Part shown: positions 1 through 64,000 of the stretch, one piece after another
Layout: each line of letters starts with the position of its first letter
How positions within the stretch are numbered: the stretch's first letter is position 1
Source of the DNA: Staphylococcus phage vB_SsapH-Golestan-100
Sequence record: LC647030.1
DNA: 64,000 nucleotides
Direction: 5' to 3' (one strand)
Position numbers and translations under genes: made by a program
Notes under the pieces: generated by a model
The model's database searches: none
Seen by the model: the letters and a program-made list of their open reading frames with translations, nothing else
Told to the model about the DNA's origin: nothing

Positions 1-1
1 T

Positions 2-577
2 CTATTAATTACAGAGTATAGTAAAGATGTAGTTAATATCAGTGAGGAAGATACTTATGATGAAGACATGGCAGAGGGTATACCTATGGTTATATCCTTT
101 ACTAATTCATTACTAGAAGACAAACCTAATTTAACTAATCTATATTATGCTTATAGAGGAAGACCTTCTACAGACCCATTAGACTATATTAACGATAATC
201 CTGTAGGCGTGGACATGTATACTATAATTTACTGGATGATGAAACACCAAGAAATACCTAATGACTTTAATTATCCTTTGACATCAGAGGACTTTATAAG
301 TTATGATGGTATATATGAGGTATACTCTAAAGGGCATAAGTATAAGTATTATCTTGATGAGATGGAAAAAGGTGACTTTGTATTCTTTGATGATAATGAC
401 ACTACAGTAGGTATATACATTGGAGACAACAGATGCATCACCATTACAGGTAAACAGCCATATGACAGAAGTGGAGGTTTAGACTTTATTGTATTAGAGG
501 ATGAATGGTGGGATAGATTTAATGGTAGGATTATGAGATTTAAAGAGGAGGATGTAGTAAGATGGGAGCTAATGTAG
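2..577 (+). CDS. 5'-truncated tail-associated protein, C-terminal fragment; the GDFVFF...VGIYIG segment is weakly NlpC/P60-like
   Basis: The frame is open from window position 2 with no stop before the first ATG at 68, so the gene starts upstream of the window. In Twort-like phages a peptidoglycan hydrolase sits at this position in the tail module. No catalytic Cys/His could be confirmed. Confidence 0.4.
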   Translation, partial: LLITEYSKDVVNISEEDTYDEDMAEGIPMVISFTNSLLEDKPNLTNLYYAYRGRPSTDPLDYINDNPVGVDMYTIIYWMMKHQEIPNDFNYPLTSEDFISYDGIYEVYSKGHKYKYYLDEMEKGDFVFFDDNDTTVGIYIGDNRCITITGKQPYDRSGGLDFIVLEDEWWDRFNGRIMRFKEEDVVRWELM

Positions 578-3500
578 TAAGAAGACAATCAGGACTTGGA
601 ACTACCTTTTCAGAAACAACTTCTGAAGACAATAAAATGAAGAGCTTGATTTTAGCTAGAATCATAAAAGTATACTATAAGTATCAAACTGTTGAATTAG
701 AGGCACTATCAGGTAAGTTGTCATTAGGTAAAGGTAACAACACAGAAGGTAGATTTTCAGCTCCATATCCTAAGTCTTTCACAGGATTAACTCCTGAGAA
801 TGAAGTATATGGCTCTATACCTGTTATGTCTCCAGGCATGATAGTACTTGTTGGTTTTATTAATGATAACCCTAGTAACCCTATAATCGTTAATAGTTAT
901 GGACTAAATGAGCATAATAAGCAATTAGTTAGAACACCATTATTAAGTGGTGACATGAGAGATGGCAAGAACTATAAATTCAACTCAGCATCTTTTACAC
1001 TATCACCTAGTTTAACTTATCAGTTTAAAGATGGTGAAGGCAATGAAGTTAATACATGGAATGGTTATACATTTCAATCTATAACTTCTGATGCTAATAA
1101 TTTACCTGTAGCTACTGACTACATGGATGGTAGTTATTACATGGATTTATATACTAGTAAGTATGGTGACGGTTCTTTAATTGAACCTAGAACTAAGCAA
1201 GCTCCTGCAATATTTTTTAAACACCAAGGAGAATATACATCAGATGGTGAGTTAGATAATCATATATACATGGACTATATAGAGCCTGATGGTACACATA
1301 GAACTACTTCTATGAATAGAGAAGAGCAATGGAGAACATCTGTTGAGCAAGGACATAAAGGTGACTGGAGAGTAAGGTACCAAGCAGATAGCATTATATT
1401 AGACGATGCACTAGACTACATAGAATTTGGTTTAGATAGTGATAACCAAAGATTTTATGTAGAAAACCCAAATCATTCTTTTGAAGTCACAGATGAGGGT
1501 ATTATGGTTGATGGAAAGCCTCTATTAGCTAACATAGATGACAGTATTGAAGAAGCCTTTAAACATCTAGATGAGATAGAAAGTCAAATGGAAGAAGTTC
1601 AGAACATACTTGAAGGCTTAGGTGAGAGAAGTTTAAGAGAACTTATAAACGCTACTAATGAAGCTATAGCTAAAACTGAACAAAATGAAACTAAGATAAG
1701 TGCGCTTAATAAGGCTATAAATGAAAATACTAATAATATTGCAGGTATGATAGAGAAGTACGATAACTTTATGGATACTGTAAGAACCTATATTCAAGAT
1801 AATGATACTAATATTAACAGTATTAGAGACCGATTGAGAGCGGTTGAAAACTCATCTGATTTAGAACCACTCAAAAAAGATTTAGAAAAATATAAATATA
1901 AAACATACAAAGATGTTAGAGTGGAAGCTGATTTACCTAGATACTTTGCTGGTTATGATGCTATACTAACAGGCTCTCAAAATACAAAGTATAACTTGCA
2001 AGCATTTGCCATGGATAGTAAATACTACTTTTTATTATTTAAACCTGAAGGTTCAGGAGACAAAAGAAATATCTTGGTAGTTTATGATAAGTTTTTAAAA
2101 GAAATCAATAAGTATTTCTTTGGCCAAGGAGTAATTCAAACGATAGCTATTGACGTGCCTGCTAATACGACTAATCGTTATCTCTATACTAAGCTCGATG
2201 ACCAAACAATAGTTTCTTATGACTTAACAGCAATAGATAGTAAGGATGTCTTGACATTTAGTGACATTACTAGTAAAGAGCCTAGAGCATCATATTCAGT
2301 ACCTGTTCAGGACACTATACTAAAGGTTAGAGATAACTGGTTAGTTAAGACAGTAATTGACAGCTTTGGTTATGCTACTTACACGCTTTATGATAAGAAT
2401 TTCTCTAACCCATCTAAGTTATACAAATTACGTAATAATAGTAATGTTGTAGGCTCTATGATGGATGGTGGAAACTTAGCCCAAGTAATTCAAACCCAAA
2501 ATACAGCAGGAGTACAAATAGTTAATTCTGACAATAGTATTCAGGATTACACGTACAGTAACACAGAGTTAAACTCCTTTATCCAAAGTAAGATAGGAGT
2601 TTCTACTTCAACAGCTAAACAGGTAGGTGCTTTTAGTAGCTCTGATGTTTACTTATCTACTATAGTTTACAATGAGGATACAAGCTATGGAAAGACTAAG
2701 GGCATTGCGATTATAGAACATAAAGCATCTAATAGGGATTACAAGTTTAGAGAGTTCTCTTTACCTGTAGACCAAAGACTTACAGTGGCCTGTATAGGTA
2801 CAAAGCTATTTAACACAAATACAAACTCTGAGATTAATAGTATAGAGGATTTACTCACTACTATGACAGACTTGAAGATGAGTTCATTCTCACTATATAC
2901 AAGTAATACTAATATAATTGATTTTAATTCATCTACAAAAGTACCTACAGATGTTATTGTAACTATATCCATGTTAACGGATAAAACATTCTATGTTACC
3001 TATACATTTACTAAAAACAACCAAGAGAACAATTACATCATAAAGAACACAAGCTCAGGTTATGCTTACACAAGTATTGATAATGAACCTGTACTTAATA
3101 ACATAGATGTATATACACTTAAAAATGTAGGTAAATCGTACGTAGTAAATGGTACTAACCTACCTGAAGGAAGTACAGAAGGCTTTGTAGAATTCAGACA
3201 AACACCTAATGCAAGTTTGTTAGTATTTATTGATGCTACATCATTAAACCAATACGGTGCTATAAAAAAAGGCACACAATGGGGAGATTGGAAACTATTA
3301 TCAAAGGAGATTTTTAAACCAAAAGGAGGCGGGTCGGATAAGTATAAATCAATGACAGAGTTGATGAGTGTGGTTCCTGCTGGTACACAATGGGAGATAG
3401 TAACTAAAAACCTATATTCAGACACACTGGTATCAGCCATACATGGAGGAGGTATAGAGATAGGTACATCAGAGTTAGCAGAAGAAGTAGCAACAGAATC

Positions 3501-3960
3501 TAACAAGGATTACTTCTCCTTCTTAGGTAAGAAATCATCAAATAACTCTGAATTACATGTTACCTCTACTAATTATGATGAGCCTACATTGTTTACTATG
3601 CTTAGACGTTCTTTATATTCTGTAGCAATACACGGAGCTAGTGGAGATGACAAAGTTATCTATGTAGGAGGAGCAGACGCTACAAACAAGGCTATCATGA
3701 AAGCAGAACTGATTAATGCTGGATTTGACGCTCAAGATGCTCCTGATAACCTAGCGGGTCTAGAGCCAAATAATATATCTAATCAGACCAAAAGAAAAGG
3801 GTGTGTTCAGTTAGAGTTAACTACAGCACTTAGAAAATCATTCTTTTTAAATGATGACTGGTCTAAAGCTAACAGAAGTAATAGGGATAATTGGACACCT
3901 ACTCTATTTAACTTAACAACAGCTATAACAACTGCAATTAGTAAATTTGAAAATGACTAA
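562..3960 (+). CDS. large tail/baseplate structural protein (1132 aa) with a central coiled coil
   Basis: Long ORF that overlaps the upstream gene by 16 nt. A heptad-rich segment lies near residues 330-450. Position is upstream of the baseplate wedge and J genes. No enzymatic motif, such as the GDPD motif HRG, was seen. Confidence 0.55.
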   Translation: MGANVVRRQSGLGTTFSETTSEDNKMKSLILARIIKVYYKYQTVELEALSGKLSLGKGNNTEGRFSAPYPKSFTGLTPENEVYGSIPVMSPGMIVLVGFINDNPSNPIIVNSYGLNEHNKQLVRTPLLSGDMRDGKNYKFNSASFTLSPSLTYQFKDGEGNEVNTWNGYTFQSITSDANNLPVATDYMDGSYYMDLYTSKYGDGSLIEPRTKQAPAIFFKHQGEYTSDGELDNHIYMDYIEPDGTHRTTSMNREEQWRTSVEQGHKGDWRVRYQADSIILDDALDYIEFGLDSDNQRFYVENPNHSFEVTDEGIMVDGKPLLANIDDSIEEAFKHLDEIESQMEEVQNILEGLGERSLRELINATNEAIAKTEQNETKISALNKAINENTNNIAGMIEKYDNFMDTVRTYIQDNDTNINSIRDRLRAVENSSDLEPLKKDLEKYKYKTYKDVRVEADLPRYFAGYDAILTGSQNTKYNLQAFAMDSKYYFLLFKPEGSGDKRNILVVYDKFLKEINKYFFGQGVIQTIAIDVPANTTNRYLYTKLDDQTIVSYDLTAIDSKDVLTFSDITSKEPRASYSVPVQDTILKVRDNWLVKTVIDSFGYATYTLYDKNFSNPSKLYKLRNNSNVVGSMMDGGNLAQVIQTQNTAGVQIVNSDNSIQDYTYSNTELNSFIQSKIGVSTSTAKQVGAFSSSDVYLSTIVYNEDTSYGKTKGIAIIEHKASNRDYKFREFSLPVDQRLTVACIGTKLFNTNTNSEINSIEDLLTTMTDLKMSSFSLYTSNTNIIDFNSSTKVPTDVIVTISMLTDKTFYVTYTFTKNNQENNYIIKNTSSGYAYTSIDNEPVLNNIDVYTLKNVGKSYVVNGTNLPEGSTEGFVEFRQTPNASLLVFIDATSLNQYGAIKKGTQWGDWKLLSKEIFKPKGGGSDKYKSMTELMSVVPAGTQWEIVTKNLYSDTLVSAIHGGGIEIGTSELAEEVATESNKDYFSFLGKKSSNNSELHVTSTNYDEPTLFTMLRRSLYSVAIHGASGDDKVIYVGGADATNKAIMKAELINAGFDAQDAPDNLAGLEPNNISNQTKRKGCVQLELTTALRKSFFLNDDWSKANRSNRDNWTPTLFNLTTAITTAISKFEND

Positions 3961-3963
3961 GTA

Positions 3964-3992
3964 GAAGAGGATAACACCTCTTCTTTTTTATT
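3964..3992 (+). terminator. rho-independent terminator
   Basis: Stem gaagagg/cctcttc with a 6-nt loop, followed by a T-run. Confidence 0.6.
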
Positions 3993-4034
3993 GTATGTTA
4001 TATTAATTTTGAAGAAGACCACAAGATAAAATAC

Positions 4035-4062
4035 TTGCAATACCTTATAAGTATGGTATAAT
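4035..4062 (+). promoter_or_regulatory. sigma-A-type promoter: TTGCAA, 16-nt spacer, extended -10 TGgTATAAT
   Basis: Read directly from the sequence upstream of the 4094 gene. Confidence 0.55.
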
Positions 4063-4093
4063 AATTGCATAGACTATAGAAAGGAGTTATATT

Positions 4094-4888
4094 ATGCCTC
4101 AATCAGACGGTACAAATACACTAAAAAGAATTGCATTACACTTTTCTGATGACAATGGTAGTTTTACTAACTCTACTGAAGACATTTATAGATTTGCTGT
4201 AAACCCTGAAAATTATAGACATACAATGCCACAACGTTCTAATGTTTTAAAAACTAAGTCAAGTATAATAGTAGAAGACTATGGAAAAGACATTGAAACT
4301 ATTACCTTTTCAGGTACAACAGGCTTTAGAAAGATAAAACAAAATGGCAAGGTAATGAATGGTAAACAAAGAATGGATGAGTTAATATCTCTAGTAGACT
4401 ACTACGCTCAGTCAAGTGGAGGTAGCGGTAATAGACCTTCACATTTAAGATTTTATAATCGTACAGACGATGTTAACAAACTAGTGACATTAGCACCTGA
4501 AGGATTAACAGTTACAAGAGACAAAGAAAATCCATTGATGTACCAGTATGAAATAACATTAATAGTTTTAGGGTTTGCTTGGGAAGATGGAGACAATGCA
4601 AAAACAGACCCTGAGTTTGGTAACGTTAAACCTAGTCCTAGCCAAGATGCTACCAATAAGTTTTTAGACCAAAATGACTATGACTACGGGTATAGAGACC
4701 AAAATAATAATGCTATGAACAATGGTGACAACAGGTTTACTGACCATATCAAAGATACTGATAACAACATACAAGCTAATAATACTAGTAGTACAGTAGC
4801 TAACCCAAGAGTTAACCTCAGAGGTATGTCGAGTTCTGTATCAAATATGGCTCAAATTGTAGGCTATGGGAATGGTGGTGTAGGTTAA
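4094..4888 (+). CDS. baseplate/tail structural protein (264 aa)
   Basis: Upstream RBS aaggag. Sits in the structural module. Its size matches the Twort-like counterpart. Confidence 0.5.
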   Translation: MPQSDGTNTLKRIALHFSDDNGSFTNSTEDIYRFAVNPENYRHTMPQRSNVLKTKSSIIVEDYGKDIETITFSGTTGFRKIKQNGKVMNGKQRMDELISLVDYYAQSSGGSGNRPSHLRFYNRTDDVNKLVTLAPEGLTVTRDKENPLMYQYEITLIVLGFAWEDGDNAKTDPEFGNVKPSPSQDATNKFLDQNDYDYGYRDQNNNAMNNGDNRFTDHIKDTDNNIQANNTSSTVANPRVNLRGMSSSVSNMAQIVGYGNGGVG

Positions 4889-5421
4889 TGGATTATAGAA
4901 TAAGACAAACAAGTAGTTTACTAAGATTTTTAAAAACAATTGATGTCTCAGATGACACAAGAGTATTAGCTAATAGACTAGATGGTGAGCTAACTTTCAC
5001 TTCTAAGTACTATACTCCCAATTTAATACTAAGTGAGCTAGCAGTAAAAGCTTTACAAGACATAAAAAATAATGTAGTACCTTATACGGATACTGACATC
5101 AATAAGGAGAGTATAGTTAATAGCCTTAGAAAAACAGACTTAGCTATAAGAGAGCCTGGTGTTTACCAAATACTACAAACTATTGTATTAGAAGCGTTTG
5201 CATTAATAAACAGTGTTACTGAATCACCTACAGCCCTAAAGTATGTAACAAAGAAAGACATAGCTCTTACTAGAGATAACCTAAACTATGTATCTGATTA
5301 TTTAGGTGATTACCCTGATTACATTACTGTTTTAGATAAGCTAAGAGAACTAGACATCAGTTTTGGTTATATTGAGAACCAATTAGATTTAATGAAAGTA
5401 GGTGTTGTTGATGAGGTATAA
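4888..5421 (+). CDS. baseplate-associated protein (177 aa)
   Basis: ATGA stop/start overlap with the upstream gene, which suggests translational coupling. Position is in the baseplate cluster. Confidence 0.5.
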   Translation: MDYRIRQTSSLLRFLKTIDVSDDTRVLANRLDGELTFTSKYYTPNLILSELAVKALQDIKNNVVPYTDTDINKESIVNSLRKTDLAIREPGVYQILQTIVLEAFALINSVTESPTALKYVTKKDIALTRDNLNYVSDYLGDYPDYITVLDKLRELDISFGYIENQLDLMKVGVVDEV

Positions 5422-6118
5422 AAAGTATAGAATACAATACCAAGACACCGTACAAGGTATAGCACAAAGATTTTATGGAGATGTGAGTAGTTGGTTTGAA
5501 CTAGTAGAGTATAATAACTTAGAGTATCCTTATATAGTAGATACTAATGCAGAAAAACTTGAAAATTTAGAGCATTTAGTGACGATAGGTGATGAGCTTA
5601 TCATACCTATAGAGGATGATTTAGCTACATATGATGTAAGTAAAATAAACAAACATGACTCAAGTATTATGATGGATTGGTCTCTAGGCATGGATATAGA
5701 CATGCTTAGTGGTGAACAGACTTTTAAGAATCATGGTACAAGTGATGAGATTACAGAGTTAGACGCAGACCCTAGTACACATGACTTATCTTTAAGAAAA
5801 GGTGTATCTAATATGGTTCAGGCCTTAACTGCTAGACTCTTAACCGCTAGAGGTAGTTTATTATTACATCCTGATTATGGCTCAGAGTTACATAACCTAT
5901 TTGGTAAAGCTTTACCTGAGCAAGCATTGCTTATAGAAACAGAAATAACTAGATGTTTAATGAGTGATTCACGAGTAAAATCGGTAACACAAGATAACTA
6001 CACTATACAAGGAAATGAATACAAAGGAGCCTTTACGGTTGACTTAGAGTCTGTGGAGAAATCGTTAAGATTTGTATTAGAGGCAGACCCATCAGGAATT
6101 ATCGCTAGATTTGAATAG
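5411..6118 (+). CDS. baseplate wedge protein: N-terminal LysM-like domain fused to a gp25/GPW-like domain
   Basis: LysM-like segment YRIQYQDTVQGIAQRFYGDVSSW. GPW/gp25-like segment ALTARLLTARGSLLLHPDYGSELHNLFGK. The RBS AGGTG lies 7 nt before the ATG at 5411. Confidence 0.65.
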   Translation: MRYKKYRIQYQDTVQGIAQRFYGDVSSWFELVEYNNLEYPYIVDTNAEKLENLEHLVTIGDELIIPIEDDLATYDVSKINKHDSSIMMDWSLGMDIDMLSGEQTFKNHGTSDEITELDADPSTHDLSLRKGVSNMVQALTARLLTARGSLLLHPDYGSELHNLFGKALPEQALLIETEITRCLMSDSRVKSVTQDNYTIQGNEYKGAFTVDLESVEKSLRFVLEADPSGIIARFE

Positions 6119-6136
6119 GAAGGAAGGACAAACGAC

Positions 6137-7183
6137 ATGAAAACAAAAAAGCTATCAGAGATACTCTCTAGGCTTATAGATAAGACAATGATTTCTACAG
6201 GTAAAATAAATGATTTTACTCCAGGAAGTGTCATACGTTCTCTATATGAAGCTATAGCATTAGAGATAGAACAGTTCTACATGCTCACTAGACAAAACAT
6301 ACTATGGGGTATACAAGAAGGTGTATTACAGGCTTTTGACTTTAAGAAGAGAAAAGCTAAGAGAGCTTATGGTCAAGTGACTATAGAGTTTTATAATCCT
6401 TTGAAAGAGAGACTTACAATCTCTAGAGGTACAACATTCACATCTAGTAAGCAAGAAATTACACAACAGTTTGAAACATTAACTGAATATTATGTTGAAC
6501 CAGGAACAACATCGACAAGAGTAGAAGTCTATTGTACTTCTATAGGAGAAGTAGGTAATGTACCTGAAGAATCTATAAACATAATCAATACAAGCTCAAC
6601 TCTAATAAGTAGGGTGTATAATGAAACTTCATTTAGCACAGGAACAGATGAAGAGCCTATAGAAGATGTAAAAAGAAGATTTAATTTATTTGTAGAAACT
6701 AGAGGTAGAGCAACAAATAAATCAATACGTTACGGGGCAACTCAAGTCGATGAAGTAGCAGGTGTACATGTGTATGAGGAAGTAGGTCATGTTACCGTTT
6801 TTACTCATGATAGAAATGGGGAGTTAACACCTGAGTTAAAGAGTAGAGTAACACAAGCATTAGAGGATTATAGACCTAGTGGTATTATGCTTGAAGTAAA
6901 ACCTGTTATAAAAACAACACAAGACATTAATGTTACAGTAACACTATCAGATAAAAACCAAATAACAAATGACTATAAACTTCGCATTGAAAGTACTATT
7001 AGAAGCTACTTAAATAACTTTACCGTATCTAAAGATTTAATATTATCAGACTTAACACAAGTTATAATGAATATAGATGACTATATGATTTATGATTGTA
7101 GTTATAATAACATTACAGGAAATGTTATAACAAATCCTGAAGAAATATTGCGTGCAGGTAATATTAATGTTACACTAGTATAG
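6137..7183 (+). CDS. baseplate J-like protein (348 aa)
   Basis: Lies immediately after the gp25-like gene. The 348-aa size matches baseplate J of Twort-like phages. This call rests on synteny and size. Confidence 0.5.
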   Translation: MKTKKLSEILSRLIDKTMISTGKINDFTPGSVIRSLYEAIALEIEQFYMLTRQNILWGIQEGVLQAFDFKKRKAKRAYGQVTIEFYNPLKERLTISRGTTFTSSKQEITQQFETLTEYYVEPGTTSTRVEVYCTSIGEVGNVPEESINIINTSSTLISRVYNETSFSTGTDEEPIEDVKRRFNLFVETRGRATNKSIRYGATQVDEVAGVHVYEEVGHVTVFTHDRNGELTPELKSRVTQALEDYRPSGIMLEVKPVIKTTQDINVTVTLSDKNQITNDYKLRIESTIRSYLNNFTVSKDLILSDLTQVIMNIDDYMIYDCSYNNITGNVITNPEEILRAGNINVTLV

Positions 7184-7199
7184 AAAGGAGGGAATATTT

Positions 7200-10100
7200 T
7201 TGGGTAACTTTTTAAAATACATACATCCTCTACTGAAAAGAAAGAAAAGTGATAAGAATTATGAGGATGTAAACTACGCTATAATAAATGCTCTAGACAC
7301 TGAAATAAGTGATTTAGAAAAAGAGGCTATGGCAAGTAAAATACAGTCATCTCTAAAAACCGCAAAAGGAGAGTATTTAGACCTTTGGGGTGAGTGGTTT
7401 TATGTAACAAGAAGAGACAATGAGGAAGATGACTTGTACAGAGAACGTATTATAAAGTTCTTATTATTGAAAAGAGGAACTAATAATGCTATTATCGAAG
7501 CATTAAGAGACTTTTTAAATGACTATGATTCTTACATCAATATCTATGAACCGTTTACTAATATCTTCTATACTAATAAATCTAAACTTGATGGGGAAGA
7601 CCATCTTATGGGTGACTATTACCGTTTTGCTATTATCGACATCACATTAGGTCGTAAGTTCCCTGTAGAGATTATAGACGTTATTAATGAGTTTAAACCA
7701 GCAGGAGTTAAGTTTTACTTAACCTATGACCACTCAAGAGATGTAGAAGGTGATGGTATTATAGAGATGCCACCAGCTAATGTAGACATAACTGCTAGAA
7801 CACATATCAGAACTTTAGGAGGTTACGGAGGTTATATTAGAGGTCATGTTAATTTAGGAAATTTAACTTATAAATCCATTTTTGACTATGAAGATGATAG
7901 AGAGGGTAGCAATAATATCTTTAAAACTGATAATTCCCTAATTAATAGTTTAGATGTTCTAGGAGGGGAAGCAGGAGCAGGAAGCAAGTATGCTAATACC
8001 GCTATGTTAACATCCAAAGCTTACTACCCTACACCTCAAGATACAGCACATACTTTTAGTGAAACAAGTGGCGTTACATTGCTAGACTCAGAGTTTAATA
8101 GAGGTACCAATAAAATAGATAATCTAGTAGGCTCTTTAAAAACATTAGGAGGTAACAAGGAAAGTAATATTTACATAGGTCTTGATGTCTATCGTTACTT
8201 AAATCTAAATTACCCTAGTACGGTTAAGGACTATGCAGATACTTCAGAGCTAAAAAACAAAATTACGAAGGTTACAAAAGACCCTAAGATAGTTTTTAAA
8301 GCTAATGCTTTAGTGTCACCTTCAGAACCTGTATCAGCCCATATGTATATATTTAACTTTACTAACAACCAATGGGATTTTTTAGATACAGTAAATCTTG
8401 ACTTGAATGGTGTTCATAAGACCGCAGAGCTAGGTAACTTATATGACAACATATCAGATACTGGAACTGTATTCTTGAAGGGTGTGGTAGATGCTACTGA
8501 AGAGCAGATACAGATAAATGTAGACTATCTAGACCTATCATTTAAAGATTATGTAAAAGATTACTATACTATAATGCCTTATGAAGGTTCAGTAGTAGGC
8601 TACCATAATCTTATAAACCTAGCTGTAGAAGTTAACGCTTATAAGACGTATACAGGCTCTAACCCTGAAGTTATGTTAGATTCTTATTACAGACCCACGG
8701 GATTTTATAGGATTAAAGGTTTAGGCTCTACTAGAATATCTCATGTGTTGAAAGATGAAGATTATAATATGGGTATAGAATCTGAAGAGAATAGCTATCA
8801 CTATTTACCTACAGGGCTTCTTAGTAAAGAATATCTTAAACCCTTTACTATTACAGATGACAAAACTTATTTAACTTTAGATAATAATTTCAACTTTGCT
8901 GAATACTATACACTTAGCTTTATGCTAGACAATAGTGCGGACATTAACACTAGTGAGTATAAATTGCACTTTTATCAAGAAAGAAAGTCAACAAATACTC
9001 AAGAGCTTGTAGCTACTTTTAACTTATCCGATAGCTCTAAAAGCTCAGAAGAGGTGTTTAGTCAAACTAAGCAATTCCTTAAGTTCCCGTACAAAGAAGC
9101 TATTGGTGACGATGACATTAACTTTTATGTTAAAGCTGAATCTACTGGTCAGAATGCACAAGAACCTTTACAGGTTAAAGCATTTGTGTTAAAAAATTCT
9201 AGTATAGTTAAGGATGTTCCCTCAGATGCTAGCTCTATTTCTTATGGAGGTCAGAGTAACCTAAGAGATTACACAATAGAGGATACAGAAAATGGTGTGT
9301 ACTTAAAATCACCTACTGATGGGATTTTTGACTTTGCCTTAAGTTTCCCTGATGCTCCTAAGACGGACAAGGAGAAACCCTATTATTACAATGAACTTAT
9401 TGAAAAAGGACTTACACCATCGCTTTTAATTCCTTATAAAGTTACTGATGGTACTAAAGGCAGTGGAATGGTTAGAGCGTATATCAGAGACACTAAAACA
9501 AGTGCTATTATTTCTAGCTTTTATATAAGCAACAATAAAGATTCAAATTCTCCTTATGATTATATAACTATACCATTATCTAAGCTAAATTCTTCTAGTA
9601 GTCTTTACATATCTACGAGTAGCATCACTGGCATTAAGATTATAGGAAACATGAAAATAGCATTTTACACAGAAGACAATGCACTAACTTTATCATCAGG
9701 AATGTCTTACTTGCCTATAGTATCTAAAGAGTATATTGTTAAAGGTGAGATGACAGTTAAGTTTAAAATGAATAAGAAATATAGTTTACAAGAACTTCAA
9801 TTGTATTATGGTACAAGAAACACTCAAGGTATGGAAAATGTACCTTATTCATTAGAAAATGTCCAACAAGTTACTTCTACGGTTGTAGATGATACTACAA
9901 ATGAGTATTTATTTACGGTCAAAGTACCTACAGCACGCAGGGGTTATAACATAGAAGATGTTTATTCATTGTTAACTGACATGTCTAAACTCGAAGTAGA
10001 ATCCAAAGATGATACAACAGAAGTTTTTAATGATTACGATGACACGTATACAATAATTAATTATAGTAACCCTATAGACGTAACTATACCTATATATAAT

Positions 10101-11213
10101 AGTACTGTATTTAAAGAGTATCCTGTTGTTAATAGCTCTGTTGATACCTATCAGTTATATTTAAGTCTGATGAGTCCTGTAGCCACAACAGTTAAACTAT
10201 CTACTACTGTATCAGAAGAGCAAACGTATGAGTTAGAGGCTAATAAAGTATACCGACTACATATCCAAACCCCTATCTCAAATGGTCGTAATGCACCTAT
10301 AAACTTGAATATTAAATCAAGCAGTACTGAGTTGACTTATGGTTCATTTATTTATGTGAATGATGACCAAGACTTAGCTCGATTTATTAAAGAAGAAGAA
10401 CCTATAAAGATAGCAGTACCTATGCAAGAAGACTCTTTACAAGTTAGAGACTTAGAAGTTACAGTACCGCAGTCAGAAGATAGTGAAGATGGTGTTACTG
10501 ACTCTTATCTAACGGTTACTTCAACAGACGGTAGTGAGATACCTCTATATGAGTATCGTGCAGATTCTTTAAACAAGGAGCGTAAAAACTATAGCCTTCA
10601 TGGTAACTACACTAACATTAGTAAAGTTACTTACCACTCAGACGGAATCTTGAAGAATGTTGAGATTGAGCGTTCTATTGATGGTAAAAACTGGAAGCCG
10701 ATAGAAAGTATAAAACCTGACCTAGCTGAAGGTGAGACATTAGCTATTAATAATGAGTTGATTGGTAAATATGGTATTGATGTCTTTAGTTTAGACACTA
10801 TTAATGCAATGTCTAAAGTTCTTCTTAGAAGTATATGGGAGACAAAAATAGAAGAGTTTGAAAATGGTAGTAACACAGACGTTAGTAGTATATCTGACGA
10901 TTTCTTTAATACTACCTTTACTAACCTTGTACATCTAGCTGAATTAAAAGAGAACAAAATCACAGTTATTACTGATGTACGTGGCGGTAATATGGATAAC
11001 TCATCAGGAGAGGTAATTAGTATGAGTGGCTCAGACCCTATATCAAGAGCTGTACTCCATATGAATTCAGAGACCGCAACTAGATACAAGCTACCATTAT
11101 TAGCAGGTTCTTACGTAGCATTAGAAGAACTAGGTGACAAGACTTATAACGATACTGAGTATGAAGTTAATGAGGACTATAAAGCCTATTCTTACAGAAA
11201 AGAAAATAATTAA
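7200..11213 (+). CDS. large tail/baseplate structural protein (1337 aa), TTG start
   Basis: RBS aaaggaggg precedes the TTG start. Long beta-rich protein in the structural module. Confidence 0.55.
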   Translation: MGNFLKYIHPLLKRKKSDKNYEDVNYAIINALDTEISDLEKEAMASKIQSSLKTAKGEYLDLWGEWFYVTRRDNEEDDLYRERIIKFLLLKRGTNNAIIEALRDFLNDYDSYINIYEPFTNIFYTNKSKLDGEDHLMGDYYRFAIIDITLGRKFPVEIIDVINEFKPAGVKFYLTYDHSRDVEGDGIIEMPPANVDITARTHIRTLGGYGGYIRGHVNLGNLTYKSIFDYEDDREGSNNIFKTDNSLINSLDVLGGEAGAGSKYANTAMLTSKAYYPTPQDTAHTFSETSGVTLLDSEFNRGTNKIDNLVGSLKTLGGNKESNIYIGLDVYRYLNLNYPSTVKDYADTSELKNKITKVTKDPKIVFKANALVSPSEPVSAHMYIFNFTNNQWDFLDTVNLDLNGVHKTAELGNLYDNISDTGTVFLKGVVDATEEQIQINVDYLDLSFKDYVKDYYTIMPYEGSVVGYHNLINLAVEVNAYKTYTGSNPEVMLDSYYRPTGFYRIKGLGSTRISHVLKDEDYNMGIESEENSYHYLPTGLLSKEYLKPFTITDDKTYLTLDNNFNFAEYYTLSFMLDNSADINTSEYKLHFYQERKSTNTQELVATFNLSDSSKSSEEVFSQTKQFLKFPYKEAIGDDDINFYVKAESTGQNAQEPLQVKAFVLKNSSIVKDVPSDASSISYGGQSNLRDYTIEDTENGVYLKSPTDGIFDFALSFPDAPKTDKEKPYYYNELIEKGLTPSLLIPYKVTDGTKGSGMVRAYIRDTKTSAIISSFYISNNKDSNSPYDYITIPLSKLNSSSSLYISTSSITGIKIIGNMKIAFYTEDNALTLSSGMSYLPIVSKEYIVKGEMTVKFKMNKKYSLQELQLYYGTRNTQGMENVPYSLENVQQVTSTVVDDTTNEYLFTVKVPTARRGYNIEDVYSLLTDMSKLEVESKDDTTEVFNDYDDTYTIINYSNPIDVTIPIYNSTVFKEYPVVNSSVDTYQLYLSLMSPVATTVKLSTTVSEEQTYELEANKVYRLHIQTPISNGRNAPINLNIKSSSTELTYGSFIYVNDDQDLARFIKEEEPIKIAVPMQEDSLQVRDLEVTVPQSEDSEDGVTDSYLTVTSTDGSEIPLYEYRADSLNKERKNYSLHGNYTNISKVTYHSDGILKNVEIERSIDGKNWKPIESIKPDLAEGETLAINNELIGKYGIDVFSLDTINAMSKVLLRSIWETKIEEFENGSNTDVSSISDDFFNTTFTNLVHLAELKENKITVITDVRGGNMDNSSGEVISMSGSDPISRAVLHMNSETATRYKLPLLAGSYVALEELGDKTYNDTEYEVNEDYKAYSYRKENN

Positions 11214-11222
11214 AAATAATGC

Positions 11223-11251
11223 TTGCATACTACTTGTAGTTATGTTATACT
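11223..11251 (+). promoter_or_regulatory. promoter TTGCAT-17-TATACT, embedded in the loop of an 8-bp inverted repeat (11219-11268)
   Basis: Read directly from the sequence. Confidence 0.45.
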
Positions 11252-11325
11252 ATAGTAGTAGCAAGCATATACATGATTTATAGCTTTTGTATGTTATATT
11301 ACTAAAAAAGAGGAGAGATTCAAAG

Positions 11326-11847
11326 ATGGCAGTAGCTACTTATAACTCACATGTTGAGTCAGCAAAATACTTTTTAGACAAAAACGCATCAACATATTTA
11401 GCAATAGGAAAGACATCTACATGGTCTGATGAGGAAAACCCGCCTCAAGATGACCCTAATGCAACAAAATTAGAAGAAGTAATAGGTTATAAAAAAGCTG
11501 ATAAGGTTTCATTATGTAGACCTTTAGTTAGTGGAGAAGAGACTACATTTACAAAAATTGTTTATGGGAATAAAACTTGGGTCTTAGTACCTAAAGAACA
11601 AGCTACAGAAGAAGGAGCTAAGTGGCTATACGCACATGCTACTATTGAAGCTGATGACTTACCATTAGGTATGTACCGACAAGTTGGTATCCACGTAGAC
11701 TTAACACCTGGAAGTGGAATCTCTAAATTAAATCTTTTACCATCTGAAGTAAGCAATTTAGGTACTTTAATGGCTATTGATAATAGAGAGCCTCAAAACC
11801 GTATTGCTTCAAGTTCTGTAGAAGAAGCTTTTATCTTAGCATTTTAA
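11326..11847 (+). CDS. tail protein (173 aa)
   Basis: RBS gaggag precedes the ATG at 11326. The ATG at 11287 used by the ORF track lies inside the promoter hairpin. Confidence 0.5.
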   Translation: MAVATYNSHVESAKYFLDKNASTYLAIGKTSTWSDEENPPQDDPNATKLEEVIGYKKADKVSLCRPLVSGEETTFTKIVYGNKTWVLVPKEQATEEGAKWLYAHATIEADDLPLGMYRQVGIHVDLTPGSGISKLNLLPSEVSNLGTLMAIDNREPQNRIASSSVEEAFILAF

Positions 11848-11868
11848 TAAGGAAGGAGAACAACACTA

Positions 11869-14800
11869 ATGGCTTATGATTTTTCAAGCAGACCATATTA
11901 TGATAGATTTAACCAAAGCAAGAATATAACAAGAGTTCTATTTAAACCCGATGTTCCCTTACAAAACTCAGAATTGAATGAGATGGCATCAATCCAATCT
12001 AGTGCACTTCAATTATTAGGAGATTCTATCTTTAAAGATGGAGACATGCAGTCGGGACTGAACTATACGATAGATGGAAATAATGTATTAACAGTTAACC
12101 CTGGTTACTTATATATTCAAGGAAAAATGAGATACTATGATTCTAACGACAGCGTTAAGTTAACAGGAGTAGGTAAAGAACAAGTAGGTATTAAAGTCGT
12201 TGGTTCTATCGTAACTAGCGATGATGATAATAGTTTATTAGACCCTGCTACAGGAGCTCCAAGTTATTTCTCTGAAGGTGCAGACCGTTTTAAAGAGGAA
12301 TTAAAATTAACATTAAACGACCCAACATCTGCTACTATCTATACATTCCAAAATGGAGACTTATTTACCAAACCGAGTGACCCTCAATTTGATAAAGTAG
12401 TTAAAGTTATGGAACAACGTACTTTTGAGGAATCAGGTTCTTACAAAGTACAAGGCCTTACAATCTTCTCAGCGGAAGAGCAAGATGAAGAAAGTGGTTT
12501 TGTTAATATTGTAGTAGATACAGGAGTAGCTTATGTAAAAGGTAGACGTATTGAAAAACCTACTTCTACACATATTGCTCTAGACTCAGCTACTGATTTA
12601 GAGAATGCACAGAATGAGAGTACTATTTATAATAAATCTACTGATAGAATTAGATTAGCTAATACACCTGTCAAAGACATTAATCGTGTATCGGCATCTG
12701 TTGCAATCACTAAAGAACGTAAAACAAGAGATGCTATTGGAGACTCTCAAGATTATTTAGCTAATAACACAGCGTATAAAATAACTAGAGTTTGGACTGA
12801 GAACTCAAGTGGTGATGTAACTAAAGAATATAAACAAGGAGAAGACTACAACCTGATTGATGGTCAAGCAGTAGATTGGTCTCCTGGAGGTCAAGAACCT
12901 GCATCAGGAGCTTCTTACTATGTAGCATATGAGTACACTAAAAGATTAGAAAAGGGTGTAGACTTTGTTGTAGAAACTGAAGGTGAAGGACAATTTAAAC
13001 GTTGGTTCCTTAATTTCTCTAAAGCAACAGGTGTTAAGCCTATTGACCAATCATTAGTGCAAGTAGACTATACTTTCTACTTAGCTAGACAAGACTTACT
13101 TAGCTTGAATGTAAATGGTGAAGTAGTTGTACTTAAAGGTAAACCTAACTTAATGAGATTAGTTAACCCACCAATCCAGGAAGACCCTGAGACATTACAA
13201 TTAGGTTATGTTACGGTCTTACCTAACTCTACAGAAACAGACTGTGTTACTGATGCTATAACTAACTTATCTATGGAGCAATTACAAAAAGTTAAAACAC
13301 GAGTAGATAACTTAGAAATTAACCAAGCCATTAATGCATTAGATGATGGAGCTATGGAAGGTCAGAACCCGTTATACTTACGTTCAGTATTTAGTGAAGG
13401 CTTTATTAGTTTAGATAAAGCTGACATTTCACATCCTGACTTTGGTGTAGCATTTAGTTTTGATGATGCAGAGATTACACTTCAGTTTACAGAAGAAGTA
13501 CAATCACCGACTGTTTCTCAGATTACAACAAATGCTCATGTATGGGGACGTATCATATCAGCTCCATTTACAGAGGAACTTTCCATCTATCAACCATTAG
13601 CTTCGGAACCTTTAAACGTTAACCCTTATAATATCCCTAACAAACAAGGGGTTATGAAGTTAACACCATCTGAAGATAACTGGATTGATGAAGAACGTGT
13701 TACTATTACAGAACAGAAAACAAAAACAATTACTATGAACCGTTGGTGGAGACACCCTGGTCGTGATTTTGGTTCTAAACAAGATTACTACCAAAGTAAT
13801 ATTCAACTTGATAAAGGTCAAGTGTGGGAAGGTAAGTCATATGCTTATGATAAAGAGCATGGACGTACAGGTACATTACTAGAATCAGGTGGTCATAGAA
13901 CGTTAGAAGAAATGATTGAGTTTATTAGACAAAGACAGGTTAAGATTGATGTCAAAGGATTAAATCCTAATGATAATGACTTATACTTACTGTTTGATGG
14001 CATCCGTTGTGCCTTAACTCCTGAGTCAGGATTTAGAAAAGGTAGTGAGCCTGGTACAGTTATGTCTGATGAGAAGGGTAGAGTTAAAGCAACATTTGAG
14101 ATACCAGCAGGTGTACGTTGTGGTAACAGAGAGGTTACATTGAAAAATGCTAACTCTACAAGTGCAACGACTTACTCAGCTCACGGACGTAAGAAGATTA
14201 CACAAGACATTATCTTAAAAACACGTGTTACGATTAACTTAGTTGACCCATTGGCTCAGTCATTCCAATATGATGAGAACCGTATTATATCATCATTAGG
14301 TTTATACTTCGCATCGAAAGGTGACGCTAACTCTAATGTTACAGTACAGATTAGAGGAATGGGAGACCAAGGTTTCCCTAACAAAACTGTCTATGCAGAA
14401 ACTGTATTGAATGCTAGTGAGGTTAAAGTGTCTAAGAATGCTAGTGCAGAAACTAGAGTATACTTTGATGACCCTATGATGGCAGAAGCAGGAAGAGAGT
14501 ACGCTATTGTTATCATGACAGAAAATAGTGACTACACTATGTGGGTTGGTACTAGAACACAACCACGTATTGATAAACCTAGTGAGAACATCTCAGGTAA
14601 TCCATATGTACAAGGTGTATTATTCAGTTCATCAAACGCATCAACATGGACTCCACATCAAAACTCTGACCTTAAATTTGGTATCTATACACCAGTATTT
14701 GAGAAAGAGGCAGTAATAGAGTTTGACTCTATGAAGAATGTTAAAGCTGATAGACTTGTATTAATGTCTACATACTTAACACCTGAAAATACAGGCTGTG

Positions 14801-15330
14801 CTTGGGAAGCTAAGATTCTTAGAGAAGACATGGACTCTAGTGTAACGATTGACTCACTTCCATGGCAACCAATAGCTAACTACCAAGATTTAGAACTTAT
14901 TGAGATTGCTAAAGAAGTAAAATTAAGAGCAACTTTTGATTCTAATAAATACATTTCTCCACTATTATCTGTTAGTGATTTGACATTCACATCATTCTTA
15001 ACAGAATTATCAGGAAGTTATGTAGGTAGAGCTATAGACATGGCTGAAGCTCCTTACAATACGTTGAGATTTAGTTATGAAGGCTTCTTACCAAAAGGTA
15101 CAAAGATTGTCCCTAGATACTCTACTGACAATGGTGAGACGTGGAAGACGTTAAGTAGTTCTCCAAAAACACAAAAAGCCAATAATGAGTTTACACGTTA
15201 TGTATATGATGAAAAAGTTACTACTGGAGCTAAGTTTACAAAACTACAAGTTAGGCTAGACCTTTCTACTGAAAATAGTTTCTTAAGACCACGTTGTAGA
15301 AGATTGATGGTCACTACAAGAGATGAGTAA
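11869..15330 (+). CDS. adsorption-associated tail protein (1153 aa)
   Basis: RBS aaggaggag. Its size and position correspond to the ~1152-aa adsorption-associated tail protein of Kayvirus-like phages (from recollection). Confidence 0.55.
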   Translation: MAYDFSSRPYYDRFNQSKNITRVLFKPDVPLQNSELNEMASIQSSALQLLGDSIFKDGDMQSGLNYTIDGNNVLTVNPGYLYIQGKMRYYDSNDSVKLTGVGKEQVGIKVVGSIVTSDDDNSLLDPATGAPSYFSEGADRFKEELKLTLNDPTSATIYTFQNGDLFTKPSDPQFDKVVKVMEQRTFEESGSYKVQGLTIFSAEEQDEESGFVNIVVDTGVAYVKGRRIEKPTSTHIALDSATDLENAQNESTIYNKSTDRIRLANTPVKDINRVSASVAITKERKTRDAIGDSQDYLANNTAYKITRVWTENSSGDVTKEYKQGEDYNLIDGQAVDWSPGGQEPASGASYYVAYEYTKRLEKGVDFVVETEGEGQFKRWFLNFSKATGVKPIDQSLVQVDYTFYLARQDLLSLNVNGEVVVLKGKPNLMRLVNPPIQEDPETLQLGYVTVLPNSTETDCVTDAITNLSMEQLQKVKTRVDNLEINQAINALDDGAMEGQNPLYLRSVFSEGFISLDKADISHPDFGVAFSFDDAEITLQFTEEVQSPTVSQITTNAHVWGRIISAPFTEELSIYQPLASEPLNVNPYNIPNKQGVMKLTPSEDNWIDEERVTITEQKTKTITMNRWWRHPGRDFGSKQDYYQSNIQLDKGQVWEGKSYAYDKEHGRTGTLLESGGHRTLEEMIEFIRQRQVKIDVKGLNPNDNDLYLLFDGIRCALTPESGFRKGSEPGTVMSDEKGRVKATFEIPAGVRCGNREVTLKNANSTSATTYSAHGRKKITQDIILKTRVTINLVDPLAQSFQYDENRIISSLGLYFASKGDANSNVTVQIRGMGDQGFPNKTVYAETVLNASEVKVSKNASAETRVYFDDPMMAEAGREYAIVIMTENSDYTMWVGTRTQPRIDKPSENISGNPYVQGVLFSSSNASTWTPHQNSDLKFGIYTPVFEKEAVIEFDSMKNVKADRLVLMSTYLTPENTGCAWEAKILREDMDSSVTIDSLPWQPIANYQDLELIEIAKEVKLRATFDSNKYISPLLSVSDLTFTSFLTELSGSYVGRAIDMAEAPYNTLRFSYEGFLPKGTKIVPRYSTDNGETWKTLSSSPKTQKANNEFTRYVYDEKVTTGAKFTKLQVRLDLSTENSFLRPRCRRLMVTTRDE

Positions 15331-15342
15331 TAAGTAATTAGG

Positions 15343-15372
15343 GAGGCTAGGTTAATTCCTAGCCTTTTCTTA
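15343..15372 (+). terminator. rho-independent terminator
   Basis: Stem ggctagg/cctagcc, followed by ttttctt. Confidence 0.55.
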
Positions 15373-15385
15373 TATATAAAACCTA

Positions 15386-15414
15386 TTGACGTACTATATT
15401 AACTATGGTATACT
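15386..15414 (+). promoter_or_regulatory. promoter TTGACG-17-TGgTATACT
   Basis: Read directly from the sequence. Confidence 0.5.
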
Positions 15415-15441
15415 TGTTAAGTAACAAGGAGATGATACATT

Positions 15442-15627
15442 ATGGCTAGAGACTACAGAGACCCTTATTCTAAGGCTTTAGTTTTTATACCAACAAAAGA
15501 AGATAAAGACAGATTAGAAGAACAAAAAGAAATTCAAAGAAAGAGTAAATTACTTGATGACAAACTGAGTCAAGCTGATGAACTAATAGCTAAATTAAAT
15601 GCTCAATTAGAAAGGAAGGAACAATAG
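15442..15627 (+). CDS. small coiled-coil protein (61 aa), possibly a fibre assembly factor
   Basis: RBS aaggag. Lies just before the receptor-binding protein gene. Confidence 0.4.
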   Translation: MARDYRDPYSKALVFIPTKEDKDRLEEQKEIQRKSKLLDDKLSQADELIAKLNAQLERKEQ

Positions 15628-17583
15628 ATGGCTTTTAAGTACACTAAAGTTCAAGATACAGACTACGTAAGAGAAATATCTCATACATTAAATAGTGTAG
15701 GGGACTACCTCCAAACTATGTCTAATGAACGTGATACATTACCAACATATTCTAGGTTAGTAGTTACAGATTCTGCTAGTCTACTACAAACAAACGTAGT
15801 ATACTACTTAACAAACATACAAGGATTCCCAACACAATTTGGTGCTAGTTATAATGGTTATGGTATGCTATTGAAACGTAACCCATCAGTAAACTATCAC
15901 ACATTTGTATTTTTACCTTACAATAGCTCAGTAGTATACTATAGAGTTTACAACGGAGCGTGGCAAGATTGGCAGAGTACTTTAACTACAGAAAATACTA
16001 CTAATTATCAGAAGTACGCTTTTACAGATGAGAAAGGTCAAGTAAGTAATAATAAATCTATAGACATTAAGAATACTACAGGCTACAGTAAGAGTAAAGG
16101 TACTCTAGTTGATGCACCAACTGAAGACTCTAAAGGATGGATAGATTATTCTGATACACAGGGTGGGGAAGCGTCACAAACACTATTTAACCCTACAGAA
16201 AGTACATCGTTATTTACAAAACAGAAGAAACAAGCAATTGTAAAACAAAATCCAAATATTATTCAAGATTCCTTATTTACAAATCATGTACCTTATACTT
16301 ATATATTCCAAAATGATACAAACTATTGGGGAACAAGTAAAGGAGTAGGTAGGGTAATAAGAACAGATAAAAAATTTAAAGGGCAGAATATAGTAGAATT
16401 AAATGACACTAAAGGTTCCTATAGTACTTTTAGAGGGAAAGCACTTACTGTAGGTGAAGGCAAAGACTTACAAGTAGGTAAAACTTATACTCTCTCAGCC
16501 TATGTTATGACACCTGATGTAAGTAAACTAAAAGAAAATTACCCTTATATAGAAGTGTCTTATCCATCGTCACTAGATGCTCAATCAAACCCAACTATAG
16601 ATAGTCAGCTAAATATAACAGGACTAGAGAATAATCAATGGAAAAGAGTATCTGTAACTTTCACTGTACCTAGTAATGTTGTTTACGCTAGACCAAATTT
16701 ACGGTTTAACATTGTTAAATCAGGAACTAATAATGGAGGTCTTGTATACTATGCATTACCAAAATTAGAGGAAGGTTCTGAAGCTACACCTTTTATTACT
16801 AATTCTAACGATTCAAAACAGTTTGATGAACTTTGGTCTAACTGGAATGAATATATTTCTAAAGAAAAATTAGCAGAAACTGCTACTACAGACATTCTAG
16901 GTAAAGTAGGATACTTTAAGTACCCTCTAACTAAAGAGTTCTTAGATAACTTAGGTATGGACTTTTACACTTATGTTGGTGACTTACCACAAGGATTCCA
17001 TACTTTCTATATGCAAAATGGTGCACCAGGTAATGTCTTTAATGATTCTGTCAGAGGTACTATCATGCTTGATTACTCTCAAGGTGACGAGATGTCTACT
17101 AATAAACGGTATGCAATAGTAGAGTGTGTAAATAATAAAGGGGTTCATTATAGTGCTTTCTTTGATTGGGGTAATGAGCCTAGACAAATAGTTAGACAAT
17201 CTGAAATGCAAACACTTCTATGGGAAGACTCTAGTTCTTTTGACTTAGCAACAGGCGGAACGATAACTTTAAATGATGATTACACTAACTATAAAGCTCT
17301 AGACTTTGTGGTATACTTCAGGTTATCTGCTACCTATAGGACTATAAGAGTATATCCAGTTGCATCTTCTATAGTAGTTAGAGACCTTAACTTAGCTAAT
17401 AATAACACCAATGCTAATTTAGATACTTATGAAGGTAATATGAGTCTTGTAGATAGTAAAACAATAAAAGCAGACTCTGCTAAACAATTGACACTGAACA
17501 TAGGTTCAGGTACTGAAAACATAGTATGGAATCAAACAAATACAATTAACATATATAAAATAATAGGTGTACACACAGTATAA
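15628..17583 (+). CDS. receptor-binding / tail fibre protein (651 aa)
   Basis: Called from position and size, and from its beta-rich C-terminal region. Confidence 0.5.
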   Translation: MAFKYTKVQDTDYVREISHTLNSVGDYLQTMSNERDTLPTYSRLVVTDSASLLQTNVVYYLTNIQGFPTQFGASYNGYGMLLKRNPSVNYHTFVFLPYNSSVVYYRVYNGAWQDWQSTLTTENTTNYQKYAFTDEKGQVSNNKSIDIKNTTGYSKSKGTLVDAPTEDSKGWIDYSDTQGGEASQTLFNPTESTSLFTKQKKQAIVKQNPNIIQDSLFTNHVPYTYIFQNDTNYWGTSKGVGRVIRTDKKFKGQNIVELNDTKGSYSTFRGKALTVGEGKDLQVGKTYTLSAYVMTPDVSKLKENYPYIEVSYPSSLDAQSNPTIDSQLNITGLENNQWKRVSVTFTVPSNVVYARPNLRFNIVKSGTNNGGLVYYALPKLEEGSEATPFITNSNDSKQFDELWSNWNEYISKEKLAETATTDILGKVGYFKYPLTKEFLDNLGMDFYTYVGDLPQGFHTFYMQNGAPGNVFNDSVRGTIMLDYSQGDEMSTNKRYAIVECVNNKGVHYSAFFDWGNEPRQIVRQSEMQTLLWEDSSSFDLATGGTITLNDDYTNYKALDFVVYFRLSATYRTIRVYPVASSIVVRDLNLANNNTNANLDTYEGNMSLVDSKTIKADSAKQLTLNIGSGTENIVWNQTNTINIYKIIGVHTV

Positions 17584-17598
17584 TAGGAGGTAATATAA

Positions 17599-17922
17599 AT
17601 GGCATGGGTTTACAATAATGTAGAAGCATCAGGTATGTGTTTATTAACAATAGATGAGATAGACCACAAAACGCTAGTTATGGACTTTATGACAGAGGGT
17701 TGGTATGATAACACTGACCCTAACTTAGTTCTTAAACCAAAAAGAATATGCCCTTATGTTTGGTTTGAAGGATTTGAAACTGACTATTGGTTTTTTGCAC
17801 CAATGAGGTTCATGATTTTAAGTGCACGAGAAGAAATAATAGAAGATACAGATTGGAAATACTACTACACAGGTAAAGATTCTATACCAACGCCAGGAAG
17901 AGGTGAGCCATACCCATGGTAA
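17599..17922 (+). CDS. hypothetical protein (107 aa)
   Basis: RBS aggagg. Confidence 0.45.
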   Translation: MAWVYNNVEASGMCLLTIDEIDHKTLVMDFMTEGWYDNTDPNLVLKPKRICPYVWFEGFETDYWFFAPMRFMILSAREEIIEDTDWKYYYTGKDSIPTPGRGEPYPW

Positions 17923-19292
17923 TACAATTTTCACCATTAACAAAAGACAATAATGTAAAAGACCTTTCAGAAACAGTTAATAGTATTGGAGCTGAGCTAA
18001 CTAAGAGTAATAACATATTTACTCAAGTTGATTCTATGTCCAAGACTTTGCAAAATGTTCAACAATTTACATTAACTAATAAGGATGGCTATTCTAAAGT
18101 ACCAGGTTCTTTGAAAAGTATCAGAGAATTGAGAGAGGCAGGTTATTACTATATATCTGCTTCTACTCTTGCTACTTTATCAGATGCCCCACCCGTTAAC
18201 TCTGATGTTGTAATTACTGTAATGCCTTCTTCAACAAAAGATTATTGCATACAGTACTTACATACGCTAAGAGCATCTATTAATCCTAGGGCATTGTTTA
18301 GATACGCTACTCCTTCAATGTCTACAGAGTGGTTATCCGTAGTTACAACACCGTTAACTATGAATACTACCATAAGTGATAAAGACTTAAACAAAGACGT
18401 TATAGATGTTGGAACTTATTACTTTTATAACCTTAAAGGCGTCCCAACAGGTATAACACGAGGGTTTTTAGATGTAAGGAAAGGGCAAAATGACTTAACT
18501 ATATATGAGATTACTAATGCTTCTACAGCTTTGAAATATACATCAATATTTTCACCTGACACAGGACTTTCTAGTTGGGTAGAGGAGACTACATTAGATA
18601 ATATAAATGACTATACTTTAGCAGGTAAGGAAGATAACTATACGTACCCTAGATTTGGACTATATATTTATAAATCAGATAACATATCCTTTGGGGATGC
18701 TGTACAGAAGAAGTTAAAAGAAACTAACCAAGGGTCTTTCACTTTCTATTGCCAAGGAGGAGTACCCGATGCTCCTAGCCAGTATTCAACACGAGGGTTA
18801 TTCATTTCTGATACACCTAAAGACTCAGGCTCTGCAACTAATCATGGTGTATACTACGCTATTGAGACTAGTGGTAAGTTGGTAACAGGAGCTTTGGCTA
18901 GTGATAAATGGTCTACGCCAAAGAAAGCTCCCTCTATAGATACCTTATGGACAGGTAATAAGTTATTTACAGATACAAGTAAGACTGAAAAGTTATCAGC
19001 ACCTATTACAGACTATGATTATGTAGAGATTTTTATTAAGCCTAGAGTAACAACTAACTCCTCAGGAGACGTATGGGACGTAGTAAACAATGAAGGTCGT
19101 AGGTTCTATATAGGTAATGATACCTTCTTTATCGTTTCAGGAACGATTGTAGACTCTAAAGCTAAGACTATAGGTGTTGACCATTATAGAGTGGACATCA
19201 GATTCGATGGAGATACTTTTAAAGTAGATGGTTCTGCTACTATAAACAAAAAAGCACATTATGTAACTAGAATCGTTGGTCATAGAGTTTAG
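17916..19292 (+). CDS. tail fibre protein (458 aa)
   Basis: Last gene of the structural run. Size matches the 458-aa tail fibre of Kayvirus-like phages (from recollection). Confidence 0.5.
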   Translation: MVIQFSPLTKDNNVKDLSETVNSIGAELTKSNNIFTQVDSMSKTLQNVQQFTLTNKDGYSKVPGSLKSIRELREAGYYYISASTLATLSDAPPVNSDVVITVMPSSTKDYCIQYLHTLRASINPRALFRYATPSMSTEWLSVVTTPLTMNTTISDKDLNKDVIDVGTYYFYNLKGVPTGITRGFLDVRKGQNDLTIYEITNASTALKYTSIFSPDTGLSSWVEETTLDNINDYTLAGKEDNYTYPRFGLYIYKSDNISFGDAVQKKLKETNQGSFTFYCQGGVPDAPSQYSTRGLFISDTPKDSGSATNHGVYYAIETSGKLVTGALASDKWSTPKKAPSIDTLWTGNKLFTDTSKTEKLSAPITDYDYVEIFIKPRVTTNSSGDVWDVVNNEGRRFYIGNDTFFIVSGTIVDSKAKTIGVDHYRVDIRFDGDTFKVDGSATINKKAHYVTRIVGHRV

Positions 19293-19295
19293 ACT

Positions 19296-19976
19296 TTAAG
19301 TACAGGATATTTCCTGTGCTTTTTTTTTCTCATACCTTCCAAAGTTGAATAGTCGATTTTCATCATCCTTATCTAATTGTTTTAATCCTGCGTCTAACTT
19401 CTGGTGTGCTTGTGCAATTTCTTTTTGGGATATTTTATTGATGTTGGTAACGCCTAACCAACGCATTGTTTTTTCTAACGTGGCATCTCTACCTTTTTCT
19501 TGAGAGATAGTTACAAATTGATTAATCTTTTCTTCAAGCTCAGTTACGTCATTATCATTGGCACTTGGTAATTCTTCACCGTTATAGATGTACAACCCTA
19601 GTCCATGTAACGCTGCCGCTTTAACGAAGCATCTTTTCTGTGCTTTGTTGATGTCGAATGTAGTTGCGCTACCTTTAGCTAATGATTTATTTCTAAAATC
19701 TAGTACAGGCAACCATTCGGTTTCAGTTTGTCCTTTAACCGTTACTGATACTTGAACAAAATAACCTTCTGGTGCAGCTAAATATGGAACGAAATAATCA
19801 TCTCTTTCAACATCTGGATGTGGAAACTCATGTGTTTTAATAGTGAAATTTGGGTCAATCTTCTTTAATTCTTGGTGTGCATATGACCATGCAAGATAAG
19901 TAAGTCCATTCTTTTTCTCTACATGATCGTTTACATTTTTGGAATTAAGTTGATTAAATAGTGTTTGTTCAGTCAT
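19296..19976 (-). CDS. Rad52/Sak-like single-strand annealing protein
   Basis: Segments GLTYLAWSYAHQEL and KRCFVKAAALHGLGLYIY resemble conserved Rad52/Sak blocks. The RBS AAGAGGTGG precedes the ATG at 19976. The track's start at 19997 is a TTG. Confidence 0.45.
   Translation of the reverse strand: MTEQTLFNQLNSKNVNDHVEKKNGLTYLAWSYAHQELKKIDPNFTIKTHEFPHPDVERDDYFVPYLAAPEGYFVQVSVTVKGQTETEWLPVLDFRNKSLAKGSATTFDINKAQKRCFVKAAALHGLGLYIYNGEELPSANDNDVTELEEKINQFVTISQEKGRDATLEKTMRWLGVTNINKISQKEIAQAHQKLDAGLKQLDKDDENRLFNFGRYEKKKAQEISCT
19300..19329. terminator. terminator hairpin gtacagga/tcctgtgc followed by a T9 run
   Basis: Read directly from the sequence. The 3' end of the minus-strand gene 19296-19976 is encoded through this hairpin. 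Confidence 0.6.
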
Positions 19977-20196
19977 AATCCACCTCTTCATATTCAACTG
20001 TTTCAGTCAGTGTTTTTTTAATTGCTGTGTGCTTTGTCATATCTATACTAGTGTTATCTAGTCCGTTAAAATCTTTTGCATCTCTTTTGTTAGTTGAGTA
20101 TTTAACGTCAGGAAACGATTCTGAAGGTCTGTTCATAATGTAGAGATCATCGTAATCGTCTTTACGTTTAATTAGATACGTGACTGTCTGTTTCAT
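19969..20196 (-). CDS. hypothetical small protein
   Basis: ORF inside the reversed cassette. The start codon is uncertain and the RBS is weak. Confidence 0.3.
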   Translation of the reverse strand: MKQTVTYLIKRKDDYDDLYIMNRPSESFPDVKYSTNKRDAKDFNGLDNTSIDMTKHTAIKKTLTETVEYEEVDYD

Positions 20197-20446
20197 CGCT
20201 AACCAACCTTTCACCAGCCAAAACTTCTTTAATAGCTTCGAATGACTGTTTAGCATCTTCTAGTTCATGCCAGTCATATATGTGTATTGAGCCATAGCCT
20301 TTTTCGTAGTAGTCGCTGAAATGTGTAAATGCGATACCTAGTGTTCCTTCATCAAATTGCTTGAATATAACATGTGCTTCTATGTCTGAATAGGCGAGCT
20401 TGATGTTTAAGTCGTAGGACATGTTGAGTAAACGGTGTTTATTCAT
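20168..20446 (-). CDS. hypothetical protein (93 aa)
   Basis: Strong RBS AAGGAGGTG lies 7 nt before the ATG at 20446. Confidence 0.45.
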   Translation of the reverse strand: MNKHRLLNMSYDLNIKLAYSDIEAHVIFKQFDEGTLGIAFTHFSDYYEKGYGSIHIYDWHELEDAKQSFEAIKEVLAGERLVSDETDSHVSN

Positions 20447-20570
20447 AAGTTTCCACCTCCTTATATTTCGATTTGTGATGGGTACACATAAAGTGCGTAT
20501 CTCATGTGGTACTATCAAAGATAGTAACCTTATATTGTGAGGTGGTAGTTAGCCACCTCGTGTGGTATAA

Positions 20571-21296
20571 TTAAATAAATAACAACATTGTATCTAATTT
20601 GTTTTTGTTATGTTTTCTCTTGTTATAAATCTCTGCCAGTGCTAGTGGTAGGGATTCTTTTTTCGTTTTAAATCCCACTTGTTTTTTAGTTGCTTCTTGG
20701 ATAAAGCCTTCATAACCAATTTCTTTCAAACGATTAATCAAATGTGACACATCTATTTTATTTCCGTAAGTAGCAATGAATTGTGCAAATCCTTTTATTA
20801 TAAACGCTTGGTAAAATCTTCTTTCTAGTCCAAATGATGATTTAATTACTTGTAGAACTATTTCTAAAAATTCTTTACCATATTTTTTATGAACGCTTTG
20901 CAATGAAGCATACGCAGTAATGTAACCTTCTTTTGTTCCCTTTTTATCGTAGTCAATACTTAAACCAACATTCTGAACAGCTTCTTCAATTTCAATTGCG
21001 TTTTGATCTCCAAACTTTAGTGATGATTTACCTTTTGAATTTGGCGATTTAGCAGGTCTGTCGTTAATGCCATAGTACATTTCAGCTTCTTCTTCCACCG
21101 TTAATCCTTCATGAACAGTAGAGTCTATAGTCGGTATACCTAATTCTTTTAGAGCTTCAACTCTATGTTGTCCATCTATTACGAAAAATTGTCCATTTTC
21201 CCTTTTGTTAACTACTATTGTGTGTAACTTTTGTGGGTCGAAGTTTTTAACTATTTTTTTAACTTGCGAATCCTTTACTGGCGACTGATAACTCAT
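20571..21296 (-). CDS. ParB/Srx-fold (ParB N-terminal-like nuclease domain) protein with a DGQHR motif
   Basis: Segment KKIVKNFDPQKLHTIVVNKRENGQFFVIDGQHRVEAL matches the ParB N-terminal/DGQHR signature. Confidence 0.6.
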   Translation of the reverse strand: MSYQSPVKDSQVKKIVKNFDPQKLHTIVVNKRENGQFFVIDGQHRVEALKELGIPTIDSTVHEGLTVEEEAEMYYGINDRPAKSPNSKGKSSLKFGDQNAIEIEEAVQNVGLSIDYDKKGTKEGYITAYASLQSVHKKYGKEFLEIVLQVIKSSFGLERRFYQAFIIKGFAQFIATYGNKIDVSHLINRLKEIGYEGFIQEATKKQVGFKTKKESLPLALAEIYNKRKHNKNKLDTMLLFI

Positions 21297-21348
21297 ATCT
21301 GTTTTTAAACTCGTTAACCTTCATTGTTCTCACTCTTGTTTTTTTTTG

Positions 21349-21377
21349 TTGCAAAATAAGTGAAAGTGTGGTATACT
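21349..21377 (+). promoter_or_regulatory. promoter TTGCAA-17-TGgTATACT for the helicase gene
   Basis: Read directly from the sequence. The helicase begins with a GTG at 21409, preceded by the RBS ataggagga. Confidence 0.5.
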
Positions 21378-21408
21378 AGTAAAAGACCATAGAATAGGAG
21401 GATTTATA

Positions 21409-23967
21409 GTGAAGATTATTGTAGACATTATAGACAGCAAGATAGAGTTTGAACCTGAAGATGAGCATTTAAAACCCGCTATTATCAACAGAGCACATAC
21501 TGATTTAGGTGCTAGAGACCCGAACTTTTTGCATGACAGAAGGTATAAGTTAGGTATATGGGATGGGATGATAGACTTTTACGATGCAAAAAACCATTCA
21601 TTCCCTACAGGCCTTCTAGAAAAAGTTATGATTATGCTAGGGGACATGCAGTCGCAGTATGGATTTACATATTCTGTAGAGGACTTCAGACCTGATACGT
21701 TTTTAGATGTTGATGAGATGGATGAGGAAATAGTTTTAAAGGATGAAGATTTAGGCTCCATAACACTTAGAGACTATCAGCATGATGCAGTAAAAGGTAT
21801 TATAGAACACATGAATGGTATTGTTAACCTAAGTACTAATGCAGGTAAATGTATCAATAAGAATACAAGAATACTTACAGCGCAAGGTTATAAAACACTA
21901 GAGGACATCTTTACAGAGCAAGGTATAAGTTTAGATGGTGATGAGGAAGTTATACCATTACAGTATACGCTCATTAATCGTTATGGAAAGAGAGAACAAA
22001 CAAGTCATTTTACAAAGAATGGTATTAAGCCTACTAAAGTGATAACTACACATAGAGGAACAACATTGAATACAACTTACAACCATCCCTTATTAGTAGA
22101 TAGAGAGGGTACACCTGAGTGGGTTAAAGCAGAGGACTTAAAAGCAGGAGACAAGCTATATGCTAGAGCTGGTGATAACATATTTGGCACAGATAAAACA
22201 GTTAGGTCTGAGAGTGAAGCTTATAGAAGAGGTGCTATACAATCTGCAACAAAACCTCTACCAAAGTATATTCATCAAGCACCAAGAAAGATACAATTAG
22301 CATTTCTTACTGGGTTTTTAAATCTTAGAGAAGGTATTGACTTACTAAAAACATTACATACCTATAATGAACGTATTGTAATAGAAAGTCCATGTAAAGA
22401 GCTATTAGAGGACTTACAGCTAGTTCTATCTAACCTAGGTATTCTATCTTCCCTAAAGGATACAGAAAAATCTTCTTTTACATATTACGGTTTATTGGAT
22501 GTATATGAAGGGCAAGAAGAGTTGAATATAGAAACGCAAACCTATTTACAAGAAGTTGTTTCTATAGAAGAGGGAGAAGAGATTCCTACATTTGATGTTA
22601 GTATGCCTGAGACAAACTCATTCATAGGACAGGGGATTATAAACCATAATACAGAAGTAGCTAGTGGAATCATTCAGCAGTTACTCCCTCAGTTAGAAAG
22701 AGGAGAGCGTATTGCTTTCTTCACTAATAACTCATCTATCTTTTACCAGTCAGCTAAACGTATAGGAGATAGATTAGGTATTAAAGTAGGATTATATGGT
22801 GGAGGTAAAAAAGACATACAACAAGTTACATGCGTAATGTTACCTACGATACATGCTGGGTTGACAGACCCTGAAAAAAATGTTAAACTAACTGAGAAAG
22901 AAAGATTATTTAAACGTATAGCTAAAGAGGTACTACCTCAGTTTGAATCAGGAGTAAACCAACGTTATCTACTGAAGCTATTTATTGACCGTTTTGAACC
23001 TAAGACCAAAGTTGACTTAAAGTTTAAGCATGAGCTTGAAGAGGTCTTACATAGAAGTGGTTCTGATAGTGAAGTATTGATGAACTTAACAAAGTATGCT
23101 AAGCTATATAGAGAAACAATACAGAAGAAAAATAATAAAGTATATAAGAAGAATAAAGAAGTGGTAGACTTCTTAGAGAGTGTTTCTGTTATGATTTGTG
23201 ATGAAGCACACCATACGTCAGCAGATACTTGGTACTACTCACTCAGACGATGCATCAATGCTCAATACAGAGTAGCCCTAACAGGTTCAATAGAAGAGAG
23301 CAATGAACTACTCGTAATGAGGCTGAAATCAGTATTTGGAGAGATAGTAGCTAAAGTAAGAAACAAACAAATGATTGAAAGAGGATTTTCTGCTAAACCT
23401 ATCATAAAAGTTTTTCCTGTAACTCAACCTAAAGACATATCAGGATTAAAAGAGTTCCAAGAAATATACAGGAAAGGTATAGTTGAGAATGAGTATAGAA
23501 ACCTGTTGATGGCTAAACTAACTAAAACATTAAACACACAAGGTAAAACAACACTATTGATAGTAAACCATACAAAACATGGAGAGGCATTAGTAGAGTT
23601 ATTAGAGCAACTAGAGATAGACCATAGATTCATTCATGGTCAATTATCTACAGAGTATAGAGAAGAGTCATTACAATTAGTGAGAGATGGGAAACTAGAT
23701 GTTCTCATAGCCACATCTATTGTAGATGAAGGTGTAGACATCTCAGCTATTGACGCTTTAATACTTTGTGCAGGAGGTAAATCTTTACGACAAACCCTTC
23801 AGCGTATAGGTAGAACATTAAGAAAGAAAAAAGGTGACAATACCTGCCAAGTATTTGATTTCACCGATTACACACATGACATTTTACTTTCACACTCTAA
23901 GAAGAGAAGAAAAATATATGTAGAAGAAGAGTTTGAGATAGTTGACATACAGCCAAAAGCAAAATAA
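21409..23967 (+). CDS. SF2 DNA helicase (DEAH-box) interrupted by an intein
   Basis: Walker A reads STNAGK|T. Motif II is MICDEAHH and motif VI is QRIGRTLRK. The host protein is about 585 aa once the intein is removed. Confidence 0.7.
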   Translation: MKIIVDIIDSKIEFEPEDEHLKPAIINRAHTDLGARDPNFLHDRRYKLGIWDGMIDFYDAKNHSFPTGLLEKVMIMLGDMQSQYGFTYSVEDFRPDTFLDVDEMDEEIVLKDEDLGSITLRDYQHDAVKGIIEHMNGIVNLSTNAGKCINKNTRILTAQGYKTLEDIFTEQGISLDGDEEVIPLQYTLINRYGKREQTSHFTKNGIKPTKVITTHRGTTLNTTYNHPLLVDREGTPEWVKAEDLKAGDKLYARAGDNIFGTDKTVRSESEAYRRGAIQSATKPLPKYIHQAPRKIQLAFLTGFLNLREGIDLLKTLHTYNERIVIESPCKELLEDLQLVLSNLGILSSLKDTEKSSFTYYGLLDVYEGQEELNIETQTYLQEVVSIEEGEEIPTFDVSMPETNSFIGQGIINHNTEVASGIIQQLLPQLERGERIAFFTNNSSIFYQSAKRIGDRLGIKVGLYGGGKKDIQQVTCVMLPTIHAGLTDPEKNVKLTEKERLFKRIAKEVLPQFESGVNQRYLLKLFIDRFEPKTKVDLKFKHELEEVLHRSGSDSEVLMNLTKYAKLYRETIQKKNNKVYKKNKEVVDFLESVSVMICDEAHHTSADTWYYSLRRCINAQYRVALTGSIEESNELLVMRLKSVFGEIVAKVRNKQMIERGFSAKPIIKVFPVTQPKDISGLKEFQEIYRKGIVENEYRNLLMAKLTKTLNTQGKTTLLIVNHTKHGEALVELLEQLEIDHRFIHGQLSTEYREESLQLVRDGKLDVLIATSIVDEGVDISAIDALILCAGGKSLRQTLQRIGRTLRKKKGDNTCQVFDFTDYTHDILLSHSKKRRKIYVEEEFEIVDIQPKAK
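21850..22650 (+). mobile_element. intein (267 aa) inserted in the helicase P-loop between GK and T
   Basis: Begins CINKN (Cys1) and has block B TTH...NHPLL. It ends IINHN, and the +1 extein residue is Thr. A degenerate LAGLIDADG-like segment LAFLTGFLNLREG is present. Confidence 0.6.
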
Positions 23968-23992
23968 GAGTAATAAAAGGAGAGGAGAGCAT

Positions 23993-25636
23993 ATGCAACA
24001 GCTTAGAGAAGAAGGTAATCAAGTAGCATTAACTAAGTCTACTGAACATTTTTTAGACTTTCTAAAAGACCAAGTTAATGAAGATGGAACATATGCTATA
24101 GGTACTAGGAAACAGCTAGAAGAATCCTATGGCAAGTCCCGTTCTGTTATTGACCGTAAGTTAAAAGAACTAACAGAAAAAGAAATTATTACTTGTGTTA
24201 CAAAAAGAGGTAAGAATGGTGGTACTATCATTACTTTAAACTACTACAAACCTAGTGATTTTAATGCTTGGGTTAAGAAAGATGATAGTGTTATTACTTC
24301 TAATGAAAAGTATGCAAGAGATTTACGGAAAAAGGTATTTCCTAAATATAAAAGACCTTTAGGCCAAGGAAGACCTAGACGTACTAAAGAAGAAATGAGA
24401 GCTTATAAGCTAGCTAGAACTGAATTTGAAAAGTTAATGGTAACAATGAATCAGAGTACAAGTAACTTATACCCTTCTAAAGAAGTTTTTAATATGGCTC
24501 CTGACCCTGAAGGTTATTATAAAGCATACACTATGGCTAGACTGTATGATGTTATGTGTTATGAATACATGAAGCAAGCATGGATAGACCATAAGAATAT
24601 CAAGAATCCTACAGAAAAAGAAAAAAGTGCTGTAGACTTCTACTACACTAAGATGTTATACTATAGAAACAGTAACATATTAGGTAAAGACTTCTTTGGT
24701 ACTAAACTATTTAATACCTTCTATAATGCTTATCATAAACTAAAAGAGAGTAAGTTAATGATGAGTATAGAAGAGTACATGCATTCAGTATTCAAAAACT
24801 ATGTTACTCACTTTGAGTATTATAGAGGAACAAAGTATGGCTTAAAGAGTCCCGTACCTTACCCTAACTACTTACACAGTGAGACAGCATTCAAGAATTT
24901 CTACCAGCATAGAGACTATTTAAGAAAGAACAAATGTAACTTCGATAGTTACTTACCTATAGGTAACTATGTTAGTATAATAGGTATAGCAAACCCAGTA
25001 TACAAGGCTATATCACGACTATTCAATTCCGACTTCAACAACAAAGAAGAGTATAATATCATCGAGGATAAATTTAATGTAGTTATGAAGACACGAGGTT
25101 TATATAGCCCTATTACAGATTCCTTGTATACGTCTGATGAGCTATCGGAAGAGCCTGAGTTACAAGATACACTGAGCTACTTCAAGAAATATAGAGATAC
25201 AATTGATGAGGTCAAATCAGTTATAGAGGATGAGAAGGAGTATAAACTGATAGACCTATTCTTAAAACAACTATACATGATAAAAGTAGACCCTATGAAG
25301 TTAACTATATTTGATAGAATGACTATGTACCCTGTACAGCAACGTTACTACTTTGAAATGCTAGATTTCTCAGGAAGACTTAGAAAGGATAGAGAAGAGT
25401 CTTACGCTTGTATAGGAGCTGTAGGACAGCCTATAAAACAAGAACAGTTTGAGGATTTTGCTAGAGCAGGAGAAGAGTACTCTAATATCGCTAATGGAGG
25501 AGCTATGTACCAAATTATTAATATGTATATGGGTTACAATAGCACTGCCTTAAATGTACATGAAGTACATAATGTAATAAATAAATATAAATTAAATCAC
25601 ATTATAAAGCTTGACAAAAATGGTTTATTAGTATAA
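23993..25636 (+). CDS. putative replication (Rep-like) protein
   Basis: RBS aaaggagaggag precedes the ATG at 23993. It lies between two helicase genes. The call rests on size and position only. Confidence 0.4.
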   Translation: MQQLREEGNQVALTKSTEHFLDFLKDQVNEDGTYAIGTRKQLEESYGKSRSVIDRKLKELTEKEIITCVTKRGKNGGTIITLNYYKPSDFNAWVKKDDSVITSNEKYARDLRKKVFPKYKRPLGQGRPRRTKEEMRAYKLARTEFEKLMVTMNQSTSNLYPSKEVFNMAPDPEGYYKAYTMARLYDVMCYEYMKQAWIDHKNIKNPTEKEKSAVDFYYTKMLYYRNSNILGKDFFGTKLFNTFYNAYHKLKESKLMMSIEEYMHSVFKNYVTHFEYYRGTKYGLKSPVPYPNYLHSETAFKNFYQHRDYLRKNKCNFDSYLPIGNYVSIIGIANPVYKAISRLFNSDFNNKEEYNIIEDKFNVVMKTRGLYSPITDSLYTSDELSEEPELQDTLSYFKKYRDTIDEVKSVIEDEKEYKLIDLFLKQLYMIKVDPMKLTIFDRMTMYPVQQRYYFEMLDFSGRLRKDREESYACIGAVGQPIKQEQFEDFARAGEEYSNIANGGAMYQIINMYMGYNSTALNVHEVHNVINKYKLNHIIKLDKNGLLV

Positions 25637-25668
25637 GATGAATATATAATATTTTAGGAGGCACTTGT

Positions 25669-27108
25669 ATGAGTAGAAAAATGAAAGAGCTAGTAATTAC
25701 ACGTTCTTTAAAAGACTTAGAATTTGCAAGAGGGGCTTTATTAAAGCTCCCTGCAACAGTCTTTGAAGATGATAAGTCTTTACAAACTATTTACACAGTT
25801 TTAAAGAGACAGTTAATGAGCTCTCAAAATAGACCGAGCCAAGAAGTAATGACATTAAAAATTGAAGACCTTTTAACAAAACAAGGTAAAGATGATGAAG
25901 TTATAGATACTGCCATATCTACACTTAACTCTTTATATGAAGTAGAGAAGGATAAGAAGTTAGAAGATGAATCAATCAATACAGAAGTAGATAACTACGT
26001 TAAAGCTGAAATGACCAAGGATGCTATTATTAAAGCTGTTAGAAAAAATGAATTAGAAGATGTGGACAAAATAGGTAAACTTGGTGAAGAGATTACAAAG
26101 ATTGCAGTTCAGAATCTCTCAGGAGGTTCAGGAGACTTTTTAGACTTCTTCAATGACATAGACAAGAAAAAAGAATTGCTATCTAATATCTATTCTCATA
26201 AATACCCAACAGGATTTAAAACTTTAGATGGTATTATTGAAGGTGGATTATCTAGAGGAGAAGTTGGTGTCATCTCAGGTATTACAGGTGGTGGTAAATC
26301 ACTTACTATCACTAACCTTATTGCTAACTACGTCCGTAGTGGATTAAATGTATTACTTGTATCACTTGAGGAAAACATGGAACGTATTGTATTACGTTCT
26401 GAGCAACAGATGTTTGGTATTAAAAAGAGCAGTATCTTAAATACAGACTACACATTAAATGAAGCTTCATATGAAGCTATTCAAAAGCTATACCAACAAA
26501 AAGGTAAAACGTTTGGAAACTACTTTATTTCTAAACATAAACCTCAAGAGGTAAGTCCTTCAAAACTAGAACAAATAATCGTTAATACAACAGTGAGAGA
26601 AGATACAAATATTGATGTAGTCATTATTGACTATCCTGAGCTTATGATTAATCCATATAATAATGCTAGTGAGTCAGAAGCTGGTTCTTTAATCTATGAA
26701 CATATCCGTAAGCTATCACAAGAGTATGACTTCTTATGTTGGACTATATCTCAGGTAAACCGTAACGCATCTCAAAATAGTGAAGTTATAACTAAGTCTC
26801 ACATTGAAGGTTCTAAACGTAAACTTAACGCAGTAGAGCTTCACTTAACATTAAACCAAACATCAGAAGAGTTTGAAGCAGGTTACTTAAGATTTTATTT
26901 AGATAAAGTACGTAACAACTCAGGTAGAGTATCTAGTAAAATCATACCTATGAGAGTAGAGCCTGAGACTATGACAGTTAGAGATTGCTTGCCTGAAGAG
27001 CTACAAGAGCATTCAGAAGTGATGAACTCTAGAGATAGTCAAGTGTTTAACAAACCTAAACAAGAGTCACCTACTTCAAGAGCTAAAAGTTTTGATAATG
27101 GATTTTAG
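25669..27108 (+). CDS. DnaB-like replicative helicase
   Basis: RecA-fold Walker A GITGGGKSLTITNL within the DnaB-like C-terminal domain organisation. Confidence 0.6.
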   Translation: MSRKMKELVITRSLKDLEFARGALLKLPATVFEDDKSLQTIYTVLKRQLMSSQNRPSQEVMTLKIEDLLTKQGKDDEVIDTAISTLNSLYEVEKDKKLEDESINTEVDNYVKAEMTKDAIIKAVRKNELEDVDKIGKLGEEITKIAVQNLSGGSGDFLDFFNDIDKKKELLSNIYSHKYPTGFKTLDGIIEGGLSRGEVGVISGITGGGKSLTITNLIANYVRSGLNVLLVSLEENMERIVLRSEQQMFGIKKSSILNTDYTLNEASYEAIQKLYQQKGKTFGNYFISKHKPQEVSPSKLEQIIVNTTVREDTNIDVVIIDYPELMINPYNNASESEAGSLIYEHIRKLSQEYDFLCWTISQVNRNASQNSEVITKSHIEGSKRKLNAVELHLTLNQTSEEFEAGYLRFYLDKVRNNSGRVSSKIIPMRVEPETMTVRDCLPEELQEHSEVMNSRDSQVFNKPKQESPTSRAKSFDNGF

Positions 27109-27119
27109 GAGGAACTTTA

Positions 27120-28145
27120 ATGAAATTTATATTTTTTACAGACAGTCATTTTCACTTATTCACAGACTTTAGTAAACCTGACGAGTTTTATCGCAACGAC
27201 AGGTTTAAAGAACAAATGGAAGCCTTAAACTCTGTCTTTGAGATAGCAAGGGAAAAGGAAGCTACAATTATCTTTGGAGGAGACTTATTCCATAAACGTA
27301 ACGCTGTAGACACAGTAGTCTACAATGAAGTATTTAAAGTATTTGCTAGAAATAAAGATGTAGCTGTCTTATTACTCAGAGGTAATCATGATGCTACTAC
27401 CAATTCAGTATATACTGATTCAAGTATAGATACGTTTGAATACTTACCTAATGTAAGTGTATTTCAATCTTTTGGAACTATAGAGAAGGATAATGTAAAT
27501 ATAGTCTTTACAGCTTATGGTGATGAGACTGAAGAGATTAAAGAATACATCAAGGAGAATAATAAACTAGGTAAAGTAAACATTCTTGTAGGCCACTTAG
27601 GTGTAGAAGGGTCTTTAACAGGCAAGGGTTCTCATAGATTAGAAGGGGCGTTTGGGTACCAAGACCTATTACCTGATAAGTATGATTTTATTCTTTTAGG
27701 GCATTATCATAGAAGACAGTATTTCCAAAACCCAAATCACTTTTATGGTGGCTCTTTAATGCAACAATCATTCTCAGATGAGCAAGAAGCTAATGGTGTT
27801 CACTTAATAGATACTGATACTATTACAACAGAATTTATACCTCTAGATACACGTAGGTTTATTACAGTAAGAGGGGATGATGTCCCTGAAGACCTAGACC
27901 AACTTATAGAGTATGGTCACTTCATTAGATTTGTAGGTAGTACTAACCAAGCTAAAGCGATAGAGTTAGCATCTACAGATGAGACTAATAACATACGAGT
28001 AGAGTTACAGAAAGATTATACAGTAGAAAAACGTATAGATAGTGAAGTCACTGATTCACCGTTATCTATAGCATCAAGCTACTCAGATAAGTACTATCCT
28101 GAAGCTAAGAAAGAAATATTAGAATGTCTACAGGAGGTTTTATAG
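27120..28145 (+). CDS. sbcD: SbcD/Mre11-like recombination exonuclease
   Basis: Calcineurin-like phosphoesterase motifs DSHFH, GGDLFH and RGNHD. Confidence 0.75.
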   Translation: MKFIFFTDSHFHLFTDFSKPDEFYRNDRFKEQMEALNSVFEIAREKEATIIFGGDLFHKRNAVDTVVYNEVFKVFARNKDVAVLLLRGNHDATTNSVYTDSSIDTFEYLPNVSVFQSFGTIEKDNVNIVFTAYGDETEEIKEYIKENNKLGKVNILVGHLGVEGSLTGKGSHRLEGAFGYQDLLPDKYDFILLGHYHRRQYFQNPNHFYGGSLMQQSFSDEQEANGVHLIDTDTITTEFIPLDTRRFITVRGDDVPEDLDQLIEYGHFIRFVGSTNQAKAIELASTDETNNIRVELQKDYTVEKRIDSEVTDSPLSIASSYSDKYYPEAKKEILECLQEVL

Positions 28146-28525
28146 TGAGTGATTATATCAATAAGTTTAATGAGGTTAAACAAGGGAAGAAATCAGGAAA
28201 GAGTATAGCTGAATTTGTAGATGACTTTATGAAAGGTGTAGACCCTGACATTTTTAAACCTAAAATCACTTTCCTTGACATTTCTAGTGTAATAGACGAT
28301 AATGTAGTAGACACTAAACCAATATTACAATTTAGGGATTGGGATGGTGTTGAGGAGAACATATGTAATGTTATTGACTTAGATGATGGTTTAAATAAAG
28401 TTAGACAAATTTTAAAAGATAGTAATTATGAATTTCATTATATGAGAACTTATAAACCTAATAACATTTGGGTTATAGATTATGGCTCTCATAATACATC
28501 TTTTTTAGTTAAGGAGGCAAAATAG
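28145..28525 (+). CDS. hypothetical protein (about 126 aa); a GTG start overlaps the SbcD stop
   Basis: RBS AGGAGG lies 8 nt before the GTG at 28145. The sequence TAGTG couples the upstream stop to this start. Confidence 0.4.
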   Translation: MSDYINKFNEVKQGKKSGKSIAEFVDDFMKGVDPDIFKPKITFLDISSVIDDNVVDTKPILQFRDWDGVEENICNVIDLDDGLNKVRQILKDSNYEFHYMRTYKPNNIWVIDYGSHNTSFLVKEAK

Positions 28526-30403
28526 ATGGTTGTTTTTAAGAAGGTCATAATAAAAAACTTTATGGCAATAGAAGAAGCTGTGTTAGAATTAGATAATAGA
28601 GGTCTAGTTCTGATAGAAGGAGAAAATAAGTCTAATGAATCATATGTAAGTAATGGTTCATCAAAAACAACTTTATTATCTTCTATTACATACGCTTTAT
28701 ATGGTAAAACTGAAAAAGGTATTAAAGCTGATGATGTAGTAAACAACAAGCATAAAAAGAATACTAGTATTGTACTAGAGTTTATGATAGCAGAAGACTT
28801 ATATAGAATTGAACGTTATCGTAAAGATAAGGTAAACAAGAATAAGGTTAAATTATTCTGTAATGATAAAGAGATAACAGGCTCTACAAATGATGTAACT
28901 GACCAGCAGATACAAGACTTATTTAAGATAGATTATAACACATACTTAAATGCAATCATGTATGGTCAGGGAGACGTTCCTATGTTCTCTCAAGCTACAG
29001 ATAAAGGTAAAAAAGAGATACTTGAGTCTGTAACTGGAGTTGCTGTGTATCAGAAAGCACAGGAGGTAGCTAAAGAAAAGGTAAAGGAAGTAGCTTCTCA
29101 ACAGCAAGAGATAGAAAGAGACATTCAAACAAAAGAAATGGAAAAACAAAACATCAGAAATATATTTGATAGTAAGCTAGTAGACTATCAAAATACAATG
29201 GATGCTGTTAATCAAAAAACTGAGCAATTGAAATATGAGCAAGAGCAATACAATACACTTAGTCAGACCATAGATAGCCAGGTACAAGAGTTAGAATCTC
29301 AGAAACAAGAAGTACCTAGCAATGAGTTTACATACTCACAGGATTACTATAGTGCAAAGTCTAAGCTTGACCAAGTAGTTAAGATAGAGCAAGACCAATC
29401 ACAAAAGTATTATCAATGTTCTTCAGAGATAAAAATGTTAGAGCAAAATAAGAATAACTTAAATATAAATAAGAACTGCCCTGTTTGTGGGTCTGAATTA
29501 GATACCTCACACAAGGAGAAAGAGCTACAGTCTATAGAAGAACAACTAAGTTCATTAGCTGTCAATATAGGTACTATTAGCTCTCAAATGGATAAGATAA
29601 AACAAGCTAAAGAAAAGTTAGAAGGTATCATCCAAGATGAGGATAATAAAGCTTATCAAAATTCAAATAATGTATTGACAATAAAAGAAGCTAATGATAA
29701 GATAGACTCAGAGATAAGAAGAGTTAGGGAGCAGTTAACGCAAAAAGAGCATCAGCTATCTTTAATGCAAAATACGATAGACTCAATGTCTACCGTTCCA
29801 AAGCCTGTTTTAGATAATGAATCTATAGAGGAATTAGAAGCAGTTATTAAGTCTATGCAAAAAGACATTCTTGACTTAGAAGATAAGAAGACGTATTACT
29901 CACAAGCAGTAGATGCTTTTTCTAATAAAGGTATACGTTCTGTTATCTTAGATTTTGTAACACCATTCTTAAATGAAAAAGCTAATAAGTATTTAACTAT
30001 ACTTTCAGGCTCTGACATTGAAGTTAAGTTTCAAACTCAAGTAGAGAATAATAAAGGTGAATTAAAAGATAAGTTTGATGTTACTGTAGTAAACAAAAAC
30101 GGAGGTCAATCTTATAAAGCTAACTCAGCAGGAGAACAAAAGCGTATTGATTTAGCTATCAGCTTTGCTATACAAGACTTAATCATGGATAAGAATGACT
30201 TAGCTACTAATATCGCTCTATATGATGAGTGCTTTGATGGTTTGGACATTATCGGATGTGAAAATGTTATTACACTATTGAAAGATAGATTAAAAACTGT
30301 TCCAACTATCTTTGTTATCACGCATAATACCCATCTTGCTCCTTTATTTGAGAATTCAATAAAGGTTGTAAAAGAAAACGGAATAGCAAGACTAAAAAAT
30401 TAG
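28526..30403 (+). CDS. sbcC: SbcC/Rad50-like ATPase
   Basis: Walker A GENKSNESYVSNGSSKTT. Coiled coil with a CPVCG zinc hook. Signature SAGEQ. D-loop YDECFDGLD. Confidence 0.7.
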   Translation: MVVFKKVIIKNFMAIEEAVLELDNRGLVLIEGENKSNESYVSNGSSKTTLLSSITYALYGKTEKGIKADDVVNNKHKKNTSIVLEFMIAEDLYRIERYRKDKVNKNKVKLFCNDKEITGSTNDVTDQQIQDLFKIDYNTYLNAIMYGQGDVPMFSQATDKGKKEILESVTGVAVYQKAQEVAKEKVKEVASQQQEIERDIQTKEMEKQNIRNIFDSKLVDYQNTMDAVNQKTEQLKYEQEQYNTLSQTIDSQVQELESQKQEVPSNEFTYSQDYYSAKSKLDQVVKIEQDQSQKYYQCSSEIKMLEQNKNNLNINKNCPVCGSELDTSHKEKELQSIEEQLSSLAVNIGTISSQMDKIKQAKEKLEGIIQDEDNKAYQNSNNVLTIKEANDKIDSEIRRVREQLTQKEHQLSLMQNTIDSMSTVPKPVLDNESIEELEAVIKSMQKDILDLEDKKTYYSQAVDAFSNKGIRSVILDFVTPFLNEKANKYLTILSGSDIEVKFQTQVENNKGELKDKFDVTVVNKNGGQSYKANSAGEQKRIDLAISFAIQDLIMDKNDLATNIALYDECFDGLDIIGCENVITLLKDRLKTVPTIFVITHNTHLAPLFENSIKVVKENGIARLKN

Positions 30404-30414
30404 GAGGATTTAAG

Positions 30415-31017
30415 TTGAAACTACAACCTATAGATAAAGATTACTCTATGCTAGTTGTAAGGCATAAGAGATGTAATAAAGAAATTAAAGTGCATAATTC
30501 AGATTTAGTAAAGTTTTTCCCTTTCAATAACTTATACCAATACTATGTAAATGAGGAAGGAGATAGACTTATTTTTAGAAGATACGCAGGGGTATCTAAT
30601 ACCTCTTATGGTGTGGATGATACGTCAGCTGATGTTATTGAGGATAATAAAACATGTCGATTAGAGAATATGACTAATCCAGTTGTAGAGCAAGAGAACT
30701 TAGCTCTCATAGCACAAGCTAAAGAATGGGGTATACCAACCTTAGTAGATGAGGACTTCACAGAGAAGGACATACAGCAGGGATTCTACAAGCTAGGAGA
30801 CATTTTAGACATGTACTCTTCTATAATTACAGAACGTTATAAGGAGACAGTTAAAAACCCATTCTTTGATGAGAAGCAACGCATTCAGCAGACACGTATT
30901 GCTTTACATAAAGATAACAATAAGAGTTTTGAAGATGAATATAAGTTCATAGGAAGCTTATATACGATGTTAAACTATATGAGAAAAATGGTACGTAAAA
31001 AACAGTACGCAAGGTAG
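30415..31017 (+). CDS. hypothetical protein (200 aa), TTG start
   Basis: RBS taggagga. Confidence 0.45.
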   Translation: MKLQPIDKDYSMLVVRHKRCNKEIKVHNSDLVKFFPFNNLYQYYVNEEGDRLIFRRYAGVSNTSYGVDDTSADVIEDNKTCRLENMTNPVVEQENLALIAQAKEWGIPTLVDEDFTEKDIQQGFYKLGDILDMYSSIITERYKETVKNPFFDEKQRIQQTRIALHKDNNKSFEDEYKFIGSLYTMLNYMRKMVRKKQYAR

Positions 31018-31028
31018 GTGGATAGTTT

Positions 31029-32102
31029 ATGAAGTTTGAAGATTTCTTACCCTCTATTGCAGGGGAGTATAGAGAAGATGCTGTAGGAGAGTATAGATTT
31101 TGTTGCCCTTTCTGTGGAGAGACAAAGTATAAGTTCTATTTAAAGGTTTCTTTAGATAGTGATAATGGACTTTACCAGTGTAAGAAGTGTGGAGAATCAG
31201 GAAACCCTATCACCTTCATGAAAACCTACTTTGGAGCTAAGGACTATAAAGAAGCTAAAGACTTATTAGAGTCTAATGGTGTAGAAATAGAAGATACAGA
31301 CTTCAGAGGGGATTATAAAGACAAGTCATTGAGTGACCATGAGAAATTCATGCTATTCTTAAGTGGAGTGAAAGATACTCCTGAAGTTAAAAGTGATAAG
31401 TCCCCTGTGCCATTACCTACTAATCTCAAGTACATTAGACATAATGCTAATACACAAGAGGCACAACCTTTTATAAAGTATCTTCTTGGAAGAGGTATAA
31501 CAATGCAACAAATGATGAGCTTATCTATTGGTTACGTAGTCAATGGAGGTTATTATAAATCTGATGGCTCATATGCAACTCTAAGAAATTCAGTTGTATT
31601 CTTTACTTATGATTTAGACGGTAACTATGTTTACTGGAATACTAGAAGTATTGATGCCAATGCAGGAATTAAATCTATAAATGCTCCAGGTAAAAAGACT
31701 GAGTATACACGTAAAGATGTTGTTTTTAACTTGGATAAAGCACAGCACGCACCTTATATAGTATTACATGAAGGGGTTTTTGATGCTTTAACATTCTATA
31801 ATACAGGTATAGCCACTTTTGGTAAGCAGGTTACAGATACCCAAGTAGAGTTAATATTGTCAGTACTTAAAGGAACTGAAAAACCTTTATACTTATTTCT
31901 TGATAAGGATGCATTAACAGAAACCATGAATAGCGCAGAGAAGTTTTATAGGGAACACCCGTATACTTATGTAGTACCTCATGGAGATGAAGATGCTAAC
32001 GACTTAGGATTAAAAGAATCAATTAAGATGATAAAAGAAAATGCTATTAAGGCTACACCTGAAAACCTAGCAAACTTTTTTATTTTAGAAAAGTTAGGAT
32101 AA
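31029..32102 (+). CDS. DNA primase (zinc-finger plus TOPRIM)
   Basis: Zinc-binding cysteines in CCPFCGE...CKKCGESG. TOPRIM residues in LHEGVFDALTF and LFLDKDALTE. Confidence 0.7.
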   Translation: MKFEDFLPSIAGEYREDAVGEYRFCCPFCGETKYKFYLKVSLDSDNGLYQCKKCGESGNPITFMKTYFGAKDYKEAKDLLESNGVEIEDTDFRGDYKDKSLSDHEKFMLFLSGVKDTPEVKSDKSPVPLPTNLKYIRHNANTQEAQPFIKYLLGRGITMQQMMSLSIGYVVNGGYYKSDGSYATLRNSVVFFTYDLDGNYVYWNTRSIDANAGIKSINAPGKKTEYTRKDVVFNLDKAQHAPYIVLHEGVFDALTFYNTGIATFGKQVTDTQVELILSVLKGTEKPLYLFLDKDALTETMNSAEKFYREHPYTYVVPHGDEDANDLGLKESIKMIKENAIKATPENLANFFILEKLG

Positions 32103-32106
32103 GGGG

Positions 32107-32135
32107 TTGCATAAGTTTTAAATGTGTGCTATACT
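32107..32135 (+). promoter_or_regulatory. promoter TTGCAT-17-TATACT
   Basis: Read directly from the sequence. It overlaps the track's ATG at 32124, which argues for a start at 32163. Confidence 0.5.
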
Positions 32136-32162
32136 AAAGTAGTAATAAATAAGGAGGTTGTC

Positions 32163-32483
32163 ATGGAGAGTATAAATGATTATATATCAGAAGTACTAAG
32201 GGCTGTAGACACTGATGACACTGAGCAACTTGAAAAGCTTAAGGCACAGGGTAACAGGCTGAATACTACTTACAGTGAAGTAGCAGAGGTAATGCTAAAC
32301 TTCATTAGTACATCTAACTTGCAATTAGACTTTATACAGCATACAATGGAGAAGAAACTAGAAATATTGATAAAGTCCTTGTATGATAGTAAAGTAGTAA
32401 CTAAAGAGCAAGTTATAGAAATGAATACAGCAATGGACAAGTTAGAGCAATACTTAGAATCAGAAATGTATAAAAACTTATAA
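32163..32483 (+). CDS. hypothetical protein (106 aa)
   Basis: RBS aaggagg precedes the ATG at 32163. Confidence 0.45.
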   Translation: MESINDYISEVLRAVDTDDTEQLEKLKAQGNRLNTTYSEVAEVMLNFISTSNLQLDFIQHTMEKKLEILIKSLYDSKVVTKEQVIEMNTAMDKLEQYLESEMYKNL

Positions 32484-32509
32484 AAAAAACTAAAGGAGAT
32501 TTTCAAATT

Positions 32510-32950
32510 ATGGCTAAAAACAATCAACAAAACACAACAGTATCAACAGAGGACTTAAAAACTTGGTTAACTTACTTAGCAACAAAATCAGTAGAAGGTA
32601 AAGAAGAACCAACAGAGATGGACTTAAAACGTTTAGAACGTATTTCTAAAAAATCTATTACTTTAAATAATGCAACAACAGTAGCTAAACTAATGAGTGA
32701 CTTAGAAACACAAGACTTACGTAGTCAATTAGACTTACTACAACAATCATTCTCTGTGTTAGCTTATGTAGTACAACACAAATTAGAAATTACTGACTCA
32801 GAGTTCCAACAATATGTAAGTGACTATGAGAAAGACTTAGAGAAGTATAAAGAAGACATGGTAGAACAAGCTAAGAAAGAACAAGAAGCCAAAGCTAAGG
32901 ATGACAAAGTAGTTTCTATGGACGCTGGTGTTGAAGATGGTAAACAGTAA
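32510..32950 (+). CDS. hypothetical coiled-coil protein (146 aa)
   Basis: RBS aaaggag. Confidence 0.45.
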   Translation: MAKNNQQNTTVSTEDLKTWLTYLATKSVEGKEEPTEMDLKRLERISKKSITLNNATTVAKLMSDLETQDLRSQLDLLQQSFSVLAYVVQHKLEITDSEFQQYVSDYEKDLEKYKEDMVEQAKKEQEAKAKDDKVVSMDAGVEDGKQ

Positions 32951-33542
32951 GAATAAAGGAAATACCTTTGAACGTAAGACAGCAGAGATACTAGGAAACT
33001 GGTGGAAAGCTAAGTTCAACAGAAGCCCCCAATCAGGGGGCGCAAGTTGGGCTTCTGAAAATAATGCAGTAGGAGACATAATCACAAGTGCAGAAGCTAG
33101 ATTTCCTCTTGTTGTAGAGTGTAAAGATAGAGAGAACTGGACTTTAGATAATGTGCTACTCAATAATAAGGAACCTCATACATGGTGGCAACAAGTTGTC
33201 GGTGATGCCGAAGCTGTAGATAAGTCTCCATGTTTAATATTTAAAAGAAAGTATTCTCAGATTTATGTAGCATTGCCTTATGTAGAAGATGTTTACATGA
33301 AGCTAAGAGAAAACACTGAACCTATTATGCGTACAGATTTTATTATTAATAACACAGTGAAAGATGAGCTTTATTATGATGTTTTGATTACGACAATAGA
33401 ATCGTTGACTTCTTTAAAACCATCTTATATTAGGTCTCACTATGACAATTTAGACTGGTCAGCATATCGTATAGAAAAAAGTGAAGTAAACAAAGCAACA
33501 CAAGATACTTCATCTATAGACGATATGCTATCTAATATTTAA
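32928..33542 (+). CDS. PD-(D/E)XK nuclease, Holliday-junction-resolvase-like
   Basis: Segments GNTFERKTAEIL, GDIITSA and VVECKD are arranged like Hjc-type resolvases. Confidence 0.4.
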   Translation: MLKMVNSKNKGNTFERKTAEILGNWWKAKFNRSPQSGGASWASENNAVGDIITSAEARFPLVVECKDRENWTLDNVLLNNKEPHTWWQQVVGDAEAVDKSPCLIFKRKYSQIYVALPYVEDVYMKLRENTEPIMRTDFIINNTVKDELYYDVLITTIESLTSLKPSYIRSHYDNLDWSAYRIEKSEVNKATQDTSSIDDMLSNI

Positions 33543-33558
33543 AAGGATGGTAATATAG

Positions 33559-33960
33559 ATGACACATAAAGAAAGACCTTTACTTGTATACTTTTCAGCT
33601 TCAGGGCAAACTGAAAGATTAATAAATAAAATTAACCCTAGTAATAGCTTTTCTACGCAAAGAATAAAAACAGGCACAGAAAAGATTGATAAGGAATATA
33701 TACTTATCACACCTACTTATTTTAAGGGTCAGATACCTAAACAAGTTCAAAATCTTATTACAAATAACCATCCTCCTAAAGAAGTTATTGGAACTGGTAA
33801 TAGACAATGGGGACAAAACTTCTGTGGAGCAGGTAAAAAGATAGCTAGCATGTTTGGTATTAGGCTCATTGAAAAAGTAGAACAATCAGGACACTTTAAG
33901 GAAGTAGATAATATACTAGAATACTTCACAAGACACTATCACATAGAGAAAGCAGGTTAA
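33559..33960 (+). CDS. nrdI: NrdI flavodoxin-like protein
   Basis: Segment LLVYFSASGQTERL. It lies directly upstream of nrdE. Confidence 0.6.
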   Translation: MTHKERPLLVYFSASGQTERLINKINPSNSFSTQRIKTGTEKIDKEYILITPTYFKGQIPKQVQNLITNNHPPKEVIGTGNRQWGQNFCGAGKKIASMFGIRLIEKVEQSGHFKEVDNILEYFTRHYHIEKAG

Positions 33961-33962
33961 TT

Positions 33963-36077
33963 ATGGTAAAAGCTATTGGAGATTGGATAGATTTAAACAA
34001 TGAAATAATGCAAGTTGATGACAAAGGTAAAAACAAATTGTATAAAGATAAGGAAGCTTTACAGTCTTATCAGAATTATGTTAAAGAGAATACGTTGCAA
34101 TTTGACAATGAAGTAGAGAGAGTTAGGTACTTAACTAAAGAAGGCTTATATGATTCTTTCTTTGATTCTGTACCCGATACTATCATTAAGGAATTAACAG
34201 AGTTTGCTTATAGCTTCAATTTTGAGTTCCAAAGTTTTATGGCTTGTCAAAAGTTTTATGAGGGTTATGTTGTATTAAAACATAATAAAGATAAGTCTTT
34301 TAATTTTGTAGAGAACTATGAACAACACAATGTGCGTGTAGCGTTATATATGTTCCAAGATGACTACGCAAAAGCTAGAGCTTTTGTAGAAGAGCTTATG
34401 ACTCAAAGAGTACAACCAGCAACACCTACTTATACTAATGCAGGTAAAGGAAACAGAGGAGAGTTAAGTTCTTGTTACTTATTTAATGTAGATGATACTT
34501 TAGATTCTATGAACTTTGTTGAAAACAACACTAAGAATGCTAGTAGAGTAGGTGGAGGAGTTGCTATAGACTTCACTCGTATTAGACCTGCTGGAGCTAC
34601 AGTAATGGGTAATCCTGGAGCTAGTAAAGGTGTAGTTCCTTATGCTAAAGAGATTGAGCAAGGATTAAGTCGTATAGACCAAGGTGGTAACAGACCAGGA
34701 GCTGGGGCAGGGTATTTAAACATCTTCCATATGGACATCTTCAACTTTTTAGATGCTAAGAAGATAAATGCTTCAGAATCTTTACGTCTATCTACATTGT
34801 CTATAGGTGTTATTATACCTGACAAATTTATGGAACTTGTTAAATCAGGTGAAGACTTCTACACATTCGACACTTACGACATCTTCTTAGAATATGGTAA
34901 GTACATGGATGAGGTTGACTTTAACACAGAATATGATAAACTAGTATCTAATGAGAATATTAGAAAGGAAAAGCACTCAGCAGAAGACTTAGTAACTAAC
35001 ATTGCTAAAACACAGCTAGAGTCAGGCTATCCTTATGTATTTTTCATTGATACAGCTAATGAGAATCACCCTCTAAAACAGTTAGGTAGAGTTAAGATGA
35101 GTAATCTATGTACAGAAATCAGCCAACTACAAGAAATCTCAATCATTAAACCTTACTCATTGCATGATGATACTATCAAGAGAGATGTAGTGTGTACATT
35201 AGCTTCACTAAACTTAGTGAATGTTGTAGAGTCAGGAAAGCTACCATCAGCTGTAGACTTAGGTATGCGTTCTTTATCTAATGTAACTGCTATGATGGAC
35301 TTACCACAATTACCTTCTGTACAAAAGGCTAATGATGAATTAAGAGCTGTAGGTATTGGGGCAATGAACTTGCACGGATTACTAGCTAAGAATAGCGTAA
35401 GTTATGGCTCACGTAATGCTTTAGACATCGTTAATAGCCTATTCAGTGCAATTAACTATTATTCAATTAAAGCATCTATGGAATTAGCTAAAGAGACAGG
35501 TGAAAAATTCCTAGGCTTTGAGCAATCAGAGTATGCTAATGGAGAGTACTTTACTAAGTATAAAGCTAAATCATTCTTACCTATCACTAAAAAAGGTCAG
35601 AAAGTATTATCTAAGACTTATATTCCATCACAATCTGACTGGGAACAATTAGAGAAAGATGTTAAAGAGTTTGGATTATACAATGCTTATAGAGAAGCTA
35701 TCGCACCTACACAATCTATCTCTTACGTACAAAACTCTACAAGCTCTATTATGCCTGTACCTACAGCTATAGAGAAAAGAAAGTACTCAGACAGTGAGAC
35801 ATACTACCCTATGCCTTACTTAGATGAGAAAACACATTACTTTTATGAGTTTGAGTCAGCATATAGACTTGACAACAAAAAAATTATTAATACAAGTGCT
35901 GTAATACAACAGCATATAGACCAAGCAATTTCTACAATTCTATATTTACCTACAACAATACCTACAAATGAAGTAGTAAGCCTATTCTATTATGCATGGG
36001 AGAAAGGTTTAAAATCTATTTATTACGTACGTTCAGGTAAAGAGAGTGCGATTGAGTGTGAGTCTTGTTCAGTGTAA
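33963..36077 (+). CDS. nrdE: ribonucleotide reductase class Ib large subunit
   Basis: Catalytic motif SNLCTEI and C-terminal ECESCS, in a 704-aa protein. Confidence 0.85.
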   Translation: MVKAIGDWIDLNNEIMQVDDKGKNKLYKDKEALQSYQNYVKENTLQFDNEVERVRYLTKEGLYDSFFDSVPDTIIKELTEFAYSFNFEFQSFMACQKFYEGYVVLKHNKDKSFNFVENYEQHNVRVALYMFQDDYAKARAFVEELMTQRVQPATPTYTNAGKGNRGELSSCYLFNVDDTLDSMNFVENNTKNASRVGGGVAIDFTRIRPAGATVMGNPGASKGVVPYAKEIEQGLSRIDQGGNRPGAGAGYLNIFHMDIFNFLDAKKINASESLRLSTLSIGVIIPDKFMELVKSGEDFYTFDTYDIFLEYGKYMDEVDFNTEYDKLVSNENIRKEKHSAEDLVTNIAKTQLESGYPYVFFIDTANENHPLKQLGRVKMSNLCTEISQLQEISIIKPYSLHDDTIKRDVVCTLASLNLVNVVESGKLPSAVDLGMRSLSNVTAMMDLPQLPSVQKANDELRAVGIGAMNLHGLLAKNSVSYGSRNALDIVNSLFSAINYYSIKASMELAKETGEKFLGFEQSEYANGEYFTKYKAKSFLPITKKGQKVLSKTYIPSQSDWEQLEKDVKEFGLYNAYREAIAPTQSISYVQNSTSSIMPVPTAIEKRKYSDSETYYPMPYLDEKTHYFYEFESAYRLDNKKIINTSAVIQQHIDQAISTILYLPTTIPTNEVVSLFYYAWEKGLKSIYYVRSGKESAIECESCSV

Positions 36078-36104
36078 AACAACTAAGAAAGGAAGGTAAG
36101 ATGA

Positions 36105-37109
36105 GTGGTAACAATTAATGATAAAGTAAATAACTATTATAAAGCTCAGGGAATGCAAGATTCCCTTAGAGCTACAAATTGGAATAAAGAAGATGAGATG
36201 CTTGCTAATATGTATTGGAAGCAAGGTCTAGAACAAATGTGGGTTCCTGAGGAGTTTGACATTAGTAAAGACCTAAGTTCTTGGAGTAGCTTAACGGAAG
36301 AACAAAAAAGTTTAATAGCATATCATGAGCCTAGACCACTATTCCAATCTACTTATATGTTTATGGGAATGATGGAAGAAATTCATGCCAAGTCTTATTC
36401 ATATATCTTTACTACGTTATTAAGCAAGAAACAAACCAATTATTTATTAGATACTTGGGTGGAAGAGAATGAGTACTTAACAACTAAAGCTAAGTACATC
36501 GGTTATTACTATAAGCAACTTCTACAACCAAAACCAACTGTCTATGACAGATACATGGCTAAAGTAGCTAGTGCTTTCTTAGAGTCTGCTCTATTCTACT
36601 CAGGATTTTATTATCCTTTATACTTAGCTGGTAAAGGTATTATGGTAGAGTCAGGTTCTATCATTAGAAAAATTACAGAAGATGAAGCTTACCATGGTGT
36701 TGCTGTAGGTATTACTGCTCAGTATGACTATGAGCTATTATCAGAGTCAGAACAAAAGCAAGCTGATAAAGAAGTATATGAATTACTTGACATCTTATAT
36801 AAAAATGAGGTAGAATATACTCATACCTTATATGATAAGTTAGAGCTTTCAGATGATGTTATCAACTATGTAGAGTATAACTTTAACAGAGCACTTCAAA
36901 ACTTAGGTAGAGATGATTATTTCAACCCTGAACCATTTAACGCTATTGTTGAGAATCAAACTAACTTAGAAGCTATTAATAACACAGACTTCTTTAGTGT
37001 GAAGGTTACAGATTATGGAATGTCATTAAACATTGAAGCTTTGAGAGCATCAGATTTTGAGTTCGAGAACAGTAAGCAAAGTAAGATAGTAGATGAATTT
37101 TTAAATTAA
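36105..37109 (+). CDS. nrdF: ribonucleotide reductase class Ib small subunit
   Basis: N-terminal NWNKEDE and WVPEEF, typical of R2 proteins. The RBS aaggaagg precedes the GTG at 36105. The in-frame ATG at 36153 is an alternative start. Confidence 0.65.
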   Translation: MVTINDKVNNYYKAQGMQDSLRATNWNKEDEMLANMYWKQGLEQMWVPEEFDISKDLSSWSSLTEEQKSLIAYHEPRPLFQSTYMFMGMMEEIHAKSYSYIFTTLLSKKQTNYLLDTWVEENEYLTTKAKYIGYYYKQLLQPKPTVYDRYMAKVASAFLESALFYSGFYYPLYLAGKGIMVESGSIIRKITEDEAYHGVAVGITAQYDYELLSESEQKQADKEVYELLDILYKNEVEYTHTLYDKLELSDDVINYVEYNFNRALQNLGRDDYFNPEPFNAIVENQTNLEAINNTDFFSVKVTDYGMSLNIEALRASDFEFENSKQSKIVDEFLN

Positions 37110-37122
37110 AGGAGAATGCAAA

Positions 37123-37449
37123 TTGGAACAAGCAAAAACATTAGTAGACTTAGGAACATCAATCAAAACAAGAAAAGACTTATCAGTTATCTTTACAAAG
37201 AATAACTGCCCTATGTGTCAAATGCTATTCATTAGAGTAGGTAGTATGGAAGATGAAGGAGAGATTGAAACTCCTATCATGATTCATAACATTGAGGATG
37301 ATGACTATGAGAAAGCATCTGAACTATATGACTTATCTTCTACACCTACAATGGTAAGATTTAAAGATGGGAAAGAGATTGGAAGAGCATCATCAATCGG
37401 ATTAAGCCCTGAAAAGTTTGAAGAATTAGATACAGGAAATATTGAATAA
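37123..37449 (+). CDS. glutaredoxin/thioredoxin-like protein (NrdH-like)
   Basis: CPMC redox motif. It lies downstream of nrdEF. TTG start preceded by the RBS aaggaga. Confidence 0.5.
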   Translation: MEQAKTLVDLGTSIKTRKDLSVIFTKNNCPMCQMLFIRVGSMEDEGEIETPIMIHNIEDDDYEKASELYDLSSTPTMVRFKDGKEIGRASSIGLSPEKFEELDTGNIE

Positions 37450-37458
37450 AAATAACAC

Positions 37459-37487
37459 TTGACTGTAGCTCCCTTTTATGGTATACT
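37459..37487 (+). promoter_or_regulatory. promoter TTGACT-17-TGgTATACT
   Basis: Read directly from the sequence. The -10 element ends 13 nt before the ATG at 37501. Confidence 0.5.
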
Positions 37488-37500
37488 CTAAATATACTAT

Positions 37501-38256
37501 ATGAAGGGAGATTTTTTGTTGAGTGGAGCTAAAAAGAAATCATTAACAATAGGAAACACAGACCGTTATTTCAACTTACATGTTATTCACAGGGAAGACA
37601 TAGATAGCATGGTTAAGGTAACGGAACAGACTGAAGATAAGGTTTTACAAGAGTTAGAAAAGCTAGAACAAGCATCTAGAAGGTATACACTAAAAGATGA
37701 CCAAAGGTATCTATACTTTAATAGAGGGTTTAACAACGATAGGCTATTGGACTTGTTAACATCACATGGGGGAGAGGTTCATTTCTATACAACAACAACT
37801 GTACCCTACTATGTGTTAAAACAGTTAGCTAAAAATAAGAACTCTAGTGTAATATATGGGTTATCAAACACATATACACATAATCAAATTGACAACATAG
37901 GATTGTCATATATGGCTACGCATGTTACTATGGACATACCAGTTGTTATACCTGACATTAATCCTTACAAGATTTTAGATAATCTTAGTAACCTAAAGAC
38001 AAATGTCGATGAGGTTCAACTATCTTTTCCTAGGTTGAAGGAGATAAGAGACAATCAAAAACCATATTATTCTTTTGATGGGGAAATGTATGATGTTAAA
38101 CCTGAAGAAAAAATAAAGTATGCTGAATACCTAAGAAATAGTCTATCTATATGGAAGATGTACTTGTATATCATAGCTAATACAGATAAAGATTATAAAG
38201 CCTTAGATAAATCAATAAAAGCAACAAAAAATAAACGTAGTGGTAAAAGAAAGTAG
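37501..38256 (+). CDS. hypothetical protein (251 aa)
   Basis: The ORF begins at an ATG with essentially no leader. An in-frame TTG at 37519 has the RBS AAGGGAGA 8 nt upstream. Confidence 0.45.
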   Translation: MKGDFLLSGAKKKSLTIGNTDRYFNLHVIHREDIDSMVKVTEQTEDKVLQELEKLEQASRRYTLKDDQRYLYFNRGFNNDRLLDLLTSHGGEVHFYTTTTVPYYVLKQLAKNKNSSVIYGLSNTYTHNQIDNIGLSYMATHVTMDIPVVIPDINPYKILDNLSNLKTNVDEVQLSFPRLKEIRDNQKPYYSFDGEMYDVKPEEKIKYAEYLRNSLSIWKMYLYIIANTDKDYKALDKSIKATKNKRSGKRK

Positions 38257-38265
38257 GTAGCTAAA

Positions 38266-38586
38266 ATGGCAAAAAAGGAAAATAAAACAGCTTCTAGAAA
38301 GGATTTAGCTAGGTATATATCAAAGAGTACAGGTATCTACGTAGAGGATGCTGAATATGTACTACAGCATTTAGAGGATGCTATATCAAAAGCTGTAGAA
38401 GATGGTTACAATAAGATAAATATTGGTACATCAGTAGGTATAAGAATAAAACACAGAGAAGAAAGAGAAATTTGGGATGGTATTAGAGAACAGTATACTA
38501 TTACACCTCCTAAGCATTTAATAAAGCTAACACCATTGTATAAGTTAAAAAAAGCTGTAGAAAAGCTTGACTATGTAGATAAATAG
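38266..38586 (+). CDS. HU/IHF-like DNA-binding protein
   Basis: The N-terminal pattern SRKDLARYISKSTGIYVEDAEYVL...AISKAV resembles HU-family proteins. Confidence 0.45.
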   Translation: MAKKENKTASRKDLARYISKSTGIYVEDAEYVLQHLEDAISKAVEDGYNKINIGTSVGIRIKHREEREIWDGIREQYTITPPKHLIKLTPLYKLKKAVEKLDYVDK

Positions 38587-38624
38587 AGTTATACTTAGTT
38601 TATGTTTAGAAGGAGAGGATAGAT

Positions 38625-41600
38625 TTGACAGAACAAGCCAACAAAAAGGTACTTATTTTAGGAGAGTACCCAAGATTAGACCATTATAAAAATAATGTGT
38701 ATGATTACTTCAATACTCAAATGGGACGTACACTTAAAGCTGTAGTCAAAGAGTATGCAGGAATTACCGCAAAGGACTTTACATATCTTAACACTTGTAA
38801 GTTTGTTCCTGATGTATTACAGGAGCGTAGAGGTAAGGTTATAAAGTATAAGGAACCTACTATTACAGAGATGCAAAAAGGTAGAGCTGTATTAGATGAA
38901 GAAGGTAATATACAAAAAGATGAAAATGGTGAAGAGGTAAGAAAAGGCTCTTCATATATACAAACAACTAAAGAAATTCTTGAATTAAAGCCTGACATCG
39001 TTATGCCTACGGGTAAGTTAGGGGTTAAATTACTTCTAGACATTTCTAGTATAACAAAAGCAAGAGGGGTGCCTGTTAAGACAACGATAGAGTATGAAGG
39101 AGATAGCCATACATTTTGGGTACTACCTACACTCTCTATTGAGTATGTTACAGTAAGACCTAACTTAGAAAGACAAGTAGCTAGTGACTTTATGACATTA
39201 TCTAAGTATCTTAAGCAAGGAGATAAAGCTTTTGAGGCTGGAGATGTTAAATATGAATTAGTTACCAATATAGAACGTGTTAGAGAAATATTCAATAATG
39301 ACATAAAACAGCAATATGATGATTATAAAATTGTAGCATGGGATACAGAGACTAATACATTACAACCTGATAAAGAAGGTTCTAAAATATTAGTACTTAC
39401 TATGACATGGAAGTTTGGTCAAGGTGTTACAATACCTATTCATAAAGCTGACTTTGAGTGGCCTAATGGAGAACAAGACGTTCAAGAGATTATGCAACTA
39501 TGGAAAGAATGGTTAGCAGACAAGAGCCAACAAAAAGTAGCTCATAACTGTAACTATGATGAAAATGTACTACGACATGTTGCAGGTTTTACAGACATAG
39601 AAAGTGTCCAAGATACAAAGGTTGGGTGGTACTTAGCTGTATCACAAGAATCAGCAGAGTCTTTGAGATTATCTGACTTAGCTTATGAGGTAACAGACAT
39701 GGGCGGTTATGATACACCTTTAGAGAGCTTTAAGAAGTGGTATAAAGGAGACCTTCTGAAGTATCTAGAAAAAGAGATAAAAGAAAAAGTTAAAGAAAAC
39801 AAGAAGCTTGCTAAAAAGGTACATGGTATTAAAGCTACTGAGTATAAACAATGGTTAGAGGACAATATTGATACAACTAAGTCTTATACAGATGTTAGTA
39901 ATCAGTTTATTGCTCTAGATTTATTACCTGAGACCGTAACAAAAACATCTCTTATCAATAGTGAGTCATTCAAAGCGATAGTAGAAAAGTCACCTGAATA
40001 TATGGGTCTTTCTGACGATAGTAAAGCCTATGTGTTAGATAATGCATTAGAGCAAATTAATACAAACAAAGAAGCATCTAAGGTTCGTAACCAAGTAGAT
40101 GATAGTACATTTGACTATGACTGGATTCCGCTAGAGTTAATGCATCCTTATGCTTCAGGAGACACAGATTGCTGTAGACGTATATACACTAACGTCAGAG
40201 AACGACTAAAAGATAAGCCTAAGCTAGAATACCTTTTAACTACTAGCTACCCTAGACTTGAAAGAACACTAACTAAGATGCAATATAATGGTCTTCATTT
40301 AGATGTTGATTATGCTGTAGAGAATGATAAAGTCTATGAGGAGAAGTTAAAAGAAGTAGAGGAGAATATTACAAACCACTGGTCAGCTCAGGAAGTTATT
40401 TCTGAGAAATCTTACCTATATCAATTAGGTGTAGAAGAGTTTGCTAAACCACCTGCTGAAAGAGATAAGGTGTTAGCTAACTACAAGACTAAGTATAAAC
40501 CTGAGAAGCAAATATTTAACCCTGGCTCAATAGATGATAAAGCTAAGTTACTCTTTGAGGTTTTAGGTATGGAATTACCTTATAATAGAGAGTTTATTAA
40601 AAAGTCAGCTCTAGATGCAAATAAACCTGAAGATAAAATAACAACTAAAGACTACAAGACGGATAAAAAGGTTATTGCTCACCTAGCTAAGAGCTATCCT
40701 GAGCATAAAGACATTATGGACTTACTGTTAGCCTATTCAGACTATTCAACAGTACGTTCTACCTTTACATCAGGATTCTTAGAGCGTTATAATAAAAATA
40801 CCAGCAAGTTACATGGTACTTATAATAGCGCAGGTACAGAGACAGGTCGTTTATCTTCTCGTGCTCCAAACCTACAAAACTTACCTCGTAAGTCAACAAA
40901 TGTAAAAGAGTTTGGGTATAAACATCCTGTTAAAAGAACTTTTACTTCATCATTTGAGAATGGAGCTTTAATACAAGCCGACTATAGTGCCTTAGAGATG
41001 AGAATTATTGCCCTATTTACTAAAGATGAAGGACTAACTCAAGCCTTTTTAGATGGTGAAGATGTCCATAAGGCTACAGCCTCTATAGTGTTTGGTAAAC
41101 CTATGGATGAAGTAACAGATGAAGAAAGAACTAAGTCTAAAGCAGTAAACTTCGGATTGGCTTATGGTGAAACTCCGCAGTCATTCTCTGCTAAAAATGA
41201 CATGACTGTAGAAGAGGCAGAGAGTATATTTGAGCAATACTATAGAACTAAACCACAAGTAAAACAAGCTATTGACGATGTACATCAGCAAGCTATTAGA
41301 GTAGGTTATGTAGAGACTATGCACGGTCATAGACGTATCCTTAAAGGAGCGCAAAGTAGAGATAATCAAATAAAGAATAGAGCCTTAAGACAATCTTTTA
41401 ATGCTATTATTCAAGGTACAGGTGCTTATTTAACTAATATGGCCTTAACTTTTATTGATGACTTCTTGACAAAACACAATTATAAGTCTAAACTTATACT
41501 AACAGTACATGACAGTATTGTTGTAGATTCTCCTGAAGATGAGGTACTAGAGGTTTCTAAAGCTGTTAAATACATTATGGAAAACTTACCGTATGACTTC

Positions 41601-41858
41601 TTATTCATTGAACGTAATGGTGAGCGTATGAGATTCCCTGTAACAGCAGATGCTGAAATCGGTGCTAGTTATAATGACATGGTTGATTTACATCCTGAAG
41701 ATTATAACACATTTAATTCAGTAAAAGGGTACCTTAAGTTTTATGGAGACTTAGCTAAGCTTAAGTATACTAAAGATTCAAAAGTTATTACTAAAGAGCA
41801 GTACGATACTTTAGTAGAAAAAGTAGAGTCACAAAAAGACCTATATAGAAATATTTAA
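38625..41858 (+). CDS. family A DNA polymerase with 3'-5' exonuclease domain
   Basis: ExoI motif VAWDTETN. Motif A DYSALEMRI. Motif B RTKSKAVNFGLAYG. Motif C TVHDSIVV. TTG start preceded by the RBS gaaggagagg. The ORF is a single uninterrupted 1077 codons. Confidence 0.85.
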   Translation: MTEQANKKVLILGEYPRLDHYKNNVYDYFNTQMGRTLKAVVKEYAGITAKDFTYLNTCKFVPDVLQERRGKVIKYKEPTITEMQKGRAVLDEEGNIQKDENGEEVRKGSSYIQTTKEILELKPDIVMPTGKLGVKLLLDISSITKARGVPVKTTIEYEGDSHTFWVLPTLSIEYVTVRPNLERQVASDFMTLSKYLKQGDKAFEAGDVKYELVTNIERVREIFNNDIKQQYDDYKIVAWDTETNTLQPDKEGSKILVLTMTWKFGQGVTIPIHKADFEWPNGEQDVQEIMQLWKEWLADKSQQKVAHNCNYDENVLRHVAGFTDIESVQDTKVGWYLAVSQESAESLRLSDLAYEVTDMGGYDTPLESFKKWYKGDLLKYLEKEIKEKVKENKKLAKKVHGIKATEYKQWLEDNIDTTKSYTDVSNQFIALDLLPETVTKTSLINSESFKAIVEKSPEYMGLSDDSKAYVLDNALEQINTNKEASKVRNQVDDSTFDYDWIPLELMHPYASGDTDCCRRIYTNVRERLKDKPKLEYLLTTSYPRLERTLTKMQYNGLHLDVDYAVENDKVYEEKLKEVEENITNHWSAQEVISEKSYLYQLGVEEFAKPPAERDKVLANYKTKYKPEKQIFNPGSIDDKAKLLFEVLGMELPYNREFIKKSALDANKPEDKITTKDYKTDKKVIAHLAKSYPEHKDIMDLLLAYSDYSTVRSTFTSGFLERYNKNTSKLHGTYNSAGTETGRLSSRAPNLQNLPRKSTNVKEFGYKHPVKRTFTSSFENGALIQADYSALEMRIIALFTKDEGLTQAFLDGEDVHKATASIVFGKPMDEVTDEERTKSKAVNFGLAYGETPQSFSAKNDMTVEEAESIFEQYYRTKPQVKQAIDDVHQQAIRVGYVETMHGHRRILKGAQSRDNQIKNRALRQSFNAIIQGTGAYLTNMALTFIDDFLTKHNYKSKLILTVHDSIVVDSPEDEVLEVSKAVKYIMENLPYDFLFIERNGERMRFPVTADAEIGASYNDMVDLHPEDYNTFNSVKGYLKFYGDLAKLKYTKDSKVITKEQYDTLVEKVESQKDLYRNI

Positions 41859-41866
41859 AATAGGTC

Positions 41867-41895
41867 TTGACTTCTATTAACTCATATGGTATAGT
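41867..41895 (+). promoter_or_regulatory. promoter TTGACT-17-TGgTATAGT
   Basis: Read directly from the sequence. Confidence 0.5.
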
Positions 41896-41924
41896 TATTA
41901 CAGTAAGAAGAAAGGAGTGTTGTT

Positions 41925-42419
41925 GTGAACAATCTGTTAGAGATTAGAGTAGACGCAATAAACCATGATGTTATTAGGGTAGTAGATAATCAAGGACAGT
42001 ACATAGATTACGATGTCTTACAAGACTTGTCCGTAAATGATTATAATGCTAACTCAGAGTTAAAGGAACAGCACGTAAAGTATAGACGCTATGCAGATGT
42101 TTTTAACCGTATTAGCTTTTACTTAGAGGAAGCTGAAACAAAGCTTTCTATGATAGGAAGTGAGCTTAACTTAGCTATTAGACAGGAGTATAAAGCTAGA
42201 GGAGATAAGCCACCTACTAAAGACGTTATTGAGGCAGAGATTATGACTAGACAAAAGTATACTGACCAACAACGTAATGTTAATACATTAACTTATCAAA
42301 AAGAGCAACTTAAGACAATTCTTAAAGCGTTTGAGCAACGTAAAGACATGTTAGTTCAATACACAGCTCATTTACGTAAAGACATTGAGCACGGAACAAG
42401 AGATTGGAAAATAAATTAA
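41925..42419 (+). CDS. hypothetical protein (164 aa), GTG start
   Basis: RBS aaaggag. Confidence 0.45.
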   Translation: MNNLLEIRVDAINHDVIRVVDNQGQYIDYDVLQDLSVNDYNANSELKEQHVKYRRYADVFNRISFYLEEAETKLSMIGSELNLAIRQEYKARGDKPPTKDVIEAEIMTRQKYTDQQRNVNTLTYQKEQLKTILKAFEQRKDMLVQYTAHLRKDIEHGTRDWKIN

Positions 42420-42427
42420 AATAAGGG

Positions 42428-42456
42428 TTGACATGCTTAAACAGCTATGTTATACT
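42428..42456 (+). promoter_or_regulatory. promoter TTGACA-17-TATACT
   Basis: Read directly from the sequence. Confidence 0.55.
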
Positions 42457-42501
42457 AAATAAGTAATAAATAATAAAACAAATTAGAGGAGGACATTTAA
42501 T

Positions 42502-43680
42502 ATGTCATTTGCAGACTTAGTACAATCAGAAATCAATAAATTCGATAACAACGGTGGTAACAACGGAGAAGGTAATCAGGATAGATACAAACAACCTCAT
42601 CCACACATTCAAATGGGTAAAGGAAAAGCTGACGGGTATGAAATTTATGTACGTGTTGTACCTGTTGTACAACCTGACGGTCATTTTGGAGTTATGACTC
42701 GTAAAGCGTTAGTATCTTTCCCTAAAGAAGGTCAAACAAAGTATCAATCAATTCAAGTACCTCTTGATGACAACTCAACTTATGCAGAAGCTAAATTAAA
42801 TGAATGGTTACAAAAAGGATACCCATTAGGTAGATTCACACCTTCATTAAAACCTACATTTATGTTTAACATAATTAAAGTGTTTGAAACAAACCAAGGA
42901 TTCCAATACAATGTAGATGCACAAGGAAATCCAATTGTTCAACCTATGGAGATTCCAAATGGGGCTTATGTTGATTTGATGAAATTAATTGGTGATGCTA
43001 AACTACGTCCAGCAGGTTGTACATCAGACTACAGCTTTGTATCAGAAGACTTTGGTACATTAGTTAAGTTTGAGAAACCAAAACAGTCAGACCAAGTTAA
43101 GAAATGGACAATTCAACCATACACTAACGTTGTGTTACCTCCATTACCTCAAGGATGGAAAGAGAACTCAGCAGACTTACAAGAGTTATCTAAAACAACA
43201 TCAGATACAGTAATTGATAAGTTTGTAGCACCTTTTGTAGAAGCACAACAACCAATGATGGGTGAAGATAGTGGTCAAGGAGCTACTCCTGATTATAACT
43301 CACCATTTAAATCACAAGCTACACCACAACAATCTAATCAACAAGCACAGGCTAATGTACCACCTCAACAACCAGTACAACAGCCAGTACAGCAACAACC
43401 ACAACAGTCTTACAACCAACAACAGCAAGGTCAGGCTGGACAATATAACCAACCAGGAGTAAATCAATACCAAAGTACTCCAGTAAGTCAACAACCTAGT
43501 AACACAGGAGGAGTTAACTGGGACTCATTAGCACAACAACAAGCGCAACCTGAAGTGGCTCAACCTCAACAGACTCAGCCACAACAACCTAATACAAATG
43601 TAGAACCTCCACAACAACCAACTCAGGATAACATGCCTGATGATGTACAATCACTATTAGATGATGTATTAAAAGGTTAA
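42502..43680 (+). CDS. putative ssDNA-binding protein with a long Q/P-rich disordered tail and an acidic C-terminal tip
   Basis: RBS agaggagg. The C-terminus carries a Q/P/N low-complexity stretch of about 120 aa and ends DDVQSLLDDVLKG, which resembles SSB acidic tips. Confidence 0.35.
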   Translation: MSFADLVQSEINKFDNNGGNNGEGNQDRYKQPHPHIQMGKGKADGYEIYVRVVPVVQPDGHFGVMTRKALVSFPKEGQTKYQSIQVPLDDNSTYAEAKLNEWLQKGYPLGRFTPSLKPTFMFNIIKVFETNQGFQYNVDAQGNPIVQPMEIPNGAYVDLMKLIGDAKLRPAGCTSDYSFVSEDFGTLVKFEKPKQSDQVKKWTIQPYTNVVLPPLPQGWKENSADLQELSKTTSDTVIDKFVAPFVEAQQPMMGEDSGQGATPDYNSPFKSQATPQQSNQQAQANVPPQQPVQQPVQQQPQQSYNQQQQGQAGQYNQPGVNQYQSTPVSQQPSNTGGVNWDSLAQQQAQPEVAQPQQTQPQQPNTNVEPPQQPTQDNMPDDVQSLLDDVLKG

Positions 43681-43692
43681 TAGTAACTTTAT

Positions 43693-43721
43693 AAGCTAGG
43701 TTATCACCTAGCTTTCATTTT
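43693..43721 (+). terminator. hairpin aagctaggt/acctagctt followed by a weak T tract
   Basis: Read directly from the sequence. Confidence 0.4.
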
Positions 43722-43755
43722 GAATAAATTATATAAAAAAAGGAGTTTTATATAC

Positions 43756-45048
43756 ATGTCACGTAAAAAACAAAGTGAAAACACGAACACAACACAGGTG
43801 GCAGGAGAACCACTAGATGCCTTATCAGTATTGAAACTAGGTAAAGATGTAGGTTTGACACTAATGAGAGATAATACTTACGCTAATGTATCTAATTGGC
43901 TACCTACAGGTATCCCTCAATATGATAGGATTTTAGGAGGCGGTATTCCTTTTGGTCGTGTAACTGAGATTTTTGGTAAGAAGGCATCAGGTAAGAGTAC
44001 ATTTGCTTTAGCCTTATCAAAACAAGCTAGTGACCTTGATGTAGTAACTGTATGGATTGACGTAGAAGGAACTAGTGACATAAACCGTTTAACTCAGTTA
44101 GGGATTGACACTGAAAAGGTTTTTGCTATTCAGCCTGAATTTAACCCTAAAACTAACATGGTAGACCCACTTACAGTAGAGATTATTGGTGAGAAGATTG
44201 AGAACCTATTAAAGGTATTTAGAGATAACAGTCCCAATACACCTCTCTTAATCATATGGGACTCAATCGCAGCCACTTCATCTAAGGTAGAGATGGAAAG
44301 TGACTATGACTCAGAAAGACCTGGTTTAAAAGCTAAATCTCTAGCTAAGTTCTTTAACAAAGTAACACCATTAGTAAATGGTTATAACGTAGCTTTAGTT
44401 TGTATTAACCAAGCTCGTGATGTCATGGGTGGTAGCTTTGGTCATGGAGACAACATTGATTCTCCAGGAGGTAAAGCTCTTGAACACGTTGTATCACTTC
44501 AATTACTAGTTAACCAAGTAGATGCTAGTAAGTTTAATCAGAAAAAACCGACTTCTGCTAGTCAATATGGTGACTATGTAGGACATAACATGCAAGTAAC
44601 GACTAAAAAATCTAAAGTATCTAGACCTAACCAAAAAGCTAAAGCTTTCATTGCTAGTGAATATGAGTTAGATGATGGTACAGAGATTAATGGTTTTGAC
44701 CCTATGGTTAACTTTGCTATGTCAGCAGACAACAATAAGATTTTAGATTCTAGAGGTTCTTGGAAAGTGTTTGTAGATAAGCATGGTCAAGAACATAAGA
44801 AATACATGAAAGACTGGACAATGTTCTTTTACTATAATGAAGACCCTGAACTAATTGAAGAGATTGTAGGTAGAACTTACTTCAAGATGTTCCAAAAAGG
44901 ATACCCTGCATTTAATAATCAGATAATTGATGTTTCTAATAAGCTAGGTATGAAAGAACTAAAACGTTTGTTTGAAGAGAAAGAAGCTACAGAGAACTCA
45001 CAAGCAGAAGAAAGTGAGGTAAGTACAGATGGAAGCACAGAAGACTAA
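43756..45048 (+). CDS. RecA/UvsX-like recombinase
   Basis: Walker A GRVTEIFGKKASGKSTFALAL. The RBS aaaaaggag precedes the ATG at 43756. Confidence 0.7.
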   Translation: MSRKKQSENTNTTQVAGEPLDALSVLKLGKDVGLTLMRDNTYANVSNWLPTGIPQYDRILGGGIPFGRVTEIFGKKASGKSTFALALSKQASDLDVVTVWIDVEGTSDINRLTQLGIDTEKVFAIQPEFNPKTNMVDPLTVEIIGEKIENLLKVFRDNSPNTPLLIIWDSIAATSSKVEMESDYDSERPGLKAKSLAKFFNKVTPLVNGYNVALVCINQARDVMGGSFGHGDNIDSPGGKALEHVVSLQLLVNQVDASKFNQKKPTSASQYGDYVGHNMQVTTKKSKVSRPNQKAKAFIASEYELDDGTEINGFDPMVNFAMSADNNKILDSRGSWKVFVDKHGQEHKKYMKDWTMFFYYNEDPELIEEIVGRTYFKMFQKGYPAFNNQIIDVSNKLGMKELKRLFEEKEATENSQAEESEVSTDGSTED

Positions 45049-45376
45049 GTTTGAGCAAGCTGTAGAAGAGTACTTAAAGCAAGAAGGGGTCAACAAGACC
45101 CCTATTCCTTATATAGACATTAAACGTAGAATGCAAGAATGGTTTGAATCAGGAGAACCAATCTTAGTTGAAGATAGTAGTTTCCCTAGTTCTAGCTCCA
45201 CTAAGATTTATATTAATTATGTAGGAGATAGATGGGTTGGAGGATACTCTGAAGTATGGTATTTAGGTGAGGTAGTTAAAGTACCTGAAACTATTCATTA
45301 CTCAGACCTATATATCACGAACCCTACAATTAAAAAACGTATCGTACCTGTAAAGGAAAACCCATATGAAGTCTAA
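45029..45376 (+). CDS. hypothetical protein (115 aa)
   Basis: Overlaps both neighbouring genes. Confidence 0.4.
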   Translation: MEAQKTKFEQAVEEYLKQEGVNKTPIPYIDIKRRMQEWFESGEPILVEDSSFPSSSSTKIYINYVGDRWVGGYSEVWYLGEVVKVPETIHYSDLYITNPTIKKRIVPVKENPYEV

Positions 45377-46019
45377 TGGTAATAGATACATTACTGATAC
45401 AGATGGACTTAATGTTACATTCCAAAGAGACTTAGATAAACTATATCTTCAGTATGCTAACCTAAGACACGCTATCTATCAACAACACGCTTGGAGATTT
45501 GATAACCATGTCAAGAAAGAAGAACTGAGAGAGTATATAGATGAGCAGTTTATCTTGTTGACTAAGGAATACAATGTTGGTTCTTCTGTAGATTTTCCTG
45601 GTTATATAAAAACCAAACTAAGTCTACGTGTAAAAGAAAGCTATGTAAAGAATAGAGTTAAAAAAGAGCACAATGAATTCTTAGGTAGTAATGATGATTC
45701 TATTGAGATGCTAGCAGAAGCTACAGATGACTCATTAGAAGATGCAGAGCTCTTTAGTTATGTTATTGAAGAAGGAGAGTTTACTGACCTTCAAAAGTTA
45801 CTGCTCTCTTATTTAGTTAGTAACAAATACAAATTAGAACACCCTAGAATCATATCTATAATTTCTAAGTCAGAAAACATAAATCGTAAAGAAGTTGTAG
45901 AGGCTTATAATAGTCTTTATACTTACATTAAAGACCGTTGTAAAGAGTTTGAAGCTTTATCTCCAAACCTAGGGATAAATGAAAAGGGTCACGTTAATAC
46001 TAAGGTAGATAACTTGTAA
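45366..46019 (+). CDS. putative sigma-factor-like transcription regulator (217 aa)
   Basis: Its size and position correspond to the late sigma factor of Twort-like phages (from recollection). No sigma region could be confirmed by eye. Confidence 0.3.
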   Translation: MKSNGNRYITDTDGLNVTFQRDLDKLYLQYANLRHAIYQQHAWRFDNHVKKEELREYIDEQFILLTKEYNVGSSVDFPGYIKTKLSLRVKESYVKNRVKKEHNEFLGSNDDSIEMLAEATDDSLEDAELFSYVIEEGEFTDLQKLLLSYLVSNKYKLEHPRIISIISKSENINRKEVVEAYNSLYTYIKDRCKEFEALSPNLGINEKGHVNTKVDNL

Positions 46020-46110
46020 CTACCTTACCCTTTCTGCTATATTGTCTATAAGCCTTACTACAGTAGTGCTATATTAATTTTGAAAACAAATACAGAAAGG
46101 GGAATTTTTC

Positions 46111-46455
46111 GTGGGAACTCCTATTGATAAAGACCAAGCAACAGCAAAATTAGATACAGTTGAGGTTTATGTACCAGGCGCTAAAGAGACTAGAATTAAC
46201 TTTCTACAATTTACACCATTAGTAGTAGCTATTATTACATTACTAAACATGGTTTATACATCTATTACTGGTAATTCACTATTAGGTATTTCAGATGATG
46301 AATTAGCTTCATATGTAAACTTAATTATCTCAACTATTGCAATTGCTGTTACAGCATATAAAAACCTTAACATCACTAAAGGCGGACGTGCTAGAGCAGA
46401 AGTTGCTAAGCAGGCTATACCCGATAAAAAAAAGTACAAACAGCAAAATAAATAA
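46111..46455 (+). CDS. membrane protein (114 aa), GTG start
   Basis: Two hydrophobic helices. RBS gaaagggg. Confidence 0.45.
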   Translation: MGTPIDKDQATAKLDTVEVYVPGAKETRINFLQFTPLVVAIITLLNMVYTSITGNSLLGISDDELASYVNLIISTIAIAVTAYKNLNITKGGRARAEVAKQAIPDKKKYKQQNK

Positions 46456-46485
46456 AATATATACATAAGAGAGGATTGAAAGTCT

Positions 46486-47331
46486 ATGGCAGTTGAATCA
46501 AAAGACATTCTTGAAATCATCAAAGAGAAAGCCCCAGCTATTGATAACACATATTTACAAGTAAAGACAACACCTGATGGTTACACAGGAACTTATGAAG
46601 GGTTCTATTCTTACCTAGTTCAAAAAGATGGAGAAGAGTATGGTGTTTACCCTATTGAAACTACAGGAGCTAATGAGCTTAAAGTGTTTAAGAAATCTCC
46701 AATTATCATGACAGATGGAGAGGAAGTACACTTTGTAGTTAGTACTATGGATGACCCATTCCAACATCCTATCATTAAACAAGAGAGTGTTGGCAAGCAA
46801 ACAAAAGAACATGCTGTACTTCAAGCATTCTTAGCTTTTGCTAGCTCACGTTTCTCTATGACAGTTTACCACATTATGATTGCTGACGGTGAAGGTAGCT
46901 TCTCTTCAGTAGCTAATGCAGATGCTTTTGGTAACTTAGTAGAAACTAACGCTCAAGCTTCAGAAGAAATTGTTAAAGGTAAATTCGATAAGAACGCACA
47001 CGTGCAAGAAGTAGCATTTGATAAAGAGTCTGTTGAATTAAATATTGGTGAGACAGAACAAATCTTAACGCTTATTACACCTACTTATGCTTCTAATAAA
47101 GATGTTGTACTAACATCTTCTAGAGAGACAGTAGCTAAGATTAACAGTACAGGTCTTATTACAGCTGTAGCAGAAGGTGAAGCAACTATCACTGTTACAA
47201 CAGCTGATGGTAAATTACGTGCTAAAGCTACAGTAACAGTAAAGCCTAGCACAGGTAGTCAAGAGCCTGAAGCACCTACAAATGTGAAAGTAGACGCACA
47301 AGAAACAAGCGCTAACGTATCAGCAGAATAG
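46486..47331 (+). CDS. Ig-like (Big_2) domain virion protein
   Basis: C-terminal segment GEATITVTTADGKLRAKATVTVKP is Big_2-like. Confidence 0.55.
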   Translation: MAVESKDILEIIKEKAPAIDNTYLQVKTTPDGYTGTYEGFYSYLVQKDGEEYGVYPIETTGANELKVFKKSPIIMTDGEEVHFVVSTMDDPFQHPIIKQESVGKQTKEHAVLQAFLAFASSRFSMTVYHIMIADGEGSFSSVANADAFGNLVETNAQASEEIVKGKFDKNAHVQEVAFDKESVELNIGETEQILTLITPTYASNKDVVLTSSRETVAKINSTGLITAVAEGEATITVTTADGKLRAKATVTVKPSTGSQEPEAPTNVKVDAQETSANVSAE

Positions 47332-47399
47332 GTAGCATATAACAGCAGGGGCAACTCTGCTGATTATAAATATTTTAAAACAACTGGAGAGATGTACAA

Positions 47400-47921
47400 A
47401 TGGCAAACAAACTAAACTTGTATAAGGGAACCGAACTAGTAAAATCTGTAGATGCAAACCAAGAAGGTGCTACTGAAGTGCTTATCGAAGGGTTAAAGTC
47501 TAATACAAACTTTGCTAAAGGTGACTATAAGGTTTCTTTCAGCAATGATAGTGGTGAGTCTAATAAAGTAGATGTCCCAAGCTTCAAGACTTTAGCTATT
47601 TTAGTATCAGCTATTCAAGTAACTAATGCAACGGAAGCCTTAGAAGTCGGGGGCACAGCAACAATTAGTGCTTCAGTAACTCCTGAGAATGCTTCTGATA
47701 AGACTTTAGTATTTGTCTCAAACAATGAAGAGGTAGCAACAGTTGATGGCAGTGGTAAGATTACTGCTGTAGGTGAAGGTAGTACAAAAATTTCAGTAGC
47801 ATCTAATGATGGTAATGCTTCTTCAGAAGTAACAGTAAATGTAACTGTACCAGCACCATCAGAACCTGCTAATGTAACTGTAACACCAGCAGAAGAGTCA
47901 GCTACAATTTCAGTAGACTAA
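47400..47921 (+). CDS. Ig-like domain protein (173 aa): N-terminal ~65-aa domain plus a Big_2-like domain
   Basis: Segment GSTKISVASNDGNASSEVTVNVTV. Its N-terminal domain is shared with the 74-aa ORF and with the 561-aa beta-helix protein. Confidence 0.5.
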   Translation: MANKLNLYKGTELVKSVDANQEGATEVLIEGLKSNTNFAKGDYKVSFSNDSGESNKVDVPSFKTLAILVSAIQVTNATEALEVGGTATISASVTPENASDKTLVFVSNNEEVATVDGSGKITAVGEGSTKISVASNDGNASSEVTVNVTVPAPSEPANVTVTPAEESATISVD

Positions 47922-47940
47922 TAGGAAGGATGATTAACTA

Positions 47941-48165
47941 ATGGCTAAAACATTAAAAGTATACAAGAAATCAGGAGAGGAAGTTGCTCAACAAGAAGTT
48001 AGTGGCACAGGAGCTACCACAGTAGAGATTACTGGGCTTACAGCAGGCACTGACTATGCAGAAGGTGATTTCCAAGTATCCTTCACAGATGGTTCTAAGG
48101 AATCTAAAAAAGTAGATGTACCTGCATTTACAACAAATGCTTCAGAACCAACAGAAGGAGCTTAG
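47941..48165 (+). CDS. stand-alone copy of the ~65-aa N-terminal domain (74 aa)
   Basis: Aligns with residues 1-64 of the 173-aa protein, for example at VDVPAFTT versus VDVPSFKT. Confidence 0.4.
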   Translation: MAKTLKVYKKSGEEVAQQEVSGTGATTVEITGLTAGTDYAEGDFQVSFTDGSKESKKVDVPAFTTNASEPTEGA

Positions 48166-48170
48166 TAGAT

Positions 48171-48204
48171 AGACTAGGATTAATTTCCTAGTCTTTTTTT
48201 TTTT
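48171..48204. terminator. bidirectional rho-independent terminator
   Basis: 9-bp stem agactagga/tcctagtct, then a T11 run followed immediately by an A8 run. Confidence 0.6.
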
Positions 48205-48227
48205 AAAAAAAATATCCGCTTCTATGC

Positions 48228-48257
48228 TTGACAGCTATGAAGCGGTTATGATATACT
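48228..48257 (+). promoter_or_regulatory. promoter TTGACA-18-TGaTATACT, with the -35 element in the loop of the hairpin ccgcttc/gaagcgg (48216-48245)
   Basis: Read directly from the sequence. Confidence 0.55.
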
Positions 48258-48285
48258 AAGTATATACCAATTAGGAGGAGATATT

Positions 48286-48531
48286 ATGAGTAACGTATTT
48301 GCACAAGAACAATTTATTGACCGTTTAGAACAAGAAGGATTAGAAGTAGTAGAAGAGGATAGCTATTACACAGTAGAAGATGTAGAAGGTCATATTGCTA
48401 TTGTAGACTTTGTAGGTGACATAGTAAACGTTTCTGATAATGAAGGGGTTAGAGTATCACATAACGTTGACCAAATCTACTTAGCGTTCTATGCAGTGAT
48501 GGACGCACTGGATTATGAATTTGATGAATAA
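48286..48531 (+). CDS. small acidic protein (81 aa)
   Basis: RBS aggagg. Confidence 0.5.
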   Translation: MSNVFAQEQFIDRLEQEGLEVVEEDSYYTVEDVEGHIAIVDFVGDIVNVSDNEGVRVSHNVDQIYLAFYAVMDALDYEFDE

Positions 48532-48536
48532 AGTTC

Positions 48537-48565
48537 TTGACACCACTCAAGGACTTTAGTATAAT
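48537..48565 (+). promoter_or_regulatory. consensus promoter TTGACA-17-TATAAT
   Basis: Read directly from the sequence. Confidence 0.6.
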
Positions 48566-48595
48566 AGTATTATAATCAATTAGGAGGAATTAGTT

Positions 48596-49018
48596 ATGAA
48601 ATTACTAAAACAGATTATTAAGGTATTAGATGAGAGAGGTATTCAAGTAAATAACTTAAACATAGACGATGTGGTTAATGGAGAGTACGGAATTGAAATC
48701 AACAAAGAAATCACTATTGTCCATAGAGAAGGTTTGTATTATGCACTATATACGGAAGATGCTAGCTTAGAGGAGACATATTACAGTTCTCTAACAGAAG
48801 CATTAGAAAAGGTAGCTGACTATTTAAGTAGAGTAAAGGAAGGCTCTATCGTAAAATCTTTTCTTGGTGTATTCACATATAAAGTTATCAAACACAACAG
48901 TAAAGATTTGTATAACTTACTAAATGTAGATGACAACACCCTATTATATACAGAGTGTGAAAGTATGGACTCTATTCAAGACAAGATTAACAGAGGTCAG
49001 TTTTATGCAGAACAATAA
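48596..49018 (+). CDS. hypothetical protein (140 aa)
   Basis: RBS aggagg. Confidence 0.5.
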   Translation: MKLLKQIIKVLDERGIQVNNLNIDDVVNGEYGIEINKEITIVHREGLYYALYTEDASLEETYYSSLTEALEKVADYLSRVKEGSIVKSFLGVFTYKVIKHNSKDLYNLLNVDDNTLLYTECESMDSIQDKINRGQFYAEQ

Positions 49019-49337
49019 ATGGTACGCACTATGTGAATATAAAGGTAAAGGGAAGAATAAAAAGCCTTATCAAGTCCAAGCCTCTACAAGTAAAGAAAAG
49101 CTTTTAGATAGAAAGGATAGTTTAGAGTTAGAGTATCCTGATAGAGAATATGCAATAAAGTTAACAACAACCTTTGACAAAGAAAGAAAGTGGAGCGGGC
49201 TTAATCCGCTTCTCTTACTTAGAGTATATAAGCAATTGTATATTGTAAGTAGGAGTGATGACCCTACTAGATTAAATGTTGCATATAGCCTTCTGTTCAC
49301 ACAGAGGGTTTTTTATTTAAATGTTGACAGGATTTAA
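49005..49337 (+). CDS. hypothetical protein (about 110 aa)
   Basis: RBS agagg precedes the ATG at 49005. It overlaps the upstream gene by 14 nt. A terminator overlaps its 3' end. Confidence 0.3.
   Translation: MQNNKWYALCEYKGKGKNKKPYQVQASTSKEKLLDRKDSLELEYPDREYAIKLTTTFDKERKWSGLNPLLLLRVYKQLYIVSRSDDPTRLNVAYSLLFTQRVFYLNVDRI
49289..49318 (+). terminator. rho-independent terminator
   Basis: Stem ccttctg/cagaggg with one G-U pair, followed by TTTTTTATTT. Confidence 0.45.
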
Positions 49338-49352
49338 GTAGTGTGATATAGT
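49324..49352 (+). promoter_or_regulatory. promoter TTGACA-17-TGaTATAGT
   Basis: Read directly from the sequence. Confidence 0.55.
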
Positions 49353-49382
49353 TAGTATATAAATTAATTAGGAGGAAAAGTA

Positions 49383-49568
49383 ATGGAGAATAGAGACATT
49401 ATCAGTAACATATTAACAGAGTTAGAGTACATTGATACTAGTGAACTAAACCATAAACAACAAATGATGGTAGCTAGAGTAGAATCATTGTTAGATGACT
49501 TAGCATGGGAATTACAAGAAGAGGAAGCGGTTGAGTTTATGAAACAAATCAATGAGGAGGAAAAGTAA
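49383..49568 (+). CDS. small acidic protein (61 aa)
   Basis: RBS aggagg. Confidence 0.45.
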   Translation: MENRDIISNILTELEYIDTSELNHKQQMMVARVESLLDDLAWELQEEEAVEFMKQINEEEK

Positions 49569-50971
49569 TGAAACTATATTTAAACAGTAATATCGCAGAA
49601 GGAACACCTGAAGAGTTAGTAACTTATAAAGAACTATTAAAGGAGAGAGGCCTAGACTCTGAGAAGTCATTGTTCCACTTTGGACATATGCATCAACCAA
49701 CTGAAGAGGAAGCGGATGAACAAGAAGTAGATAATTCTGTATATGATAAAGGAGCTTTCTATACAGTAACTGAGGAGGCTGAGGACTCACCATTACCTGT
49801 AGGGGCTATTCTCCAACATCTACACGGTAGAATATTCAGTGACTCTAAAGGACAACAATGTATCATCTCTAGACCATCTTTTGTAGATAGAGGTAATACA
49901 CATTGGTTTGATGATAGTATTAACCAAGACCGTTTTGAACTAGCTAAACAATTAGGTATCCAACTAACGGACACTACAGACCTAGCACAAGCAACTGAAG
50001 GTAAGTACTTCAAAGTAACAGAAGAGCACTCAGACTTAAGTGTAGGAGACCTTGTTACGATTGCTGAGGATGATAGAGATAACCTACCTCAGTGTAAGGA
50101 TAAGCATGGTAACTTCTATTATGTATACCTAGGTGACCTAGAGCTAGTAGAAGATAACTCAGAATCAACTCTAAGCTCTACAGATGAAGCGGAAACCCCT
50201 TCTACAGAACTTAAAGTAGGAGATAGAGTAAAAGTATTAAAGAGTGAAGGAGGAGCTGTAGGAGAGGCTACTGTAACTGCTGTACTAGAAGATGGTGATG
50301 TAAGATTAGAAGGCAAGAGTGATAGTGGTGTGTACTCATATAGATGGAGTAACAATATTTCAAACTTAGAGAAGGTTAAAGAAAAACCTGCATCCTTTGG
50401 GGCAATACAAGCTAAAGCCTACTTAGAGGATAAGTCAATAGACCAAGTAATTGAAGAAGTACAAAGCAAACACAAGCAAGAGTCTGATAATGCAAGAGTA
50501 GAGGAAGAAATCTATGCCTATTATGAAGTTGTAGACCCTGATGTATTTGCTAGTAGTGTAGAGAAAGGGACTGTATTCAAGGTGATAGGAAATACTTATA
50601 CTCTACTAAACCAAGAAGGTAAGGACAGAGAATATATTAACGTAGTTACTTCTACAGGATTGACTCAAACAAGCCCTCTGAGAGATAGTGTGATTAAACC
50701 TATCATTAATGATTCATTCATTGCAGAACGCTTCAAGTTTGCTAAAGAAGTAGGCATTGTGCTTGCAGTAGATACAGACTTTGAGGAAGAGTGTAAAGAC
50801 CACCACTTTAAGGTTACAGAGGAGGAACCACTCTCTAACTTTACCCCTACAGACATTCTAACTGTCCGTAGAGACGATAACACTAATGCTATTGCTTTCC
50901 AAGACCGTAATGGCAAGACACAGTATACACTACTGGTAGATGTAAGAGAGATTGCTAGACCAAGTAAATAA
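49568..50971 (+). CDS. acidic protein (467 aa) with an internal tandem duplication of about 75 aa
   Basis: Segments FELAKQLGIQL...KYFKVTEEHSDLS and FKFAKEVGIVL...HHFKVTEEEPLS align as two copies of one domain. Confidence 0.5.
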   Translation: MKLYLNSNIAEGTPEELVTYKELLKERGLDSEKSLFHFGHMHQPTEEEADEQEVDNSVYDKGAFYTVTEEAEDSPLPVGAILQHLHGRIFSDSKGQQCIISRPSFVDRGNTHWFDDSINQDRFELAKQLGIQLTDTTDLAQATEGKYFKVTEEHSDLSVGDLVTIAEDDRDNLPQCKDKHGNFYYVYLGDLELVEDNSESTLSSTDEAETPSTELKVGDRVKVLKSEGGAVGEATVTAVLEDGDVRLEGKSDSGVYSYRWSNNISNLEKVKEKPASFGAIQAKAYLEDKSIDQVIEEVQSKHKQESDNARVEEEIYAYYEVVDPDVFASSVEKGTVFKVIGNTYTLLNQEGKDREYINVVTSTGLTQTSPLRDSVIKPIINDSFIAERFKFAKEVGIVLAVDTDFEEECKDHHFKVTEEEPLSNFTPTDILTVRRDDNTNAIAFQDRNGKTQYTLLVDVREIARPSK

Positions 50972-50981
50972 ATAACCATCG

Positions 50982-51016
50982 ACCGCTTCTAGATAGATAA
51001 AGAAGCGGTTCTTTTA
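50982..51016 (+). terminator. rho-independent terminator
   Basis: Stem accgcttct/agaagcggt followed by tcttttatgttt. Confidence 0.55.
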
Positions 51017-51018
51017 TG

Positions 51019-51120
51019 TTTGAGTAACATAATTTAAGATGCTGTCATACCAAGGTTTAAGTAAGGTTATTACAAGGCTTAAGTAAGAAAAAATAGAGTA
51101 AATCCTATATTTGAGTAACA
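51019..51120. repeat. two pairs of direct repeats in an intergenic region
   Basis: tttgagtaaca occurs at 51019 and 51110. aagg(t/c)ttaagtaag occurs at 51052 and 51075. Confidence 0.5.
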
Positions 51121-51126
51121 AAGTGT

Positions 51127-51155
51127 TTGACAGCCCCTCTATTATATGTTATCAT
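51127..51155 (+). promoter_or_regulatory. promoter TTGACA-17-TATCAT
   Basis: Read directly from the sequence. Confidence 0.55.
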
Positions 51156-51185
51156 TAGGTATAGTCAATTAGAGGAGGAATTAAT

Positions 51186-51524
51186 ATGAGAATGGTTAGT
51201 ATATATGAGTATTTCAAAGACAAGGAAGGACAACGGTTGAGTGTAGGAGATAATAAAGAGGTACTGTTCAACTCAGTACGTTACCACGGTTCTGAAGAGG
51301 AGTTGGCTTTATACTTTAAGTATAAGGAGTACCCAATAGCAATAAGAGTAGATAAACCTCAAGCAGATTTAAGATTACGATTAAACAAGAAGATAACAGG
51401 GCTACAAAAGGATACCTTTACCCCTGTAGAGAACCTAGACTCAACCTTATTAACCTATCTAGGTAAGTTTGCAGAAGAGATGGAAGAAAAAGTAGAGTAT
51501 AAACTATTTGATTGGAGGAATTAA
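51186..51524 (+). CDS. hypothetical protein (112 aa); paralog of the minus-strand 129-aa ORF at 53367-53756
   Basis: RBS agaggagg. Segment YEYFKDKEGQRLSVGDNKEVLFNSVRYHGSEEELALYFKYK aligns with the 129-aa protein. Confidence 0.5.
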   Translation: MRMVSIYEYFKDKEGQRLSVGDNKEVLFNSVRYHGSEEELALYFKYKEYPIAIRVDKPQADLRLRLNKKITGLQKDTFTPVENLDSTLLTYLGKFAEEMEEKVEYKLFDWRN

Positions 51525-51525
51525 T

Positions 51526-51627
51526 ATGGTTACAGTAGGAGCGTTATTTACAGGATTCTTTGTAGTCCTTGTAATAGGTATAATGATAGCAGGACTCGTT
51601 ACACTAGTAATAGATAACAAGAAGTAA
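51526..51627 (+). CDS. 33-aa hydrophobic peptide with a single TM helix
   Basis: RBS GGAGGA lies 7 nt upstream. The ATG is 1 nt after the upstream stop. The peptide is MVTVGALFTGFFVVLVIGIMIAGLVTLVIDNKK. Confidence 0.35.
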   Translation: MVTVGALFTGFFVVLVIGIMIAGLVTLVIDNKK

Positions 51628-51650
51628 ATAAGAGAAGCGGAGGAGATATA

Positions 51651-51878
51651 ATGAGTTTAGTAACAGTAATAGTATTAACTGTAGTCATAGCCATGTTGTT
51701 AGGCTTAATAGCAAGTAAACTAATATTGTGGTTTGTAGATGCTTGTCAAAGGGATGAGAACAATATAACAGAGATTAGAGTAGTATTAACCCTATTAATA
51801 GTCAGCTTAGGAGTAGACCTAGCCTTTGCTGTTGATGGAGCAGTAAGAATACAAAATAGAATCCTATACTTTTTGTAG
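51651..51878 (+). CDS. small membrane protein (75 aa)
   Basis: RBS ggaggag. Two hydrophobic helices. Confidence 0.45.
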   Translation: MSLVTVIVLTVVIAMLLGLIASKLILWFVDACQRDENNITEIRVVLTLLIVSLGVDLAFAVDGAVRIQNRILYFL

Positions 51879-51885
51879 ATAGAAG

Positions 51886-51912
51886 CGGAGACCTTTACGG
51901 TCTCTTTTTTTT
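51886..51912 (+). terminator. rho-independent terminator
   Basis: Stem gagacc/ggtctc followed by a T8 run. Confidence 0.6.
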
Positions 51913-51960
51913 GTCTATAATAGCTTGACAAATAGGGTGAAGTATGCTTTATTGACAAAG

Positions 51961-52250
51961 GCGTAATAGTGTGGTAGTGGAGGGTAGAGGTTGAATAGTA
52001 GTGACATGGAGGCTGATAGATAGAGTCGAAGTCGGTTAGCGTGCTTGGGGCTTCCTCTATTCTTTTACCATTTGTTTATTTCCTTCCTCTACTATTCCTC
52101 CCTTTGATTGGCTGATTAATTGTTTGGTTGTTTCTCTATTACTCTTCCCTTCCTTACTCCCTATGCTATTGTCCCTCTATTGTTTTCCTACTCCTCCATT
52201 ACTCTACTCCTATATAATAAAAGGCAATAGAGCTATTACCCTACTGCCTT
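51961..52250. other. non-coding strand-asymmetric region, a candidate structured RNA or cis-acting site
   Basis: No ORF of 60 codons or more. Plus strand is C-poor (G/A/T) over 51961-52040 and almost pure C/T over 52050-52215, with degenerate CCTCTAyT repeats. Confidence 0.3.
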
Positions 52251-52283
52251 TATACTTACTATTGTTATTACTATTATTATACT

Positions 52284-53276
52284 CTACATGTTAAGTAACT
52301 TACGAGCCCAATCAGGAGAATTATCACAAAACGCTTTAACTTCTTCTATGTTATTTATAACCCCTTTTTGAATCTTGTAGATATACACAAAGTATTTAGT
52401 TATGAAAGCTTGGAAAGGTTCATACCTATTACCCTCTATAAACTCATACTGCATCTCTTCTGATAATAAATTTATCTCTGTAAAGAATGTATTATACATA
52501 GTATCAAATAAGCAAGGTATATCCTTACTATACTCACTTAGTAATAGTATTCTTTCCTCATGACTTAGCGATACATCAAAATCAATAATACTTTTAATAG
52601 TTTTAGGTAATGAGTCGTAGTCTAGTAGTATAGATAATAGTTCTTTCTTATTAAATATAAGGTTGAGTTTCTTGTATGCGACTATAAAGTCTTCTTTGAC
52701 TACCTTTTTATCTACTAAGTCTTGTAATTTACTGTAATAGTTTTTAATTTGTTTATTCATATTAACCTTAGTAAATGCTGTCTCTAGATTATAAAATTCT
52801 TGTATAGAACTACTCTCTATATTAACACCTAACTTATGTTTAAGCCATTTTGATTCTAGCTCAGATAGTCTACGTTCATAGATAGATTCATCTTTTGTTT
52901 CTATATGGTCTCCATGTATAGAGTCATAGTATACAGCATCAATTATATAAGTATCAGCATTATCAAATCCGTATTTATCTAAGGCTTTTTTAAGTAGTTT
53001 ACCACTACCCTTATACTTTGAATCGGGCTTTCCTTTATGTTTCCCTATATATGCTCTACCTGATTGTTTAAACACTGTTATATAGACATAACCATACATA
53101 TGTTCTGAAAGTTTTTCAGACTGACCTCTTACGCTATGACCAAAAGTAAAAACATAGCTATAATGTTTTAATCTTCCTTTTCTACATTCTGATTGTACAA
53201 TGTTATTTCTAACGTCTCTTACTTGAATTTCACCTAAACCTTCTTGGTATACAAAATTATTTATTTTTTCTGTCAT
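52284..53276 (-). CDS. free-standing GIY-YIG homing endonuclease
   Basis: Segment YGYVYITVFKQSGRAYIGKHKG, then KYGFDNAD and ESKWL, follows an I-TevI-like arrangement. The RBS AGGAG lies 9 nt before the ATG at 53276. Confidence 0.65.
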   Translation of the reverse strand: MTEKINNFVYQEGLGEIQVRDVRNNIVQSECRKGRLKHYSYVFTFGHSVRGQSEKLSEHMYGYVYITVFKQSGRAYIGKHKGKPDSKYKGSGKLLKKALDKYGFDNADTYIIDAVYYDSIHGDHIETKDESIYERRLSELESKWLKHKLGVNIESSSIQEFYNLETAFTKVNMNKQIKNYYSKLQDLVDKKVVKEDFIVAYKKLNLIFNKKELLSILLDYDSLPKTIKSIIDFDVSLSHEERILLLSEYSKDIPCLFDTMYNTFFTEINLLSEEMQYEFIEGNRYEPFQAFITKYFVYIYKIQKGVINNIEEVKAFCDNSPDWARKLLNM

Positions 53277-53306
53277 ATCTTTCATCTCCTTATTTGATAT
53301 ACTACT

Positions 53307-53335
53307 AGTATATAATAAAACTCTATCCAAGTCAA
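53307..53335 (-). promoter_or_regulatory. minus-strand promoter TTGACT-17-TATACT, with the -35 element in the loop of hairpin 53319-53346
   Basis: Read directly from the sequence. Confidence 0.5.
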
Positions 53336-53366
53336 TAGATAGAGTTAAAATAGTTATTTTGTTTTC

Positions 53367-53756
53367 TTACTTGTTATCCCACTCAAAGTCTAGTTCTAAG
53401 TCATTTATCTCTCCTGAGTTAACTTTCTCTATAAACCCTTCTAACTGGTGTTTAATAGCTGTACTGAAAGTAGATATAGGTACTACAATAACCATAGAGG
53501 CCTGAACTTTTTTATCTATTAAGAATTTTAAACAATTATCATCTTCAGTACCTTTTATAGTTATTCTTAAATCCATGCCTTTATAGCTGAACACTAAGTA
53601 TAAGCTCTCATCACTACTTAAATTTCTATGGCTTACATAGGATAGATATACCTCATAACTACCTACTTTTAATCTCATGTTTTCTCTTTCTTGAAAATAG
53701 TCACTGAGCTTACTTATGTTATAATTATCCATATTCTCCTCCTTATTATTTACCAT
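53367..53756 (-). CDS. hypothetical protein (129 aa); paralog of the plus-strand gene 51186-51524
   Basis: RBS ggagga. Confidence 0.5.
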   Translation of the reverse strand: MVNNKEENMDNYNISKLSDYFQERENMRLKVGSYEVYLSYVSHRNLSSDESLYLVFSYKGMDLRITIKGTEDDNCLKFLIDKKVQASMVIVVPISTFSTAIKHQLEGFIEKVNSGEINDLELDFEWDNK

Positions 53757-53944
53757 CGTTCAATAGATACAATATGTTTGGTGTCAATAATAACCTTTTT
53801 ATCTTTACCCCATTTAGTTACTTCTATATAATCATTACCCATAACATCTCTGTATACAGAACCTAACGCTTTGTAACTATTATAATAGGTGTATTTTCTA
53901 TCATCAACAGTTCTTACTGTGTAGTTATATTTTCTACTTATCAT
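53750..53944 (-). CDS. hypothetical small protein (64 aa)
   Basis: ORF in the early-gene block. Confidence 0.35.
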   Translation of the reverse strand: MISRKYNYTVRTVDDRKYTYYNSYKALGSVYRDVMGNDYIEVTKWGKDKKVIIDTKHIVSIERW

Positions 53945-54144
53945 TATAGTTCCTCCTCATCAAACCACATTTCTAATACAGTGTCTGTTTCTGTATCTAT
54001 ATATAAATTTAACTCCCCGTGCATATAATGACTAATTACATCAGAGTCTGAGAACCCTACTTCATGACCGTCCCAATCTGACAACCAATGTAATCTATGA
54101 TAATCTAAATTTTCTAGTGTTATTCCTTGTTCAGTATTTAACAT
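53944..54144 (-). CDS. hypothetical small acidic protein (66 aa)
   Basis: RBS ggaagga. Confidence 0.4.
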   Translation of the reverse strand: MLNTEQGITLENLDYHRLHWLSDWDGHEVGFSDSDVISHYMHGELNLYIDTETDTVLEMWFDEEEL

Positions 54145-54190
54145 TCTTTGACTCTCCTTCCAAGTTAAAAGTTAGTTTCAATTTCTACTA

Positions 54191-54544
54191 TTACCAACTA
54201 ATATGAATAATAGGAACTAAAGTACTATCTGTATAGCCACAGTTAAAGTAATCCTTAGCTATACCCTTCTCTGACCATCTAGGTTTCCTAACTTGTGTCT
54301 GTACTTTAAATCCTAACCTCTTATAGTGAAGCCCAATCTCTTTTAAGTACTCTAGCTTAGATAAAGAAAACTCCGTAGGATAATCTGTTCTTAGGTTCAC
54401 AACAATATAGTCCTTACCTAAGCTACTACTGTTATTAATTAAGTAGTCTATCTTGTTATAGATATATGTTAAATGTTGTTCCTTAGTTATTACTTTAGAA
54501 TCCTTATGCTGTTTTACTTGTTTACGTGCTTTCTTAGCGTTCAT
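54191..54544 (-). CDS. hypothetical protein (117 aa) with a basic N-terminus
   Basis: N-terminus MNAKKARKQVKQHK resembles the N-terminus of the ORF at 59274-59627. Confidence 0.45.
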   Translation of the reverse strand: MNAKKARKQVKQHKDSKVITKEQHLTYIYNKIDYLINNSSSLGKDYIVVNLRTDYPTEFSLSKLEYLKEIGLHYKRLGFKVQTQVRKPRWSEKGIAKDYFNCGYTDSTLVPIIHISW

Positions 54545-54546
54545 CC

Positions 54547-54774
54547 TTATTCCTCCTTATAAATTTTATTTTTAAAAAAGCCTACTACATCCTCAACATC
54601 GAGTACAGATAGAAATGATTTATTTCCTGTAATTCTAAAGCCACTGTCTACGATTCTATTTGCAATGTAATAACCCTCAACCTTTAGTGATGCATATTTA
54701 TTATCTATGTCTCCTAAAAATTCTACTTGAAATCCTAACTGATTTAATTGAACATAAATGTCTGACAAGCTCAT
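54547..54774 (-). CDS. hypothetical protein (75 aa from the internal ATG); possible paralog of the plus-strand 81-aa ORF at 48286
   Basis: RBS GGAGG lies 7 nt before the ATG at 54774. TAATG links its start to the stop of the upstream ORF. Confidence 0.4.
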   Translation of the reverse strand: MSLSDIYVQLNQLGFQVEFLGDIDNKYASLKVEGYYIANRIVDSGFRITGNKSFLSVLDVEDVVGFFKNKIYKEE

Positions 54775-54980
54775 TATAATTCCTCCTTCTCTTTCCTGAT
54801 TGCACTTAGTAGCCAATCAAGATACTTCTCACGTTGAATCTCTTCTATCTTGCTTTCAAACTTATCACGTTCTAGTCCTTGGTTTATTATTCTAGAAGCT
54901 ACTGCTAATCTCTTTGACTCTTCACTTAGATTATCCTTGTAACTGTAAGTAACTAGTGCTTTATCTAAATCTAGTTCCAT
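54774..54980 (-). CDS. hypothetical small protein (68 aa)
   Basis: RBS ggaggag. Confidence 0.4.
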   Translation of the reverse strand: MELDLDKALVTYSYKDNLSEESKRLAVASRIINQGLERDKFESKIEEIQREKYLDWLLSAIRKEKEEL

Positions 54981-54998
54981 ACTATCTCCTCCTTAGTC

Positions 54999-55436
54999 CT
55001 ATTTTAATCTACCTTGCTCTAAACTTACATTAGTATAGTTATTTTTTAAATCTTCGAGAGTCATTCTTTTAGATAAACTATAATTCTCATCTAGTAGTCT
55101 ATAAACTTGATATTCATTTCTTTCTGCATAGTAACTACTCTCTTCTACTACTAAAGTAAACCATTCTCCATATGCTTCGATGTCATCTCCAGGTAGCCAA
55201 TCATTTTCTGTGAGTAGTTCTAAAACTTTAATTAGCATGTCATTATCCGACCAATGCCTTCTACCACCTGTTTCATTTTCTTGACGAGTGATATAACTAT
55301 CATAACCTATGCAAACCTTAACCTTATTGTTAATACCTACTGCTTCTTCATATAAATCTACGTGATTTAGTTCGATACCTTTTTCACTCATAGCTTTTAC
55401 AATTAAACTTAATAATTCTGTTGTGTTATCTACCAT
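54999..55436 (-). CDS. hypothetical protein (145 aa); weak similarity to the plus-strand 140-aa ORF at 48596
   Basis: RBS aggagg. Confidence 0.45.
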   Translation of the reverse strand: MVDNTTELLSLIVKAMSEKGIELNHVDLYEEAVGINNKVKVCIGYDSYITRQENETGGRRHWSDNDMLIKVLELLTENDWLPGDDIEAYGEWFTLVVEESSYYAERNEYQVYRLLDENYSLSKRMTLEDLKNNYTNVSLEQGRLK

Positions 55437-55448
55437 TATAGTTCCTCC

Positions 55449-55646
55449 TTATTTATCTGCTACATATTCATAGAACCCGACTTCTTCTCTGAGCTTAGCT
55501 TCTGATAGTGATTTAGTATGCTCTCTAGAAACATCTTCTCCTTCTACCCATTTTACAAGCTCAATAAGTGCTTCTTCTAAATACGCTCTAGGACAATCTT
55601 CATTCTCCCAGTAGTTAACTCCTTCTTTTTCCCAACTATTACTCAT
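55449..55646 (-). CDS. hypothetical small protein (65 aa)
   Basis: RBS ggaggag. Confidence 0.4.
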   Translation of the reverse strand: MSNSWEKEGVNYWENEDCPRAYLEEALIELVKWVEGEDVSREHTKSLSEAKLREEVGFYEYVADK

Positions 55647-55909
55647 TATAGCTCCTCCTCTATTAGTTCGTAAGTTTTATGAAAAATGTCATAATCACAA
55701 GCATAAAATTCTCCTTCAACACCCTTTATGACATAGCTGTCTTTAGGTACTACCATAGTACCTTCTAGTGTATTTACAACAAGTATATAAGTATCACTTG
55801 ATTCATAAGCTAAGTGTACTGTACCACCACTCCAATCATATAACTCTTGTTTATTATCTCCTTTATATTGCATAACCTCTACTTCTACTGGTTTCTTTCT
55901 AGCTAACAT
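55646..55909 (-). CDS. hypothetical protein (87 aa)
   Basis: RBS gaggagg. Confidence 0.45.
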   Translation of the reverse strand: MLARKKPVEVEVMQYKGDNKQELYDWSGGTVHLAYESSDTYILVVNTLEGTMVVPKDSYVIKGVEGEFYACDYDIFHKTYELIEEEL

Positions 55910-55939
55910 TATAAACCTCCTCTATTAGTTGTTAATATG

Positions 55940-55977
55940 ATTATATAATAAAAAACTACCTATGTCAATAGGTAGTT
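55940..55977 (-). promoter_or_regulatory. composite minus-strand terminator and promoter
   Basis: 10-bp hairpin 55954-55977 followed by a T-run. TTGACA spans the loop and stem (55963-55968). A 17-nt spacer leads to TATAAT at 55940-55945. Confidence 0.55.
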
Positions 55978-55985
55978 TTAGCTTA

Positions 55986-57671
55986 CTAATACTGTATTTC
56001 TTTCCCAGCAATAAGTTTATTTTGATATTGTCCTTGACGGATGTAGATAGTGCTTTCAGGTGCTCCTGAACTTATACTGAATTCACTACCAAACCCTGCG
56101 CAATTGTCTAACCACATATTACTTCCTGAAGATGTTTGGAAATCTTTTCCTTGGTAGCTCTCAAAGCCTATACATCCTAGATTCCAAGAGTTAGTACCCT
56201 GATTAACATCAGCTATATTTCCTCCATCATTTCTACCGTAAGTACCGTTAACCCGTATGACAGTTAATCCATCATGAACAGTAGAGCCATTATTAGATTT
56301 AGCACCTGCTGTACCTTTTTCAAATCCATTATCTAAACCTATACAATCTATCTCAGTTATAATAGGTTTAGAAGAATCCGCACCTATATGATAGTTAAAC
56401 CCGTCCATATAGTTATTAGATGCTGTTGATTTACTTACTACTACTTCTTTACCTCCAATAACCTCAAGACCATTACCATTAGTTTGAGAAGAGAAGTTTA
56501 AAATACAATTATTAACATATAGATTATTGTTTTTGTTTAGCTCAAATCTAGCTGGTCTAGCTCCCCCATATATGTTTAGTTTTTCTATATAGAAATTATT
56601 TGGTACATTAGTAGCTAACAAGTTCTGAGAAGCTAACAATGGTATAACCATATTATTAGGAGTTTTAGAATTAAAGTTAACAAAAACTTTTGTTCCGTCA
56701 GAAAACCAAGAAAAAGGAGTCTCCTCTACCATAGCTAAGGAGCTAACATTTACAAATTCATTATAGATGTTGTTACTTGCCTCACTAAAGTCTACGACTC
56801 TCTTAACTGCTGACCTTGTAAACTCATAAGTGTTATTCTTACCATAGGACTTAACCCATGTCGGCTCATCTGCCATGAATAGATTAACATTAGAGCCTAG
56901 GCCTATTATGTTTATACTCATATTGTTTATTGGTAATAAAAGAACACCGTTAGTTCTAAAGTAGTTACCCTCGTTAATATAAAGAGTATCACCAGTACTT
57001 AATACTGATTGAGCTTTTTTTAATGTTTTAAAAGAGCTATTTTGAGTTGAGCCATCGTTACTATCATTACCATTAGTACCATCTACATAAACCTCTTTAC
57101 CGCCTGTAACTTTATTATCTTCTATGTTGTATTTCACACCAAAGGTACCTCTAGCATCAGTCATTATTCTACCTTTTAAAGGGTATTCTTTTACAGGAAA
57201 ATCTAAAGGAGTGTTTACAGTAATAGGTAACTTAGGAGCAAAGTTACCATCAAGCCCTGGTATACCTTGAGCACCTTGTTCCCCTTTTAACTCTTGTTTG
57301 TCAGCCTCTGTTAAATCATTAAAAGTTAACTTATCACCTTTAGCACCTCCTATAGACTCTAACCACTCTTCAGGTGTACCAGTAAACCCATTATCTACTG
57401 CTATATCATAAGCAGATTTAGGCTTAACTAGTAAGTGGTCTTTGAAGTAGAAAGAAATCTCTTTATAAGAAGATTCTAGTGTTGTAAACTCAGGTACTAC
57501 GACCTTCTCTGATTCATAGTTGTCTCCCATCCAAGCTATATAAAACTCCCCTTGAGGGTATGTAGTATTTGGAGCCAGGTTAGCTATAATAACGGAGCCT
57601 TGGTCACCTTCTATATTATAGCCTTTTGCTAATAAATTACCTTCCTTATCATAAGCTTCTAAATGTGGCAT
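55986..57671 (-). CDS. right-handed parallel beta-helix (pectin-lyase-fold) protein with an N-terminal ~65-aa domain shared with the virion Ig-like proteins
   Basis: The C-terminal half has repetitive N/G-rich beta-helix-like rungs (NNCILNFSSQTNGNGLEVIGG...). The N-terminus, including VVVPEFTT, aligns with ORFs 47400 and 47941. Confidence 0.55.
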   Translation of the reverse strand: MPHLEAYDKEGNLLAKGYNIEGDQGSVIIANLAPNTTYPQGEFYIAWMGDNYESEKVVVPEFTTLESSYKEISFYFKDHLLVKPKSAYDIAVDNGFTGTPEEWLESIGGAKGDKLTFNDLTEADKQELKGEQGAQGIPGLDGNFAPKLPITVNTPLDFPVKEYPLKGRIMTDARGTFGVKYNIEDNKVTGGKEVYVDGTNGNDSNDGSTQNSSFKTLKKAQSVLSTGDTLYINEGNYFRTNGVLLLPINNMSINIIGLGSNVNLFMADEPTWVKSYGKNNTYEFTRSAVKRVVDFSEASNNIYNEFVNVSSLAMVEETPFSWFSDGTKVFVNFNSKTPNNMVIPLLASQNLLATNVPNNFYIEKLNIYGGARPARFELNKNNNLYVNNCILNFSSQTNGNGLEVIGGKEVVVSKSTASNNYMDGFNYHIGADSSKPIITEIDCIGLDNGFEKGTAGAKSNNGSTVHDGLTVIRVNGTYGRNDGGNIADVNQGTNSWNLGCIGFESYQGKDFQTSSGSNMWLDNCAGFGSEFSISSGAPESTIYIRQGQYQNKLIAGKEIQY

Positions 57672-57732
57672 ATTATAGTCTCCTATCTATTTGTGTATTA
57701 TATGAGTAATATAACATCTTATTCACATTAGG

Positions 57733-57963
57733 TTAGACACAATCTACCATCCACTCCCAATCCCAAAAGTCTCTTATCTTATAACCATCTAACTCATGTT
57801 TATTGCCTTTTAGTATACCTGTAATAATATACCTATCATGGCCTTCTCTTACGTATTCTTCACCCAGCTCTTCTAAGAGGTCTTTTGTATGATTTTGAGT
57901 ACCTGCATATATTGCTGTTTTACTATCCTCCTCAATTACATATAGAGAATAAATCTCATACAT
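57733..57963 (-). CDS. hypothetical protein (76 aa)
   Basis: ORF in the early-gene block. Confidence 0.4.
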   Translation of the reverse strand: MYEIYSLYVIEEDSKTAIYAGTQNHTKDLLEELGEEYVREGHDRYIITGILKGNKHELDGYKIRDFWDWEWMVDCV

Positions 57964-58742
57964 TATACATCCCCTCCGATAGTTAAAGGGTAGCCATCTT
58001 GTCTAGTCAATTGCTTTTTATAGTTCTCTACTGTGTCATCTAAGTGCATAATAACTACTTCTGTATTGAATCTTTTTAAATCTTCATCTAACATGTCACA
58101 TGTCCCCATAATGTTTTTATAATAGTTAGCATGTACTGGGCTTTTATTTAAAGAAACATCTAAATATAGTCCTGTTAGTCTCAACTCAGGGAATCTATCC
58201 ATAAACCAAGTATAGTGACGGAACAAACTGTCATTACCGCTTTGAAATTTTTCTGTAGTATCTCCTGAGTAAATAATCATGTCGGTATTATCTTTTATTA
58301 GAGTAATACTATACGTTTTAACTTGAGGAACATGCTTTACTTCTTCAAAGATGACTTCTACATTACCTTTATAAATATATTGTTTACCATAAGGGACTAC
58401 TTCTAAATTGAACATAGATTCTTCAATACCTGAGATTAGTAGATAGTCCAATAAATCTCTTCTCAAGGTATTATAAATCAGTATATTAACCTTAACATCT
58501 TTTGCATAATACATCCACTCAATTAACGTTCCTAAACTTCCTACATGGTCTGTATGCATGTGTGTAAGGATGATATTAACTTCTTTATACTTATCTAACC
58601 CTTTTTCTCTAAACGTGTTGAAGACTGTTGAACCACAATCAATCATAAACACTTTATCATCCTCTATAAAATACCAACTATTATTTCCATACTCCTGTGA
58701 ATTAAATGCTGACCCAAAACCTAATGATTTTAATTTAAACAT
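57963..58742 (-). CDS. metallo-beta-lactamase-fold hydrolase
   Basis: HxHxDH motif in ILTHMHTDHVGSL. Confidence 0.7.
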   Translation of the reverse strand: MFKLKSLGFGSAFNSQEYGNNSWYFIEDDKVFMIDCGSTVFNTFREKGLDKYKEVNIILTHMHTDHVGSLGTLIEWMYYAKDVKVNILIYNTLRRDLLDYLLISGIEESMFNLEVVPYGKQYIYKGNVEVIFEEVKHVPQVKTYSITLIKDNTDMIIYSGDTTEKFQSGNDSLFRHYTWFMDRFPELRLTGLYLDVSLNKSPVHANYYKNIMGTCDMLDEDLKRFNTEVVIMHLDDTVENYKKQLTRQDGYPLTIGGDV

Positions 58743-58747
58743 ATTTC

Positions 58748-59305
58748 CTACACCCTTTCCATTCTCTTATTCATATATTTTAAGCTATTATAAAACTCTC
58801 TAGCGTGGTGCTTGTAATAGAAATTCTTTTTGTGAGACTTACCATTGTCATCAATCCATAAAACGTTCCATGTATTTGTATCTAGTGTGTCTGTTATGTC
58901 TTGAATAATACTTCTTATCATAATTAAGCACTCTCCACTTAGTCCTTCATTTAATGCTTCTTCTAATGCATCCATCTCTATGTCCTCATTAGCATAGCCT
59001 CTACCACCATAAAACAAGTAGTTTTCATAAGCATCTCTAAAATCATAGAATCTAGTTTTAGAGCTTATATTAGGGTTAGCTAAAATGTCTTCACTCTTCT
59101 CCAACCAGTATTCCCTCAATTCATATATAGAAGGTTGTTCTACTTTGTCACTTCTTTTTACTACGTCTTTCTCTACCTTTAAGTCCTCTTTACTATAGTT
59201 ACGTTCTTGTATCATAAACTCAACCCACTTTTTAACATCTTCTATATCTTCATAGATTTTGTCAACGTGGGATTTAACTGAACATAGGTATACTGCATAA
59301 TGCAT
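58748..59305 (-). CDS. hypothetical protein (185 aa)
   Basis: RBS aggaggag. Confidence 0.45.
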   Translation of the reverse strand: MHYAVYLCSVKSHVDKIYEDIEDVKKWVEFMIQERNYSKEDLKVEKDVVKRSDKVEQPSIYELREYWLEKSEDILANPNISSKTRFYDFRDAYENYLFYGGRGYANEDIEMDALEEALNEGLSGECLIMIRSIIQDITDTLDTNTWNVLWIDDNGKSHKKNFYYKHHAREFYNSLKYMNKRMERV

Positions 59306-59627
59306 CTTGATTCTCCTCCTCTTCTTCTTCTTTCCATCCTATAGTAATGTAACCTATATAAGTTTCTTGGTCATTACTATAACTACTTACAGTATAACCT
59401 TTATCTAACAATTTGTCAATTATCCATTCTTTTGTAGCTTCATTTATGCTGTAATTAAAGAAGTCTGCTTTAGTACTAAAAAGCCCTTTATGTGTTGCTA
59501 CGTGAATTTTATAGTTAACTTCACACCACATTACGTAGTATCCTCCTAGTTTGCTTACCTTCTCTCTATCCTTTTTAAACCGTTTCTTTTGTTTTTCTGA
59601 TTTTCTTCTAGCTTTGTTGCTATTCAT
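59274..59627 (-). CDS. hypothetical protein (117 aa) with a basic N-terminus and a poly-Glu C-terminus
   Basis: RBS aggagggg. Contains KEEEEEEN. Confidence 0.45.
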   Translation of the reverse strand: MNSNKARRKSEKQKKRFKKDREKVSKLGGYYVMWCEVNYKIHVATHKGLFSTKADFFNYSINEATKEWIIDKLLDKGYTVSSYSNDQETYIGYITIGWKEEEEEENQDALCSIPMFS

Positions 59628-59670
59628 TACTACCCCTCCTTAATTAACCCTTCCTATTTAATGTACCTTT

Positions 59671-59708
59671 ATTGTATAATAAAAAAGAACCTAAGTCAAT
59701 AGGTTCTT
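59671..59708 (-). promoter_or_regulatory. composite minus-strand terminator and promoter
   Basis: 8-bp hairpin 59685-59708. TTGACT lies in the loop. A 17-nt spacer leads to TACAAT at 59671-59676. A T-run follows the hairpin. Confidence 0.5.
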
Positions 59709-59720
59709 TAATAATAAATG

Positions 59721-60233
59721 TTAACTTTTATAGAATACTTCGATAGAAACAATTTGATTACCATTTACCACTATTTGATGATTGTTTCTTTCTACTACTA
59801 GACACTTATGCTCCCCACTTATACACTTCATAGCATTCTGTGCTAACTCTCCTAAGCTAACGTGTGGAGCAAGGTCTTCCTTATCAAAGTGCTCTCTAAA
59901 CCCTTCAGTCTTGAAAATTACAATACCACTAATTTCTTTTTCAGGTTCCTCTTTACCCTCTGCAATCCTTCCCGCTAAGTCAATTTGATTGTTAAAGAAC
60001 TCTAGGTCATCAACATCTGTACCTTTTAGTTTGACTCCATTAGTTCCTGGTAGTTCTTTACCAACAATAAACCGATTAAGAAAAGAAGTATAGTGTAATA
60101 ACTTAAGAATTTTATCATCCTTTAGGTTTTCAACCTTACTCAATCTAGCTCTAAGTTCTTTTTGTATTTTAGCATCCACTATAACTATTACAGTTAAACC
60201 AATAACTAAAAGACATAATACTGCGTATACCAT
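59721..60233 (-). CDS. membrane-anchored protein (170 aa) with an N-terminal TM helix
   Basis: N-terminal segment MVYAVLCLLVIGLTVIVIV. Confidence 0.45.
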   Translation of the reverse strand: MVYAVLCLLVIGLTVIVIVDAKIQKELRARLSKVENLKDDKILKLLHYTSFLNRFIVGKELPGTNGVKLKGTDVDDLEFFNNQIDLAGRIAEGKEEPEKEISGIVIFKTEGFREHFDKEDLAPHVSLGELAQNAMKCISGEHKCLVVERNNHQIVVNGNQIVSIEVFYKS

Positions 60234-60253
60234 CTCTAATTCCTCCTTTTAAT

Positions 60254-60436
60254 TTACAATTCATTCATATGTTCAAGCATGTTATCATAGATAGCAAAAA
60301 TTATGCTACCTGCAATTGGTAAGAAAAAGTCTATAGGCTCATCGTACCAAATATTTGTACCTAACCAACCAAACAAAAAGTTAAAAAATAGTATACCACT
60401 AAAATAACCGATAAACTTCTCTAGTATACGCAGCAT
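60254..60436 (-). CDS. small membrane protein (60 aa)
   Basis: Two hydrophobic segments. Confidence 0.4.
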   Translation of the reverse strand: MLRILEKFIGYFSGILFFNFLFGWLGTNIWYDEPIDFFLPIAGSIIFAIYDNMLEHMNEL

Positions 60437-60915
60437 TCCTGCTCCTCCTTAGTTACCCACGTAGCACATAATACCCCATCTCTATCTCTATAAATAAAAG
60501 GCTCTACATTGTTAATGTCATATTGTCTTTGATACTTAGAGTTTGTTCTTCTTTTTTCCATTTCATTAAACTCTAGTATGTGACCTTTTAAAATCGTAAG
60601 TAACCTTTTATTTAGTTTCTCATTATCTTCTAACCTTAGTTTATTTCTAGGAATCCAACAGTAACCAGCAGAACCTACAAGAAGTGTAACTTTCTCATTA
60701 GATACATAACCTTTCATGTCTAGTGACAGTACTAAATGAGTAAAACTAGGTCTAAACTCTCTATCTGAGTCTAAAAACATTCTATGCAACTTGTTTTCCA
60801 TAGTATCTAATTTCTCTTTACGTTCATTGTTTCCCAGCATCATGTATCTGTCTGTGTATGGGCTATCTGTTAGTAGCTCCCTTTTATAAACTTTTAGTTC
60901 ACTAAAAGCAATCAT
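60421..60915 (-). CDS. hypothetical protein (about 164 aa)
   Basis: RBS AAGGAGGAG lies 8 nt before the ATG at 60915. Confidence 0.45.
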   Translation of the reverse strand: MIAFSELKVYKRELLTDSPYTDRYMMLGNNERKEKLDTMENKLHRMFLDSDREFRPSFTHLVLSLDMKGYVSNEKVTLLVGSAGYCWIPRNKLRLEDNEKLNKRLLTILKGHILEFNEMEKRRTNSKYQRQYDINNVEPFIYRDRDGVLCATWVTKEEQECCVY

Positions 60916-61060
60916 TAGTATACTCCTCCTTATCCTTTTCAGGAGAGCCACCCTCATTTTCAAATCTTTCCAACTGCGCTCTTAGTTCTTTGTTTTCTCT
61001 TCTAAGTTCCTCATTTTCCTTTATTAAAGCTTCTTGGTAATCGTAGTCATATTTATTCAT
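60902..61060 (-). CDS. 52-aa coiled-coil peptide missing from the ORF track
   Basis: RBS AGGAGG lies 8 nt before the ATG. The peptide is MNKYDYDYQEALIKENEELRRENKELRAQLERFENEGGSPEKDKEEYTNDCF. It fills an otherwise empty 117-nt gap. Confidence 0.35.
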   Translation of the reverse strand: MNKYDYDYQEALIKENEELRRENKELRAQLERFENEGGSPEKDKEEYTNDCF

Positions 61061-61080
61061 ATAAATAACCTCCTAGAATT

Positions 61081-61416
61081 TTAATCCCAATTTATTCCTA
61101 AATCTAAAACCTCAGATGTTAAGTCTTCCTCATACTTCATCATAGACTCAATTAAACCTCCTAGCTTTTTATGGCTTCTGTAGGCATGGGAGTCCCTTAG
61201 AATGAATTCACCACAAGGATTCTCTTCCATACTTACTACCTCTCTATCAACATAAGTACTTGTTACAAATAACTTAATAGCAATGTCCTTTTTTGTGAAG
61301 AATAAGAAGAAAGAAGTACTCCCTAAATGAACATCGTCTAGTTCATACCCTTTAATAGATTTTCCTTTATTGAGTAAAAAGTAGTTATAAACTTTGATAA
61401 TATTATTCTTTTTCAT
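61081..61416 (-). CDS. hypothetical protein (111 aa)
   Basis: RBS aggagga. Confidence 0.45.
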   Translation of the reverse strand: MKKNNIIKVYNYFLLNKGKSIKGYELDDVHLGSTSFFLFFTKKDIAIKLFVTSTYVDREVVSMEENPCGEFILRDSHAYRSHKKLGGLIESMMKYEEDLTSEVLDLGINWD

Positions 61417-61427
61417 TCTGTATCCTC

Positions 61428-61997
61428 CTATTCAAATGACTCTAGATAATCATCTAGCTCTCTTTGTTTAGCTTCCATCTCACTTTGCAAACCTGCATTG
61501 TCAATCTCACTTTGTAACTTATCTACAACTTTTGAATCAGGGTAAAGCTCTCCTTGACTGTTATCCCCTTCTACACCTTCATTACTTAGCTTGAAGTCTA
61601 TGCCATCAATCTCCCCTGTATAGTTTAAGCTAGCAATGTACTCTTCACCTTTAGGATTCACATAGCTAACAGCTTTTCCAGGGTTCATTGTCCAAGTATT
61701 ACCTTCTTGGTCAACGATTCCATTAACATCTTTACCTTCATCAATCATATTCAATACGTCTACCATTTCAGGTGTTGTGTTTTCTTCTGTAGTGTTGTTT
61801 TGTTCAGAACTTTGTTGATTATCATCACCCTTTGGTGTTGACTGTTCTGTTGAACTCTCTCCTTTCTTGTTTTGCTGTGATACTTTGTTACTGCTTAATT
61901 CCTTAACGTTGTCTCTAGTGTCAAAGTAGGCAAATACTCCAAAACCTAATGCTCCTATAAGTGCTACTGCTATAATTGTTAATAATACATTTTTCAT
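61428..61997 (-). CDS. membrane-anchored or secreted protein (189 aa) with an N-terminal hydrophobic anchor
   Basis: N-terminal segment MKNVLLTIIAVALIGALGFGVFAYF. RBS ggaggta. Confidence 0.5.
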   Translation of the reverse strand: MKNVLLTIIAVALIGALGFGVFAYFDTRDNVKELSSNKVSQQNKKGESSTEQSTPKGDDNQQSSEQNNTTEENTTPEMVDVLNMIDEGKDVNGIVDQEGNTWTMNPGKAVSYVNPKGEEYIASLNYTGEIDGIDFKLSNEGVEGDNSQGELYPDSKVVDKLQSEIDNAGLQSEMEAKQRELDDYLESFE

Positions 61998-62027
61998 AAT
62001 TAATACCTCCTTGTTTTATATAATACT

Positions 62028-62056
62028 ACTATAGCATGTTACTTTTGCTATGTCAA
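62028..62056 (-). promoter_or_regulatory. minus-strand promoter TTGACA-17-TATAGT
   Basis: Read directly from the sequence. Confidence 0.55.
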
Positions 62057-62065
62057 CAACTTTCT

Positions 62066-62365
62066 TTAAATTCTGTTATACATTTCTTTACACATGTATC
62101 TGATGAAGATTGCCATTGCATAGTTCATATTAACATCTTCATTTTTAAGATAAAAATCATATATAAAATCCCATGCGATAAAAGATATATAAGAGTCTAC
62201 TACTGTACTACCTTTTCTAACTTCAAAACTTAGAACTCCATCCTTATAACTTTTGACTTTAAATTCTGAATCAGTATTTAGTTTCTTAGGGAAGTGCAAC
62301 CATCCTTTTTCATAAAGGTATTCTACTGAGTTATCAAATGCTCTTTTTGCTATATCTTGTTTCAT
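62066..62365 (-). CDS. hypothetical protein (about 99 aa from the internal ATG)
   Basis: RBS AGGAGGT lies 8 nt before the ATG at 62365. The upstream ATG at 62404 lies inside the promoter and has no RBS. Confidence 0.45.
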   Translation of the reverse strand: MKQDIAKRAFDNSVEYLYEKGWLHFPKKLNTDSEFKVKSYKDGVLSFEVRKGSTVVDSYISFIAWDFIYDFYLKNEDVNMNYAMAIFIRYMCKEMYNRI

Positions 62366-62395
62366 AAATAAAACCTCCTTAATGTTTATACTATA

Positions 62396-62424
62396 AGTAT
62401 ACACTAAGGAGATTAGTAAGTCAA
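62396..62424 (-). promoter_or_regulatory. minus-strand promoter TTGACT-17-TATACT
   Basis: Read directly from the sequence. Confidence 0.5.
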
Positions 62425-62433
62425 CTATTTTAT

Positions 62434-63201
62434 TTAATTTATAACACCATATTGTTTATTATATTCTGCGATAGTACCTCTGTTCTCTAGTTCTTCAAAA
62501 CGCTCATCCATTTCATGGTTACGTAGAATACTTTCTACTACTTCTACCACAGGATGTCTTTGAACTTCCGTTAAGTTAAGGTGGTCAAAGAACTTCTTGT
62601 CTTTATCCTTCTTATATAGACCATCTAGTAACTGATACAAACCATTGCTCTCAGGTTTTCTTAGTGTCTTATCATCACACTGAGCAAAGTTACCTAAGAA
62701 AATAAATTTACTATTATTACCAGCTCTAGTAGCAATTGCACTGATTGTGTTTATGTCTAAGTTTTGAGCTTCATCAATAATAAAGTATACATCATTCAGT
62801 GAACGTCCACGTATAGACTGGATAGAGTCGAAGAAGACTTTTTTACGTGATTCATCTTTACCTTCCATTAATATATAGTCTTTAATGTTACTCTTCTTAT
62901 CCATGACTTCTAGGTTATCCATAAAAGGAGCTACAAATGGGAAAATCTTGTCTTGAGAGTCACCTGGTAAGAACCCTTGAGCCATTCCTATCTCTACTTG
63001 TAGTCTAGTGTAAATAAGCTTACGGTAATCTTTCTGCTCAATAACCTGCTCTAGTCCTACTGCTTGAGAGATTAATGATTTACCACAACCACTTTGTCCT
63101 GAAATAAAAGTAAAAGGTTTGTTGTTTGTTAAATATTGAAAAGCTAACTCTTGTTCCTCATTTTGAGCACTAATTCCAAAATATGACATATAATGTACCA
63201 T
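62434..63201 (-). CDS. phoH: PhoH-like ATPase
   Basis: Walker A GQSGCGKSL. Segment IRGRSL. Walker B IIDEAQN. Confidence 0.75.
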   Translation of the reverse strand: MVHYMSYFGISAQNEEQELAFQYLTNNKPFTFISGQSGCGKSLISQAVGLEQVIEQKDYRKLIYTRLQVEIGMAQGFLPGDSQDKIFPFVAPFMDNLEVMDKKSNIKDYILMEGKDESRKKVFFDSIQSIRGRSLNDVYFIIDEAQNLDINTISAIATRAGNNSKFIFLGNFAQCDDKTLRKPESNGLYQLLDGLYKKDKDKKFFDHLNLTEVQRHPVVEVVESILRNHEMDERFEELENRGTIAEYNKQYGVIN

Positions 63202-63231
63202 CCTCTTTAGTTTATTTAACTTCAGTTCTTC

Positions 63232-63411
63232 CTATAATATAATACTTATGATAAATGCTGAGGTGTATAGAGTTACTACCACACCAGCTAGTATAGCATC
63301 AATCTTATCATTCTTCTTTATGCTATGGATAATAATGAAAATATTAGCACCTATAAATGCAATCATTATTAATGCCATGAATACCACAGCCATAATCATT
63401 CCTACACTCAT
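63232..63411 (-). CDS. 59-aa protein with two TM helices, missing from the ORF track
   Basis: Open frame MSVGMIMAVVFMALIMIAFIGANIFIIIHSIKKNDKIDAILAGVVVTLYTSAFIISIIL. It starts immediately after the upstream stop. Its RBS is weak (GGTGAG). Confidence 0.3.
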   Translation of the reverse strand: MSVGMIMAVVFMALIMIAFIGANIFIIIHSIKKNDKIDAILAGVVVTLYTSAFIISIIL

Positions 63412-63819
63412 CTACTCACCGCAAATCCATAAGTAACCAAAAATCATTTTAAGGTCATCAAAGATAAGCTTTTTATAGTACTCATCTTGTTTATCATTAT
63501 CTGTATCTAGCCACTTACTGATGTTTTTTCTGATAAATTTAATTACATTCTCTTCAGTTCTGTTAATACCATCACTGCAATTGAATATTCTATAGTCCAA
63601 ATCTACCCTAACCCCAGCTTCCTGTAAGAATAATCCTAATTGTGCGTATAACTGAACCATAAAGTATCTATCAAAGTTTACCATTGCACTACTTGTAAAA
63701 CCATAGTGAGCAAATTGTGCTTCCTCTTTAGGTGTTTTAGGTGCAGGGCTGATATTGTGTAGTTCTTTGTCCGTGTCCGATAAGTTCAATCCTTCATACA
63801 AAGTTCCTTTAAAGTTCAT
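63412..63819 (-). CDS. hypothetical protein (135 aa)
   Basis: RBS aggagga. Confidence 0.45.
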   Translation of the reverse strand: MNFKGTLYEGLNLSDTDKELHNISPAPKTPKEEAQFAHYGFTSSAMVNFDRYFMVQLYAQLGLFLQEAGVRVDLDYRIFNCSDGINRTEENVIKFIRKNISKWLDTDNDKQDEYYKKLIFDDLKMIFGYLWICGE

Positions 63820-63894
63820 ATAATTCCTCCTATTTAGCTTTTTTAGCTTGAATTTTTCTTTGGTACTCTTTTAAGTCTTGTCTTTAACTAGGTG

Positions 63895-64000
63895 TTAACA
63901 TTCAAATTCCTCCTTTATCTCATCAACTGTATCCCCAAACTCATTTACAATGTCCAAAGCTAAGTCGTTAAGGTTAATTTTAGGGTCTTGCTTAATTAAA
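63895..64000 (-). CDS. 3' end of a minus-strand gene whose start lies beyond the window
   Basis: Open frame ending ...DLALDIVNEFGDTVDEIKEEFEC, with its stop at 63895-63897. Confidence 0.35.
   Translation of the reverse strand, partial: LIKQDPKINLNDLALDIVNEFGDTVDEIKEEFEC

What the first reader, a model, noticed from the sequence alone, without database searches (positions are those of the whole stretch)
51961..52250. Strand-asymmetric non-coding region with degenerate CCTCTAyT repeats and an upstream promoter
Between the two gene blocks lies about 300 nt with no credible ORF. On the plus strand, the left third is C-poor and rich in GGAGG and TAGAGG. The right two-thirds is almost pure C/T and is built from about four degenerate units, each starting (t)CCTCTA(c/t)T.

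The two arms are partly complementary, for example gaatagtag at 51994 against ctactattc at 52088, and tagagg against cctcta.

A TTGACA-17-TTTATT promoter at 51926-51954 points into the region from the left. A hairpin at 52223-52250 would terminate minus-strand transcripts.

A plus-strand transcript would be rich in CCUCC, an anti-Shine-Dalgarno-like motif. The minus strand is rich in GGAGG. Possible roles are a structured ncRNA, a ribosome or sRNA decoy, a replication origin, or a packaging or terminal-repeat boundary.
Basis: seen in the sequence. Interest (0 to 1): 0.7.

Follow-up and report, generated by a model that had tools for sequence, protein, structure and literature searches.

The report
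Terminal-repeat boundary of a staphylococcal phage
This gene-free stretch is most likely where the packaged DNA of a Twort-like Staphylococcus phage ends (the right edge of its long terminal repeat), a known kind of feature and not a structured RNA or a ribosome decoy.

Summary
The compositional observation is real. 51955-52046 is the most G-rich stretch of the 64-kb window and 52047-52215 the most pyrimidine-rich. CTCTAYT occurs five times against 0.4 expected. The arms do not fold better than shuffled sequence, Rfam finds nothing, and the proposed promoter has a poor -10.

The window is a Twort-like Staphylococcus phage. Its closest relatives, S2G3 and Fi4S2, are deposited with an exact 12,469-bp direct terminal repeat. 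The last base of that repeat aligns to window 52046, exactly at the G-to-C/T switch. In S2G3 the two strongest G-to-C switches of the whole genome are its two repeat boundaries.

In Kayvirus 812 the last ~85 bp of the right genome end is also unusually G-rich and sits in the tail channel.

Best reading (confidence 0.6):
- The left arm is the last ~90 bp of the terminal repeat.
- 52046|52047 is the end-forming cut.
- The right arm is the first unique DNA, with repeated copies of the cut-site flank (CTTCCTCTA).

Caveats: there are no reads for this phage, no second boundary was found in the window, and the base before the cut differs from S2G3. This is a new member of a known kind, of modest interest.

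The parts
51651..51878 (+). Last gene of the early, rightward small-gene cluster (75-aa predicted protein). It is the homologue of the last gene inside the S2G3/Fi4S2 terminal repeat.
   Evidence: ORF list. tblastn gives 98.7% identity to S2G3 and Fi4S2 12065-12289, with two copies per record, one in each repeat copy.
51887..51911 (+). Intrinsic terminator of the rightward early genes (GGAGACC-TTTAC-GGTCTC followed by a T run).
   Evidence: Terminator scan. Identical in S2G3.
51894..51953 (+). Promoter-like elements pointing towards the boundary: TTTACG-16-TATAAT (51894-51921) and TTGACA-17-TTTATT (51925-51953). TTGACAAA boxes lie at 51925 and 51952.
   Evidence: plus direct reading. Conserved in S2G3. 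Activity is untested. The segment is part of the module copied several times in the S2G3-specific insertion.
51955..52046 (+). G-rich, C-poor left arm: the inferred last ~90 bp of the long terminal repeat, that is, the right end of the packaged genome.
   Evidence: G 0.38 and C 0.087, the top G-rich stretch of the window. Aligns to the last bases of the exact S2G3 repeat. In phage 812 the last ~85 bp of the right end are G-tract-rich and occupy the neck and tail channel (PMC12886913).
52037..52049 (+). Boundary core TAGCGTGCTT|GGG. The inferred end-forming cut lies between 52046 and 52047.
   Evidence: S2G3 right boundary is TAGCGTGCTG|GGGG and its left boundary is TAGTAGCCTG|GGGT. Phage K has TAAGTACCTG|GG at both boundaries, inverted. 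This is the only exact match to TAGYRKSCTKGGG in the window. The looser TARNNNSCTKGG finds only one other site, at 26015.
52047..52215 (+). Pyrimidine-rich right arm just outside the repeat. It carries five CTCTAYT motifs and a duplicated 27-nt unit that begins with the cut-site flank CTTCCTCTA (52051 and 52083).
   Evidence: It is a gapped homologue of S2G3 12470-12646 (alignment score 86 against shuffles 46.7 +/- 7.6).
52220..52251 (-). Intrinsic terminator closing the leftward gene block. It has A/T-flanked arms, so it may be partly bidirectional.
   Evidence: Terminator scan: 14 pairs, 5 of them G-C.
52284..53330 (-). Homing-endonuclease-like gene, the first gene of the leftward block. It is context rather than part of the signal, and it marks where the locus differs from S2G3.
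   Evidence: phrog_314 homing endonuclease, E = 4.4e-13, partial match. 91.8% nucleotide identity to the 'endonuclease' gene of phage PSU4 at the equivalent position. Absent from S2G3.

Best explanation
The locus is the right-hand boundary of the phage's long direct terminal repeat. This is where the end of the packaged linear genome is formed. It sits in the gap where the rightward early genes and the leftward gene block converge.

Shown:
- The window is a Twort-like (Herelleviridae-type) Staphylococcus phage.
- 48.2-51.9 kb is a cluster of small genes behind near-consensus host-type promoters.
- The homologous base of window 52046 is the last base of an exact 12,469-bp terminal repeat in the two closest relatives.
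- The G-rich|C-rich switch marks both repeat boundaries of that relative.

Inferred:
- In this phage too, end formation cuts at or within a base or two of 52046|52047 (TAGCGTGCTT|GGGG).
- The G-rich left arm (51955-52046) is therefore the last ~90 bp of virion DNA. By analogy with Kayvirus 812, this is the piece that lies in the neck and tail channel and enters the host first.
- The pyrimidine-rich right arm lies just outside the repeat in replicating concatemers. It carries repeated partial copies of the sequence next to the cut (CTTCCTCTA / CTCTAYT). These probably serve as binding or recognition elements for the packaging machinery. Their position matches the short repeat arrays that flank the repeat boundaries in K-like phages.
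- The two flanking terminators stop the converging transcription.
- Whether the weak promoter-like sites fire towards the boundary is unknown.
For: 1. Identity of the phage and the locus.
- Megablast finds Staphylococcus phages S2G3 and Fi4S2 at 93% identity, and PSU4 (Twortvirinae) for the endonuclease gene.
- Four 11-12/12 consensus promoters, each in front of a small ORF, lie in 48.2-51.2 kb.

2. Terminal repeat in the relatives.
- The S2G3 record carries an exact 12,469-bp direct terminal repeat with 0 mismatches. It ends ...GGTTAGCGTGCTG|GGGGCTTCC.
- Fi4S2 has the same repeat length.
- In the alignment this boundary falls at window 52046|52047.

3. The compositional signature.
- A genome-wide scan of S2G3 places the two highest G-to-C switch scores at 12473 and 141308. 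These are 4 and 15 nt from its two repeat boundaries.
- The same scan of the window places its maximum at 52050.

4. A shared core motif.
- The S2G3 boundaries share TAG...CTG|GGG.
- The phage K boundaries carry TAAGTACCTG|GG.
- The K left end was confirmed by read pile-ups in IME-SA1/2 (PMC3896407).

5. Precedent in Kayvirus 812.
- The 85 terminal bp of the right repeat contain clustered G-tracts and occupy the tail channel.
- Packaging starts at the left end (PMC12886913).
- K and Stab22 repeats also start C-rich and end G-rich.

6. Repeat arrays just outside the boundaries elsewhere.
- 812 and K have 35-bp tandem repeats before the right repeat copy (PMC6445280).
- AAGTCAACA arrays follow the right boundary in K and Stab22, and lie at the equivalent position in PSU4, whose boundary is not annotated.
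- Here CTCTAYT occurs 5 times against 0.4 expected. The S2G3 flank has 3 against 0.33.

7. Recombination at the end.
- S2G3 has a 540-bp insertion, absent from Fi4S2, built only from partial copies of the last ~220 bp of the repeat.
- One copy stops 24 nt before the annotated end, and one copy is inverted.
- This behaviour is expected of a recombinogenic physical DNA end.
Against: - No sequencing reads or virion-end data exist for this phage. The assignment rests on homology to two near-identical records from one source. Their end-determination method is not documented, and no paper was found.
- No second boundary was found in the 52 kb to the left or the 12 kb to the right. There is no other G-to-C switch in non-coding DNA, no second motif match in a plausible place, and no shared motif at the 48.2-kb junction where the early cluster begins.
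- The window's gene order differs from S2G3. The replication block abuts the middle of what is S2G3's repeat. The repeat of this phage must therefore differ from S2G3's at its left side, and might differ altogether.
- The base before the inferred cut is T here and G in S2G3.
- The direction of the composition switch also follows the change of coding strand. Both S2G3 boundaries are convergent points too.
- The proposed role of the CTCTAYT units is pure inference.
Confidence: 0.6

Rival explanations
1. The locus is only a spacer between converging transcription units, with no end-forming role in this phage. It would consist of two terminators, decayed remnants of neighbouring genes, and base composition that merely exaggerates the purine-rich coding-strand bias on each side.
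For: - The switch coincides with the window-wide flip of GC and AT skew at 52 kb.
- The right arm is a gapped homologue of an S2G3 stretch that overlaps the annotated 3' end of a minus-strand gene.
- No second repeat boundary is detectable in the window.
- No structure is detected.
Against: - The two arms are the most extreme G-rich and pyrimidine-rich stretches of the whole window, and they lie in non-coding DNA where coding bias should not act.
- The CTCTAYT motif is enriched beyond composition.
- No protein-level similarity to the S2G3 gene remains.
- In S2G3 the same signature coincides to within 4-15 nt with both ends of an exact terminal repeat.
Confidence: 0.2
2. The locus is a small non-coding RNA gene. 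One version is a plus-strand RNA from the TTGACA/TTTATT or TTTACG/TATAAT promoter. The other is a minus-strand RNA downstream of the 52220-52251 hairpin. Either would act as a regulator, possibly by base pairing through its purine-rich or pyrimidine-rich sequence.
For: - Promoter-like sites point into the region and are conserved in S2G3.
- In phage K, RNA-seq reported a minus-strand small RNA, snc004 (8370-8665). It spans the equivalent intergenic region and the repeat boundary at 8486 (PMC9241854).
- In the S2G3 insertion the promoter-like module is followed about 100 nt later by a terminator, in three copies.
Against: - No Rfam match.
- No fold better than shuffles for any candidate transcript; the two arms alone fold worse than shuffles.
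- The -10 element is poor, and promoter-like sites are not enriched.
- No plus-strand terminator follows before the boundary.
- Only two near-identical relatives exist, so covariation cannot be assessed.
- This reading is not exclusive of the boundary reading.
Confidence: 0.12
3. The locus is a replication origin. The CTCTAYT units would be iterons for an initiator, and the strand asymmetry would mark the switch of leading and lagging strand.
For: - Five copies of a short motif lie within 150 nt.
- The cumulative GC skew peaks here.
Against: - The skew flip is explained by gene orientation.
- The right arm is less A+T-rich (61.5%) than the window (66%), so no unwinding element is evident.
- Motif spacing is irregular.
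- The neighbouring genes are a homing-endonuclease-like gene and unknowns, not an initiator.
Confidence: 0.05

Closest known systems
Direct terminal repeat ends of Staphylococcus phages S2G3 (PV037055.1) and Fi4S2 (PV037056.1)
   Same: - Directly homologous. The terminator, the promoter-like boxes, the G-rich arm and the core ...GGTTAGCGTGCT(G/T)|GGGGCTTCCTCTA are 93-96% identical.
- A pyrimidine-rich flank with CTCTAYT motifs follows in both.
   Different: - The window has T where they have G just before the cut.
- It has an extra ~32-nt CTTCCTCTA unit.
- It lacks the three genes that follow in S2G3, including a Panacea-domain gene, and has a homing-endonuclease-like gene in their place.
- Upstream, the window joins the replication block to the middle of what is S2G3's repeat, so the left part of the repeat cannot be the same.
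Long terminal repeat boundaries and G-tract-rich right genome end of Kayvirus phages K and 812
   Same: - The boundary lies between the last early repeat-encoded gene (with its terminator) and the first leftward gene (with its terminator).
- The last ~85-90 bp of the repeat are unusually G-rich for an AT-rich genome.
- Short repeats lie just outside the boundary.
- The cut-site core resembles TA(A/G)NNNSCTG|GG (PMC12886913; PMC6445280; PMC3896407).
   Different: - K has the same 11-mer (AAGTACCTGGG) in inverted orientation at its two boundaries. S2G3 has its core in direct orientation.
- K's outer repeats are AAGTCAACA and a 35-bp tandem unit, not CTCTAYT.
- K has runs of 4-5 G, whereas the window has mostly GG pairs.
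- K has no long pyrimidine tract outside the right boundary.
Terminal redundancy of Bacillus phage SPO1 (host-takeover module)
   Same: It is a long exact terminal repeat carrying small early genes behind strong host-type promoters. The repeat is bounded by fixed ends. (Own knowledge; also summarised in PMC3896407.)
   Different: There is no sequence relationship. The SPO1 boundary sequences were not examined here.
T7 concatemer junction (fixed ends, terminal repeat duplicated during packaging, transcription into the junction needed for processing)
   Same: This is a functional analogy only. Both have fixed-end direct repeats, cis signals at the repeat edge, and promoter-like elements reading towards the cut. 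(Own knowledge of the T7 literature; not tested here.)
   Different: The T7 repeat is about 160 bp and depends on T7 RNA polymerase pausing and hairpin-primed synthesis. No hairpin potential beyond chance is present here.

Membership tests
Long direct terminal repeat boundary of Twort-/SPO1-like (Herelleviridae-type) phages | Lies at the downstream end of a cluster of small early genes with host-type promoters, facing the leftward gene block | tested here: met
   Four 11-12/12 promoters, each in front of a small ORF, lie in 48.2-51.2 kb. ORFs converge at 51878 and 52284. S2G3, PSU4, Stab22 and K have the same layout.
Long direct terminal repeat boundary of Twort-/SPO1-like (Herelleviridae-type) phages | The homologous nucleotide is the end of an exact terminal repeat in related genomes | tested here: met
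   The 12,469-bp repeat of S2G3 and Fi4S2 ends at the base aligned to window 52046.
Long direct terminal repeat boundary of Twort-/SPO1-like (Herelleviridae-type) phages | Two-fold read coverage on the repeat side and a pile-up of read ends at the boundary in this phage's own virion DNA | not testable with these tools
   No reads are available for the window's source.
Long direct terminal repeat boundary of Twort-/SPO1-like (Herelleviridae-type) phages | A second (left) boundary a few kb upstream that delimits the repeat | tested here: inconclusive
   There is no other non-coding G-to-C switch. There is no second motif match apart from a coding-region hit at 26015. No shared motif was found at the 48.2-kb junction. 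A left boundary with a different sequence cannot be excluded.
Long direct terminal repeat boundary of Twort-/SPO1-like (Herelleviridae-type) phages | Unusually G-rich last ~85 bp of the right genome end, as described for phage 812 | tested here: met
   The last 70 nt before 52046 have G 0.40 and C 0.09, the top G-rich stretch of the window. K and Stab22 have G 0.29-0.30 in the same place. See also PMC12886913.
Long direct terminal repeat boundary of Twort-/SPO1-like (Herelleviridae-type) phages | Cut-site core shared with the other boundary or with relatives | tested here: inconclusive
   The window has TAGCGTGCTT|GGGG. S2G3 has TAGCGTGCTG|GGGG and TAGTAGCCTG|GGGT, and K has TAAGTACCTG|GG. There is one substitution at the base before the cut, and no second copy in the window.
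Structured non-coding RNA (Rfam family or new) | Match to a covariance model | tested here: not met
   There are no hits at gathering score in the whole window. The best hit near the locus reaches 23.9 bits against a threshold of 60.
Structured non-coding RNA (Rfam family or new) | Folding energy clearly below that of shuffled sequence | tested here: not met
   z-scores range from -1.82 to +1.38 for all segments and both strands of the window.
Structured non-coding RNA (Rfam family or new) | Compensatory base changes among relatives | not testable with these tools
   Only two relatives exist. They are near-identical to each other and 93-96% identical to the window in the alignable part.
Replication origin with iterons | Regularly spaced iterons next to an A+T-rich unwinding element | tested here: not met
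   Motif spacing is 32, 47, 41 and 27 nt. The right arm has 61.5% A+T against 66% for the window.
Replication origin with iterons | Adjacent initiator gene | tested here: not met
   The neighbouring genes have no Pfam match. PHROGs gives a homing endonuclease and proteins of unknown function.

The most novel reading that the evidence does not exclude
The compositional dyad itself could be the signal that defines genome ends in this phage lineage. The dyad is a purine/G-rich stretch followed by a pyrimidine/C-rich stretch, which reads the same on either strand, and it is present at both repeat boundaries of S2G3. It might work through A-form-prone or easily nicked DNA. Alternatively, RNAs arriving from either side are purine-rich and could form stable RNA-DNA hybrids that expose the cut site. 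In this reading the CTTCCTCTA repeats act as loading sites. This would be a previously undescribed type of terminase recognition signal for phages with long terminal repeats.
Probability: 0.15. Interest if true: 0.6.

Novelty: new member of a known kind. Interest (0 to 1): 0.3.

Why it matters
- Knowing the physical ends is needed to write the genome of a therapeutic-type staphylococcal phage correctly, and to understand which genes are present in two copies and enter the cell first.
- The cis signals that define the ends of long terminal repeats in SPO1- and Twort-like phages are still poorly characterised.
- This lineage offers a simple sequence signature that coincides with both repeat boundaries in the one lineage examined: the strongest G-to-C switch in the genome plus a TA..CT(G/T)|GG core. 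It could be tested as a predictor of ends from sequence alone.
- A pyrimidine tract with repeated cut-site flanks could be tested for terminase binding.
- Beyond that, the finding is an expected feature of this phage family.

Tried and rejected
- Rfam. Permissive search on 51000-53000 and gathering-score search on the whole window gave nothing meaningful. No tRNAs were found.
- Folding of both strands as RNA and DNA, whole region and sub-segments. No z-score fell below -1.82 for the window. The structured-RNA, cruciform and hairpin-priming ideas were dropped. Only the S2G3 left boundary folds notably (z = -2.79, a 10-bp inverted repeat around the cut).
- Tandem-repeat and repeat finders. Only weak 27-nt pairs were found. 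There are no other copies of the region in the window.
- More relatives.
  - A distant blastn search of the phage collection found only S2G3 and Fi4S2.
  - IMG/VR gave no hit by DNA pattern or by protein.
  - Scans of metagenome and genome collections with a 17-mer of the core gave 43 hits, all chance matches with unrelated flanks.
  - Exact-protein look-ups gave nothing.
- Search for the left repeat boundary in the window by composition, by K-like and S2G3-like motifs, and by shared k-mers at 48.2 kb. Nothing was found.
- PSU4. It shares CTTGGGGCTT at the equivalent place, but its record is not opened at the repeat ends. No relative's record starts or ends there, so this lead stayed open.
- Right arm as a decayed gene. 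It has nucleotide-level homology to the S2G3 flank but no protein-level similarity to the Panacea-domain protein.
- No paper describing S2G3 or Fi4S2 was found.

Full report
**What is in the sequence**

The region lies where genes converge. The plus-strand ORFs stop at 51878 and an intrinsic terminator follows at 51887-51911. The minus-strand ORFs begin with 52284-53330, which is closed by a terminator-like hairpin at 52220-52251. The window-wide GC and AT skews flip sign here.

- 51955-52046 has G 0.38 and C 0.087.
- 52047-52215 is 77.5% pyrimidine, with G 0.095.
- These are the most G-rich and the most pyrimidine-rich stretches of their lengths in the whole 64 kb.
- The largest local G-to-C switch in the window is at 52050.

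The 'CCTCTAyT units' are very degenerate as repeats. Two 27-nt pairs are 74% identical, and Tandem Repeats Finder reports nothing. The motif is nevertheless truly enriched. CTCTAYT occurs five times against 0.4 in dinucleotide shuffles of the arm itself.

**What did not hold**

The complementarity of the arms is no more than composition gives.
- RNA folding z-scores are -0.93 (plus strand) and -1.82 (minus strand).
- DNA folding across the junction gives -0.39.
- Candidate transcripts range from +1.38 to -1.43.
- Rfam finds nothing.

The promoter is TTGACA-17-TTTATT at 51925-51953, with a poor -10. A better consensus match, TTTACG-16-TATAAT at 51894-51921, overlaps the terminator. Promoter-like sites are not enriched in this region.

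**What the window is**

Megablast identifies a Twort-like Staphylococcus phage. The closest records are S2G3 and Fi4S2, both on Staphylococcus capitis, at 93-97% identity over most of the window. The endonuclease-like gene at 52284-53330 matches Twortvirinae phage PSU4.

The stretch 48.2-51.9 kb holds small ORFs behind four near-consensus host-type promoters. This is the pattern of the early genes encoded in the terminal repeats of this phage family.

**The key result**

The S2G3 record begins and ends with an exact 12,469-bp direct repeat, with 0 mismatches. Fi4S2 has a repeat of the same length.
- The repeat ends ...GGTTAGCGTGCTG|GGGGCTTCCTCT.
- In the alignment with the window this falls between 52046 and 52047, exactly at the switch from the G-rich arm to the pyrimidine-rich arm.
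- The other S2G3 boundary reads ...TTTTAGTAGCCTG|GGGTAGCCCC. About 200 nt of G-rich TAGGGGTA-like repeats precede it and C-rich sequence follows it.

I scanned the complete S2G3 record with the same G-to-C switch score. The two best positions in 153.8 kb are 12473 and 141308. These lie 4 and 15 nt from the two repeat boundaries.

**Comparison with better-studied relatives**

Phage K:
- The annotated boundaries are ...TAAGTACCTG|GGAATTCTTTTACC (left) and ...GGTCTACC|CAGGTACTT (right). This is the same 11-mer in inverted orientation.
- Read pile-ups in IME-SA1/2 confirm the left end GGAATTCTTTTACC (PMC3896407).
- The cores fit a loose common frame, TA(A/G)NNNSCT(G/T)|GG. Its only other match in the window is in a coding region 26 kb away.

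Phage 812:
- The genome is packaged from the left end.
- The last ~85 bp of the right repeat lie in the neck and tail channel in a partly A-like form.
- The authors single out the clustered G-tracts there as notable for such an AT-rich genome (PMC12886913).
- The window's G-rich arm is about 90 bp long and sits in the same position.
- K, Stab22 and S2G3 repeats all start C-rich and end G-rich.

Short repeat arrays just outside the boundaries are also known:
- a variable 35-bp tandem repeat before the right repeat in 812 and K (PMC6445280);
- AAGTCAACA arrays after the right boundary in K and Stab22, and at the equivalent position in PSU4, whose boundary is not annotated.

The window's right arm occupies that position. 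Its duplicated unit begins with CTTCCTCTA, the sequence immediately next to the cut. The arm is a gapped homologue of the S2G3 flank, with alignment score 86 against 46.7 +/- 7.6 for shuffles. S2G3 also shows CTCTAYT enrichment.

**An independent hint that this is a DNA end**

S2G3 differs from Fi4S2 by a 540-bp insertion at 126,631-127,170, with flanks 100% identical.
- The insert consists only of partial copies of the last ~220 bp of the repeat.
- There are three direct copies. One reaches to 24 nt before the annotated end.
- One inverted copy makes a palindrome with ~75-bp arms.
- The joints lie at short microhomologies.

Such products are what one expects from a recombinogenic physical end. 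A mobile promoter-terminator cassette is an alternative explanation.

**Mechanism proposed**

Shown: the locus is homologous to a repeat end in the two closest relatives. The signature is specific to the repeat ends in S2G3.

Inferred:
- End formation cuts at about 52046|52047.
- The G-rich arm is the leading, tail-channel end of the packaged DNA.
- The pyrimidine-rich arm with repeated cut-site flanks is a recognition or loading region in concatemers.
- The two terminators insulate the site from converging transcription.

I cannot say how the repeat is duplicated. The direct orientation of the S2G3 cores, against the inverted orientation in K, is unexplained.

**Weak points**

- No reads exist for this phage.
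- The method behind the S2G3 and Fi4S2 ends is undocumented.
- The base before the cut differs (T here, G in S2G3).
- No second boundary is detectable in the window.
- The window's order also differs from S2G3. The replication block (plus strand here, minus strand in S2G3) abuts position 6785 of what is S2G3's repeat, at a T11A8 junction near 48204. The repeat in this phage is therefore either short (about 3.8 kb, with an unrecognisable left edge) or organised differently.
- Both S2G3 boundaries are also points of converging genes. Strand bias therefore contributes to the direction of the switch, though not to its extreme size in non-coding DNA.

**Rivals**

- A plain convergent spacer: 0.2.
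- A small RNA: 0.12. This is not exclusive of the boundary reading. Phage K has a reported minus-strand RNA, snc004, across its equivalent region (PMC9241854).
- A replication origin: 0.05.

**Verdict**

It is a new member of a known kind, with a lineage-specific sequence signature. Interest is 0.3.

Noticed in passing
window 48166-48260 (junction near 48204): The late and replication gene block ends with a terminator and a T11 run. It then joins directly, through an A8 run, to early genes that correspond to position 6785 onwards of the S2G3 terminal repeat. In S2G3 that block (40922-52226 and beyond) lies on the opposite strand and continues into other genes. One inversion with breakpoints at S2G3 6785 and 40922 would convert one order into the other. 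It is unclear whether this is a real rearrangement or an assembly join.
   Followed up: partly
S2G3 PV037055.1 126,631-127,170 (L013 1649-2188): A 540-bp insertion, absent from Fi4S2, built only of partial copies of the last ~220 bp of the terminal repeat. It has three direct copies and one inverted copy, which forms a palindrome with ~75-bp arms. The joints lie at microhomologies.
   Followed up: yes
window 52284-53330 (-): A 348-aa homing-endonuclease-like gene (phrog_314, partial match). It is 91.8% identical at nucleotide level to the 'endonuclease' of phage PSU4 at the equivalent position. It replaces three S2G3 genes, including a Panacea-domain gene.
   Followed up: partly
window 19296-21296 (-): A 2-kb minus-strand cassette inside the plus-strand block, between a 458-aa ORF (17916-19292) and an 852-aa ORF (21409-23967). 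Their S2G3 counterparts are annotated tail fiber protein and DNA helicase. The cassette is absent from S2G3. It encodes a Sak single-strand annealing protein (PF06378), DUF2483 and DUF6551.
   Followed up: partly
window about 27700, about 35115 and about 41170 (compared with S2G3 63534-65416, 55180-56114 and 47966-49055): S2G3 carries extra segments of 1.9, 0.9 and 1.1 kb at these three points, which the window lacks. By S2G3 annotation they hold a transposase splitting an SbcD-like gene, a homing endonuclease within the ribonucleotide reductase large subunit, and an HNH endonuclease splitting the DNA polymerase. The window's versions of these genes appear uninterrupted.
   Followed up: no
window 55986-57671 (-): A 561-aa minus-strand ORF with no Pfam match. 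It lies in a stretch (about 55917-57754) with no counterpart in S2G3.
   Followed up: no
PSU4 OL436245.1 140,940-141,930 (L012 4941-5931): A 1-kb non-coding stretch just before the terminal-repeat-encoded genes. It holds at least eight copies of a CGTAAAAAGCATAAGTA-like unit. This is probably the left repeat-boundary region of that phage, analogous to the 35-bp tandem repeats of K and 812.
   Followed up: no
S2G3 141,120-141,420 (L003 about 6120-6420): The left repeat boundary of S2G3 is preceded by many TAGGGGTA-like G-runs, which have G-quadruplex-type spacing. It is bracketed by a 10-bp inverted repeat, AAAGGGGGTA/TACCCCCTTT. DNA folding gives z = -2.79. An annotated minus-strand CDS (141143-141427) spans the boundary and is probably spurious.
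   Followed up: partly
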